Shown piece by piece: positions 1-64,000 of a DNA stretch of 64,000 bases. A model generated the notes under the pieces. That model did no database searches, had not been told where the DNA came from, and saw only the letters and a program-made list of their open reading frames with translations. The DNA is taken from contig JAYWIR010000042.1 of the NCBI GenBank assembly GCA_036172245.1, forward strand, positions 1 through 64,000, read 5' to 3'. Positions within the stretch are counted from its first letter, which is position 1. Each line of letters begins with the position of its first letter. The stretch comes from Raillietiella orientalis. Lineage: Eukaryota. Position numbers and translations under genes: made by a program.

Positions 1-188
1 GAAAAACCATCAAAAATTATCCAGCTGTTGATAATTCTTTCTACATAGAGCCTGCTCCATCCCTAATACTGTAACACACTGTTCATGATATGCTCAAGTT
101 TAATGAACATTGCTGAGATGAAATATGCTGCTTCAGAAAACCAAAACCGTCAGTGGAAAGTTCAAATATCGAATTCCGAAAAGCCCTT

Positions 189-3100
189 TTATTCTGCTAT
201 CTCTGAACGTGATAAAACAGTTTCAGACATGGTACTTCTCATTAAAGCTGAGATTTTCAACCAAATGGCAAAAATGATACAGTATGGGTACACAAACCTG
301 CCAAGCTGCGCGAAGAAATCAAACTGACGGGCAAAGAGACATAATTTATTCAAACATTCAAACAAAATATAACATTTTCTTGCTTCCTGTCATTTATTTA
401 TGAAAATTTGACCTAGAGTACATGAAGTCAATCGAACATTCAAAACACCCCACGATTGTCTAATGAAGCATACAAAGAAATGCGGCAGCTTCATAGCTTC
501 AATCATACATGGTGCTCTGTGAAACACAAAGCATGCACTTAATGCATCATCAATGTTGAACATCAACATCGTACTTGGATATCCTTCTTTTTATTTAAGT
601 TTCAACTGCAAATAAAAAGCAAAAAGTATGCAATTTTGTCGGCTGAAACGGGGGAAACAACATTCCCATCATGATATTGGCCTTGAATTTCATATGATTA
701 TGCAATAACTCCATGTCTCATTATGACTCAAAATCTTAACACACTTCCGTTTGCAGGCCACCCCCAAAAGATCGTCAGCAATACAAAGCACTGTCTGTGA
801 ATCTAACCACAGCAAAGAAAATCAATCGCTCTGCCTACTGCAAGAAGCATCATTAGTTAGTTGTTGGCCTAACTGGTAGCGGTCTGCTAAGAAATAAATA
901 AAATCAACTATTCTCCAAAAGATTTCCTTCCAAGGAAGGCGATAGAAGTCCGAAAGTGAAGTGAAATGAGCAGTTCCCCCTGCTGCCAAGCAGCAAGCTC
1001 CACAAGCTTCAAATCCAGGATGTGTGAAGAGGCTGCCAAATAAACCTCGTATAGCCACGCCATTCGCCATTACGGAGACGAATATGGAGCGGAACATGGA
1101 TCTTATGCTACAACGTAACTCGTCTATTGATGAGGTTGCTTTCGGCCCGGATATGAAGGTGTCCGAAATCAGTGTGCGCGAGACATTCAGCACATCATTC
1201 GATCAGCTATAAAACATCGCTGACCAAACATATGAAGAAAATCCACTCAAGAATCTTTTCCTAGATCAGAAGATTGAGAAAGCCAACATGTGATACTATG
1301 CCTCAGCAGCGCTCCGGCTACATCTGCTGGACATAAAGGCCAAGCAAGCAAAACGGGCACTGACCTTGGAGGAAAAATAAATACGTAACGCTACAACAGA
1401 TGGGAAGTTCAACTACCTCAGCCCATCTTAGTTAACATCAGTCGGCGATTATGCTGACGAAATGGGCAAAAGATCGGGGTTGAACATTCCAAACTTACCG
1501 ACCACAACGGTGCATGGGTTGGGATGGTATTAAGCAAATGCTGCGAACCAGGAAAATCATAACCTTTTCAAAGAGGTTCCACGCCTGGGAATCACTGCGA
1601 ACGGTGTGATGACCCTAACATCCGAAGCTGAAGTGCCAGATATCGATTATAGAATAGGAAGGCCAGATGTTCTAGGTGGACAAAGAATCTCCTAGGTAGA
1701 ATGAATATAACTCCTCAACGTCAAGAGATTAAGCAGAGAGTAGGTAGCCGAAGAATAACCATCACAACGCTTCCAGAATACGTTCCTAGAAATCGATTCA
1801 ACCTCCGTTATCTGAAGTCGTTGTCAGATATTATAGGGCAACAAACAACTTTGAAGATAACAAAAGGCTGTTTCAAAAGTCTGGACATCACTGGAACAGC
1901 GCCCCTAGCAATCAAGACCATACCAATCCGAATCAGAGACTAAGATCTCAACTGGACAAGAAAATTCCAGACAGTTTCAGCGAGAAGAGAAACTGCAGCA
2001 ACAATAAGAGCAGTATTGTATTTGGGTTCCAATTATATAAAGCGCCTGGACCAGAAGACCAAACAGAGGCCCTTGCTCATTGGAGCTGTACTGTCACTGA
2101 AGATCAGCCTGCCAATCAACATCCATGACAAATTCCAACGGCCTGGGCAGCCACATGAAAGTGGGCTGAAGGGTACTGCCGAGTTGCTTCCCATCTTGAA
2201 GGGTTGCTTTGCAATTTCAACATCTGAACTGTCTAGCCTTGTCTGAACATATATTCATGAGCATCATCCATAAAATTTAATTCCTACTTCAAGGAAATCA
2301 TAGTAAAACCTTCAACACTGCAACTTGTGGACCCTAAGAAGTTCACTAAAGGGCTACAATAGTCGGAAAATCCTCACTGATCCTTAAACAAATGAAGATC
2401 AATAAGATTCTATCACTGTCAGTGCTGCATCTGTGCATGTAATTTCCTTCTATCAGCATCAAATGAACAGGCAACCATCCTTTACACCACATATAAAGCA
2501 CCTCTGTAGGGAGTATGCAGCAAATACCTTGAAGGCACCTCCACTGTTTATCAATACAAAATACATTAATAGTAACCAATTACGAAATATCATATGGTAA
2601 ATCACACAAGTTAAAAACAGTTCCAGTACATGTATATTCTTGTGTATGCAGAATGTTAATTCGAAATTCTAAAAGAAAACATATACTGAAATCCCAGCTC
2701 TTATGACTGCATACTTGAACAGTTGCATGCCAAACCATTTTTGAAATAAGCTGATATGAATTGATAGGAAAAAAAAACACTTTAAAACATAAAGCATCCC
2801 TGAGAGTTGTGTACAGCACCAATGACCAATTCATTTACTCTTGAACAGAATGTCTCTTAACACAAATGCCACATCACATTCATGCAAGAGAGATAAGCAT
2901 TAGAAGAACTGCAATTCAATGCACTGACTGCAAAGGCCACCGGTAAGATGGTAGATGCCCTTTCACAAAAATGGATCAAAACAGCACCATAAAGATCATC
3001 TGCACTCCTAAATTCAACTGAAACTACTGATTGCATATGAAAAAAAGTAAGATGCAATGCGAATTGAATTAACTAAATTCATTTCCAAAAATAATCCAAC

Positions 3101-3886
3101 TTAGTCGCCGAAACGAATTGCTAAAATTGCATAAAAATGAAAGTATCATACACTAGCATTTCTTGATGCATTCTTTAACATGTCTACAGTCAGAAAAGCA
3201 AAAGCATTTAAGTAAACTTACATGCTGCATTTTTCCTTGTACAGCATCTTGCTATCCAGCTAAGTCAAATCGTGCTTGAAATCCTAATACAAAGTGCATA
3301 CAAATGTTTTCTTCGGATAAATCAGGCCACGGAAGTCTTTTGTGATGAAAAATGTGCCAAAAATGGAGTCTGCAATAGAGAATATGAGCATGAAGTATTC
3401 TAGGATTTGAATTATACTTTACAGTAAACCAATAATAATGGTGAGAAATAGTGGGAGTAGCAAAAGGGGTGAACTTTTTTAAGAGGTAGTGATGTGTTCT
3501 TGTGACTGAGATTCCTGATCTCAGAAGAATAGTATTAAGAAGAGTAACTCTAAGGGGGATTGTAGTAAAATATTACATATGGGTCAAGAAAATCTAAATT
3601 ATGGATTAACTCTCCGTCTGGAATGGAAGAATGAGCAATAAATACACATCTTCATCTCCAGGTAATACAACTGATTTGAAGACTACCAATATTGAAAAGA
3701 TGTCAAAGAAAGGAAAAAGTTGCAATCAGAAATTTCTCACTGATCGAAAATTCAGTTTTAAATTCATACCTTGAACTCGAACCAGGGCTGTTATGCTGGG
3801 TATCTTCCAACATTTGAAACAGATAACAACACAATTCCTCCTTTTGGGTACGAGACGATACCCACACTTCGCGAACCACTTTCTGC
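189..3886 (-). CDS. 3' part of an unidentified multi-exon host gene (5' exons probably further right, up to ~6.3 kb)
   Basis: Hand-built chain of GT-AG exons with mutually consistent phases and no internal stops: 3886-3770, 3369-3302, ~3026/3017-2941/2929, 2543-2528, 802-745, 516-413, 247-189 (ends TAA). Peptide: QKVVREVWVSSRTQKEELCCYLFQMLEDTQHNSPGSSSRLHFWHIFHHKRLPWPDLSEENI..EFRSADDLYGAVLIHFCERASTILP..WRCLQDSQTVLCIADDLLGVACKRKAPCMIEAMKLPHFFVCFIRQSWGVLNVRLTSCTLALMRSTMSETVLSRSEIAE*. Introns are AT-rich. Protein family not recognised. Confidence 0.6.
930..2170 (+). pseudogene. Endogenous viral element: decayed capsid-protein gene of a partiti-like dsRNA virus
   Basis: Reading through stops and a few frameshifts gives ~400 colinear codons: ISVRETFSTSFDQL*NIADQTY...YYASAALRLHLLDIKAKQAKRALTLEEK*IRNATTDGKFN/PQPI/SVGDYADEMGKRSGLNIPNLPTTTVHGLGWY*...HNLFKEVPRLGITANGVMTL.../TKNLLGRMNITPQRQEIKQRV...EYVPRNRFNLRYLKSLSDIIG...IKTIP...NWT.../VFGFQLYKAPG...HWSC...P*QIPTAW. 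The motif order matches my recollection of arthropod-associated partiti-like virus capsids. The segment is more GC-rich than the flanking intron. Confidence 0.8.
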
Positions 3887-4749
3887 CTACAACATATCAG
3901 GGCAGTCATGCTATTTCAGGATTGAGAAAGAAACAGAACTCATAGAATCCAACTGCTTATTTGAATAGGACTTTAAAGCAACGCTTGAACACATTTTTAT
4001 AGTTTAAAAAAATATTAAATGTCAGAAACTTTGAGTCATGCTGCTGATTAGAAGGATAAGTGAATAGAATTCAATCCTGCTTTGTCAACAATTCCTTACT
4101 TTCAAAGTCCCAGTCACTCTGCATGACCATTTTTCTTGATTTTAATTTAAAATGCATTTCCTAGTTGGAGTTTCTGAGGGTTCTTAGCATATTTTTTTGC
4201 TTGTTTCTCTAGTGAAATACAGCATGTTCGCTCCTTGGATGATATTTTTTGTAGTGCTAGTTGTGTAGTTCTAAATCCGGTAATGCTGTAACTGAAATAT
4301 ATTGACATAATAGGACATTCGCGACTGTGATATTCACTATTTTGCAAAACGATAATTCATCAAAGCTATAAGTTAGAAGAAGAGATCATTTCATTTATTC
4401 GGCTGTGGTATGCAGAAATACGTGTACAATCTTCTATTTAGGAATGCTCTATGGAGCAGATAATAGTTACAATAGAAGAGAATTGTTTTTCTATCTAATC
4501 TACTGATTCATGATGGGAAACAGACAGAAAGTACACGATCTATTTAACTCAATGGTTTATTTCATGCTCACTGAAAAAGTTGTATTATACTGCTGGAAAA
4601 TAGGAAAATTTTCTTAAGTGTCAAAAACTTCAATAAAGCTCAAAGGGAAAATTTATGACTGCGATCTACTTCTATAATTCAACAATAATTTGTGGAATGT
4701 GAATAAACCTAATGCTTGTCTAGGGTTTATTCAACTGGAGCCCACCATA

Positions 4750-5862
4750 TATCAGGTACTAGCCGAAGCCATGGCCATAATGAATTGCGAGTCGTTCCCA
4801 TGGCAACGATGGCTCCCTTCCCTGGTCTGGTGTATTACTAAAGGCTAGGGATATTCAAGAAAGCTGATTGGATACTCATCCCTATCACCATCATGCAACT
4901 CGTCAAAAAATGCATGCTTAAGTCAATTAATATGTAAATGCCATTAAATCTCACTCTCGCCGACCTATCCTATGCTAGGTCTGCTAGGACCAACCAACTG
5001 AATAAGATCTTTTCGAACGATGCTGAGGTCGCTGATGAAAAAGAAAATGCCGACAGCACCAAAGATTGAAACTTCGGAATTTTTTTGCCGGAAGTGATAG
5101 ATGGAAAGTGCAGAAAACCGAGACGATGTCAAAAGCATATGGAGGATGGGAGGATAGGCATCCAAAAGACTCGAGATAGAGTAGATGATCGACGGAAGAA
5201 TCCTTAAAATCACGTATGATTCTCGAAGCTGACGAGCATGTGAGGAGGAAAATTGTCCCAATCTTATACGCAGCCCAAAGGAAGGCAACATGGACATGTA
5301 CATCCTTTATGGAAATACATCCAGATCAGACGACAACCATGTTCTGTGTTGGGTAGTACCATACTTCGAAGCATATCCTCTCCAGCAGTGGACGTATATC
5401 CTGCTCATTATATCTTCTCTAGATACATGTAGCGCAATCCAACAGTGGTAGAATCCGACAACTTCCTGACTGTGTGAGACTTCACCAGGAAAGGCACAGA
5501 TCGTCTATGACGAATGAGATGTGGAAGATGAAAGAATCTTTTGATTATATCCAAAACAGGCACATCTACAACCAGAGCGTAATTACAGCAATGCATGAAG
5601 AGCTGACGACCCAAATCGAGAAGCCTACATGGAAACACTCGGTGTTGGCAGTCTCTAGCCAGTGCGTTTCGGGAACAAAGCCAATGCTAAAACCTGGTGC
5701 TCCCGGAATAAGGGAAAACACTCATTATGTACGTCCTTTTTCCTTATGAGTACTCACGAGCTCACAGCGTTGGAGGAAGACGGAGAAAACTGGCTCTACA
5801 CTTGCCTTCAAAGTGCCCGCCACCATATGAGTGATGATAGTAGGATATCTCTACGATATATT
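4750..5862 (+). pseudogene. Candidate endogenous viral element, possibly a rhabdovirus-like glycoprotein fragment
   Basis: Purine-rich, higher-GC island in AT-rich DNA with decayed coding character. Composite translation: ADLSYP...KKMPTAPKIETSEFFCRK/RWKVQKTET...AVDVYPAHYIFS/DTCS...LCET...KTWC...LCTSFFLMSTHEL. The spacing loosely resembles the rhabdovirus G ectodomain. Heavily disrupted. Confidence 0.35.
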
Positions 5863-6827
5863 TAAAAATCTACGGTATTACTGGGGCACATAGTAGAAGC
5901 ATAATCTGAGCCATTGTCTGTAATAAATGAACTCTCTTTCATTACGGAAAATTTGAGAGTCAAAAAAAACAAAGGAAGGAAAAAGCACACAGATGGACTG
6001 TTAATTTAGTGGAAACTCCTCCCTACATTTGTCTTCCATAAACATGTAGGGCGAGAAGCGATGTATAATAACAATTCAGAAATAAATAAAAGCTTAACAA
6101 TTATTCCATCAACAGATGTAATTGTGCTTTGACCTAAGCTTTGGTTGTAATCTGAACAAATGGGGAATTCACATTTGATTTGAGAAGTGTACTTCATAGT
6201 TTCTTGCATTTAAAGAAGGAAAGCATTAAAACACAAACTGAAAAACTGGAACATATTTGAATTTCTATAGAAGCTCGGATAGAAAAGTATCAATATTACA
6301 ATTTTTGGCGAGTGCGCAGAGGGACTTACATATACATGCCGAATAATCAGTCTATCCGCTATTTTATGGTCCTAACTGCATGTTAGTGTAACTGCCTATT
6401 TTATGGCTCTAACTGCAAAATTGAAGGCAGAACTACTATGCTTCAAGATATGTTTTGGGTATCAATCATGAGGATTCTCCCGATTTCTTTGAGATTTATG
6501 AAACATGAAAACAAAGAGGAAACTGAATCTCTTTAGATAATTATATTACTTTGGGTTTTGAAATCTTCTTACTTGAACTAGTTTTCCATTGGTCTTTATA
6601 TTCTTTCACAAGATTGCTGCTACGTGCCTTGAATTCAGTCTCATAAAAACTTTGAAGCATGCATTTGATTTAAGAAGCACTTTCTTATTTTCGTACTCTA
6701 AAGAACAAAAAAGTGTGTATGAAAAAATGATCACACATTGATAACTATGACTAGAAGTTAATTCGAAAGGAGTTTAAAAAACTATAAATGGGAAAAACTT
6801 CAAGAATAATATACGGATGTGCAATTT

Positions 6828-6910
6828 ATATATATGTATATGTAATCTTTGAAGTTCTCTGTAAGAGTCCTACGTTCTCTGTCTGTTTCGCTCCTTCTCT
6901 CTCTATATAT
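6828..6910. repeat. Short (TA)n and (CT)n microsatellite-like tracts at the AT-rich/GC-richer boundary
   Basis: tatatatatgtatatgt at ~6828-6843 and cttctctctctatatat at ~6894-6910. Confidence 0.6.
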
Positions 6911-7049
6911 CATCATTTGTGATTTGCCATCAACTGCGAAACTGCTCAAATTTGTGTGGAAACACTCGATCCCTGAGATGATAACTGCTATACAATGATG
7001 CTGATGTGTCTAATTGGGTTTGGATGAGGGATGGTGAAGCATGCCTGAT

Positions 7050-8730
7050 GGCTAGGTCATGTTAAAGGGGTATCTGAAAAAGTATGAAGGTCCGGGCAAA
7101 AACTTCAGTCTTCATTCCAGGCTTGATGCAGATGCGGCTGCTGCAAGAGCAAGTGTCTTAGTTATCTTCGGCTCGCATGGGGCAACGCAAACTCGATACA
7201 TACCTCTCGCGAAAAACTGCTCACTGCGTTCTCTTTGAAAGACCCAGGCGTGCCACAGAAATGAATTTCCAGCGGAGTAATGCAATTTTTCTTTTTGTTT
7301 TTGTGAGTTTTGCACTAATCACTTTGAGGCACGAGCCCGAGAACACAGAGGCGCTTTCCAACGCGGATTGTAGGAAGGAGAGTAAACATTAGGTTTCCAT
7401 AAAGCAAATGGAAACCTCATATTTATATATTGAATTATCAGCAGTCACATATGAGTGGACAACTCCGTGCACATCCCACTGCATCAGGAAAGGTTTCAGA
7501 AAATGAAGCGCGTTTACGTTTCTCGAGTTGCAGCTCTACTTCGATGCTCAGTGACAACGTTGTGGATGGAAAAGTCTGATGCAATGCCTCCATCATTGAA
7601 GCCATCAGGAACGACATCCACCATTCTCTCCGTGTGTTTTGGAGACGAAGTCTGAATGCATGGGTGGAACCTTACTGCATTCTCAGATGCTTTAAACTCG
7701 AAGAAGGACAAAAACGGGAAAAATGATTTTCAACGAAGAGGAACAGGTGGAGGCTCGATGATTGCAATACTTTTTGTCTCGATGATGGGGCAACGTAAGA
7801 AACTTTAAACAGCTCCAGTCCATTACTCAAAAAGCAAATTGCACCTAAAGCCAAAAGAAATACGTGAAATCCGAAATAGGCGAATCTTGTTGTTATTCTT
7901 AAAATGCAAATCAGACAGAGGAGGAAGCTGCAGCGAGATGGAATATTTCTGAGGAAATTAGGATGAAAAATCTCTCCAAACATAGAATTAGGGGGAAAAA
8001 AACTTTCAACAAACTTTCCGTGCTTGTTTTTTTTTTTTTTTTTTTTCAAAGAGATCATAAGTGGGCTCAACACAGACGCGGGGAAACCTAAGAAATTCTG
8101 AAGGAATATTGAGAAACTCCCTAGTCTTCTTTTGCAAATTGAGGCTTGTTTGTTTCATGCATATTTTACAAGCGAAATTCTTCTGCGGTGGTTCGTGGTT
8201 TAGCGCTGGTGGTTTCGGAGCCCCCCCTTCGCCGGCAATGCGGCAGACATTAAAATAACAGCAGCAGAAGGGGAATTTGGTATGATATGCCTCTTTATCG
8301 AAAGAGCAATGAAGGCTTTCTTGAACTTCCGATCACAAGGAGAGATGCCTTGTTTCAAGAGGAATTTCTTGTTTCGATTCCGTCTGTGGGAATGTTCTCC
8401 ATTGCGCCAAAACAAAATCAATACGACTACAAATAAACCCGAAATGATACTTTTATAATACTGAGCAGAAATGACTAGAAACGGCACTTACGAATAAGTG
8501 AAGCAATGAATTTATAATATAAATGAAAAAGATGTCACTAATTGTATGCAAATGCCAAGAACTTCTTGATTGATAAATTAAGGCTATTTTGCGCATTCAT
8601 TCAAAAATTTTGGATTCCGTATATCAAGAAGACCGGGTTAGTAGGAGGGAAAAGGTGCAAAAGCAACATATTTGCAGCAACAAGGGGCACTGGTCAGTCT
8701 GCAGTGAAGACAGAAATGCCTTTGCAGTAA
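7050..8730 (+). pseudogene. Decayed PPR gene relic
   Basis: PPR-like fragments in shifting frames: MLKGYLKKYEGPGKNFSLHSRL, FQKMKRVYVSRVAALLRCS, GMFSIAPKQNQYDY (cf. YGIxPxxxHYxC). Many stops. Confidence 0.4.
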
Positions 8731-9149
8731 TCACTTTTTCCATCGCTTATATTCGGATGCTCTAAAATGGGATGACGGTAGGATATTTCATTTTAACTGG
8801 ATTTCTTAGGCATGATGAGGGTAGCATGTGTAGGGAGCTAACGAAGAATGTTGCATGTTATCTGCATGTAGGGAATTGAATTTAAAAATTCTGAGACGAC
8901 ATACTGATACTTTGAGTACTTTCTTATGACGACCCGGAAATTGTCAAGCGTATAAAGCGGCCCATATGCCCCGATAGAACAATTCAAATTTTCATGCTGT
9001 ATTGGTCCCACTTTCGACGGTCGTTAACATCCGCTGGAACATGTGTATCAAGGAGTAGGAGGAAACAAGATTTTTCTTTAAGCTCGTGCGATGGTGTAGC
9101 AGTTTTTTCCTCTTTTTTCCCCTGTCTGCAGATCATTGGGAAGTTTGCA

Positions 9150-10300
9150 TTGAATGTTTGGAAACCCAAGCAGCAAATTTAAGGCGTATCTGCAGGACAC
9201 AAAAGATCAGACGGCTGCTACTCTAACATGGAATGCTGACAGGAAACTTGAAGAACTGGAAGCGTGGTCTGCACTCCACTCGTTACAATTTGGTTCCGGA
9301 GTGCCATTTTTCAGTGAAATTCGCTCGACAGTCAGAGAGCACGTTGTCCTAGCTTCTGATCATCCGATGCTAAAGCCAGACTTCTAGGCATTACCATGAA
9401 TCGGTGATGACTCACCGATTCAAGACAGTAACTCGATGCAAGGATTCGTGAAACGAAAAACTGGCCGTGGTGATTCCTTATTTCATAAGGGTGTCATGAG
9501 AGACCTGGAGATCGATGATTCAAAGGCCGGGAATGAGGATTCGTGACTACGAACGTTTCTCTACGAGTGAAAACTGACACACAATGCGACTATATTGCTG
9601 CATCAGAAAATGATGGGAAGATTCAGACACAGGACCCGCGAGCTCTGGGAACATTGAGCGACCAGTCCCTGGAGCCTGATCACATAACTGAATTTGCGAG
9701 GAAATGAAGAAACACGTTAACCAAGACGATGCACTGGACAAGGTCGCCAGCGGCTACAGGGATCCGGAACGTGAATCTGCTAGCGGTTGGCACGAAGAAG
9801 CGACCTACCTAAGCGGACACTCAGGATGACCATCTGATGTACTAACACAGAGGAGTCCTGAGTGGATACAGAACGAAGTATTGGACAGGCAGCAGCCAAG
9901 TCGAACTCTGCAAGGCACGTAAAGACAGAGACACCCAGCTTCACGTTCTCACCTGCCCAAATTGTTAACGCTCAAGGCGGTGACAGGTCTGCAGATATCG
10001 AAGACGATATAAAAGATCTTGGCAGGAATGTTTAAAGGAAACAGGAACGTTCCGCGATACGATCCCATGGTCTGCACCACCATCTTCCTCTTCATCACGA
10101 GCATCGTGATGAGAGGAGCATCAACGCCCTAGAGCTTTCGAAGAGCATCCTCCAAGGAGCGATTCAGAGGGAGATTGGAATGAAGAACTGCATCAGAGTA
10201 CCCGTCTGGACATGCCGTTAAATTTTCTAGAAGATGGTGGATGTTGCATAAGTGGATTGTCCACCAGAGCCTAGTAAGCCCCCAACGGAGAAAAAATCCC
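9150..10300 (+). mobile_element. Degenerate non-LTR (LINE) ORF2 fragment: end of APE endonuclease plus linker
   Basis: ORF 9154-9387 contains TLTWNADRK...VVLASDHPMLK (endonuclease TW...SDH motifs), followed by disrupted coding-like sequence. Confidence 0.5.
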
Positions 10301-10899
10301 GAACGGTAAAAAAAGGAAAGCGACACTCGGCGCCTGGAAATTTTGCGTGCAGAAACACTCGACAAAGTGTCTGCGGAAAAGCACAAATGGAGAATTTGCG
10401 TGAAAGTTTTTTAATGAATTCATCTCACCGCTTGTCGGACCTGTGGAAATTCTAGCTTCTGATCATCTGCAAGAATCGAGACTTGGAGTTTACATTGGGT
10501 GTAGAACGGCTACGCAAGACTGAAAGGGCTACTACATCCGTTCCCAGTCTCCCATCCCATCCGTTCTACTACATCCCGTTACTACATCCCCATCCTACAT
10601 ACTGCTTTTTCATACACCCTTCTGTGGTGCCAGGATTTCACTGCTTAATTAGATCTACTTCCTTTCCCAGAATTAGTACTGAGATGAAATTTTCGCACGA
10701 TGACAATGTCTTCATAGCAAAGAAAAATGAAAAATTTGATAGTAGTTCAAATAGTACAGCACTATGCTGACTATGTATGACTCAGTTTTCCTCTTTCAAA
10801 ATCACTTGTGGAGCAGGAAAGCGGAGGACTCGTGGCTGAAAATGAAGAACGTGCTGTACGATTTCTCTCTTGCAGTTTTCGTTTCGGATGTGATGATTT

Positions 10900-12060
10900 T
10901 GTTTTGCCTCTAATGTTAGAAGGTGCATTTAGGTTTCCGCTTAGGCTGTTTTACATGCAATGAGCGCTTGCAGACACTTGCGGGCTTATTTCCCAGAAAG
11001 CTTCACGCGTTTCGGGATAGCACGTAAGCACAAGAGGATTACGTGAGACGTAAACTGGATGTGCATTATAGGTAGACATTTCTTCTCCAAATGACAGAGA
11101 GAAGAAAGAGGCAAATTCATGCTTTTTCATTCCTCCTTTTTCCAAACATTTTGTAGGTCTCTAATGAATGGTGTCGTCCACAGTAGTGGTTCAGTTTGTG
11201 AATGTCCTTCTGGAACTGCATCTGCATCGTTAAGTTACAGAAAGGACACATTCCGCTCAGGTAGACACGGTTTTGTGAGGTGAGTTTTGCAGGAGTTTTG
11301 TGAAGTTCAAGGCCCTCTTAATGTTGTTTGAAACTTGGCAAGCTCAGGTGCAGTTTTAGTCGCAGAGTGCTGGCTTCGTCATGAATACTTTCGTCCCCTA
11401 AACTAAGTAAGCAATGGTAGCATACATATAGAGTGCAGAATTTCCTTTCGGCTACAATGAGTGAGAATGGTCGTGCTATGAAATTTTCCGTGCAACATAG
11501 ATTTGGGGGATTACCAGCTGAACAAGATACTTGTATGTCCCGTGATGTGCTTTCTTCCTGTCTATTCTTTCAGGAATTCTTCCTCATTCTGCAACGGATG
11601 AATCGAATGCTGCTTGTTCCTGTCCCCAGAAGCGGGTGCTTGGCTGTCCACACGATGTGAGCAATCCGTTGAGGTACTCTTACTCTTTTCTTGGTTATCT
11701 TCTGTATAAATGCTTTGTATAGGAATTCTTGTTTGAAAATCTCCCGGAAAAGCTGAGAATAAATCATGGAAAGAGTTCAAGAACACACACTGCTAAGACT
11801 AATGTATGCCACCTTAAAAAGGGAATGACAGTGATGTGTCCGTGCAGCAGCACCAAACCAATGCAGATCTGTCTGTTTTTCTAGACAAGAGTGGAACAGT
11901 GGGAGTGAAAAAAACGGATGCAGAGAAATATAAAGTACTACAGAATGAGGTCTCCGGAAGCGATGAGTCAGCTCTGAAGAGGCTATTGAAATACCGTCAT
12001 CGACTACACGGGCTAGTCTTCAGAGTCTCCGTTGAACGGCAGCAGTCAACCTGTTTTTAA
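10900..12060 (+). pseudogene. Decayed PPR gene relic ending in an E-domain-like segment
   Basis: LSATMSENGRAMKF...GLPAEQDTCMSRDVLSSC (11433-), then VFLDKSGTVGVKKTDAEK...DESALKRLLKYRHRLHG (cf. VDLLGRAG...WxxLLxACRxHG). Confidence 0.5.
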
Positions 12061-12199
12061 TGCAGGTAGCGTGTGTATGCAGATCCTAGCCTCGGGCAGT
12101 CCCTACGTGCGACTCTGAATGCTAATGAAATTTACCTTCATGTTTCTTGGATGTTGATCAGATTTCAGCTTTTCTATGCACTTGAACTTTGATTATCTC

Positions 12200-15100
12200 C
12201 AAACGTCGACAGTGATCTCTTGTCTTTGTTGTCAAACCGGCAGCCCTATTCGTTTCTGAGAAGCCGCACAACTTGCGTCCGGTTTGTCATCCTCCTTCTG
12301 CCATTCGTGGCTAATCAACTTGATGACAGCTTCCTTAGTCTTCTTCAGTCTTTCTTCAACGACAGCAGAAGCGTTAGCTCTGAGGCAGTCCGGAGGGATC
12401 TCAACGTGCTCCTTGCCGGTGATTTCCCATTCAGTTCGGAGCTGCATGCTTCTTGTCCCTGCTGTAGGAAAGAAGGAGTCGATGTCGAACTATCAATCGT
12501 CCTGTATCCCCCGTGAAGCTAGAATGGCAGCCCTAGCGCTTCCGGCAGGAGAAAGGCAAAAATCAGGTGATTTCTCCACCGGAATCGACCGAATTCTGCT
12601 ATCGGTGACAGCTGTTTGATCGTAGGGGAAGGGGGATTCTGAGTGCCTGGATGTATCTCGCTTATTTCTTTTCTACCCCTGAATACTCAACGAAACACTG
12701 CTCTTCTGGCTTGTCCACAAGGACTGCTGGCCATTCGTGCGCACCAGCAACCCGTGGAATCACACGGCAGAGCTCTTCCTCTGGGCGATCAGATCTATTT
12801 TCGTGAGGTGAGCTCTGACTGTGTCCGTGTTCCGGTGAAGTCTCCCTTGCGGATGTGGGTCATCCAGAGAGGAACTCTTTCTGCTTTTCCTCAGTGTACT
12901 CTGTTTTCTTTCTTACATTCTCGCGCATCCTCTGGATCATCCGGAATGCTTCTTTGTGAGAAGTGGTCAGAAGAGCTTCCTGTCGCTGAGGAAACATTAT
13001 ATTAGGAGCCGTGAGCAAAGTTATCTCCTTTTGGCGTGAAGTTTTTGGAAAGTCGAAAGGAGACACGCGGATTCGTAGCCACTAGGAAGGCTGTAGATGC
13101 TTTAGAATCCTGTAGGGTGGAAGAGTAGAGTGTGGAGCAGCTCCAGGGGTGGTCCGTTAACTCCCCTCCATCAACATTCCTCAACACGACGATACTGGAG
13201 GCATCCTGAGCTCTTGCATGTCTCTCTCACACTTAGACGACACACTGAGAAAAGTTCCGAAATACTTCCATGCTACAAACATTTCTATGATGCAAACTTC
13301 TGGAAAATAAACCCATAGTAAAAATGGACTTTTGTCAAGGAATTCCAAGAAAGAGTTTTTTTTTTCTCTTTGCCTGCGTGAGTTTCGGGAAAGAGTGCCT
13401 TCACGAACGAGGGAGAGATCAAGAAATTTCACGATAAGCTTCTTACCAGACTAAAGGAAACCTAGGGAGTACTTGTGGGGACATCTTAGAAAGCCCTCAG
13501 AACGTAAGATCAAGAAAAATCGAGGGACTCCGGTCTCCTTGATTGAGGTCCCTTGTGTAACTTCCTGGCTCTCCTAGAAAGACTGCGAAGAAAACTTCTT
13601 GGAGGACCTATTGATTCCTGGAAAAAAATGGATCATAAGGATGGATTATTACCTTTCTTACCCGTATACGTAAATACTTTGTCATTTCTTCCTGGGTATT
13701 AATTGGAAGGATTCCAGCTTTCTCGGGAAGCCTTCCTCATAAATAAAAAAAGAAAAACTCACGTTTGATTCCTCATGCTCCAGCAAGAAGGCATCCTTCG
13801 TAGAAAATCATGCATCTCTTGCGAATTCTCTTGTCACTTGTTCCTGGTCTCATTTTACTTATTCACCCGGTTTCTGAACAGAGAAATCATCGGGTTTCTC
13901 GGGAACGATGCTTCTGACCTCATTTGGACCCTGACCTCCTCATAAAATGAAACTTCGGGAAAAGTTCCACCTTCCACTTTGGCAGATTTCGTAACAAGCA
14001 GTGTTCTGGGAGTGGATCGAAACACGAAAAAGATCCGAGAACAGAAGAGAGCAGTGCACAAGGAATTCCAAGGATTCGACGAAGGTGGAAGATTCAGGAA
14101 TGGGAACAATCGAGAGAGGGAATGCTGGTACAAAAACTGCGACACTCTGCCTCCTCTTTCACCGGCAGTTGGCTTCCTTGTATCTTCTTTCTGTGCTTGC
14201 GTTTTTGAACCATGTCTCCGCTGCCTGAAGGGCGCACATTGAGAAGCAGCCACGCTGCTGGGGGAAAAATAATGCATCTCGAGATATGAATAGCTAAAGA
14301 AATTTCTTTACTTTTTCTTCCTCTAGAAAATTCCGAATAGAGAACCACGTTCTTCTACTTTTCTGGGCTCTAGGAATCCGAAAATCGAAATGCAAGAATC
14401 TATAGCTGCTTCTGAACCTCAATCTCAAACATCCCTCGAAGAAGGGAGCAAACAGGTAAAATTCAACCCTCTCTCTTTCCCAGTCTCAAAAAAAAGGCAA
14501 AAAAAAAAACAGATATTTGCACCGAAAGCTGCTGTGAAGGAAGTAGGTCAGAGCGCCGTTCCACTGCGGCGGTAAGAATAGAGTCTCCAGAGCACACAGA
14601 ATAAAATCTTCTGAACAAACAGCACATTTGGGAAAGAGTCTATGTGGGCAACGGAGAGAAAGAAAACGTAAGCATATGAATTAAGATTATTTTAAATGAA
14701 GGATCTCCAAATAGTCGGTTTACCAAGTCTTTTCCCCGTCGTTTCTTCTTTCCTTATTGGTCAGGACAATCCCTGAGTCGGCTCTGGAGTGTAACAACAG
14801 AAACTGCATACAGCAAAGACATTCTTTCTCTTTTCTTTCTTTCTCTTTTCGTCATATGTTGGAGTGCATAGAGAACTCCTGCATGGTTATCATTTTGCTC
14901 AAAGGTTTGCAAAAGTTGTAGGTCAGAAGAAAGAGACATTTTTCTTGCCTTATCCTCTTGCTCACCTTGCATCCATGGGATGCAAAGCAATGCAAGGAAG
15001 CCACGATACTTTTAGGACAACAAAGAGGAAAAATCTTCTCATTCTCTCTAAAGGGAGAAATGATCATAAAGAAGGGTAGGAGGCAAGATTAAATGGTGCC

Positions 15101-17900
15101 TTTGGAAGACCATTCATAGCGGATGACAGAAAATCTCACCGGATCATTAAATCAGATGATATAAACTCCTCGAGATGTTTATAGATGTTGGGAGCTTCTG
15201 CACTGCAACAACGCTCCTTCTCATGTTGCTGTGTCCCCTCAAGGATCCATTCTCAGAAATTGATTTTAATAATAGCCTACTGTCTGTGTTCACCACATCA
15301 CCCCACGTGAGTTTTCTTTTAAAATCCATAATGGAACTGTGAAGTGGAAAGATGTAGACATGGAAGGCAATAGAATGGCCTTCTAATTATCCTTATAATA
15401 GCAAAGACTCAATTACTCAAGAGCTGGAAACTTGCGTGAGTTCCCAAAGGGAAAGAACCATTTGGTATTCTCATGTCATAAGAGTTCTCAACGTTCACTA
15501 ATCTCACCTCAGCTTCCGCCCTCGATTAGTGTGCTGGCCATGAGCACATCGCGTATCATAAGGAAGAAGTCATCAGGGAGAACATCTCATAAAGTGTTGC
15601 GGTCTTTAAGATGAAAGTTTCAGAAGTTCTTGATTTCCTTTTACAAGTGCAGCAAAGTGGCGGTAAGCATGGAAGAGGAAAGCCTGTGTCCCACTGATTC
15701 CTCTGGTCAGCTCATTGTTCCTGGTTCATTTCCAATTTCTGAGAAAGCTTAACCTACTCTGCACACTTAATTCCAAGTTTTCCTAAAATACTGTTCAGGG
15801 GAACTTACTGGATCTTCTGAGAGTTCATGTGTTCCGAACATTTGGCTCGCATAGCTCTAATGTGTCCTGGAGAACAGAGGTGCAACCGTTGTGAGAAGCG
15901 CACACTGACCCCGAAGAACAAAATGAAGAATCTCCCATGATAAGAGTTCGTGGACTTTTGCAGTTACGTGATAAACATTAGGGAAGTGTCGGGAGAGTGC
16001 AGGAAAGTTATGAGCTTGAAAACTCTGTGGAGCTGAATGTTCCTCAAAAAATTCCTGACGAAAACGTTTTCTGGAAGATGCTGAGAAAAAATTAAAAGGC
16101 AAGAGTATCAGAAGAGCAAATAGCATTCTTATACGCTGCTGATGCGAGAATTTTGGGTGCATTGCGCTTCCCCATTCTTCTTTCTCTTTTGATACTTTAG
16201 TGACTGAGGCACCTGATAGCTCTGTAAGGAACGCACTCGGGATCCGAGTTGAATGGAATGGAAGCTGGAGATTAATCATAATCTGTTTTCAGTTATGGGC
16301 ATCAGAAAACTCTTCAAAGTGTTCTAGATGGCCGATTTCGTGTTTCCTGGTTGGTGCCATCATTAGGTATTTCAGCACTGTGGTTGGAGGTTCACTTAGA
16401 GATTACAACACCAGAGAGAAAGTGTGAATGTGACGGCGGATAAGAACCAAGCTGATGGTATGCTCTGCTTGCCAATTGAATGGACATCTGAGCGTATGAG
16501 AAGCTCCAGAAATCTCGACTGCTGCCTCATGTCAACAGAAATGAGATCCCAAGATGGAACAAACCGGGAAGAATTGTCAGTGCTCCTTATGTTCGGGTGA
16601 GCTGAACCTCATCTCAAAGTGACAAGAGGAGGAAGCGGGATCAAAGCAATAACATTCGAAAGCACCAGTGTTTCCCAGTCCTGCATTCGGCATCTAGGGA
16701 AGACCTAGACCTAGAAGAAAACAGAATGCAGCTTCAAAGGACCACGGCAGATAAAGAAGAGAGAATGAGCCGTCCACAGAACTCCCCGTGAGCTACATTT
16801 GGATTCGGTGCTGTTGGTGGCCTCGATGCCATGATGTCTTGATGAAAAGTTCCATCCAGAGCCATGTGTCCCGAAACCACTCGATACAAGCAGAGACGCA
16901 CAGCCCGGCGTGAGCAGCATCCATTCCACAGATCCGACAGTGCACTCTGCCGCTTTGTTTGTTAGCTCAGAACGAAGGAGGAGGAGGGAGAGGAGGAAGG
17001 GAATGGAAGTGCGCTATCTGCTGAAGTCCCAGTAGAAGAAATCTGCAATTCATGAAGCGGAAACACTAGCTTGAATTTGATCGAGGGTTTTTTTTTCGGC
17101 AGCCGAGATGAATGCATGCGAACTTTCTCGATGAAGCGTTGCAGGAGCTGCGGATCGCAGATCGATCCGATGCCGGATCGAAATGATGCACTCGGGATGC
17201 TCGTTTCGCTCATTGTGCGAGGCGCAGCCCAAGCAGGTGAATGGGGGCTGGCGGCCCGCGGAAGAAGTCGCATTGCGTTGATTGCCTGCGGCGGTTTCCT
17301 GGGGTGCTGCAGCCGAGCACCCTGTTTTGGAGGGGACCACTCCCATTGCTGGCATACATGTCAGAAAAGGAAACGTTTCCAAGAAGTTGGACCGGGGAGA
17401 ACTGGTGGAGACCTGGAGAAGGTTCTTGCGATATGAGAGCTCAGCTGGAAGCGAAGAGTAGCCCGGAAGAGGTCACTGAGACATCGGAATTAGGTAGACA
17501 GGGCTGATTTCCTATCCCTGCTCGGGAGAAAATCTTCATTTCAGCTCGACAGGTGTTTTGCCTGCTAATGAAGGAAGCCGAAAGAAAGGAGCAGAGGAGG
17601 TGACAGACATCCTCCCTTCGGATTCGAGCGACAACAGCTCTTGCAAGTTTCTCTTCCCCTGTCGGACTCCCGACCAGGAAAGGGCTGTCCGTCGTGCCGA
17701 AACGGGTTGCCCGGCTCACGTATCTCCTTTCCTTCGTTCCCTGGCCGGGAGCTGAAGGCTTCCCGAAAACGCAGCAGCACGAGGGGATGCTGTCGTCACT
17801 GCGGCAGAAATGTGGCGCTTCGGGGACTCCCGCTCGGGTTTTGCGAGCTGCGGCGGCAAATGGTGCCACTGGGAGTGCGCATTTCCTTTATTTCCTCTTC
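12200..17900 (-). mobile_element. Highly degenerate Ty3/gypsy LTR-retrotransposon internal region
   Basis: Minus-strand relics in gypsy order: RT-thumb-like SVVAVQKLPTSINISR (~15200); integrase-like PFLNLPPSSNPWNSL (~14080, cf. PLPIPxxPWESI); YSSTLQDS...SPFDF and the coiled FRMIQRMRENVRKKTEYTEEKQK (~13100-12880). GC-rich gag-like sequence at ~17-17.9 kb. No LTRs recognised. Confidence 0.5.
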
Positions 17901-18789
17901 TGTGCCCGGAAATGCTGGTTTCAGCTCAGGTCCCGAGGCTGATCGCTGGACTTCACATCCCCCCCCACTTCCTTATGGCAAAAAAAGGTTATAGCAAAAC
18001 AGATTTTGCTCCTGTTTTTCTTTGCTCTTTCTTCCTTTGCTCTTTTTTTTTTTTTTTCTTTTCAAGACCAAAAAAAATGCAGCAACCAATTACTTCGGTA
18101 GACTGATTTATACGAATTCCCTCTAACTCAAGGAAGAATTCACGCAATAGTATCGGCCATTTATTGCTAAATATACATAGAGTTATAAATTAGGCACTCA
18201 ATTAACTCTAAACGTTTAAGACTGCAGCATACGTAAAAGAGGCCGGAAATATTGTTTATAACAACAACCGAATATTTCCTCTTGGTAAATTGTACTAAAG
18301 CAATCACATTGGGCAGAATTTATTAGCGAGAACGGGCTATTGTGAAGAGTAATAGAGGGAGATGTTTGTTTACTTTTGAAATGTGAACTTATTGGGCTGA
18401 TTTGAATGCTGAGCATAAGATCCGAGTTAGCTGGATATTTCCTTCCAGTTTATCAAGTCTTTCTGTCGAGGAAGTACGCCGGATGGTTCCTCCGAAAACT
18501 CCAGTAAAATGAAGGGCTTTTTTGGTCTCAATCACAAGAAATGCCCGAAGCTCATGTATTCGTCTCAGAAAAAGAAAAAAAAGAAGAAAAGAAAGCACAC
18601 ATCCATGTTCTTCTGAATTAATGTTTGCTGGAGATGGGAAGCTTAAGTAAATGACCGGATTAAAGCGCTCGTAGACAATTCTGGTTCTTCTAACTGACCA
18701 CTCGTTTATAATGAACACCAGCGAATCAGAAACTGGGAGCACTTAAGATAGGCGCGAACGCGTTTTGCATCCGTGCGGACCTTTCTAGG

Positions 18790-19400
18790 GGAAAAACGAA
18801 CTGCTGGCTGCGACGGGAGAAGTTTCCTCATTTGCCGGAAGTTCAAGGAGATCGAGAAAGTCCAATGCAAGTTGCACCCATGGGAAAATCACTACCCAAA
18901 ATAAAAATCGCATCAACTGACCAGGAACTGAAAATCTGTTGCACCGTCTCCCTCCCGACTGGCGCCCAGCAGATGCCAGCTTTCCGTTGAGAGGAAAGGT
19001 CATATGCTTTTGCAGGAGGGAGGAGCAGACTGGTTCTAGGGGGAAATTCAGCACAAGGGTTGGCACGGAACTTGGCAGGAGCCCTAATTTCTCAGGGAGG
19101 CAAAACCCGATGGGGAGGAACCACGAAAATCGCCCTTCAAAGGGAATACGCTGCCACCGTTGCGAGCTCATTCCTGTTTCCCAAATTCAGGGGCCACCTA
19201 GTAGATCCAATGAGCTTCCAAAGAAGGAAGGAAGGGAAGAAAGCACGCCACCTCGAATAAAGACTCCTTCGACAGGAATGATCTTCTAGCAAGAGGATTT
19301 AAGTTTGTTCAGGGATATCTCGACATTTCCCATTTCCCAATTTTTTTTGTCTTTTCCTTTAAAGCTGGGAACCCGAGAGTTTTGAATATGTAGGTTAACT
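18790..19400 (-). mobile_element. LINE ORF1-like fragment
   Basis: WQRIPFEGRFSWF resembles the pre-zinc-knuckle motif seen in other ORF1 relics in this window (HVPFRARPNL at ~42030, PRFRGRPNN at ~63280). Confidence 0.3.
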
Positions 19401-19976
19401 GGGATGCAGCTTCCGAAGAGGGAGATTCCGATACTAGTGCAACTTTCGTTATCAGTACATTTCGTAATTAGCAAAGTGGCTAATTAGCATACTGTGAGTC
19501 ACATGAACCTGCATAAAGGAAGGGGGACCCTGCAAGTTTACGATGAGAACAAAGCACCTAATCTGAGAAAGTGAGGGAACTTTTCTACTTGCAACCTCTC
19601 TGCCTCTGAGACGTCTGAAGCTATCTGAGGACTCCACGAACTTATTTTCTTGTCTTTCCATTCAAAAATGAAATCCGAGAAACCGAAACTTCCATTGCTC
19701 CTATTGCAATATTACGAATTTCGACCGTTAGACCTCATTGCTCCATCTCCTGTGCCCTACCTTCCCACGGTGAAGAACACGGAACAGTGAAAGCAGAAGA
19801 TTACAGCTTCACTTTCGAAGAATGAGAAGTGACAAAATGAGCGGATTAGCAGTGGTCATAGGGGTGCCGTTGTGGAGTCTTTTAAAGCTTCCCTTAAGAG
19901 CGGCTTGAGAACGCTCCATAGGAAACCTGAGTTAGAATCAACAGTAGAGTTGATGGCTATCGAGTAGTAGGCGTTA

Positions 19977-21061
19977 TTTCTCACCCGTTCACTCCAGGAC
20001 ATTTATTTAATAAGAAAGGAACCCAATTGGGAACATCCTGCTTCCCAACCGAGGAGAAAAGTTCAAGGGGAGGGCCTACCGATATGCAGACACCTAAAAA
20101 TAAAGAACAGAAGGGAGGGGACGATAAATGAATAACAAAATGGGCAGGGGCGAGACACACGTCTTTGGTTCGTTCCTTTTCTCATAGAAACAAAAAAAAA
20201 AAAACCAGAAAAGTCCAAAAAGGGTTGGAAGAAACAAAAAATAAATCAATGAATCAATGGATAAATAGGGAGAGGACAAGGGTCACCTGTGGCGACCGCT
20301 CCTTTCTTTTAGAACCGGAGTTGGATGCCGCCGACGTCCGCTTTAACTTCCTCTCCCAGGTGAGATCATCTGGAAGCCGTCCTCATGTAGGCGACTGCCA
20401 TACGGATGACCTCCGTTCGCTGCGTTTGCGGGCTGTGACGATGTAGAGGATGCAACACATCGTCGCCATCGCCGCACCAGCCGGGGGAATTCGCACCACC
20501 CACGAAGACCCCCCAAAACAGGTTGCGGACGGTGCCCTCCTGTCGCTGGAGCGTCCAAGTCAGCCTTTGCCGCAATTCGTGAAGGGTGCCGCAGTTTAAT
20601 GGCAGCTGCGGGATCGATTCTACAGACCTGCACTTCCACAGTTCGGGGATCCAGCTTTCGACGCGAAGCAGCGAAGCCTTTGAGGCAAATCGTGGACCTC
20701 GCTGGTCTTCTAAAGGCACCCCTCAACAAGTGTTGAGCCCGGAGCTCAGCAAAGTAGGGGGAGATGGAACAAGTGTTGGAGGAGGGGGGAACAAGGTTGT
20801 TTCAAATGGTGGTCTGTTTCAACAAGAAGAACTTGTCATCTATGAATGGTCTCAGAGCCAGCTTAGCCTTCTGAAAGCAGTCCGACCACAGTCCGTTGTC
20901 GCCAGACCGAATGCCACGGTACTTGAAATACCTACCCGTGGAAATCTCCAGGTTGATGCAGTCGGACTGCCTCTCTCACGAGGCATTTACAGGGATGACC
21001 TTGCTCTTGCTCCTTGCTGTTGACACACACGCCCGCTCCCCGACGCAATCCGCGATGCGCG
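19977..21061 (-). mobile_element. 5'-truncated LINE (ORF2 C-terminus plus 3' UTR)
   Basis: GC-rich decayed coding sequence (ESWIPELWKCR...RNLFWGVF), a pyrimidine-rich 3' UTR, and the shared 3' hairpin module ending CCTGGAGTGAACGGGTGAGAAA. Flanked by imperfect direct repeats tggctatcgagtagtaggcgtta (19954-19976) / tggctaccgagcggtaaactta (21062-21083). Confidence 0.7.
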
Positions 21062-21089
21062 TGGCTACCGAGCGGTAAACTTAGAAGAA

Positions 21090-21600
21090 ATCCCAAGATC
21101 GAGTGGTTCGCGTCGCAGTTTAGTCGGACAATGGAAGACCGATGGTACTGCAGTGAGAAAGTCGGCAGAGCTTTCAGAAAGCATAATGAAGGACCAGATG
21201 GCACTTCATCTAATGGCACTGCATCTGAAGCCAACGGTGCGAAATTCGTGTCTAATGGGAAGCAGCATGTGAACTTAGAGTGGGTAAGGGGACTTACCGT
21301 ATTGGAAGAGAAATAGAATGCGAAAATCAACAGTGCAGGATTAGAGGATGGAATATTCTTGAAGGCATTAAATAAAAGCGTAAGTAAAAAAGGCCAAAAG
21401 TTGGAACTGAGGAACCCAGTTCTGTGATCAGGAAAACCCACAGAAAGAAGAAAGAAAAGCCACAAATGCTGCAAGTTGAATACGCTCTCAGCACGTGAAC
21501 TTGCTGAAACGATGAAAGGAAATGAAGCACGCCCTGGTTCACAAAATACTTCGGAGCAACTGCTCACGATAAGATGGATCGAAATGTCAGCACCAGCTAC
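21090..21600 (+). pseudogene. PPR relic
   Basis: NAKINSAGLEDGIFLKALNKSVSKKG (cf. HxxIxxxGLExDxFxxxALxxMYxKxG); ETMKGNEARPGSQNT. Confidence 0.45.
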
Positions 21601-21679
21601 ATAAGGAAAAGGCGACTGTCTTCCACAGAGAAAGAAAAACTCACCACCGTTGAGGAAGAGTGAATGAAAGGCAAGTGTC

Positions 21680-22300
21680 TTCTAGTGATGCCAAATGTCA
21701 AAGTACAAGGAAGTTTGAACTTGATCAGCTCTGTCAAACCGAGCAAACCGTTTGAGTGCTGCTGCCGTGCTGCGTGAAGATAGCACACGAGTGCTTCGTT
21801 CGTGTCCGTGGATCCCAGAAAAACACTGCCAAACAAAAGGCATCCGCAACGAACTGATGCATGGGAAACGCAGTTGGTCAAATAGCGGTCTGAACACAAG
21901 AGAATGGTACCAAGCGGTCATCCCCAGGCTGAATGCATTTGCCAGAACATGGCGAAGTTCGTACAAGAGCTGCGAAGTATGCGTGAACATTCTCAAAGCT
22001 TCCTTTGTAGAGTTATGCATACATGCATCTTCCCATGATGTGAAAATGTTAGCATCCAAAACTTTTGTGGAAAACTCATGGATTCTCAAAAAGATTGGAA
22101 AATTCGCACTACCTTCGGACAGGGATATGGAGCGATGATCGAGCACTGAGGCGAATTTTTTCCAACAGCGTTGCATGAAACTCTTGACAAATTGCTACCG
22201 TGGAGGAGGACATCAGATGCTGAATTACGGGAACACTCTCTTTGTGGAACCCGGAAACGAATGTTTGCTTTTTCCAGGAAGCAAATAAACAAGCTGCATT
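21680..22300 (-). pseudogene. PPR relic
   Basis: FPIFLRIHEFSTKVLDANIFTSWEDACMH; SVRCGCLLFGSVFLGSTDTN. Confidence 0.45.
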
Positions 22301-22594
22301 ATGCAAAAGGTGTGCGCCATTTGTTTTATGGCGGATCTTGGGCGCTCCAATAGAAATGCATCTTCATCTCAGGCTTCATCTATAAGAGTGTTTTACACCT
22401 TATTTTGCACGTTGAAAAAGTAGTCTGTACACTTACTTTTACACCTTAGTTCACACGATGAAAGATGATCTGGCACATTGTAAGACGGGATGATTTTAGC
22501 AGAGCACAACGGCTGCAAGCTGTTGATCCTACGTCAAAAATGAAGCATCTGAGTTTTCCATTCTGTACACAAGGGAATGAGTCCTTGTGTACAG

Positions 22595-22895
22595 AATGCA
22601 ATGTCTTCGTTTGCTGAGAGAATAAATGATTCGGAGTGGAAAACTACCCGAGAATTTCCAAATGTTCCATACATGTGCATCATCTACTCTGCATTAGGAA
22701 TGAGTTGCCGTATCCCCTTGTGTACAGAATCGAAAACCCAGAGCGAAACTATTCATGGCTGTGAACTGTTTTATGATACTGATGACTTATTTTTGATGCA
22801 GAGTAGATGATGCAGATGTATGGAGCACTTGGAAATTCTTGGGTAGTTTTCGACTCCGAATCATTTATTATCTCGACAAAAGAAGACACTGTATT
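22595..22895. repeat. Imperfect inverted repeat, 100-bp arms (22595-22694 / 22796-22895), ~100-nt spacer
   Basis: Directly visible, with about 11 mismatches and no gaps by manual alignment. Also seen as near-identical peptides in ORFs 22577+ and 22749-. Confidence 0.95.
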
Positions 22896-23130
22896 TTTCA
22901 GTCCGGCAATTTCTTTTTTTTTTTTTCCTCCCCCATTACTAGATAGCAGAAAGTCAGCTTGGGCCTGCGAGCTCAACTGGTTTCAGTCCTCGATTTCCGC
23001 AGATGAGTTCCTTGACCTTTTAAGTGGAGGCTTGCTATGCAAAAAAAAAAAAGTCCAAGTCCTAGAAGTTTGGACAATTCTGTATGCCATTTTAATAGCA
23101 AAAATGTGCGAGCATAACAGCAGCTTGACT
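22740..23130 (+). pseudogene. PPR relic whose 5' part is the right arm of the inverted repeat
   Basis: ETIHGCELFYDTDDLFLMQS / MMQMYGALGNSWVVFDSESFIISTKEDTVFFSPAIS (cf. IH...D.FL.N.LV.MYG..G....VFD....D.V.W..MI). Confidence 0.55.
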
Positions 23131-23199
23131 TCCTAGCAGTCGATCACTTGTTAAAACGACCTTGCCCGTGCTTGAGTTGCAGTAAGTTTCCCCAGGAGG

Positions 23200-26100
23200 T
23201 TTAATGATTGCTGTGCCGTCGGCATCGTTTAGGATGAACCTGCTCATAGCAGCCTTTTGAATTCTTTCATGATGCATACAGATTTGCTTGTGTACTTATA
23301 TGTATGTATCAAAAAGACCCTGGGAGAAAGCATGCAGAAACAGTGCAGAGCGTTTACTAAAGAATAGGTACTTTTCCTCCATTTTCTAGGGATTTTATGC
23401 CGATGAATCCGATAATAATGACCGACTCCTCGAATAAGGAGAATATTTAGGCGAAAGTCTCTTCTGCACCACAGCAATGGACTCAATGTGGAACCACAAT
23501 TATGATTTGTACATGGGCGGCTGAGACGTCTCCTGGAAACTCATCATGAGAGTCCTTTTGGAGAATTGCTTGCGTTATCTTGCCAGTACATTTCACTGGT
23601 ATCAGAGGGCATTAAATAAAGTGTCGCTAATTAAGGTTTCCGATGATTCCAACTCCGAGATGATCTGGCTGCTTGCAGGAAGCAAAATGCTGACGTGTGG
23701 ACTTTGCATGGTTCACACTCCGAAAACTCGCACCAAAGCCACGCACACGGCCGTTGCCTTTAAAACGAAAAGCTCTCTTCCCGTGATCTGGAGTCAGTTT
23801 TCGAGAGCAGAGCTTTGGAAGCTGTCAACTCCTGTCTACGAAACTGCAGAAACGGTGCAATCATGGATTCCAAATACACCAGTAGGATAATCGAATCTTG
23901 ACACATCGGTGGATATTGACGGATGCATTCGAAATGGCTGCAGCATTCTTTTAGAATGTGCTGTGATGCCTACAACTGACGGTGCCTGAGGCAGTGAAAA
24001 GAAATGCTTAATGCCTGGGTGCTGCTGAACTTCCAAGTGGCACCTCGAAACAGCAACGGAAACGAAAATCGGCGAAAAAGGAGCTCCACTTACCCGAAGT
24101 AATTAGCTGTTGCTGCAATATGGATGCTGATTACAGATCGATTCGCTCGACGGATCTGATCTGCAATGCGCTTCAGGAAAAAAGCTCCTCTCCGGAGCCC
24201 CATTCCATTCCTCTGCGCGCTTTCTTTGTCATTTTACCCACATGCCTGCCGGACCTCAGCTTCAGAGCGACTGCATCCCATTATCCCAGAGATCAGTCTC
24301 TCTGGACGGTGCTGTGCGTTATAGAACGATGGTGAAAGCTCGTTTATGGTGCGTTTCTGTGGAATCGGAATTTCACTTCAAAGCATCCATCACCAGTTTG
24401 AGTTTCACTACTAATTTGATTATTCCATTTTATAAGTTTCAAGACAGGTGTTCTGTTTATGAGATCGACTTATCACACACTTTGTCTGTTGCGATTTTGA
24501 TTGTTCCATAAATCATAGATGACACGCAGCAATCTCCATTACAAAGTTCGCACATCATGCATGATATATTGAGCCGTTTGATGACCTGAAAACATCTGAA
24601 AATTTACACATAGGGTAATTCGTAATTTCCAACGTATAGATCAGACTTCTGAGAAAGCATGGGAGATGCTTCTGGACGATTCCGTAGCATGGCGGAACGC
24701 TGAAATAGAGAACCCTTCCTTGGTTGGTCCAAAATTTTCGCTGCAAATTGAAGCAACATTCTGGATAATTAATTCTTTCGGGTGGAGCTCCAGTGCAATA
24801 TACGGTAGAAATGAGTTCCTGCCATGATATGATGTTTATTTTGATTTTGGAGTTCCAAGCTACACTACTCTTTTATCTTTTTTTTTTTTTTTTTTTCAAT
24901 TTTTCTTTTCGCAGTGTGACCCTGATCGCTTTGAAAAACGCTTTTTCAAAAACACTTTTGGTTTATAAGTAATCCAGAGATAAAGAATTACAGATCTGCT
25001 CCTGAAAAACAACACGCACAAAAAATTCAGTTTTATAATTTCACTAGGGAAGAGTCAACAAGAAAAGAAGAAACTCGGTGCCTCCAGGGGAGAGCGCGTG
25101 ACAAAGCTGGTGATTGGATGACGAGTTCATCGCGCGAGGTCATGGTAAGCAGTGGTCTTTAGCGATTCTGTTGTATCCATCGACGCCAAACAGGAAAGAG
25201 CTGAGCTCTGCGGACATTTAATACCGCTGCACCTTTGGCAGAAATGCTTCCCGTTTGAAGTGAAGATGTCTGTTAGCTGAGAGGGCAGTCAGCATTGCAT
25301 AGGAAATCAGAAAAAAGGAATGCTTTCGTGCGGACCCTCTGGAAGCTGCATTCCCGTTAAAGAGGACGTACATCTTACTCACGCTATGATCACCAGGAGA
25401 AATCAACTGAACCGAAAATCCGGGAGCAGCGGACACCTGTGTGCAAGCAGGAGCTCAAGCTTCCCTCAGACGTGCCGACCGCACGCCATCAGATGGAAAG
25501 TTTCGAAGGATCAAGATGGAAGCGCCGTTGCTGCTGCAGAGCGAATTTTAACCAGCGAAATCGGGCCTACCTGAAAGGATGCCTCAGAAAGGAACCCTCT
25601 CCTGTGATCTTATCGAAACTGCCGCGATTCAGCTTTTCATGCCGAAGGATGTTGAACTACCGGTTCCATACCAATAAATACCATTACAAAGAGGGATAAG
25701 AACGGCCATAAAGCTCTGATGGAAGAGATGGAAGTTAATCGAAAAAACGGACGAAAACGCATTCATGAACTCAGCTGATTGGGATTCTAAATGGAGCATC
25801 ACTGGTATATGTATATGCACGTCATATTCCTCGTTCTTTATATATGTGACCGTATGCATTGCTGTCTGCTTTGATAAGTGCTCATGTAATCTCTGGGTAT
25901 GTGCACAGAATGACTCTAAGGCAACATGGGAACTGGGAATGGGCTGATAGTGTTACCGGCAGTTAGCAGACCTTCAGGGAGGTGGACTAGAGGAAAGTGT
26001 TGGCAAATATTTGTTTGCTGGTATCAGCATTTTTTTGGCTCTGACTATTTACCGCTAAAGCTCGGACACACTACAGCGGTGAGGCTCTTCGGAACAGTAC

Positions 26101-27000
26101 GTGGTCCTGTTTGCAGGTCCTGATGAAAGGTAGAGCTAATCACCGAAGAAATCTGATGCAGACGTTTCTTGATTAAATTCGACTTGCAGAAAACGAGCCG
26201 GCTTCTACACTGCCAGCATCATACGTTTCCACGTCAGCGTGGTGTGTGACCCTCATACAAAGGCAGTGGTGAAGTGAAGGAACAGCAGATTGGCGCCGCC
26301 TTCATGAGGACATGGGTTTTGCCGGCGCGAAACCAACATTGGCTGAGCACTCAGCGTAAACATCCAACGAGTATTGTGGAAGTGCTCACAGAGTGAGTGA
26401 ATCCGGTCCGCCAGCCGATGGCATCCCAATAAGTTCTCCATGAATCTGTTGAGGCTTCGGAAAAGGAAGTTTATTAGATCTTTGTCTACAGTGACACTTA
26501 TTAGAGGTATCATTCGCAGAGAATAAGCACAATACGAGTGTAATTGGAAGAGCACGGAGCTTCTCATGTTCACGACGGCCCAAAAGAAAACGCATTTTGC
26601 GGGAGCTTTCTTGTCTTGTTGGAATCTATCACTGAAGAGTTGTGTACCATGGTATGCCGGAGTACTTTCTGTTTGTGCAGCTCACGTGGAACTGTACACG
26701 CAAAGGTCTTATTGCATCACAGCGGAGTGTCTTCTTCTCCAGTGCCATTGTGTCAGAAATGCCCGAATCGATACTTTGCAGGTGGCGATATCAGATAGGG
26801 GAGACTCAATTGGTTGGGTTTCCAGGACCTCGGGAAGAGACACTCTTTCGAATCTATCAAGGATGAAGGGTGGAGACTCTCGTGCTCATCAGATTCTCTC
26901 GAAGCAGATGATTACTGCTGCTGCCTTGAATATCGTTCGGCAAAGCATGTGGCGGCAGAACAGAACTTGTTCTTCCACTTCTAGCAGCGTTTCATGGACG
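23200..27000. pseudogene. Further decayed PPR-like sequence (minus ~23.2-24.0 kb; plus ~24.1-27.0 kb)
   Basis: Scattered fragments: QIISELESSETLISDTLFNAL (-), YAGVLSVCAAHVEL and MKGGDSRAHQ (+). Very degraded, boundaries uncertain. Confidence 0.3.
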
Positions 27001-27749
27001 AGGAAATGAAGCGCCATTTCTTTAAGTATTTTTCAAGGCTGTTTTGCGCGCCGAAGAGATGGAGATTGCAAGAGGACAAAAAAAACTACGACGCTGCCTG
27101 CGTGCCATTCCAGATAAAGTGTGAAGATAAGCAGACTCAATTTTACATATGGCGTGAGGAAGACTACGTGGTTTCATGTGCATACACACGCGAGTGTACT
27201 CTTCATGCATGCGAATACATGCAAATGACGTAAACATGTTTGCATGCATGTGTGGCCATTCCGGAATCGAAAATACTTTCGCAGGTTGACATTTGACACA
27301 GGCTATACAATAAAAAGGGTACAAATCTATTTTTGCATGTCTCTCAGGAGTCAATCTATTTCTCTGTTTCCTTCATTTCCTCAAATCTATGCCGCGTCAA
27401 CAACACGTCAGTGACACTGCAGAAACCATCATCCTGGAGTTGCTTCTTTGCATTTGATCTCTCTTCTTTTTTCTTTTAGCAGTTAAATCCTGAGAACATT
27501 CTTCCTTTCATGCTTTCTAAGCTATTCTAACCGTTGTTTGCCCTCACCGTTGTACACGATTCCACGGTATACACGCATTCTTGCGATTCCTCTTTTTCTG
27601 GACTATTTTGCGGTACCAAAGTATGATTTACTTCCGGGGAAAAAAAAAAAAAACTTCCCACAGACAAGAGCCCTGCAATTTTTTTTATTCCTTTCCCTCG
27701 AGGAATAAAAAAAAATTGACGAGCGTGGAACAATTTCCAGATTGGCTTA

Positions 27750-30600
27750 TTCAAAATAATGCAGTAAGTTGGTAGTTCCGATGGAATCTCGGGATGACTT
27801 AGAAATGATGAGAGCGCGGGACATGGTAAGATGCGGGGATGCGTCTCTATTGAAGCAATCACTGGAAAGGCGCTACATGGTTTTGCATAATGGCTGCGAC
27901 ACTTTACTACAAGAGCATCTTTTCTTTATAATCTGGCATATTTCTTAATTTGTGCAATCTTTGGGCTCTTTCCAATACAATATAAGAAAATGGATTCCTA
28001 AGCACTTTGTTGGCCTATTTAAGAGAACCCCTTGGAATAAGAACCCTCAGTTGATAGGCAAAGCCCAAGAAGAAAATGTCAGTTCCGTCTAAACGGAAAT
28101 TTATAGAGTATGCAGGTTCTAGGAATGTTTCCATTGAATCATAAACTCTTATCAGAGTAAGATGGAAATAGGTTGCTTAGCGGGGCATCTTATCCAAAAT
28201 AGCATTAGTACCAGAGATGAACGTTTCGAAGAATGAAGTAAGCTTGCCTTGAAGTTTAATTGATTTGATTCGAGAAATCACATTACTTGAAGAGTTGCTT
28301 CGCAGATGATGACAAATGTGAAGTCCTTGCTAAGCTTTTTATGGACTCAACGAAGAATAACAGGAGGATTGCGTTCAGAGAGGAAGTTCAGCTGCATTGC
28401 ACCAAAAATAAAAAAAACTAATTCCAAAAATACGTCAGGGATGCAGGAGAATTTCACACGAGAGCTGGAGGAGTAAGAAAACTTCCTCCTTGATGAAGAG
28501 AAACTCAACTTTAAGTCAGCGAGTGCGTTATTTCCCGAAGCTATCTTGGCTCAGAACGATCTTCCTTCTTAACCAAGGTGTTCAGATTCGGTAAGAGTCC
28601 CAGAAGCGCCACTTTGCTGTGGGGGACCAGATTGGAGAAAAGCGAATTCCAGAATCCGACAGGAGCGGGCAGGCGCCCTAAAGGGGCACTGTGAGCTCGT
28701 GATTGAAATTCAAGAGTCAAGAACTCTTCTTGAACGCGTGTGATCGCACAGATTCCTTGTTCGACTGTGGGCTTTGAGTTTTCAGTTCTCACTTGGATCC
28801 CGAGTTTCCGCTTCGAACTTGGGAGAACCTTGGATCCAGAGACCGAACCCTGGAATCTGGAATTCCAAACGTTAGGTCCAAATGATATGCGTTGATAGGT
28901 CACACGTAACGACTGTGGTCGCCGTGACACTTGAACTGGAAATTTAAAAAAAATGTGCATTATGGATGAAGCAGGAACACGCTACAGTTAAAAACACTAT
29001 TGTAGAAGGTTCGAGAAAATTTCGCAGCTCTATGTGAACAGTTCGCAGATTCACCTTTGCTTAAAGTGCGTTAGGTGCATAGAGGCTGCCTTACCGTGCA
29101 CTCTTCGAGCACGCTGATTGGTATTCCGATTGAGGAAAAATCTTCACAAGGATTCTAAGGATTCAGGTGAATAATCCTAGTCCCTGGTCACATAATAATC
29201 CTGGATACGAGAAGTGCACTGACTTTCCCTGCCAATAAAATAAGTCAATGAAAACTTAGGGGCAGCTGGAAGGTCGAGTTGAACACTTGCATTTCTTTCC
29301 AGTTCCTTTCGGTTTATTTTGGTGATAAAATACATCAGGGATGGAATTTTTCCAAGCAGAGAAAAAAACATGAAGACGGAAATGGGGCATTGGGAAGGCC
29401 TTAAATTCCACCATTTACCTAATCTCTACACAAGAGCTTGGATGATCATAAACACACAAACGGCTTTCAACGAAGCTTCAGGAGAACATATTGGCTTCTT
29501 CGTGTCAGTTCTTCGCCACCAAGGCAACTATCCTGAACTGGAGCTGAAGCTCCAGTCACTCCAGCGTTAGGAGGCCATGACCTCACCTCAACTCCAGAAG
29601 AAATCGCGAATCATCCACTGGAACCTACTTCCAAACAGAACAGTTTTATCAAGACGATGTATAGGTGGAGAAACACGTACAGAGAGGGAGTCGCTATGTG
29701 TTTATTTAATCCAAATGCACGTCAATATAGATGTCGTCGTAACAGCCATGGAATTGCCCGTGCAAAATAGTCTCCATGGCCCATAAGTTCTTCAGAGCTA
29801 ATGAAACTTGCTTTCAAAAACACATTACCAGCTGGCTTTCCACATTTAAGACCCTGAGACCATCATTAACGAGACCATTAGTAACGAGAATCACTGCTAA
29901 GGCAGCAAGCTTGAAAATGCGTCCCTGCTTTTCACTAACCTCTTGCAGAATACTCTCAGAAGATGGAGGACAGAAAAATTATCTGCAGAGCTGTTTCCAT
30001 GTTGTGAGAGGATTTTTCAGTGATGAAACCACAAAAGCGAGCGTAGAAGAGTGCCTCCTCGGATGCAAAGGAAATGTCTTTCCAGACGCTTCACGCAGCG
30101 TGAGTAAACCACATGCTGAAAAAGTTCCTTATCTAGAGGGAAAAATGAACATGCACTACTAATGGAAGAGTCTTCATGCTTCAAAGGTCAATGGCGAGTG
30201 GAAGAGATTGCTCCTTCGGTGAATACCCAATCGAAGTGCAGTGCTAATGCGAAAACAATTCAGTCCTTTGCTGACCAGAAGCGATTTGTCAAAAGTTTGC
30301 TTTCATTCAGTGGAAATTTCCGCAAGCGCCATCAGGTGAAAAAAAAAAGCGCCCTCGCAAGAAGGCATCACGGAAATCCGTCACGTGGTAGTCCTTCGAG
30401 GACACGTTCGCGAAAGACCGGAAGTCCTTGGTATCCAGAAAAACTCAAAGTCTTTTAGGAAAGGAGCGCGCAAAGAGGAAGAACGCCCAAATTCACCATC
30501 ATCGAACTTTGTAGGGAAGACAAGTTCAAGACGAAACAGATTGCACCAGAAGGAACAGCTTTCATCTCCAAGAGGAGAGGGAAGAGGAACCGGCATCAGA
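27750..30600 (+). mobile_element. Degenerate Ty3/gypsy pol relic (RT thumb, RNase H linker, integrase)
   Basis: MMTNVKSLLSFLW...RKFSCIAPK (~28310-28410, cf. PxNVKxLRSFLG...FSxIAxPL); IKYIRDGIFP (~29325); RPLVTRITAKAAS...RILSEDG (~29870-29970). Confidence 0.55.
28579..28929. mobile_element. Possible solo LTR nested in the gypsy pol relic
   Basis: 351-bp GC-richer segment bounded by TGTTCA...GTGACA (TG..CA) that appears to interrupt the RT/RNase H relic. No matching target-site duplication. Confidence 0.3.
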
Positions 30601-31968
30601 GAACCACTGCTCCACTCTTTATGATTTCCGCCGTCGCCGCTGAGCCGCGTTTGCCACACGTGCAAGTAAACTGAGAACGCACGGTCAGCAGGATTTTCTC
30701 AGGTGTTTCTCAGGTTTCTCGCCTCAGTTCAGATTCTCGATGTTTTTCTATGTTTTTTTCTATTTCCTTGCGTCCTTACTAGTCCTCTCTATTCATTCCT
30801 CACTTCCTCATTATGGCCTGTTAACGTGGAAAAGCACGAACAAGCTTGGCTTGTTTTATTTATTTTCTCGGGCGAATACATAAACCGGTACACCGTGATG
30901 AGATTACCCAATTCATCTTTCCCGAAAGCAGGTGCTGACCTGAAGTACCAGGTGAAAAAATTCTGCCGAATTCTTACCAAGTCTCTAGAGCATTTGCAGC
31001 AGACCGAACAGCCCCATTCGAGACAAAAAAAAAAATCATACTTTGGCGAGACATTGTGCACAGTTTCTTTGGTAACGAAACATGGAAAGCTCGGCTGCTG
31101 CGTATCTCGAGGCGTTCAATGAAACTGATTTCTGAGCTTCACCTGGGATGCGAAACGGAATCGATTTGAAGGCAGAGGAATGATCAAATCATCAGAAGGA
31201 AATCCTGCGGATCCCACATGAATGGAAATGAAATGCAACAAACCGGACGACTTTCCTCCATCTGGAGGTTGCTCTCGCCGCTGGAGCCATCATCAAACAT
31301 CCACAGATGCGTCCAAGAGAGCACGAAGCTCACAGCAGGGATGGCATAGTCAATGGAATCAGCCGATTTTTGCCTTTGCTGTGAGCCGCTCGGATACGCA
31401 TTCCTCGAGGGTCCACCGAGTATGCGGGCGCCCGGTAGGCTCATGAACTTCCGCTTCCGGATTATTTCACCCGGGGGGAGCGAGTCGTCAGTAGTACACC
31501 AGGAAGTGCACCTGTGGTAAAACTGCTGGGGGGTCCACGAGCTGAAAAAGCCGCTTCGAAAAGGACGTCCGGTTCATTTCGTTGGCAATTGCTCTCAACA
31601 GGTTGCGACAAAATGCCGCACCCGATGGTGCGGTTTCCAGGGAGCACGCAAACATCAGGAAAGCTCGTGGTAACCGAACAGACCCGCAAACAACCACCGA
31701 TGACAAGTTATATCTATCCTGTTGTCGAAGGATCCTAAGAGAAAATACTTATACTGAAGATTTCCAAGGGAACTCTGTAGCGTAGGAAGCGTTTGCCACT
31801 TTTGCATAAGGCGAATGATTCAAATGAAAGCGAATGAAGGATGACTAATGAAGCTGGATGTGTGTGTTTGTGTTTCTGAAAAAGCGATCTGACTGTCAGG
31901 ATTGCTTTTTTGGAAGTTGATACAAAAAAATACATAAAATATATGAAATCATAAATTTCGTCCTTACA

Positions 31969-31999
<31 letters not shown>

Positions 32000-32199
32000 G
32001 AAAGACACACTTTAGGGCACAACGATGGTTTTATCTGCAAGTTTCCCTTCAAAGACACCGTATATTGGGTTTGCATTCGGAAGTCTGGAAATCGGGAATC
32101 CCTGAAAGCGTTTATGAGTTTATTTTCCCTTTCATGCACATCCTTGAAAAGGTGAATTCTTAGGACCATGCATGTGTTTTTTTTGTGATGCCCCTGGCT

Positions 32200-35100
32200 A
32201 CCTCTCGCTTGAGATCATCGTCATATTGGTCTCTCTTTCACGCCCCAAAGGGAACCAACAGGAGCCCAACCAAGGATGTTGGTTTCAAATCTTCTAAGCA
32301 TACATTTGAGTCATCTACGGTTTCGCCTGTTATTTTTAGGGCGCGGTTGGATTCTCATATCCTGAGAACGAATCTCTCGGAGAGAACGTCTCGCTTCGGT
32401 TTTCGTCCTTCAATCTTGCAAATTTGTTCTCTTTCTCCAGCTGGAAGTTTTCTTTTATCCACATGCATTCTGATTCTCACTGCCGACCTTTTTCTTTCCC
32501 TCTCTTGTCGCATTTGCTTAATTTATGTTTCCAGTCATAGAGGCTACAAGGATTTAAGCTAATATCTCCATAGTCGGACACATCTGTCCGATGTCATCTG
32601 TCCCTTTCTTCACACCCCCTATCTACATATCTGCTGTACTCAATCTCCGCACTGTCTCATTGATTTTGCCGGAAAGAAACGATTTCCTGGAGCTGAATCC
32701 AGAGATCCGACTCTGAATCATCGTCTGGTATGAATAAATTTGAAGTGTTCCACCTTACCTATTCAGGTTTCGCATTGTAAACCAATGCCTTATGGTCATT
32801 AGTGATCACTTAGTTACAGCTGTAGAGACCGTCTTATTGGCATTTTTGGGGACTCATATCGAAATCCTTTACGTTTTAGCTGAAAGATCACTTTCAAGTA
32901 ATGGAGAGAAACATAAGAAACGTTTCTTTTTCTGGAAGCGTTCGTTAAGTGTATTATCTGAGAGCTTCCAACGAGTCATTCCGCTCCTCTGAACATAAGC
33001 ACTTTTTTATCACTTTATATTTTGGAGGGAACTGCAAATTTGCTTGATTTCATGAAAATATTCAAAGAGCAAAAATCTCCAATGAAGAACCCTTTTTTTG
33101 CTTTTTTGTATGCAATCTTCATTTTCATTTCGAGACGAATCAGGTGGTCTTTCCCGTGCAATATGGAGCTTTCCAGGAACTGTCCAGATATTCATTGATG
33201 TTGTCTAACAAGTATTTCTCCGAGGTCTTCCGGAAAAGGAAGAACCCAACCTTATCTTCCGCCACCCACAGGCAGGCTGTAACTCGTTTATGTCTCACAT
33301 TCCCTGTGGAAATATGTCTTCTCTAGCTGATATTGGCAGATCTCACTCTGCCAACTCTGTCAGGAGATTAGTAAAAGTTCATATATCGTATGCTTCACTA
33401 CTCACTCTAGAAGATTCGAAAACAGGGTGATTTCTGTTCGGCCTCTAGTTGAAGCGAGATTATGATGACATATCGCCGATAGAGAGCTGCCAAAAATTCT
33501 CAGCGAGCTGGCTGCGGCTTCGAGTGTGGATCAATGCTAGAGACGGTTCATGCTGTCCACTTTCAGGAGTATTCAGAAATCTCAAGTGCTCATTTATTAC
33601 ATGAAACGCTCTTACCTCTCACGGAGAAGTGCTGGCAGAAAGTAATGGGACCATCCACAGGCGTGCTTCTTTCTCCCAGGCTTTGGCAAAATGCAGTAGC
33701 AACTGCGCATTGGCTCGCCGTGATCAGTTCCAATTGGAAGAATTCTTCCTCCTCCCTCAAAGACCCTCCCTTTTTATCAGCCTCTCCTTCATCCATGGAG
33801 ATGCTTTGTACTGATTTCTTACCCTTCGAGCGCATGGCGTCCAGCCATCATCCATCGCTCTATCCGGGTTCCTCGGATCTTACAATGGGTTTCAAAAAAT
33901 GAATTTGTCAGTTGGTTGAATTCGAGGTGAAATGATGAATACTGAGATGATGAATTCTGCAGGCTGCAAGACTGCATAGAGGAAATGAGACCGCAAACCG
34001 CACCTGAGCTCATGAAGCAACCACCGGAGCCCTCTCTTCGGTCAGCTAGCTAACTAGCTTGTGTACCAACTGTTCACAATAGTTTCTGTCCTCTTCAGAT
34101 GCCCATGAAGGAATGACGATTATGACTTCGAAAAAATGCTAGTGAAGCATGAACTGTGCAGAATATGATTTTATTATTGTCTTCGAATATAATTCTCCTA
34201 AATAAATCAAATGCATCTTTGCAAAGATTGCACACAAAACCTCCAACAACATGTCGAAAAGATACATTACAGAGCGATGCCGCCGGATCCAACTATTCGG
34301 AGACGCGAGGTGCAAAGTAGGACGCAAAAATTGGACCTTCAAATTCATAGTTGGCAAGATCTCCAAATGAATGTCCTGGAAGATGTAACTCTGGAAAAAT
34401 GCTGGCCAGATTTCCACGTGGATGTCTCTCGTGCTGATAAAGTTCATTGAATACATTTTCTTTGTTCCAATTGGATCTCTGGATCTCTTCAGCGAACCCG
34501 TGTAACTGGTCCACTGAATGATTTCTCTTCATTCTGTAGAGCAAGGTTTCATGAGCCTTCCTGTGATTATGTTGTTGAAAAAATTGCAGCAAACACTCAC
34601 GTGGGTGATGGATGACAATAAAGATGATAAATGGAGCTTGGGAAGGGAAGTTTTTCTGCACATCCATCAAGCTGTAGAGATGAAGCAGCTCAATTGGAGG
34701 CTGCTGGTGTCAACTCCGAAAAACAGCTACGGCTGGTGAGACGAAAAAGGGTTTTTTGAGTGCTCTTTCCTAAAGTCGTAAAGGACCATTCCAAAAAACA
34801 TGGAAAACCATAGTTCATCCATGAATCTCGAGCGAGTGAAACCGTCTCACTCTGCCTTTTGAAGATATCGCAGCTGGACGAAAGGCAAACTCCTTGGACA
34901 CGGTCTGCTGATGTCAGAGACGCGGAACTAAGAAACTGAAGAAAACGGGGGATACAAGAAAGGTTTCGTGTATATCCACAAAAACTCTCTCGCATCCTGG
35001 TCACTAACCAAAACTCCGAAATCAGCAATGTGCTACCATCATAGCGGCTGAGATTGCCTGCTCACACTGTTGGAAGGTGAACGAATTGAAGGTGAGCTTT

Positions 35101-36200
35101 TGAACAGAGAAAGGCTGTAATGCCATTCTCCTATAAGAAGGGAAGTCAATCTGTAGAGGAGATTTCACATCAAGCTAAAATTGGTTACAGAAGATGGTGC
35201 ATTCGTTTAAAGCCAAAGTACTGCAGAGGTTTCAATGGAGATATGATTTTCCCGGTAGACGTGAAGATAAATTCGGAAATATCAACCAGAGCTTGAAAAG
35301 CCTTCATCTTCAGCGTGCAGCGTTCGAATCGAGAGAAAAGAGAAAATGTCCTCAAGATGAGAATTATTCCAAGCAAGCATGCAACCTTTGTAGTGCTTCA
35401 GGGCGCAGGTGGATAAAGACCTGTCCGATTCCCCAAACTGTGAGTTCTTCAGGTACCGAGTTGAATGGGGTGGCCGCAGCGGGTTCATCGGAGGAAACCG
35501 ACTAAGTACCTTCAATTTTATGACCGAGCATTCAAAGAAAACAAAATTTTCAAAAGGGGAGAATCAAATTAAAAAAGGTAGTCAACATCTGATGGTATCA
35601 TTCGTAATGCTACTGATGCCAACCCTGCAGCAGGGTCTGTTCTTTGGCGATGCCCCGAGAGGTTTGAAAACTGTGCTTCACCAGTCGTCTGCGTTCAGTA
35701 GCACTTAGAGGGAAAAAACGGCTGTCCAGTGGATTACTGACTTCATCAAATCCTTCTGTTTCTAAACGACGGATCAGGATTGTAGCTAAATGGAATGCAT
35801 AGAAACGATCCATCTCACTAGCAGAACGGAAAGGGATTTCTCAAACTCGTGAATGCTCGGGCTACTAACAGAATTCTCCGTTCTTGAACATCCCTAGGTG
35901 TCGCCTTATGAGATTTCTCATGCAGTAAGGCAAACAAGCAAAAGAACTCGCGGAAGTAGCAGGTTGGTTGACTTTCAGCCGCGCGTACCAGTGTAGAGTG
36001 TTCCTGAAACTCATCGATGACAGACAAACACAGAACAAACAGCGAGATCAAACCTGATCCACAGCAAAGAGGACATCAAGGCGGCACCGTAACTGACTTT
36101 AGGAAAATTCAAGAGAACTGAGCACATCTTGATTGCAACAAAATTTGAAAATCTATTCGAAAATCAGAGGCAGATGAAATTCCAACCTATAAAATGACTG
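32200..36200 (-). pseudogene. Long decayed PLS-class PPR relic (3' portion)
   Basis: GFVCNLCKDAFDLFRRIIFEDNNKIIFCTVHAS (34095-34292); KKGGSLREEEEFFQL...PVDGPITFCQHFS (33590-33835); FQQHNHRKAHETLLYRMKR; PGKLHIARERPPD...FEYFHEIKQICSSL (33010-33195). Confidence 0.65.
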
Positions 36201-36249
36201 CATCATGCAATCGCCTTGCGGGAACCAGTCTTTCCGGCCATGACGGGGT

Positions 36250-38516
36250 GTTTCACCAGGATAAACCGGGGCTTTTATTATTAAAATTTTACAATAGACT
36301 TTGTGATAAAGTTTGATCTTTTTTGCAGTGTTTTCAGTCAGAACACATGGTTCTGACTGTCTTGTTGCACTTGTCCTTACCGACCCGCAGGCCGGTGAGG
36401 TCCTCTACACGGGCGAAGGGGACGAGAAAACCAAGAAAAAAAAAGAACAAAAAACAAAAGCACAAGGGGGGATAAAGTTTTATGGGGAGGGAAGGGAAGG
36501 GAAGGCATTACAGTACGCCTCTAGGAGGCCTCTGCATCCGGTTTTGGATGCAAGTGAGGGTAAATGTTTCCTCAACCGGCGTCATCGAGAAGTCTTCTCC
36601 ATGAAAATGACTGCCCAATGAATTGCATGCTGGCTTTGGTGTCCTCTTTTCGATAGAGTCCAATTCTCCAGGATTCCGAGTATTCAGCAGCGAACTGCAA
36701 CACGTGGCTGCAAGCAGGGCGTTCCACAACAGGAGGCGACGGAAAATGTCTTTTGGGTCGCCCACCGGAATGTTCACAATCGACGAGAGTCGATCTTACA
36801 TGGGGCAGAGGGCGACCCATTCGATCAGGAGGTGGGGGAAGGTTTCCCGTTCCCCGCACCTAGCACAATTGGCAACTACACTCCTTGATGTCCAGTGAGA
36901 GAGGCGTGCTCTGCAAAGGAGTCCCCAATTCAGCACTAGCAGCTCCGTCTCCTGCCAATCAAAAGGGAGGGTGCTCTTGTTTCAATGCGTTGGTGGCCAC
37001 TTCACCTCCTCGGGAGGTATTTTGAGTAGCTCGCCCCAGCGCACAAGTTCATTAGGCGGGACACTCGGGGTTGCAGAGTCCGCTATTTCCTGAGATGTTC
37101 ACGCCTTCAGGAGTTTTTTCCTGCTTCCGATGAGGCAGGACACTTTCCACGATGCCTTCTCTTGGCTGTCCCTAGCTTCTCTCAGGGAGGGCAGAACAAG
37201 GGCAAGGAGGGTGAAGGAATCCCGCAGAAGTTTCCGTGGGTTGGAAACGATCTCCGGCAGGGGCTGGCTAGCGTACCTGCCTCGACGTAGTCAGGAGAAG
37301 TCCACATCTCTGTAGCCGTTGATCTTTGCCCATGCCAAAACGGACTCCTGAAGCCAGGTACTCCAGTTCGCGGGGACGCAGGAGACCCACGGATTTTCCC
37401 TCATCAGGGCAACCAAGTGCCTCAGCAGAAACCCACAATGGTTCAGACTGCGGTCGTTGGCCACAAGGATCGTGGTCAATCCTTTGCTGCCGGTTGCCCT
37501 AGAAGCGAGGACTCGTGTAAGTGCACACCATGGCGCTGTCCAATATCTCGCCACCAGGGCGAGTTCGCGGATTTGGAGCTGGAGCTCCATGTGTTCCAAC
37601 GGGACCGTAAGGCACGGTGGACTCAGGAGACCGAGTCCACCGTGCCTGCGTAGAGCGCACTTGTCTTTCAGATGGACACGGGACCTCGGAGTGCCCCACA
37701 AGGCTTCCCTGAGGAGGCCCCTTGTCCTTGTCCTGATTTGGGATGAAGCGGGGCAGACAAAAAGCAGGGGGCAAAGGGGGGGCCTCAAAAACGTTCCACA
37801 CCGCAGCCCGTTCCTGCAAGTAAAACTTGCCGTCCCGAAACGGGACGATAGCCAACTCCAGCTTTTAAAGACGGTCGGATCAGCCGTCTGCGGCGCAGAA
37901 GTCCCCCGACGGAACGCCAAGGTACTTAAAGTCCCCGCCCGTGGGGATCCCCAAGAGGATCGAGTCCGACCGTCCAGCCCACACCGAGCCGATTTGAACG
38001 ATTGACGACTTCTCCCTGTTCACCTCCAGACCCGTCAGGTAGCAACTCGAAGAACTCCTCGAGAGCGGAAGCCGGGGCGGACCTGGGGAGCAGCAGCATA
38101 AGATCGTCTGCGTAGGCCGACACAGCTGGCGTGCCGGGACACGAGCTCGGCAGGGTTGCCAAAGTCTCCCGTATGCTCTTAGCACCAACTCGAAATAGAT
38201 GCTAAAGAGCAGGGGGCTGAAGCTGTCAGTATGCCACGTCGAATCGGCACGCCATACACGTGCCGGCCGCCGAAATTGTTATTTATAAACGCGAAGCACC
38301 AGCAGGAGCTCAGGTAGGCCAGGAAGACGGCTGGAAATCCCATGCGTCTCAAGAGCTCCAGAAGAAGTTCCTAGTCGACGCAGTCAAAAGCTTTATGCAA
38401 ATCGACTACGACTGCAAGGGATCCGGAAGCCGCTTCTTCCCCTCGGCCTTCTCCCCCTGTCAGATGAGAGTCCAGGACTCTCCTGACAGCCGCGCCTCGC
38501 GTTGTTGCAACTGCCA
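36250..38516 (-). mobile_element. 5'-truncated L1-type LINE with reverse transcriptase domain (frameshifted)
   Basis: RT motifs LAVVVDLHKAFDCVD*ELLLELLRRMGFP (~38400), SPLLFSIYFE (~38200), SAYADDLML (~38110), FKYLGVP (~37920). 3' hairpin module at 36250-36400. Perfect 12-bp flanking direct repeat ccatgacggggt at 36238-36249 and 38517-38528. Confidence 0.9.
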
Positions 38517-38559
38517 CCATGACGGGGTTCCCTTCAAGTAGAAGGGACTTTTGGATATA

Positions 38560-40480
38560 TGCGAAGGAACGCGTGCGGAAATCTTATAAGAATGATAAAT
38601 GAAACTGACAGAGTAACAACAGGTACTTGTTAATTTGAGTTCTCTGGGTGTATAGAACGAGAATTCGTTCATCCCATGCAACAAGATAAGTTTAGGCCGA
38701 GACAGATGTCTGTAGAGATAGACAACGGTATTGCTCCAACTGGATCTAAGCAGAGGCAAAACGGTCCGGAAGACAGCTGAGCACTTTCTTTCGTATGCAA
38801 GACGTCCAGTCTTTAATCGCCCAAGAGATGAGGCAATTCGCAATATGATGAATTTTATCCTTTCCGATGTGATCGACCGAAGAGAGAAGGCTATCATGAA
38901 ATCATAATCAGTAAGATCTGATCCTTACCATAAGTCTGCGATGAACTCTGTCCTGTTGGTCGACGAATCAGTCGTGCATTTTCAAGCGACATGTCTTATT
39001 CAGTCAAGGAAGCAGTCTTCCCACTTCTTAAAACAGACATCACAGATATCGCAATGTGCTCGTCTCTCTTTGACGCAAGCAATCATATCTGAATTCACTA
39101 TGGTTCCACCTTTTCTCTTACTTGGATGAAGGTTCTTCTTGTCTGAAGTTGCTAGTTCCCGAAATGGCGAAGAGCTATTATAATTCTATGAAACAGCCTG
39201 TTCTGTTCTATCTTGTTGTAATATGAATTCAAATAGAATTAAGACAGAAGGGCACCTCAGTTGGTTCCATCAGAGTTCTATAAGAGTCCATAGCCTTCGC
39301 TTCTGGACTGACCGCGTGCCCGAGAACAAAGATTTGTGGACAGGGATGATCGGAGCAGAACGCAATCCCACATAGAAGAGGCACTGTATTCTCTCCTTTT
39401 TGCTGAGAATTGAAAAATCAGCTCTGAAGTAGCATCCTGTCTATAGAAGCTACCTGCAACCAGTTCAATCCCTGGCTGCTGGAATACTTGTGGTTTCCTA
39501 TGGGATCTCCGTAAAGGATCACAATTTAATGGAAGATGAAAACAAAATCATCAAAAGATCACTAAGCGGCTGAAACCAAGGGAGCAAACACGATGAGATC
39601 GAACACTTTTTATAAAGTGCTCAAGTGAGTTGGAAATTGGGCTTTGGAGTTTCGGTAAGGAAACCTCGCAGCTCTGGATCGAAATAAGGCTGATTTCAGG
39701 AAGTCAGAAAGATGAGTCTGAATCGCATCACTTCGGCGTGGCAGATGGAAAGCTGAGGGTGAAGCTCAGTGTAAGCGATCTCTTAGGAAGAACCGAAATT
39801 GAGCTCACAGCCCATGATCCATTAGCACTAAAGAGCGAATGCATCCACTCTTCCTGTAGCTCAGTTCTTGAGGTTAAGAAAACTCTCGATCTAACTGGAT
39901 GGGATCGAGGACAGCTATCAGAACTTTGGTTTTTCCATTCCCAAATTCTGATGCGCGCACCGCGGTAGTCACTGTTTCTTTTCGGACATTCCACTGGCAA
40001 GTCTTTCTCAGTTTCCTTGCATCCGAGTCAGACGACTGGGCAGCTCAGATGGGTGCTGTCTACTGTCAAATGGCTATCGGAAAGAGTTCTTGCTTCTCGT
40101 CTCATGAAGCACAATGAGGTTCTCTGCCTTGCCCGTCACATTTACTTTCCCTTCTTAAGCTGCTAACAGCAGCCGCAAGAGGAGAACATCTCTAGAATGC
40201 TGCTGATGGGTTACAGGAGAGGACGAGGATGAGCCATAATGCGCTCTATGCTTCCACGGAAGCAGAGGTTTTCCTTCTCCTTCCCCTCCTGCTGTTTCGC
40301 CTTCTAAGGAGACAGTGACGCTGTCAGAACGTACACGCCTCACATCCATCTCGATGCTCGCAGGCACGTCTGTTTCTTCCTTTGGAAACTCCCTACTCTG
40401 GGAAAGCTCCGGATCCCCTTCAGAAACCGGCCTAGTAAGAAAGCAGCTTGGAAAAGACGGGAAGACCACTGTCAAGAAAG
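38560..40480 (-). pseudogene. Decayed PPR relic (5' side of the LINE insertion)
   Basis: KFIILRIASSLGRLKTGRLAYERKCSAVF (cf. TFxxILxACASLGxLxxGRxxH) at ~38800; EMDVRRVRSDSVTVSL at ~40330. Confidence 0.55.
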
Positions 40481-41299
40481 CAGCCGCAAGCTGAAGGTGC
40501 TGTGGACTGCGTTTTCCCTAACGCATGGACATCAGGAATGTTTTGGCTTTCCACATTGTACAATACTGACTGCACTATTGACGGAAATTTAAATGTACAC
40601 TGAAAATGTAAACGAGAAGCTTTTGGGTTTTGAAAACCTGCGGAGAGAATTGATGCCTTTTCTCAATAGTTGTTTGGGCAATGCCGCAAAAACGTTCTAC
40701 CACACCTGCTGATCGCAATCTCCTTCTTCAATAGGCCTTCTTCCGGTCCTTTTCCTGTTGTCCATTTTCCCCTTTTCCTTGTTTCTGAGGCTTCTTTAGT
40801 GGATGCAGTACGCCTTGCCCATTTAACACTCCTCCTAGCATGCCTCTGCTTCTAGACGTCGAATTAGTGGTGCTCCTCCCATATGTTCAGCCAATGTGCA
40901 GAGTGCTGAGCTCCAAAATGTGTATTTGCAACGGAGTCACTCTGCGCCTGGGGCGACATTGATCTCTGCTCTGAGACCGGTGCTTGGATAAGCCTGAACG
41001 GTAGAGGAAAAATGCATTTTCTAAAATTTCTGGGATTGGTTTAGTTTTCTACACAGTGGTTCCCACAGTCTTTGTGTACACAATCGGTCTGGAAGGTTGA
41101 CTTTGAGTTTTTTTTCTAAGTCTTCATCCTTGATGCCTCGAGGACTGAGCAAGTCCACTATTTATCGGCCTTTGGGACAAAGTAACAATTTGAATTGTTA
41201 CTTAACAGCTTCATCTTTCATCCTCCAGTTGAAGCGAAGAGAAGTGACGATAATTTTTTATATATATACGCGTATTTGAGACTGCGAATTGAGCGCGTT

Positions 41300-43300
41300 A
41301 GTGAAATCGGTGATCCCAGATTTGATTCGAGAATTTTGTTCCTTTCTGGTTTTGGGAGTGACCATCACGTGCAGCTACTGCCAGCACCGTCCTCTCTTCA
41401 GCCTCTTTGACTCTCTGCGATGGAAACCTCTTAAAATCCGCGTATCTCCTGCTCGACTTCTGACGACTCCGACTCGGGGCTGTTTTGCAAGTGATTTTTT
41501 GTCAGGTGCACCTCCAGAAAAAACTTCCCGAGTTCTCCCTTCCCTTTTCTCACCCCTTTCTTCGCTGGCATTGCAAACTCTCACTACTGACTCTCACTTC
41601 CCTTACAGGGATTTGGACCCTCTTTCTAAAGCTTCCCCTCACCTTGAAAATTCCTCGTTTCAAGCGACCGTGAACTTCATAACGTGGATGGGATTTGGTG
41701 CTGACCAACCTGCACGGCTCCAGACTCCAGGTGTCACGTGACTACGGACAGTCCTTTTTCCATGCTTTCTTTTTCCTGCTACTAACAGCAGCACTTTGCA
41801 GGTGTATGGTCGCCGTTCCTCGAAATCTTTCTCAAGCATTTGCATTGTGTCCGTCGGATGAAACCAGCGTGGCTTCAAACACCTCTCGTAACCTACTAAA
41901 CCAAGCGTAGGCCTTCTTCAAGGGTCACTGAGAACAGACGACCGATAAAATTGCCCCTGCCGTTCAAAGTATGAAAGCAAACAGAGGATCACGGCCAAGG
42001 AAACGACGTTTGCATCAAGTTTGGACGTGCTCTAAATGGAACGTGGGTCACTCCCCCCCCTCTTCCTATCACTGCTCGGTGCCATCCTTTCGCGTACCTA
42101 CGACAGCCTCTCAGCTTCTCTGGGCGGTTGAATTCCTCGATCCATTCTCGCAGCCGAAAGCTCAACGTCTTCGACTGCCAGCATAAAGAAAAAAAGTCGG
42201 GAAAGCTGCTTAAGCTGCGGTGGGACTCTGTGCCTCGAGGCGGTATTTTATCCGAGTAGAGAGCTCTCAACTCGAACACTTCTTTACTTATCAGCAGGTG
42301 CACAAACTCGGGCCGGTGTGACCAGGTGGAAACGTTCCTCTGCTTCCAGCTACGGCTCTGCTGCGGCGACAGGAGCAAGCAGCGCCACAGCAAAGCGAAG
42401 AAGGCACCTTTGCGCTGGCTCCAAACGTGGCTCCGAGGTCACTGAGTCCCGCTGTGCTTTCAACTGGTGCTCCTGAATCCCAGAAAAAAAATATGGCAGG
42501 GAAGGAGGAGGGGAGGGAAATAAATGAGATACTTCCTTCCTGGGTATTCTTCTGGAACTGGAGACGTTTTCTCTCTGCGGCCTGCCATTACCCCTGGACT
42601 CGGGAAGACGCTTAGGCGGGAATTGCCCTCATTATCTCACTGTATAATCTGCTAAAAAATCCTTCTTTCCTCTCCTCCCCTCCCCTTGCGACCCATTTGC
42701 ACCAGACGACTCCGAGAAAATGGAGGGTCTTTTCATTCTTACCTTCCCCAACCATCTATCCCTTATGTGCACAGTTTGAAGGATGTTCCTGACTAGCTTT
42801 CATCCTTTCTGACGGGACTCGCATGTACGCGGCGTCCACGCGTCGCCGGCTAATTGACCCCGCTGCCGTTTTGGCGCAAGGACGGAAGGAGAAAGGGAGA
42901 TCCACGGAGGAGCTGCGCCTGATTGGAGGCTGTGGGTTTGCCTGGAGTCCGGGCGCGATCGCGAGGCGTCCGGCGAGCGGCAGGAACATCGCTCCCTCAA
43001 CACCCCGGGAACACCGAGACCGCGAAAAAATGCAGCCCTTTTCGCGGCCCCCCGAGAGACTCCATCCCGTGCTCCCAGCCCTCTCCTCTCCTCGGAACAG
43101 TTAATCCTCTGCAGCGGACCTCCCTGACGCTGGCGCGGCTGAGCGCATCTGTAATTGTCAGCCGTCAGGAGGAGGAGAAAGAGGAGGAGCAGATCCCGGG
43201 TATGCTCCCTTGTCCTCTCGTGTCCCACAAGCACGCGCGTCCTCGAGCCTCTTTTCCCTTTCCTCCCGCTCCTCTGCTTCGCTTTCGACGCTTCCTTCTT
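41300..43300 (-). mobile_element. Degenerate LINE ORF1-like region
   Basis: GC-rich disrupted coding sequence with EVFELRALY...HVPFRARPNL (pre-knuckle motif shared with the 63-kb copy). Confidence 0.35.
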
Positions 43301-43899
43301 CGAAAAAGTGCGTTCCCTGCTTGTCTACTGCATGCTCATCCCGCAAACGGGAGGCTGCCGGAAATCCTAACGGAAAGTCCCGGGAATTTTGCGCCGTCCT
43401 TTAGCCCTGAAGGCTTCCTCCCGGAATTTCGAACCGCTCGCGTAAAACGGAAGATGGACGAAACGGGAGGAGAGGGAGACGTGTTCCCGCCCGAAATGGA
43501 AGGGGAGAAACTTCACCGAGGGAAAAACTCGGCAGGGAGCAGAGGAGAGAGCCAATGAGTAAATGAATCAACGGGGAATGAGACGGGATAACCTCATCGC
43601 GAGAAGTGGTCCAGGGGGGAAGGAGAGGGGAGGAACGAACTCGAGGGAACGGGGAGCCGCTGCTGCCACTGGATTTGTGCTAGTGATTTTGACGTGATGG
43701 TGCTGAAGAGCCCCGGAACCGCGCATCCCGGCATCGACTCACTCTGCACGAGGGCGGCGGCGGTTACCCGTTGGCTCCCTGCAATGGCGGTCTCCACGCT
43801 TTCCTCTTCCATTTGGCGATCGCCGCCGCTCTCACACGTGGCGGCAGACTGCAGTCAGGAGACAGCCTGTGAGCTTGGAGGAGTGGACGTTCTTCCGAG

Positions 43900-46800
43900 A
43901 AACACTTTGGAAGAGTAAAGGGGAGTAGGGAATCATCGAAAAGTTAGGTTTTCCCTGTGATGCGCTTCCATCCTTGCTCCAGATTGATTGCATTCCGACG
44001 ATTACATGAGGAACAGTTTCCACCGCTCCAGGGTGGCCTTGGTTCTTGGAGATCCTCTCCAAGGACGCTTGACGACATTTCTCTCTTGCAAACCGGGATG
44101 AGCATAAGAGTTTCTCGTCGGAGATAGACGATCCCTCGATCATTTCCGAGTATCGTAGGGACAGCATGGTCCAGTCGTCCACGGGGGATGAACAGCCAAT
44201 GCAGAGTGGGCGGGAGTAAGAGCGGAAAGATGAATTTTTTTTCCCACGTTCAAGAGAAAGGTAGAGGGATGGGGTGCATCCGCGCAGTTTGATGATCCTC
44301 CGAGGACAACAGAGAACGAGACGCGGAAAGGAGCCGCGGTAACTCGTCAGGGGACTCAGGGGGTCCTTTGCGAGAGTCCTACCTCAGGAGCGACCCGGAG
44401 AGCGGCAGCTCTTCTCAAGACGATCCTTCCCCCTCTTCCTTTTCCCAGCATCCAAGCGATCGATGGTGCATTCTCCGAGACGAGCTCGGGAAGGAGCTGT
44501 ACTTTCAGTCGAGATCTCAACGGCGCTGCCACGGAGTGGCTGAAGAGAGGAAACACCTGCATCCTGTAAGTGCGCACTCCGACCCGGTCTGCCTCAACTA
44601 TTCGTCCTTCTTTCCCTTCCGGTCGCCTCTGAGGTCTTCCATGCCGGGAGAGCCGGGAGAAACCGTACGGAAGAAACGAAAGGACCTTGACGGGAAGAAG
44701 AACTCGAGGTGCTCCTGACGAGGAAGGGATGTGATTCTCTGGAGGAAAATTCGGGAAGGGGTTGGGAGTAAGAAGAGGCCCAGTAAGTCGATGATAACCA
44801 AAAGAAGGCCCCGTCTCCTGCGTTTGTTTCCTTCAAGGAGTCCATGTTTTCCATCCGGTCATGCAGGAGCATCCTTTGTGTCGAATGAATGGAGAAAAAA
44901 GGAATGGGAGAATTCCGCCGGGCTCTTACAGAATCTTATGGAAGAAGCGAAGGACGATCCAGACCATCCTGCAATCGATCCGGGGGGAGGGAAGGGAGTC
45001 ACAAGAGACCCAGGCTGATGATACACGAAGCGAATCAGACCTCACCCCAGCTTTCCGTTCCGGCGAAAACGACTGCAGGGCATCGAAAAGTACGTCCGGA
45101 AGGAAAGGGATCCGTGACGCGACCATCCTGCGGAACGACCAGGTCGTGCAGGAGACGTGGGAACTCCTCCTGGCGGCTGAGGGTTGTGCTCAGCCGCGCT
45201 AACTCCTAGGAGGTCCGCTGTAGGGAAGGGGATCCGGAATCTGTTCCGAGGAGAGGAGAGGAGAGCAGGTAGAAGGGGAAAGGGCATCTCGTGGGCAATC
45301 CTATCTCTGTCAGCATGCATCTCAGTCTGCTAAGTTCGGTTCGTGGCAGTGGACGTTTCCCTGCCGGATGGACCCACAGAGAGGGCAGACCCTTTCCCTC
45401 CATGCCCACAAGCTCCATCGCGAAGGCGGGCGATGAGATCTCCATCGTCGTGCACACCGCAGGCAAAAGGAGAGCCTTCGACCTGCTGGTCGGGAGCTGC
45501 TTCGCGCCCGAGAGGAACCCTCGGCGCTGCCGCAATAGAAGGGGAAAAAGGGGAAAAAATAAACAGAAACGAATAAAACACGAAGAATGGACCGCTGAGA
45601 AACATTTGCTCCCTCACCCAGAGTTTGCAAGATACAGATGTTTTCTCCTGTTGCGGTCAGACAAGGAGGACTCCTCGCAGAATGGAGGCTGCCTTCCCTC
45701 CCCCCTGCCTGCTGAGCTCTCACACAGAGTGGCTGATGGGGTCACTTGAGATCCAGAGACTCGAAGGGGGAGCTCAAAAGCTCCGAATGTGCAGCAGGGC
45801 TGGGGCACTTACCACCTCACGAAAGGCATGCAGAAGTCTTGCGGGGGAAGGAACGAGCCCTGGAAACGGACATCCGAGAGATGGAATCTCCGGATGAGCG
45901 GAACTGGGAGAAGCGAAGAAGGAAGTGTGGGGAAAGGGGAGGATGCCTTTCCTTCTCTGCTTCGAGAAACCTGGCGGATGGGGAGGGAGGGAGGTGAAAT
46001 GCAGGCAGGCAGCATCGCGAGCTGCGAGCAGCTGGCACGCGCACATCGCACATGACGGACTCTTCCCGTTCCCTCTCAAAGGACATATTCCTTGCGATCA
46101 GGGGCCCCCCGCGAATGCAGAGAACTTCGGAAGCAGACTCGGAAATCTTCCTTTTCCTTTCCTCTCTTCCTTCGCGTCCAACGGGAAACTGGGAAAGTGC
46201 ACCAACGCAGAATCTTAAGAGAGGCGTGTTAATGAAAACATCCAGTGGACGGTCGAAAAGGCGCAGAGGCGCGGACAATCTACTCAGGCGGAAACCAGTG
46301 CAGCGCTGTCCGTGGGGATCCCCCTCTCTCCTTGTATCATGCAGCAACCCCTGCCGCGGAATCTGAGAGTCATTGGGAGAAACGCCGACAAAAGTCAGCT
46401 GCACTTTTGAGCTCGGGCTGGAAGGGCGTACGCTCTCATCCGGACAGAAAGAGTACTCCGGGAGCCAAAAGGCTCCATGCTCCTTCTCCTCCTTATCTTC
46501 TTGCTTCCTTGATCTTCTCTCGGAAGCAGGTGGGCGGGTTGCTCTCCCGTTCCCAAAGGTGCCGGGATTGCAGTCCTGGGAGACCGTACGGAAGCTGTCG
46601 GTGTATCCTTCACTCCTTCGCCGCGATGGGGAGCTCCAGTTCCAAACCATTCATGGGAATCCCTTCCTTCGGAGGGAAGCCATCCTGATTTCCTGGACAG
46701 GAAGGGAAGGGAAAAAAAACAGATCTTGGCGGCGCTTCCAGGAAATTCTGTCCCCGGACGCGCTCCTGATGGCCTGTCGCACCGAGCTAGCGAACGAGCG

Positions 46801-47220
46801 AGAGCGAAGGGGAAGAGGAGGAAGCGAGTAGTTCATGCACAAATCTTCCAGAACCTCTCCCGTTCCTTCCCTTCCTCTTCGGCTGGCTCCGATCTGCACG
46901 TCAGCGCAGCGGCAGACCCCGTGAATGAGCTCTTCACTGGCTGAAGACGGAGAAAACGGGAAAGTGCGTCGTGGAGCACATTCCCGGTCGGCCTTCCCTG
47001 ACTCTTCTCGGAGAAGGTGGGTTGCCCCAAGCATCCCTTGTCCACGCAGCACAATCCCCTGTCTCGGAGCAGCGTCGACGATCCCCGAGGACCTCGTGAA
47101 GAATCTTCCGCATCGTTTCGAATTTTGCACCGGGATGGAGATCTCTCCAAGTGTGTGGGAGGGTTCCTTCTCCTCGCCTCAGCGAAGGAAGGAGATTGGG
47201 AAAACGGGAAGCGGTACGTT
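43900..47220. mobile_element. Cluster of degenerate LINE fragments (two plus-strand endonuclease/linker pieces separated by a minus-strand ORF1-like piece at ~45.3-45.5 kb)
   Basis: DRWCILRDE...SAHSDPVCL (44368-44718); EWENSAGLLQNL...GGGKGVTRD (44731-45018); RRGADNLLRRK (46052-46366); minus-strand EIGLPTRCPF. Confidence 0.4.
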
Positions 47221-47649
47221 ATGTACATACAGACCGAACCCCGGAGAACGAGGTTCGTCCGTCCCATTCCACCTTGTTTATCTGTGGTTTGGAAGTGATC
47301 GTTTTTCCGCCTCGTAATGGAATCTGCAAATGTAGACTGAAAGGGCTTGGAAAGAATTTTCGAAAGAATTCGTTACTCAATTGAACGCTCCGGTCCGAAT
47401 TTCCTCCGCAGAATCCTTTCTCCTCTCTTAGCTGGGATGCTTTTCCCAGAATGCAATTCCAAGATATTTTCAATTGTTGCAAAAAAAAAAAACATTTTTT
47501 TTTCTCTTCCTCGGCTTGTTGGAGACGACGGAAGTTTTTGCATTCGTTCCCTGCATTCGGTGGATTCCCATTCTTAATCTAATTCTAATTCCAAATCTTG
47601 GATATTCCTCAGGGATTCCCGCCGTCTCTCCGAGATGCAGACCTGAGCT

Positions 47650-50150
47650 GATTGAAAGCTGCTGGGAGCGCGCGCTGCTCGGCAGACATACGAAAGTTTG
47701 GAGGCACCATCGGTTCATCTTCCCGAGCGGTCGCTGAGGATGCGTGCAGTTCGGGGAATACTCTCCGCGGTCCAGAAGCGGTGAGGTCGGGAGGAAACGA
47801 AAGGGTCACTCGAGTTTCCGCAACCGCCGCCCGTTCATCTCAGGCACTCGGTAAGCCAATTCGACGCATCCGGATGATGCAGATCTCGGCTGATGGGGAT
47901 CGTAACGCAGCGTTCAATCCAAATGTTCCCTGAAGAAGGAGCAAAAATCAACAGCAACTCGGACTGGATAGACAACTTCCACTGTATGGAACACAGAGAA
48001 AGCCACGATGCAGTGAAGGGTAAGATTTCTTACCTAGAGAGGATTGGATTTGATGCGGATGATTTCTTGCTTGAACTGCTTATTACAAATCACGCAGGGA
48101 AGGAGGAGTCACCGCTTATTTCTTTTAATATACAGAGACAGATGTTCGATGGCGTAAATCAGGAGGACAAGAGACTTTTTTTCGAAAACCACTCGAACGA
48201 AAGAATCTGTTTTGTTGGGAAGATTCTTCCATCCGAGGCTTTCCGAATGGAATAAAAAAAAAGAAGAGAAAAGAAGAAGATGAAGAGTTGCGGGGAGCGA
48301 AAATGAAGATTGACAATAACAGAGCTGCTTACGATCATGAACAAAGGACTCTGGAAAAGACTGAGTCGCCATTTCGAAATATGATGATGACTGCTTCATT
48401 CTCTCAGGCGGACTCGTAGATGGCGAATCAGCTCATAGACATGGACTCCAGACCGTTCCTTGGCTGCATGAATGTAGAGTGCGTGGTTTCAGTGTTAACA
48501 TAAAAAGAGAGGAGAGAGAGAGAGAGGGAGAGAGAAAGAAAAGCAGCAGAGCAGGATATTCTGCTGAAGAATATCGACCTTCGCGCGCTGAAAAAAGTCG
48601 CGTTAGTAACCAGGGCGCAAAAGTGACCAAGCAAACCAGCCCTTGGGTCTACGCACTCGGAATGATACCAGCGATACTGGAGAAAGACCTGGAGAAGAGA
48701 ACGAAAGTTGAGGGAAAACTTGAGCTGGGATCGACGCGCGCGCCTTCTGGGTGCAAAGGAGCATCTGATCGAGATGAAGTTTTTGGAGCCTCCTTCTCCG
48801 GTCGCGCGGAATCTCAATCTGATTTTCGTCAACCCTTCGGCTCCTCGCTCAGTCCACAAATTCTCATCTGCTGTTGGCTTTTCTGTTACGGAGGAAAACC
48901 AGCAGAGTATCGAGTTCTGAGGGCAAACGAACGCCATGCAAGAAGCTTAACTTGGGTCACGGTTCGCATGAGTGCTTCAGACGCGATCCATCATCGTATG
49001 ATGGACCTGAGAAGTGCGTCCCCAGCCACGAATGGGATCCTTTCCTTGCTGCTGGGTTGCTCAGCCTGCTCACGCAAGGCAAACCGTGGAAGTGAAGAAC
49101 CCATCTCTTTCATTCAAAGTGGGATGAACACTGAAAAATGGAGCAGCCGTTCCTGACGACGAGGCTTTCAACGAAGAAGGATCTTCAAGTGAACAGTGAA
49201 GATGAGGTTAAGGCTAACCTAACCTGGGTAAGCCACCGAGTAGAAGTGGCCAAATGGAAGCTAGAGGGCATTCTGCTGCAGAATGACTCCGGATATTCTG
49301 AAGCAGTTTTGTGCTTTTTCGAATCCCATGTGGTGAAGGCAGAAATCCTTTCAAATGCAAGAGACTTTTCCCGCGAAGCTTCAGGGAGCTGGTTGAGGCG
49401 TCTGATTCCCACATTGTGGTGGGTCATATTAGGAAACGGTGGTCAAGTCAGCTAAGGAGCTGAGAGCCGTGATTTTCCGTTAAACGGGACAAATGGGACT
49501 TGAAGCAACAGCGAATGAAGTCTCGCGTGTGTTGCAAGTGCGGCGACCTCCTGAAACTTTTGCCCGCTCCTCGCATTTGTTGATTCGGCTACCGCAAAAC
49601 GCTGTTCAGAGGAAAAATGTCGAAAAGGCTCAAAGATTCCAAAGGAGAGGGAAAAGAGGCTCCTCCGACAAGGCAGCTGCAGCAGTGGAAACGATCCCAG
49701 CCGAGTCCCCGTGTGCTCACAAAGGAAACTTTTCCTACGCTTATATAACTTCAAATCCAAAAGGTGTTTAGTCAGCTCTGTGCATCTCCTTTACTTCGAT
49801 TTCGGATAGGAACCGAGAAGCGGATTGTCTGTCTCCCTTTGCAAGTTGGCTGCTCCCGCAGAAAGATGCGGAAAAAGTGGAACCTCTCGAAATGCAAGCT
49901 GGAATTCCATGCAAGGCATGATTAGTCGGTTTCACCAGGGTGATAACCCGAGACCTGAAACCTTGCACTTCTGGTAGCACTGTTAGAGTAGGTCTCGGAG
50001 CAGATTGCTCCATTGAGGGAAGCAGTCTGAAAAGTCTGAAAGAACAAGCTGCCAAGCAAATCTGCCAAGAGCTGCGATTCGAATCTCGGCAGGTCAAAGT
50101 TCGAAGCAGTTGCAGCGGAAGACACAGGGGATGTCTTTAGAGAGCATTTC
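47650..50150 (+). pseudogene. Decayed PLS-class PPR relic
   Basis: QMFPEEGAKINS...ERIGFDADDFLLELLI...RQMFDGVNQEDK (47893-48255); MANQLIDMD; GFSVTEENQQSIEF; ILSLLLGCSACS; WKLEGILLQNDSGYSEAVLCFF. Confidence 0.65.
48507..48543. repeat. (GA)n-rich microsatellite
   Basis: gagaggagagagagagagagggagagagaaagaaaag. Confidence 0.85.
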
Positions 50151-51179
50151 CGCGCACTTTCACTCGGAGGCCTCGTCGTTCAGCCGTTCAGTTTTCAGGA
50201 GTGCATCCCTCTTCGGATGGGAGAGAAGAGTTCCTCGCTTCCACACGCGTCAGGCTCCAAAGTAAGGACCTTCGAGTAAAAGTGTGTGCGGAATGCTCCT
50301 TAAAAAACATCTCCTGTATTTTCTCAAGTCCCAAGCAGTGCTCGCTCCAATTAATAGCGCTACTTTTCTCCTTTCTGTGAAGCCCATCACGCATGCGTCT
50401 CTCTAGAGCGAACCTCTGCAAATTTGATATCCTAAAGAGATTCCCCAAAAGGCTACATCATACATGGCCTGAAAGCCATGGCCGTAATTCATCATGCATG
50501 ATTTATAGAACGGTCAGCATATGAATCACATGTATGCATGATTTCTGCGTAAATAAATAAACAGTGTGAGTAAGCGAGTTACTGAATGGCAACGCATTTC
50601 AGTCACGTTCCTTGAGATAGGATGAACGAACAATCAGATCAGAGCAATGATTTCTGCAGGACCAACTGAGCCTGTAGTACGTGATCGTGGCACTTCGGAT
50701 CCATAAATAACCTATTTCTGATTATCAGATGTGTGCGCTTGAACATCCTAAGAAAAACGGATGATTTACCGTTTCACCTCATTCTCTTTGTAAATATCAC
50801 ACTTCGAGAAAGGCGTTCCGAACTGTCATTAAGATGGCCTCTTTGGTGCAAATGAAAAAAAGAAGAAAAAAAATTAGAGAACCTCCCTTAGCTGGAAATG
50901 TTTTCCTATTTTCATCATCACCATCATCGTCATCAGTCGCGGGATTCCGAGACGAACTTTTGCATTCGATTTCCCCCTCGAAGCAGGAATGACCCTTTTG
51001 CAGAGGCATACGGGCGCGGTGCGGAGTGTCGAATGGATGCGGCGCTTTTAGAATTGGGGGGGCAGTTTTGTGATGGCCCTTTTTCGCTGATGCTGGCCAG
51101 TGGCCGACACAATCAGAATGATATTTCAAGCTGCGGCGCTGTTATGAAGATAAACCACCGAATCCAAGTCCCACCTAAC

Positions 51180-51950
51180 CTCCTCACTTAGCAAGTTGGA
51201 GAAGAAAATCTGTCCGCAGATAGATTCCTGAAGCTCCAGCTTGGTCCAAATGCCTTCTGGATTGCGGATTTCGTCTTAAGTTTGTCGAGATGGCAGATGG
51301 CCCTATAATAACTGACATCATCGTTCCAAGGCAGAGATTGGCAGGATGTGTCTGCTTCATCAAGCCGTGAGAGCGGCCTCGATTTCACTGCCGCCTTCGA
51401 TCGTGTTGCTCCGCATCACCTCGAAGAGATGCGCCTGCTTCCCTTACCCCATTTTGCACGAGTCCCCATGTTGATGTATTCGCGGATGTCCTCCCTTCGT
51501 ACGCGTGAGAGGAGCATCGAATTCATTCTCACAATTCTCTTCCGCTGATCGTCGCTAAAGGCTACTCGCATCCTTTGGCGTACAAGAAGAGGAACCAAGG
51601 TCGGGGTTCACTGCTGCCATTCTCCAGTGGGGAAAACCGGGGAGTAGCCCCTCCAGTTCCACCGCACATCCGCCTCGAGGTTCTCGTGCGGGAATAACCC
51701 CTTGCTTCCCAATCCGTTTCGCTAATGACTGCCTAACATGCGTCTCCACGGCTGAAGGCTAGTATCCGGAAGAAAGGGAATCTTACCGGGGGATAGAGAG
51801 ATAGCTGAAAACAAATTGCAGCTTGTACCTCTGCTTGGAAGTCGAATCTCACATTGGGCCCCCATGTGAGATCCGGTGCGGTGGATCCGCTCGAGATTGC
51901 ATCGAGTTCATCAAAGGTCGAGGTATCAAAGGTCATCTTGAGCATAAATT
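51180..51950 (-). mobile_element. Possible LINE ORF2 linker relic
   Basis: TRAKWGKGSRRISS (cf. RSRAKWxxxGExxS) followed by KSAIQKAFGPS (cf. KAPGPDG). Confidence 0.3.
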
Positions 51951-53399
51951 TCATTTTCGGCCTGAATTCATGCCGTTACGTGTCTGCGTCCGGAGGGAAC
52001 ACGCAAGCTCTTGGAGTTGGGAAGGGATGGGGGGAGGGGAAGAAATAAATTCCTTTTTTATTTTTTTTTCCCCGGTTTCGAAGCGACCTTGCAGCAAGCG
52101 TCCATCAGCCAAGCAGTCCCTTTTTTTCTTTTGTTTTTCCCCCCCCTCGTCAAGACTTCCTTCGACAGCACCCGTTGTTGATCACAAGGAAGGAATCCCA
52201 TCGTCTCAAGTAATAAACGATTTATTCCTCGTGTTCGGAAAAAAACAATTTTTCAACGAGGAGAAGGAATTGCGTTCTCCCTGTCTGTCTGTTGCACCAG
52301 CGAGACAAATAAACTCCGTTAAAAACTGTTAGCTGGACTTCCAGGATATGTGCGTTTGCATTTTATGTTCCGCTTCCAAGGGAAAGGAAATTGCATCTCA
52401 TAACTGCAATCAGGAAACAAAAGAGTGAGCAGGAGAGAGCGGCAATTTTCACCGGGACTCCGAAACATTGTCAGAGCCGTGCTAAATCGTTCGGGGCGAA
52501 GACTTGACAAATGAATCGATTAACAAGCACGAAGACTGCATTTCCAGGATGCCATTCGCCTCCTGGATGTCAGAATCTATTTTAGATAAAGCAGGGAGGC
52601 TTGACCGGCGGATTCAGATTTACGGTGAGATTAGTTGGGAGCTTCAGCGCTGTTAATGGCAGCCGGAATCGCGTTCGGCGGAATAAAAAACCAGGCCCGA
52701 TGTGGGGGTACGCTTGGCACATTCATCCCAAGTGGGATTCAAAACTGGAAGAAAAAAAAAAAAGAAAAATCTCTTAGGTATGGGAAGAATTTCCCAGGGA
52801 ATTTTCCCGGGAAATCGACTTTGCGCCTTTGTTCCTACTGAGCAGAAGGGAGCCCCGAAAGGAAAGCAGGGTTGCGCAGAAACCTACAATTTAGAAGGAA
52901 AAAACTTCTTCCTGACTAAACGGAGCTTCGCCGAAAGCGTTCCGAACTGCTGAGCTTTCGTTCAATCAAAGGGAGGTTCGAATGCCGAATGGAGTCGGCA
53001 TTTCTACCCAGGAACGAGCGTTCCCGGAGACTTTCAAGCAGTGAGGTGTGCGGCAGCGGAGTCCCGCTGGTCCGCGAAGAGCGAGAAGTTTGGAAGCTCT
53101 TCTTTGAGCGCATGGAAGGCCAACCTCCAAATTCCCGTAAAAGCCGAAGATGCTGGAACGGATGTGCTGCCTCCACACAAAACCCGAATTTTCGGTCAGC
53201 TCTGGCTCCGAGTTGCCTCTAGGGTGATATTTCATCTCAATCCGTTTCGGCCATCAGCTGGCGCTGAAGATAAATAGAAAGGAGAACGGAGCCAAGGATC
53301 TGTATGGATCGTTGGCTCACGTGGAGCTCTGTCTATGAAAAAATTATCTCTGTTTCTCAAGGCACCATGAATAGGAAATCGTGAGCCGCCTTTCCCGAG

Positions 53400-54800
53400 A
53401 CCTAAGATATAGCTCATTGTCCTTCATTGGACAGAAGAAGCGAGTAGTGGCTTCGATCATCCGACCGAGGCTGCTACCTATAATATGGAGATGGCTTAGG
53501 TCTCGCTGCTACTTCCTGGGCTTCTACATGACTGTCAATGTGACAACAGATACCCGAGAAAATCCCTTATCCGAATCCTTGGAAGAGAACGCGTTCCACT
53601 TGCGAGAGGAATGCAGACCGAAGCGCAGACTGCAACAAAAATCCAATGTGCCACTGTTCCTCTTTTGCGAAGGGCTCGAGACTCCTGCTCCTAATTGAGG
53701 AAAGGGAGCCAAAGGTTTCACTGGAGGCAATCTTAGGTGCTGAGAGCATTGTGAGAGAGCGGTTAAGATCACCTAAGGAACTCTCTTGCCGAAAGAATTC
53801 ACATCGCTATGCTGGTGGATTGGAGGAAACTCCTGCAAGAAAGCCGGGCATCTAAGGAATCCAGCTTAGGAGAACCCAGGAGGTATCCCTCTTCCTCGGT
53901 CAACTCTTTCTGCTGCAGAGAGGAAACGCTTCCCATAGTCTGCTTTGAAACTCACATGGCACAGACAGACCTAGTTTAGGCACTGCTAGATGAGAAAGAC
54001 TGACAGGGAGGTGAAAGGAGCGGTCTTTCGCAAAACCTTTCTCATCACTAATTCAGGAACCAACTTGTTCCCGCTCTATTTTTGAAACCATCCTTTCCAG
54101 CAAATTTTTGAATTGTGCTTCTGTGAGGCTGGGAGTTATCTTGTGAAAAAACCATCATTAGTGGAACCTAATCACCCCAAAGGGTCCTTGTTTGCTTTAA
54201 GCATTATGTTGGAGTGTCTCAGCGGTTCGAGCGATTGAAACCGACAGAAGCGTCATTTCCCCCTCTCTCTGAAAATTTCCCGATTCCCAGTCCCGGCTAA
54301 TTATCCCGATGACAGCATTCTACGGATGATTAATATCAATTAATCCTTGGAGCACTGTGCAATGAGTTTCTATCTCTGAAATTAAAGACTGAGAACTTCC
54401 AGAATGGATGTTTGCAAAAGTACGCAAAATTTGGAAGCAGTTGACAGGCTGCAGAAAGCGAATTATGACAGTTACAGCATCCCTCTGCCATGAGGAAGAT
54501 CACCTTTTCAAAATCGAGGCCGAAAGAAGAAGGAGAAAAATATGAGGAGGCTAAGAGCAGCAAGTTCAGCTTGCACGAAAGAACAACTTGTGTGACACCA
54601 GAACTTGAGCACTGGCAGCTGTGCGTCAAGGTCACGCCGCCAGCTGCCGCGCTATTGCTGCCACATGGCAGAAGTCAGTAAGGCTGGGAGCTTCCGAGAG
54701 CAGAGGTTTCAAAAATACTGATCTATCGTAATTCATCAACTGGGTGCGAAGCAGGGAAGCTCAGATTAAGAAGACTCCAGCAGAAAATTCCGGAGCACCA
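53400..54800 (+). pseudogene. PPR relic (C-terminal repeats)
   Basis: KYEEAKSSKFSLHERTTCVTPELEHWQLCV (cf. GxxEG..F.SM...GxxPxLEHYxCMV) at 54490-54681. Left boundary uncertain. Confidence 0.45.
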
Positions 54801-54899
54801 CTGAAAAAACCTTTGCAAAAAAACCTTAGAGGATAACAGGACTCAGTTTTATTCACGAGCACATCGCTCTCCGAGTCCAAAAATGGATCCCCAAATCTC

Positions 54900-56380
54900 C
54901 AAGTACGCCGAGGTCACATCACAGTCAAGTCACCGGACGATCGAAAGGGACCTAAAGGACGAGTTTCCGTTACCCGACGTGCTCCAGGAACAGTCTATCC
55001 TACATGACGATCGAAGATCCCGATTGACTATTGAAGTCGAGTGAAGGTGTAACGCCGAGTCTAATAAGCACAATGCCGGGTAATCGATCGGTGAAGATGA
55101 TGCAAGTTTCGAGGAGCAGGATGCAGCTTCTTTCGATGCTTCAGTAAGCGAAGCGAAAATCCAAGTCTCGAAGCCAGCGTTGGCAACAGCAACATCTGAA
55201 CTCTTGAAACATGGAGATCGAACCGAGGAAGTCCACAAGAGAAAGCAAATCGGATGACCGACTGGTCTGAAAGGTGGATCATGCGTCCTGACAGGGCCCT
55301 CGCATTGCTACGCAAGGGTTTCTTTCGTCTGGCAACGAAAATGCTGCCATGTCATTGCTACCGTTAGAAAGGCGCTGCCGGGAGAAGAACGAGTTTGAAA
55401 ACTTCTCAAGACGGAAGGAGGCATGCCGGATCGACTTCTTGCAAGGCCCGCATGCGGACTCTGCAAGAGGTCTCGAGAATATCTGCAAATCCCGTGGAAT
55501 CCATGGGGGTGAAGAACAGCTCTCAGTGAAAATCATCGGTTTTGAAAGAAGGAGAAGCCCGAAGGAAATTCTCGAATTCTGCTTGCACATTTCTAGAAAA
55601 AGGCCCTGAGATTTGCCTGTCTTTCAACAGGCAAGTGCTATTAGGCCGATTCTTGGAAAAGATGGAGTCCAACGTCGGTGAATGAATGCTGCAAGGGAAT
55701 TCAAGAGCGCGGAATGCAGAGCCCACTTTATAGCATGGTGCAGAAATCATGCAGAGAACCTAATGTCATCATCCCATGTGTCAATTTCCAACTTACTTTC
55801 AGAGTCATTTCATGATGCACTGGACATCCGAAGTGGATCACACCTTATGATCCGGTCGCCTCGACTGAGGAACTTGGACTCATACTGCCTGCATCCTCTC
55901 AAAATGGGAATTGATTTCTTATTCATCCAATGGTCTCTGCCATTCTGATTTTATGCAAATGTGTGACAACAGCTGCGGGCAGTCTGCGTGTACGTTTAGA
56001 CAGTGTTGCCACCATTCATAGCCGCTCGTGTTGCCCTAAAGAAGAAACTAACTTTAATGAAGAAATAACTCGAGGGATTTCATGGAAACTGCGAAAGCAA
56101 AGCCCTACTCTGGGCAAAGAAGATTCCTCCAGACACAGACATTTCCCGCTTTGCCCATAGAAATTTGTAGGGTTTTGATGCCATGTGTTGAAAATGCCGC
56201 TTAGAAACTTCCGTGCTGTGCCACCTGGGGCAGCTTCAAAGCAGAAGATGAGGGAACGCGTGCAGCAATCCGTGCCTACGTCCACGAACAACTCGAAACC
56301 ATGGGAAAAAAATCTCGGCGTGGAGGAGCTTGCTTTCTTCCTGGACCAGGGAGCGTTTTCGAGGATGCAGGGATTTAACC
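54900..56380 (-). pseudogene. PPR relic
   Basis: NFYGQSGKCLCLEES...FHEIPRVISSLKLVSSLGQHERL; MISAPCYKVGSAFRALEF; SSDVAVANAGFETWIFASLTEA. Confidence 0.6.
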
Positions 56381-56479
56381 TACTATTGATTTGTTTTTTT
56401 TTGTTTTTTGTTTTTTAAATCGATGGAAAATATTTTAATAAACTTCACAGCTTTTCTAGTTGAACATTTTCCTGTTAGC

Positions 56480-58900
56480 TTTTGCGTCAGTTCGCTTCTT
56501 GGGTTGAATTCACTCTTCGAAGTCTTGTTCTTGGCGTTTGCGATGCTGGTCCTTCAGCTGCTGTATCTGCTTTTGGTTTATCTTTCCTTCCAACATGTGA
56601 TTTCGAAATTGCCAATGTGGTTAAGGGCATGTACTTATTCGAGTCGGCTGGTTCCACTAATTTATAGAATTCAGTTTTGCCTCCGTATTGCTGCACATTA
56701 TGGAGCACAATTTTAATACCACAGTCTCGTTGATCTTCGGTTCTCTGGATCAGAATGCCTGAGGCCTTCTCTACAGTTTATTGGATTTAGAAGAGGATGT
56801 TCTTCTTCCAATCAAATCACCAATCCACTTAAACATTTTTCTTCAGCTTTGCAGGATGGTGATCGATAGCTGACCACGAATTTATGACGGGCACACGCGT
56901 TCCTCTATGCTTTTCATGAGATGTGCAGCGTGCTTAGCATAATCTCTTCTCACGATTCCAATCCAACAAAATGAAATAATTATCACTTACGAATATGATG
57001 CGAATTCTCCAGGACAACCATTAGCAATCGCAAAGGACAGAGCAGGTGACCTCTTGCTGAGTATATTTCCTGGAAATCAGCTGATTAGGAGCAGCAAAAA
57101 AAGTCCATACAGTGGGATCCAATACATCTCATCTCATAATAATATCGATTACTTAATCTGCTGAAATAAGATTTCCCTGTTTTCATCTTTTCTTTCCTTC
57201 TTTTTTTTTTTCTTTTGTTTTTTTTTTTTTTTTTTTTTCCCTTCCCCGCAAAAGGAAATGAGTTTCTCACAGAAACGTAGAATCATTCGGTCAACTTTTC
57301 GAAAGCAAGAAAATGCATTACTCTTCAGCGAAATGCAACTGTGAAATATTTTTTCGCTTTAGAAAAAGCGCGGCAACACACAAAGCTGCGATAATCACGG
57401 CCATAACTTATTGCTTGCGGAAAACAAGCGGAATAAAAAATAGCAGGTTTTCCAAAGATGCTCCAGCCAAATAAGTTGGTGTTTTCTCGACTGGAAACAA
57501 ATATCTATAGTCGAATAATGGTATCCATGGCTTTTTGATCGGACCTCGCAGCTTCCGTATCTTCCAGGAGAGATTGAGCGTCTTGATAATGCGAGCGAAT
57601 CACGTGTATCCTTAGATTACACGGACATTACCAGATGAATAATAGTCTTCATTAAGAGAACGCGTGCCGGAGGTTTAAGCTTTCTGACGCTCAAACATCT
57701 TGGCGTTTGCAAGGTAATTGAGCAAGCGGAGGAGAATTCTATTTCGTGTTCCTACAGGATGCGAAGCTCACTGCGATTATTAAGACATCAGAGGAGATGC
57801 CAGGCTACACGTCGCTCTTCCTCCGTGGACGGCAGCAGGATTCACCTAGGATGGAACAACCGAGATGAGAAAAGCCAGGAACCAAAATTTCTGACCCAGA
57901 GAAGGATTCCTTTTGTACTTCACGACTGCAGGCATCTTTCTTTATCATTGGAATACCTTCCCAGCTTCCTTTAATCTGACCTGAGCTCGAATAAAAGCAA
58001 AGGACAAAGATTAGGAAGCCTGTGTCCGGATTCAAATGTCTTCCCCGTTATCAGAGTTTATTCCACACCTCAGTGACTGTATCCGAACCATTCTCTCTTT
58101 AAATCCGCAATCTCTCCCTCTCCGTTTCGAGTTTCGATAACGTTTTCTGTTCTGAATAGGAACTTGCTGGGATCTAGCATCACAGCAAGTTCCCATTCCC
58201 ATGAGGATGCAAAACAGAATATCTCTTCGGCATCAGTATGGAGCTACATCCCTCATTTTGAGCAAAGAGCAATCTGCAAGTATCGGAGGGAGAGGACTTT
58301 TTACCGAAGGGTTTCGTTCTTTTCACAAAGCCCGAGAAAGATTCTATGGCGTCTTGTGTAAACACACGGGTAGAAAATTCACTGGTATTTTTTCATAATG
58401 CGGAAGAACGGGCTGCTCTCTCGCTTCTTGGAAACCCTTTGCGCAGAAGTGGCGTTTGCCATCAATCACAAGTCAAGCAGTCGAATTTGGAAGCCATAAT
58501 CTCGTGGCCGTAGATCCCCGATTTCCTCGCTCAACTCTCGCTGGGAGTTCCAAAGAAGAGCACCTTGCTGACACTCCTTCAAAATACGTTTCTCATCCCT
58601 CTGAAAACAGCCCTCTGATCCAGGAGGCTGGAACCCGGTCACGCCGGGAAGTTTATTGAAAAAATGAACTACAGGTCAGAAGGGAATGGCATCCCTTCCG
58701 AGAAACAAAAAGTCCAAGCCGAAAAAAAAAAAAAGTTCTCAAGGATGACCCCGGAGGTGACAGATCATCAACAGCGCGACTTCCGTTCGCCTTCATTCAC
58801 TCTTGGTCGAGATTTCGTTGCTCGTGTTTCGCAGCTGAGAGCACCCCTAAGGCACCCCTCTCTTGATCCATCTCCATGGACAGGAATGGAAGCACCAGTG
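56480..58900 (+). pseudogene. PPR relic with E/E+/DYW-like C-terminus
   Basis: DFEIANVVKGMYLFESAGS; ITASSHSHEDAKQ...WSYIPHFEQRAIC...PRKILWRLV/CKH; VEFGSHNLVAVDPRFPRS (cf. VHxFVAGDxxHP); PSEK; SFTLGRDFVARVS (cf. SKIxGREIVVRD). Confidence 0.5.
57178..57245. repeat. Long poly(T)/pyrimidine tract
   Basis: Directly visible. Similar homopolymers at ~8027-8046, ~24878-24897 and ~31976-31999. Confidence 0.9.
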
Positions 58901-59364
58901 GAACCGAACAAACCAATCTATCAGTATGCGTGCTTAGCATAAACAGCCGAATTCCGCTGAATGTTGAAGTAACGAAGCGGCCATGCAGGGATCAACGGGA
59001 AATCCGTAAAAGAATTCCCAGAAGGAGGTGGCGCGAGCATCCGGACCCTAAATGGCCTGTGAGTCTCTAAGCAAATTTCGTTTCAGTCGGAGAGTCTCAC
59101 CTCCGCAACGAATCTTCCTCGGAAATTCTCGAGACATGCTACATGATCTTAAACGAAGTGGTGGAATGAAAACAAAAACAAAAGGAAAAGAAGACGTGGC
59201 AAAGTGAAACAAAGTAGGTACTTCGCAACATGAAGAGAGAGAGTGCACGTGCGATCTTCCTACCATTTTCGTCTTACGAGCACTGCACTGGTGAATTATG
59301 TGCATCCCGTTATGTGTGTCCGACCCCGTCAAGCCCTCGCGACAGCAGGAGACTTGCTCTGCAA

Positions 59365-59520
59365 GTCTCGTCCCTCCCCCACTCGGGACCCTCTGCTGTC
59401 CCGGCCTGCTTGCTGGTGGACCCTTCCCTTTGTGTCTTGCTGTCTTCGGTTGGGAACTTTGTTCTCAACTGGCCTATTTTTATTCTATATTCTCAACGCC
59501 CCGGAGTGACCAGGTGAAAA
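59365..59520 (+). mobile_element. 156-bp retroposed insertion consisting only of the LINE 3' module (extreme 5' truncation or SINE-like)
   Basis: Flanked by the perfect 13-bp direct repeat acttgctctgcaa (59352-59364, 59521-59533). Ends CCCCGGAGTGACCAGGTGAAAA and is homologous to the 3' ends at ~20.0, 36.3 and 61.5 kb. Confidence 0.85.
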
Positions 59521-59849
59521 ACTTGCTCTGCAAATAGCGACACCGGTTGCAAACAAAGGCAACGAAGAAAGAAACAAAGAAAAAACTCATTTGATCCGCC
59601 CCGCATTGTACGTTTTTTTCAGAGGTCTGGCTTCCAAATGGTACTCTCCAAGTGCCAATTGGATGACTCTGAAGAACGCGCAAAAGACCACAAAGCAGCG
59701 GTTTTTCAGATAGCTTCCCCTTCTGATCCACTGGGAAGATGAGCGCGCCCTGTAGCCTTTCCGACTGAAAGTCAGGGGCAGCTTTGAGATGCAAACATAC
59801 CAAACGAAATGTGGAGGTAAGGAGTTTCTTCCTTCTGTGAGATGACGCT

Positions 59850-61380
59850 AATTTTCATGGGAAATAGCCTCCAGAGACGCATTTGCATCTGTAACATTGG
59901 CTTGCTCCCTGAACACGAGGATGGGCTATGTGAGGATTACTGAGGATCGTGAAAATGGAAGGTAAAAAAGCATGTGGCTGCGAACTAAACGGGGGTCCAA
60001 GCAAGCAGGCGAGTGAACAGAAAGATCGCAACGGGAACTCGAGACGGAAGCCTCTCACCAAGCATTTACGAAATCTCTTCACGTTTTCCCCGTTCGGATA
60101 TGGACTCCAGCGCAAGCTCGAAGTTGTCGGTCTCTTTAGCTTGCCGTGGCAGCAAATCTTCGGCGATGCACGTGGACATGGGGTGATATGTGAAAGGACG
60201 CATCATTGCCGGCAGATTTCGAATAGCCGTAGGAATTTCCGCTTCATGGCACACGCTTTAGGAAGGGAGAACCATCGAACGGAAGCAGCACAAGCAACTT
60301 TCCTCCCCACTCAAAGAGAAACGGCAGGAAAACGAATTCTTAGCCATCTCGAAAAGGGGTGAGAGGAACTTTTAAGAGTGTCCCCTTAGAAACCAAGCAA
60401 TCCTTAAAAGACCGCTGATTTTGAGCTCTTCTAGCAGGGGGTGGGGGAGACACTGCATTGGCTAGGCCAGATAACTGCACAGTTCCTTGAGATTTCAAGT
60501 CCACCAAGCTGAGCACACCGAATACAGCCGGACACTTTATCTGCAGTGTGCATTCCTCGCGATGCCTACAGTCAACATAGCCCCTATGAGAGCTCCCATT
60601 TTCAATGCTCAAGATCAAGCTGAGACCTCTGAGTGAGCCAGTGACGTTGCACAAGACCCTCGTAGGTGTGTCTGTGCCCTTAGTGGGCGGCGATGTCCCG
60701 AGATGCTTCCTGGAAGGCCTAAACCGAATGTTAGGGGGCTGTCACACGCGTCGACCGACTCATGCAGTCCCTGGTTCCACGATCCTCCGCGGTGCTGTGG
60801 TGAAGAGTGCCCTCCACAGAAGATCGACAGGTCCTCTGAAGTGCGCTAAGAAGCCTCGCCGTCTGTACGCCCCAAACACAGGCATGAAGATCGACAGGGC
60901 ACGCAAAACGAAACGTGAAGAACGTGGAATGGCACTTCAAGCTACGCTGTCTACGAACCACGAAGGTAATGACGAGTCTCGGAGACACCGGGTTCACAGC
61001 AGTTAAGGGTAAGAGGAAATCCACCGGTTCTACGCGTTGCTCTTCGTGCAAGCAGGAGAAGACCGTTCCAGAACTCCTCGGTGGTGGGGAGATTCTGAAA
61101 GAAACTCTGGCCCTCCCTAGAAAATGCCACCGGACAACGCATATTCTAGTGCCAACGCACGCACTGGGCAGACTTGGGTAGCGTTGCATATGTGGCTCGC
61201 CAAAGAGACTCCTATTCAGAAGGTGGGGAGGGTGGCACTGGCAGAGTGCTTGTGGCTCCCTGTTTTTCTCCTTCCTTCCTTCTTTCTTTCTGTTTTTTTA
61301 TTTTTTTTGATCTTCCAGACGAATCTCGGTTGCCAAGGAAGACTGAAGCAGCACGGAACTCGTTGGCAGCTTCAAAGAAT
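59850..61380 (+). mobile_element. Degenerate LINE ORF2 C-terminal fragment with pyrimidine-rich 3' UTR
   Basis: TRCSSCKQEKTVPELL (zf-RVT-like CxxC...ET), a T/C-rich tract at 61260-61310, then the hairpin ggttgccaa...ttggcagct. Confidence 0.45.
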
Positions 61381-61440
61381 CCTTATGAAGTGAGAACTGG
61401 TGCAGCAGCTGAGCTCATCTCTCGACTACGGATTGATTGA

Positions 61441-64000
61441 TTTTACCCGGTTACGCCAAAATGTTTGTTCAAAAAATAAACTCCAAGTCAGGGGGGAAAA
61501 GAGTCCCCTGAATACAAGAGAGGCCAAAAAAAGGGAAGCTCATTGGAGATGACCACCGGCAGGCAGGCCGGCTTCCAGAAAGTAAGGAACTGAAGGAGGA
61601 GACAATAAATAAATATATAAAAGATGGGAGAATAGAGACAGGGATCTTTGGTTTTAACCGTCCCTTTCTTCCTAGAGACTTCATATGATGCCGATCTCAA
61701 TGACCTTTTCTGGCAAATGAGGCCACCTTGCAGCCGTCCTCATGAAGGCGGCTGCCATGCTGGTGACCTCCCTTCGCAGCGAACGAGACTCCACAAATGG
61801 CGGGCTGTTACCATGGCGCGATGGCAACAGATAATTGCGACCACAGCATACGTCTTTAGCCCTCCTGGAGTGAACAAAGGAGCTCCACAGCAAGTCCGAA
61901 GTGGGGGTGGTTCTGCTGTCGACGGGGCGCCGAAGCCAGTCTCCGCCACATGTCCTCCAGGGCACTGCAACCAAACAGGCTCCAATCTCCCTAAACAGTT
62001 TGGGAATGCGACTCCCCCGGAAACCACGTGCCTGCCCTGGTTGCACCGGCAATACCAGTGCAGGAACAGCAGAGCATCCTGTGGTCTCCAATGGAATGGG
62101 AACACGGAGACGTCCTCACACGCGGAAGGGACTGCGAGTTCTTCGGGAAGCACACCGAGCGGGTCACTCCACCGAAGGAGTCTTTTTGCCTAGAAACCAG
62201 GAGTGGAGGCGTTCACCAGTTTGCTCGTCTTACAGCTTCCTGCAAAATGATAGGACTTCCCGACTCCTGTCATTTTGCAGGAGAACTCCCACCCTCGCCG
62301 CTCATTGTTTACACTGATGGTTATCTGGAATTACTGCGTCTAGTCTTGCAGAAGATTACCCAGAGGACTAAATAGGGGTCTACTCAGTAGAATCTTTGGA
62401 CCACGGATTGCAGATGGATCTGTCCTTGAACTTACTTTGTTTCCTCCTGAAGACACAAGCGCAGACGAGGGATGGCAACGTGAGCATCCCGAGTTCGCGG
62501 ACCCTATGAGCATGCCCTATGGCGTACATTGAAAGCCCCTGACGTGCAATGAGAGAAGCCCAGGGCAAGCAAACAAGGAAGCTGAACACGAGAGGAAGGA
62601 GGATAGTTCTTGACCCAAGGGGGCTTGTCAGATTCATTTGTATGACTGCGTCTGCATTGATCCGGGAAGTTTCTCAGTCCTCCTCGTTGGATGGACCAGC
62701 TGCCAGAGCGCTGCGACCGACGATCCCCTCTGATCGCCACGGCAACATCGAGAAGGCACGAGGAAAAGGAGCAGCTCAGGCGAATGAGACTCCGGACTCG
62801 ATGACGTCTGCCCGAAGCTGTTTGTGCCTCCGCTGGCGTCTTTCCTGCGCTGCCGCTTCCCGTAGTGCCATGTGATGACTGGTCTTCGGGAACCATCGGG
62901 AGCTGGGCCAGAGAAATGACCACGATCATGACTCTCTCAGAGGAGGCGGCAGGAACCTTGTCGGCACTAGCAGCATCTCCGGGACCAGCGATGAGAGCTC
63001 CACAGGCTGCCGCACCATCAGAGGGAACACCAGCATTCAGATCATCGCCGCTGGAGGCGAGAGCACCAGAGGTGGGAGTTCCAGAGGGGTTAGCAAGAGT
63101 AGCGTTGACCTTTCCTTGTGCCCTCCGGTCCTCGCTCCAGGAGATACCACGAAGGAGCCGGATTTCTCCACCTGCCTCCTCCCCCTGTAGGAGGGTTTTC
63201 CTTGGTTTCCTTGAGGGAGATGCGGCGGCACAAGCCGGAAAGCGAAGGTCACAGGAGGCGGCAGGAAGTTGTTTGGCCGGCCTCGGAAACGGGGGGAGCC
63301 ACTGACCGGAGGGACTCTTGAGGCACTCCCGCGTGCCAGCGGGCCGACCGGCTCCAGGCCCGCCGCTTCAGGAACTCGAAGACCATCGGGGGAACCGAGA
63401 GCTCGAATCCCTGCACGATCTTCACCCAGAGGGGGATGCGATATCTGGAGGCGCTTCATCCCGCCCGCCACGGGAGAAGAAGCAGACACGGAGGAAGGAC
63501 AAGAAGGGAAGCGCGCGACGAACTACGAGCGTCAGGAAGGAACGGCGGGAAGGGGACGCTCTTCACTACGGGGAGGGTCGAATCTCCAGCAGCAGAGGGG
63601 AAACTCTCATTCCGTGCCCGTCAGCGTTGCCGCAGCTGACCACTTGACAGTTCGCCACTTGGTCGGCTCGGCGGAGAGCAGCCTTTTTTTTTCCTGGAGG
63701 CTGTCGGTCCCGGACCGCCTGCAGAGGTGTCTCCCGCGGAGGTTTCTCCTGCAGCCCCTTGAGCGGGACTCCCGGAGCGTTCGACGTCAGGAACAGGCAG
63801 CAGGCGTGACGCGTCTCAGAAGCAACAACAAAAAAAAATAAAGGAAGAAAGGGGAGAAGGAAGGATGGAAGAGGGGGAACGAGAGCGTCCTGCAGAAGAG
63901 AATAAAAAGGAATCTCCGAGGTTAATCTGCGCGGCATCCTCTTTCTCATGCTCCTCCTGCCAGAGGCGCTCTTCGTTCAGGGAGAGCACCCAGGAATGGG
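61441..64000 (-). mobile_element. LINE copy with ORF1, start of endonuclease and C-terminus/3' UTR but apparently no RT (runs off the window end)
   Basis: ORF1-like GIRALGSPDG...PRFRGRPNN (~63400-63270) and a low-complexity tail; endonuclease start AFNVRH...LCLQEETK (~62540-62435); within ~400 bp, zf-RVT-like ET../LFLHWYC...RHLWSLVRC; 3' module at 61441-61572. Confidence 0.65.

Follow-up and report, generated by a model that had tools for sequence, protein, structure and literature searches.

The window analysed here, a 64-kb stretch of DNA, carries at 931-2155 on its plus strand what its sequence indicates, with a probability of about 0.9, to be a decayed non-retroviral endogenous viral element (EVE) derived from the capsid gene of a partiti-like dsRNA virus. 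The remnant is a single colinear copy without introns that runs through reading frames 1, 3 and 2 in succession (Table 1), and it covers ~85% (profile) to 92% (tblastn) of a capsid whose full gene would encode roughly 455 aa. These limits, obtained by profile and tblastn, agree with the interval 930-2170 proposed in an initial annotation of the same DNA.

The extent of the remnant was defined with a family profile (A1) built from 30 full-length relatives, comprising 451 positions and run on all six frames of the whole window. Matches to this profile occur on the plus strand only, where they form three colinear pieces, and the window's capsid copy occupies 350 of the 451 profile columns. By tblastn, all seven relatives tested pass from frame 1 to frame 3 and six of the seven continue into frame 2, while residues 6-248 of relative P0185 align to nt 931-1665. 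A second capsid copy was found in the window neither by tblastn (E<1e-2) nor by the profile in six frames. By profile and tblastn, the window preserves no recognisable trace of the first 5-29 positions at one end of the protein or of the last 39 at the other. An N-terminus near nt 906-935 and a C-terminus near nt 2170-2243, both placed by eye, were dropped, as the profile gives them no support. Every motif in the series listed by the initial annotation was located in the window: LLDIKAKQAKRALTLEEK, DEMGK and HNLFKEVPRLGI lie in frame 1 of the remnant, RFNLRYLKSLSDIIG in frame 3 and FGFQLYK in frame 2, and PQPI is read in frame 3 at nt 1413-1430.

Table 1 Features of the capsid remnant and its 3' flank (window coordinates, nt; profile of 451 positions)
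Feature	Position	Strand	Frame	Profile positions	Evidence and remarks
Possible N-terminal extension	931..966	+	1	1-29 unmatched	weak; P0185 alone (tblastn); two additional stops, 940 and 967, in this weakly aligned stretch
Capsid remnant piece 1	967..1668	+	1	30-251	hmmsearch E 2e-46
In-frame stops, frame 1	1210 (TAA), 1291 (TGA), 1378 (TAA), 1429 (TAG), 1531 (TAA)	+	1
Frame-3 excursion (LPQPILVNI)	1411..1440	+	3		read-through score gain; family P-x-P-I columns restored
Frameshift, piece 1 to piece 2	between 1665 and 1680	+	1 to 3
Capsid remnant piece 2	1668..2027	+	3	~252-358	7 of 7 relatives shift frame here; hmmsearch match nt 1668-2057 to profile 252-382, E 7e-24
In-frame stop, frame 3	1941 (TAA)	+	3
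Frameshift, piece 2 to piece 3	between about 2009 and 2027	+	3 to 2
Capsid remnant piece 3	2009..2155	+	2	359-412	includes FGFQLYK; 6 of 7 relatives by tblastn; hmmsearch match nt 1985-2155, E 2e-6
In-frame stop, frame 2	2126 (TGA)	+	2
3' flank	2156..2500	+		last 39 unmatched	no poly(A) tail or target-site duplication

The remnant contains 6-9 in-frame stop codons and at least two, probably four, frameshifts, and together with the coverage given above these lesions bear out the original description of a near full-length, intron-free capsid fossil broken by stops and frameshifts. When the PQPI motif is read in its own frame, with X placed at both breaks, the profile score is 169.6 bits as compared with 156.6 bits for the single-frame reading, which suggests that an additional pair of frameshifts, compensating each other, lies around this motif. 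A genuine excursion of this kind would put the TAG at 1429 out of frame. We infer that the remnant has no function as a protein today.

Relatives and fold of the capsid family

What kind of protein did the remnant once encode? A phmmer search of 1.84 billion representative proteins returned 147 relatives at E<=1e-3, 59 at E<=1e-10 and 8 at E<=1e-30, and because the best single-stretch match reached E 8.9e-37 among so many proteins, chance resemblance is excluded. The profile search retrieved 69 proteins at E<=1e-5, among them 'Capsid [Hubei tetragnatha maxillosa virus 8]' and 'putative capsid protein [Ips partiti-like virus 1]'; these two named capsids match the window by tblastn at E 4e-59 and 2e-41, respectively. 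The highest identity of the window copy to any relative is 43.9% over 344 columns, and its identity to the Ips partiti-like virus 1 capsid is 39.8%. The nine intact or nearly intact relatives that were checked are all on contigs of 1426-1906 nt, and most profile-search matches lie on contigs of 1.4-2.1 kb. These are the sizes of a dsRNA2 segment, with the gene standing alone on a segment of ~1.5 kb, and the window copy, of which ~1.2 kb is recognisable, is compatible with one such segment. The partner polymerase segment is absent from the window as judged by Pfam on ORFs >=77 aa; such a partner is not to be expected in an EVE.

Genome-encoded relatives that were confirmed by the profile and carry an organism name come from seven species, all of them insects: Parthenolecanium corni, Abscondita terminalis, Euwallacea similis, Apolygus lucorum, Gonioctena quinquepunctata, Wyeomyia smithii and Cyamophila willieti. 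A protein of Osmia lignaria (P0105) was not counted, having no profile match at E<=1e-5, and one of Dissostichus mawsoni (P0118) is doubtful as a relative, matching in six short stretches of which the best falls against query residues 211-240. A tree was computed from 139 rows of 217 proteins after the exclusion of rows with <130 profile positions of the N-terminal half and of unlabelled rows with <200 filled columns, which left the Parthenolecanium, Gonioctena, Wyeomyia, Apolygus and Euwallacea copies out of it. The window copy belongs to no well-supported clade in this 139-row tree, and for this reason its nearest lineage is approximate; its end branch measures 0.99 against a median of 0.37.

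Several further searches returned nothing, namely Pfam on the three capsid pieces, the 'longer' class of a word-index homologue search, and IMG/VR and JGI metagenome contigs searched with the window's protein. The family profile run against PDB sequences gave a best match of E 0.17, which is unrelated, and fourteen metagenome loci encoding relatives have zero nucleotide similarity to the window.

Evidence from structure was obtained with an AlphaFold model of relative P0006 (pLDDT 88.5). The five top PDB structure matches of this model are partitivirus capsids, led by 8phh (E 7.8e-4) and followed by 3es5 and 7ncr; 8phh alone passes E 1e-3, with a TM of 0.33. Among predicted viral structures (BFVD), 59 match the model at E<=1e-3 with TM up to 0.68, led by the capsids of Verdadero, Netjeret and Galbut viruses and including that of Rhizoctonia solani dsRNA virus 5, a fungal virus. 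With the classical partitivirus capsids of plants and fungi the resemblance is confined to the fold (E 1e-8 to 1e-4). The capsid family is predicted to have the partitivirus capsid fold, a prediction drawn from the model of P0006 and not from the broken sequence of the window.

The 147 relatives, the named capsids, the segment-sized contigs and the fold of a relative uphold the initial assignment to the capsid of a partiti-like dsRNA virus. The further proposal that the lineage is that of arthropods rather than of plants or fungi stands in part: the sequence relatives are mainly arthropod-sampled and no named plant or fungal partitivirus occurs among the sequence-search matches, but the lineage extends beyond arthropods, since Rhizoctonia solani dsRNA virus 5 is related to it both in structure and by RdRp (PMC8623816).

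The host and the rest of the window

Pfam recognised no domain in 290 ORFs, of which 149 are >=100 aa and 141 are of 77-99 aa, and the 199 ORFs >=90 aa likewise gave zero matches. These scans covered 149 of 152 ORFs in the longer class, the other three overlapping the element and one of them having been Pfam-scanned separately, and 141 of 143 in the shorter class, the other two being pieces of the element that were also Pfam-scanned separately. A six-frame scan reading through stops over nt 1-13502 and 33001-36002 (16.5 kb) gave no Pfam domain. The window contains no dispersed repeats, tRNA genes or telomere-type repeats, and Rfam produced no match at gathering thresholds, with two weak miRNA-like matches at E 0.005 and 0.32. 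PPR-like and RT-like patterns are no commoner than in shuffled sequence.

Individual ORFs were also inspected. A homologue search with the ORF at 62805-63302 (+) was empty, and the minus-strand frame 62507-63367 was judged likelier to be coding; for the latter, Pfam and PDB gave nothing and Atlas recognition was low. A PDB search with one read-through frame of 49001-64000 (-) found nothing. The ORF at 34296-34709 (-) received an Atlas score of 0.91 for sulfotransferase, with 18 of 30 matches in that family set; this identity was rejected, being unsupported by Pfam, PDB and motif search, and the single-sequence model has a pLDDT of 43.

The base composition is distinctive. The observed/expected ratio of TpA is 0.40-0.69 in 8-kb blocks and that of CpG is 0.6-0.86, GC ranges from 37 to 58%, TAA and TAG stop codons are depleted to 0.73 and 0.52 of expectation, and a purine excess on one strand extends along all 64 kb. 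The window's TpA, GC and Pfam-blank ORFs are unlike those of most insects and temper the guess of an arthropod.

Which organism, then, carries this fossil? The named genome-encoded relatives all point, by analogy, to an arthropod as the most likely host, a reading that we favour with some reserve. Rather unlikely, by comparison, is a host that is neither plant nor arthropod (a protist, another invertebrate or a fungus-like organism), which would be an unrecognised host of the virus lineage. This reading draws on the odd composition, with its depletion of TpA and stop codons and its one-strand purine excess over 64 kb, on 64 kb of unique sequence with zero recognisable domains, and on the GC-rich half of the window, which by eye resembles coccidian DNA. 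Moreover, fungal viruses such as Rhizoctonia solani dsRNA virus 5 belong to the lineage (PMC8623816), and partitivirus CP-like genes are on record from protozoa (PMC12027680). Against it, candidate exons gave blank or weak results in homologue, PDB, Atlas and Rfam searches and supplied no positive marker, and the named genome-encoded relatives are all from insects.

A land-plant host is improbable. It would mean either that an arthropod-type partiti-like virus once infected a plant or that the sequence passed from an arthropod to a plant. The CpG ratio and GC range fit some plants, and the capsid is of an arthropod-sampled lineage and not of the alpha- or deltapartitivirus type described from angiosperms (PMC12027680). 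The initial annotation had seen a PPR-rich land plant here, a view left without support by the absence of PPR or any other plant-typical domain from the 290 ORFs >=77 aa and the 16.5 kb of six-frame read-through, by PPR- and RT-like patterns at the level of shuffled sequence and by the lack of dispersed repeats; no plant occurs among the organism names of the relatives. Its suggestion of an arthropod-to-plant transfer or a new host range depends on a plant host and, with no plant marker in the window, is left unsupported.

Were the host a plant or a protist rather than an arthropod, which we consider unlikely, the fossil would prove germ-line replication of this lineage in a very different host and so widen its proven host range. 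The true hosts of this virus lineage have mostly been deduced from metatranscriptomes, and it may alternatively be that the real hosts of many 'arthropod' partiti-like viruses are organisms that live on or inside arthropods.

Integration, flanks and age

In the window the remnant is contiguous with flanking DNA, and its GC is 45.4% as against 36.8% and 37.6% in the flanks. The hallmarks of LINE-type retroposition were not found: the 3' flank (nt 2156-2500) has no poly(A) tail, with a maximum of 11 A in any 20-nt window, and no target-site duplication was detected, the flanks sharing a single 9-mer, equalled in 113 of 300 shuffles, and no word >=10 nt. The absence of these hallmarks is weak evidence after such decay. 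A read-through scan of nt 1-13502 detected no reverse-transcriptase remnant in these 13.5 kb, and no related metagenome locus sharing its flanks was found. The statement that LINEs are abundant here fares poorly, since the Pfam scans found no reverse-transcriptase domain and neither dispersed repeats nor a target-site duplication or poly(A) tail was seen.

Because retroposition hallmarks and a nearby reverse-transcriptase remnant are both lacking, we can only infer the mechanism of integration. A capsid mRNA would have been reverse-transcribed in a germ-line cell, either by the enzyme of a host retroelement or by the viral polymerase itself (the latter being the proposal of one paper), and the copy would have been inserted once and would then have drifted as a pseudogene. 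The stop-codon density gives an estimated age of ~0.12-0.18 substitutions per site for the insertion, equivalent to tens of millions of years.

It is doubtful that the remnant still acts at the RNA level, perhaps by giving rise to antiviral small RNAs in the way proposed for insect EVEs in piRNA clusters: the idea comes solely from published work on EVEs of arthropods, the window contains nothing that speaks for an RNA role, and the element is isolated, without the other viral fragments or transposon remnants expected of a piRNA cluster. That the capsid is not integrated at all, and is instead a contamination or an exogenous virus contig that the assembler fused to host DNA, is scarcely credible, for although its GC lies 8 points off that of the flanks, 6-9 stops and 2-4 frameshifts are impossible in a replicating dsRNA virus, the long end branch matches neutral decay as DNA, and erosion has blurred both the 5' and the 3' end into the flanks, leaving no abrupt viral terminus.

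Comparison with known viruses and viral fossils

Among exogenous viruses, Hubei tetragnatha maxillosa virus 8 and Ips partiti-like virus 1 encode a capsid of ~446-461 aa, alone on a segment of ~1.5 kb. Such partiti-like viruses share the conserved motifs with the window copy, and the structural kin Verdadero, Galbut and Netjeret share the predicted fold. Unlike these viruses, the window copy is DNA, carries stops and frameshifts, and lacks recognisable termini and an adjoining polymerase segment.

ILR2-type partitivirus CP-like genes are reportedly a known counterpart in plants. These genes, together with those derived from deltapartitiviruses in eudicots and monocots, represent the same kind of event, in which the capsid of a bisegmented dsRNA virus became fixed in a cellular genome. 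In contrast to the window copy, however, the plant genes derive from alpha-, beta- or deltapartitivirus capsids, the usual source described for angiosperm CP-like genes (PMC12027680), and some are intact and expressed. The window copy does not fall among the plant ILR2 or deltapartitivirus-derived genes, as its named relatives are arthropod-sampled and the window holds no plant markers.

The closest parallels are found in insects. Ant capsid EVEs of the same lineage, the Partiti-Picobirna capsid group, have already been published, including Cyphomyrmex costatus EVE12, which was grouped beside Hubei tetragnatha maxillosa virus 8 (PMC6540820). The insect partiti-like capsid EVEs (those of ants and the predicted proteins of Abscondita terminalis, Cyamophila willieti, Euwallacea similis and other insects) belong to the same capsid family as the window copy and, like it, are single-gene, intron-free DNA copies of an RNA-virus segment and often pseudogenes. 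The window copy differs in having <=44% identity to anything searched and in falling within no supported clade. The element is therefore a real but ordinary EVE of a kind already well known from insect genomes: a trace of an old dsRNA-virus infection whose capsid is divergent for a family well represented among insect viral fossils, and which, to judge from its sequence, would represent a separate and apparently old integration.

Extent and decay of the capsid remnant

Translation of nucleotides 880-2260 of the window in three frames gave a long frame 1 with internal stops, followed by an open frame 3 and then frame 2. When the frame-1 read-through (P0001; 970-1692, with X in place of five stops) was compared with 1.84 billion cluster representatives, 147 proteins passed E ≤ 1e-3, of which 59 also passed E ≤ 1e-10 and eight E ≤ 1e-30; its top single-stretch match reached E 8.9e-37 with 42% identity. 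Thirty full-length matches of 439-466 aa were aligned, and the resulting profile of 451 positions, when compared with six frames of the whole window, matched the plus strand only, in three colinear pieces. The same frame order, 1, 3, 2, was obtained by tblastn with seven relatives, which found no second capsid match elsewhere in the window; the alignment of one relative starts at its residue 6, corresponding to nt 931. Because the profile pieces and the tblastn frame order agree, the description in the initial annotation of an intronless element at 930-2170, with about 400 colinear codons interrupted by stops and frameshifts, is upheld, and the motif series listed there is present in the alignment consensus (LLWxRIxxLKxK..LTxxE, PxP, HNLYEEIPxLGV, NTRFN...L...S and GFQLxKE). 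The element fills 350 of the 451 profile columns, with a highest identity to any relative of 43.9% over 344 columns; profile positions 1-29 and 413-451 were not detectable in its flanks. It is a genuine endogenous capsid gene of partiti-like viral origin, present once, old and defunct. A 126-aa open frame antisense to its 5' part (825-1202, minus strand) is most likely open by chance, stops being scarce in this sequence.

Capsid pieces and disruptions in the window
Feature	Position (nt)	Strand	Detail
Capsid piece 1	967-1668	+	profile 30-251, E 2e-46
Capsid piece 2	1668-2057	+	profile 252-382, E 7e-24
Capsid piece 3	1985-2155	+	profile 359-412, E 2e-6
Stops in weak N-terminal stretch	940, 967	+	
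In-frame stops	1210, 1291, 1378, 1429, 1531	+	frame 1
In-frame stop	1941	+	frame 3
In-frame stop	2126	+	frame 2
Frameshift 1	between 1665 and 1680	+	tblastn
Frameshift 2	between about 2009 and 2027	+	tblastn

The PQPI motif of the initial annotation lies in frame 3, at nt 1413-1430. When its own frame was used for this segment and X was put at the two breaks, the profile score rose from 156.6 to 169.6, and this 13-bit gain points to a likely compensating pair of frameshifts around it; if the pair is real, the TAG at 1429 would be out of frame. The standard genetic code allows 549 single-base changes of sense codons, and 23 of them yield stops. With six to nine stops counted over about 407 codons, the neutral divergence would be roughly 0.12-0.18 substitutions per site. 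At usual rates, the element would be tens of millions of years old.

Family, fold and phylogenetic position

No Pfam entry matched the capsid family. Names given by the sources of its relatives include "Capsid [Hubei tetragnatha maxillosa virus 8]" and "putative capsid protein [Ips partiti-like virus 1]", and the contigs of intact or nearly intact relatives measured 1426-1906 nt in all nine cases looked up, matching a partitivirus dsRNA2 segment in length. An AlphaFold model of one relative (P0006), built on the thirty-sequence alignment, was confident (pLDDT 88.5, pTM 0.80), and its top five Foldseek matches among solved structures were all partitivirus capsids, led by Atkinsonella hypoxylon virus (8phh, E 7.8e-4) and followed by PsV-F (3es5) and Pepper cryptic virus 1 (7ncr), with picobirnavirus capsids ranked below; TM-scores to solved structures were low (at most 0.33, normalised to query length). 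Among predicted viral structures, 59 matched at E ≤ 1e-3, and the top matches (E 1e-22 to 1e-14, TM about 0.65) were unnamed entries and the capsids of Verdadero, Netjeret and Galbut viruses, Plasmopara-lesion partiti-like virus 1 and Rhizoctonia solani dsRNA virus 5, whereas classical fungal and plant partitivirus capsids were matched at E 1e-8 to 1e-4 only. The names, segment-sized contigs and fold matches thus support the earlier judgement that the gene is partiti-like and nearer an arthropod-sampled lineage than the classical plant and fungal partitiviruses, with the caveat on that label that the lineage also contains one mycovirus described as proven (PMC8623816).

The window's sequence fell in no well-supported clade of a maximum-likelihood tree built from 139 rows, and its end branch was 0.99 versus a median of 0.37. 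The rows closest to it represent proteins of 452-460 aa on contigs mostly of 1.5-1.9 kb, two being of 3.7-4.2 kb; Ips partiti-like virus 1 ranked 19th of 138 by path length.

Genomic surroundings and route of integration

How might a capsid gene have entered this DNA? The initial annotation proposed LINE-mediated integration, which would have copied the capsid sequence into a genome described as a PPR-rich land plant with abundant LINEs. Neither description was reproduced, since Pfam families, dispersed repeats and an excess of the relevant patterns were all absent from the scans: Pfam matched nothing at E ≤ 1e-3 in 149 ORFs of at least 100 aa or in 141 ORFs of 77-99 aa, and PPR-like and RT-like patterns were no commoner than in shuffles, a weak test. 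Six-frame Pfam scans read through stops, covering 16.5 of the 64 kb, gave nothing at E ≤ 0.01 in 1-6002 and 6001-13502 and a single sub-threshold chance match at E ≤ 1 in 33001-36002. The window contains no tRNA and no Rfam match at gathering thresholds, and its repeats comprise one low-complexity direct family and one inverted repeat (22595-22705 / 22785-22895; 111-nt arms, 86% complementary, 79 nt apart). The latter, the sole structured repeat, could be a hairpin-forming element and is possibly a miniature transposon. The element has no A-rich tail, and any word that its two flanks have in common is shorter than 10 nt. Another published route is reverse transcriptase activity of the partitivirus polymerase itself (discussed in PMC12027680 and PMC8557412). 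At 45.4%, the element is richer in GC than either flank (36.8% and 37.6%), which would be expected of foreign DNA.

Across the window GC ranges from 37 to 58%, CpG observed/expected from 0.62 to 0.86 and TpA from 0.40 to 0.69 in 8-kb blocks; TAA is seen at 0.73 of its expected frequency and TAG at 0.52, and a purine excess on the plus strand is steady throughout. Most insects would seem to have genomes of a different composition, and in its GC-rich half the window may resemble coccidian DNA. Despite 199 ORFs of at least 90 aa, often open in several frames simultaneously at 42-48 and 60-64 kb, no Pfam domain, tRNA or dispersed repeat was found. The strongest three-base periodicity (62731-63285; about 7 versus a median of 0.85) overlies a minus-strand ORF of 287 aa with a high content of G, A, S and P (62507-63367) that is probably a real exon; it had no Pfam, PDB or Atlas match, and a homologue search with the overlapping plus-strand frame found none. 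A separate 138-aa ORF (34296-34709, minus strand) is placed by the Atlas near carbohydrate sulfotransferase clusters (Sulfotransfer_2, Gal-3-O_sulfotr; score 0.91, 18 of 30 matches), several of them mainly arthropod, a lead unconfirmed by Pfam, PDB or single-sequence fold (pLDDT 43).

Host of the element and known precedents

Chromosomal relatives are labelled as coming from Parthenolecanium corni, Abscondita terminalis, Euwallacea similis, Apolygus lucorum, Gonioctena quinquepunctata, Wyeomyia smithii and Cyamophila willieti, and the family profile matched all seven; none of the names was that of a plant, fungus or protist. Two further labels, Osmia lignaria and Dissostichus mawsoni (a fish), are probably spurious. 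Several of the 16 capsid stretches in the protein of P. corni, a scale insect (P0004, 1976 aa), cover identical profile positions (159-271), and this prediction looks like capsid-derived fragments repeated in tandem that were annotated as a single gene.

Given the company the capsid keeps, we favour an arthropod host, with a probability of roughly 0.6. Another non-plant eukaryote is a less likely host. A plant host is improbable: a cross-kingdom record in a plant is unsupported by anything in the window, and that reading depends wholly on the identity of the source assembly. An artefactual origin of the capsid sequence is very remote.

Precedents have been published. Five Partiti-Picobirna capsid endogenous viral elements are described in ant genomes, one placed alongside Hubei tetragnatha maxillosa virus 8 (PMC6540820), and Partitiviridae are reported among the commonest sources of such elements in bumblebees (PMC12922265). 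A 2025 survey reports that plants, insects, fungi and protozoa carry partitivirus CP-like genes, those of plants deriving from alpha-, beta- and deltapartitiviruses (PMC12027680). The element is a new instance of this well-documented kind of viral fossil.
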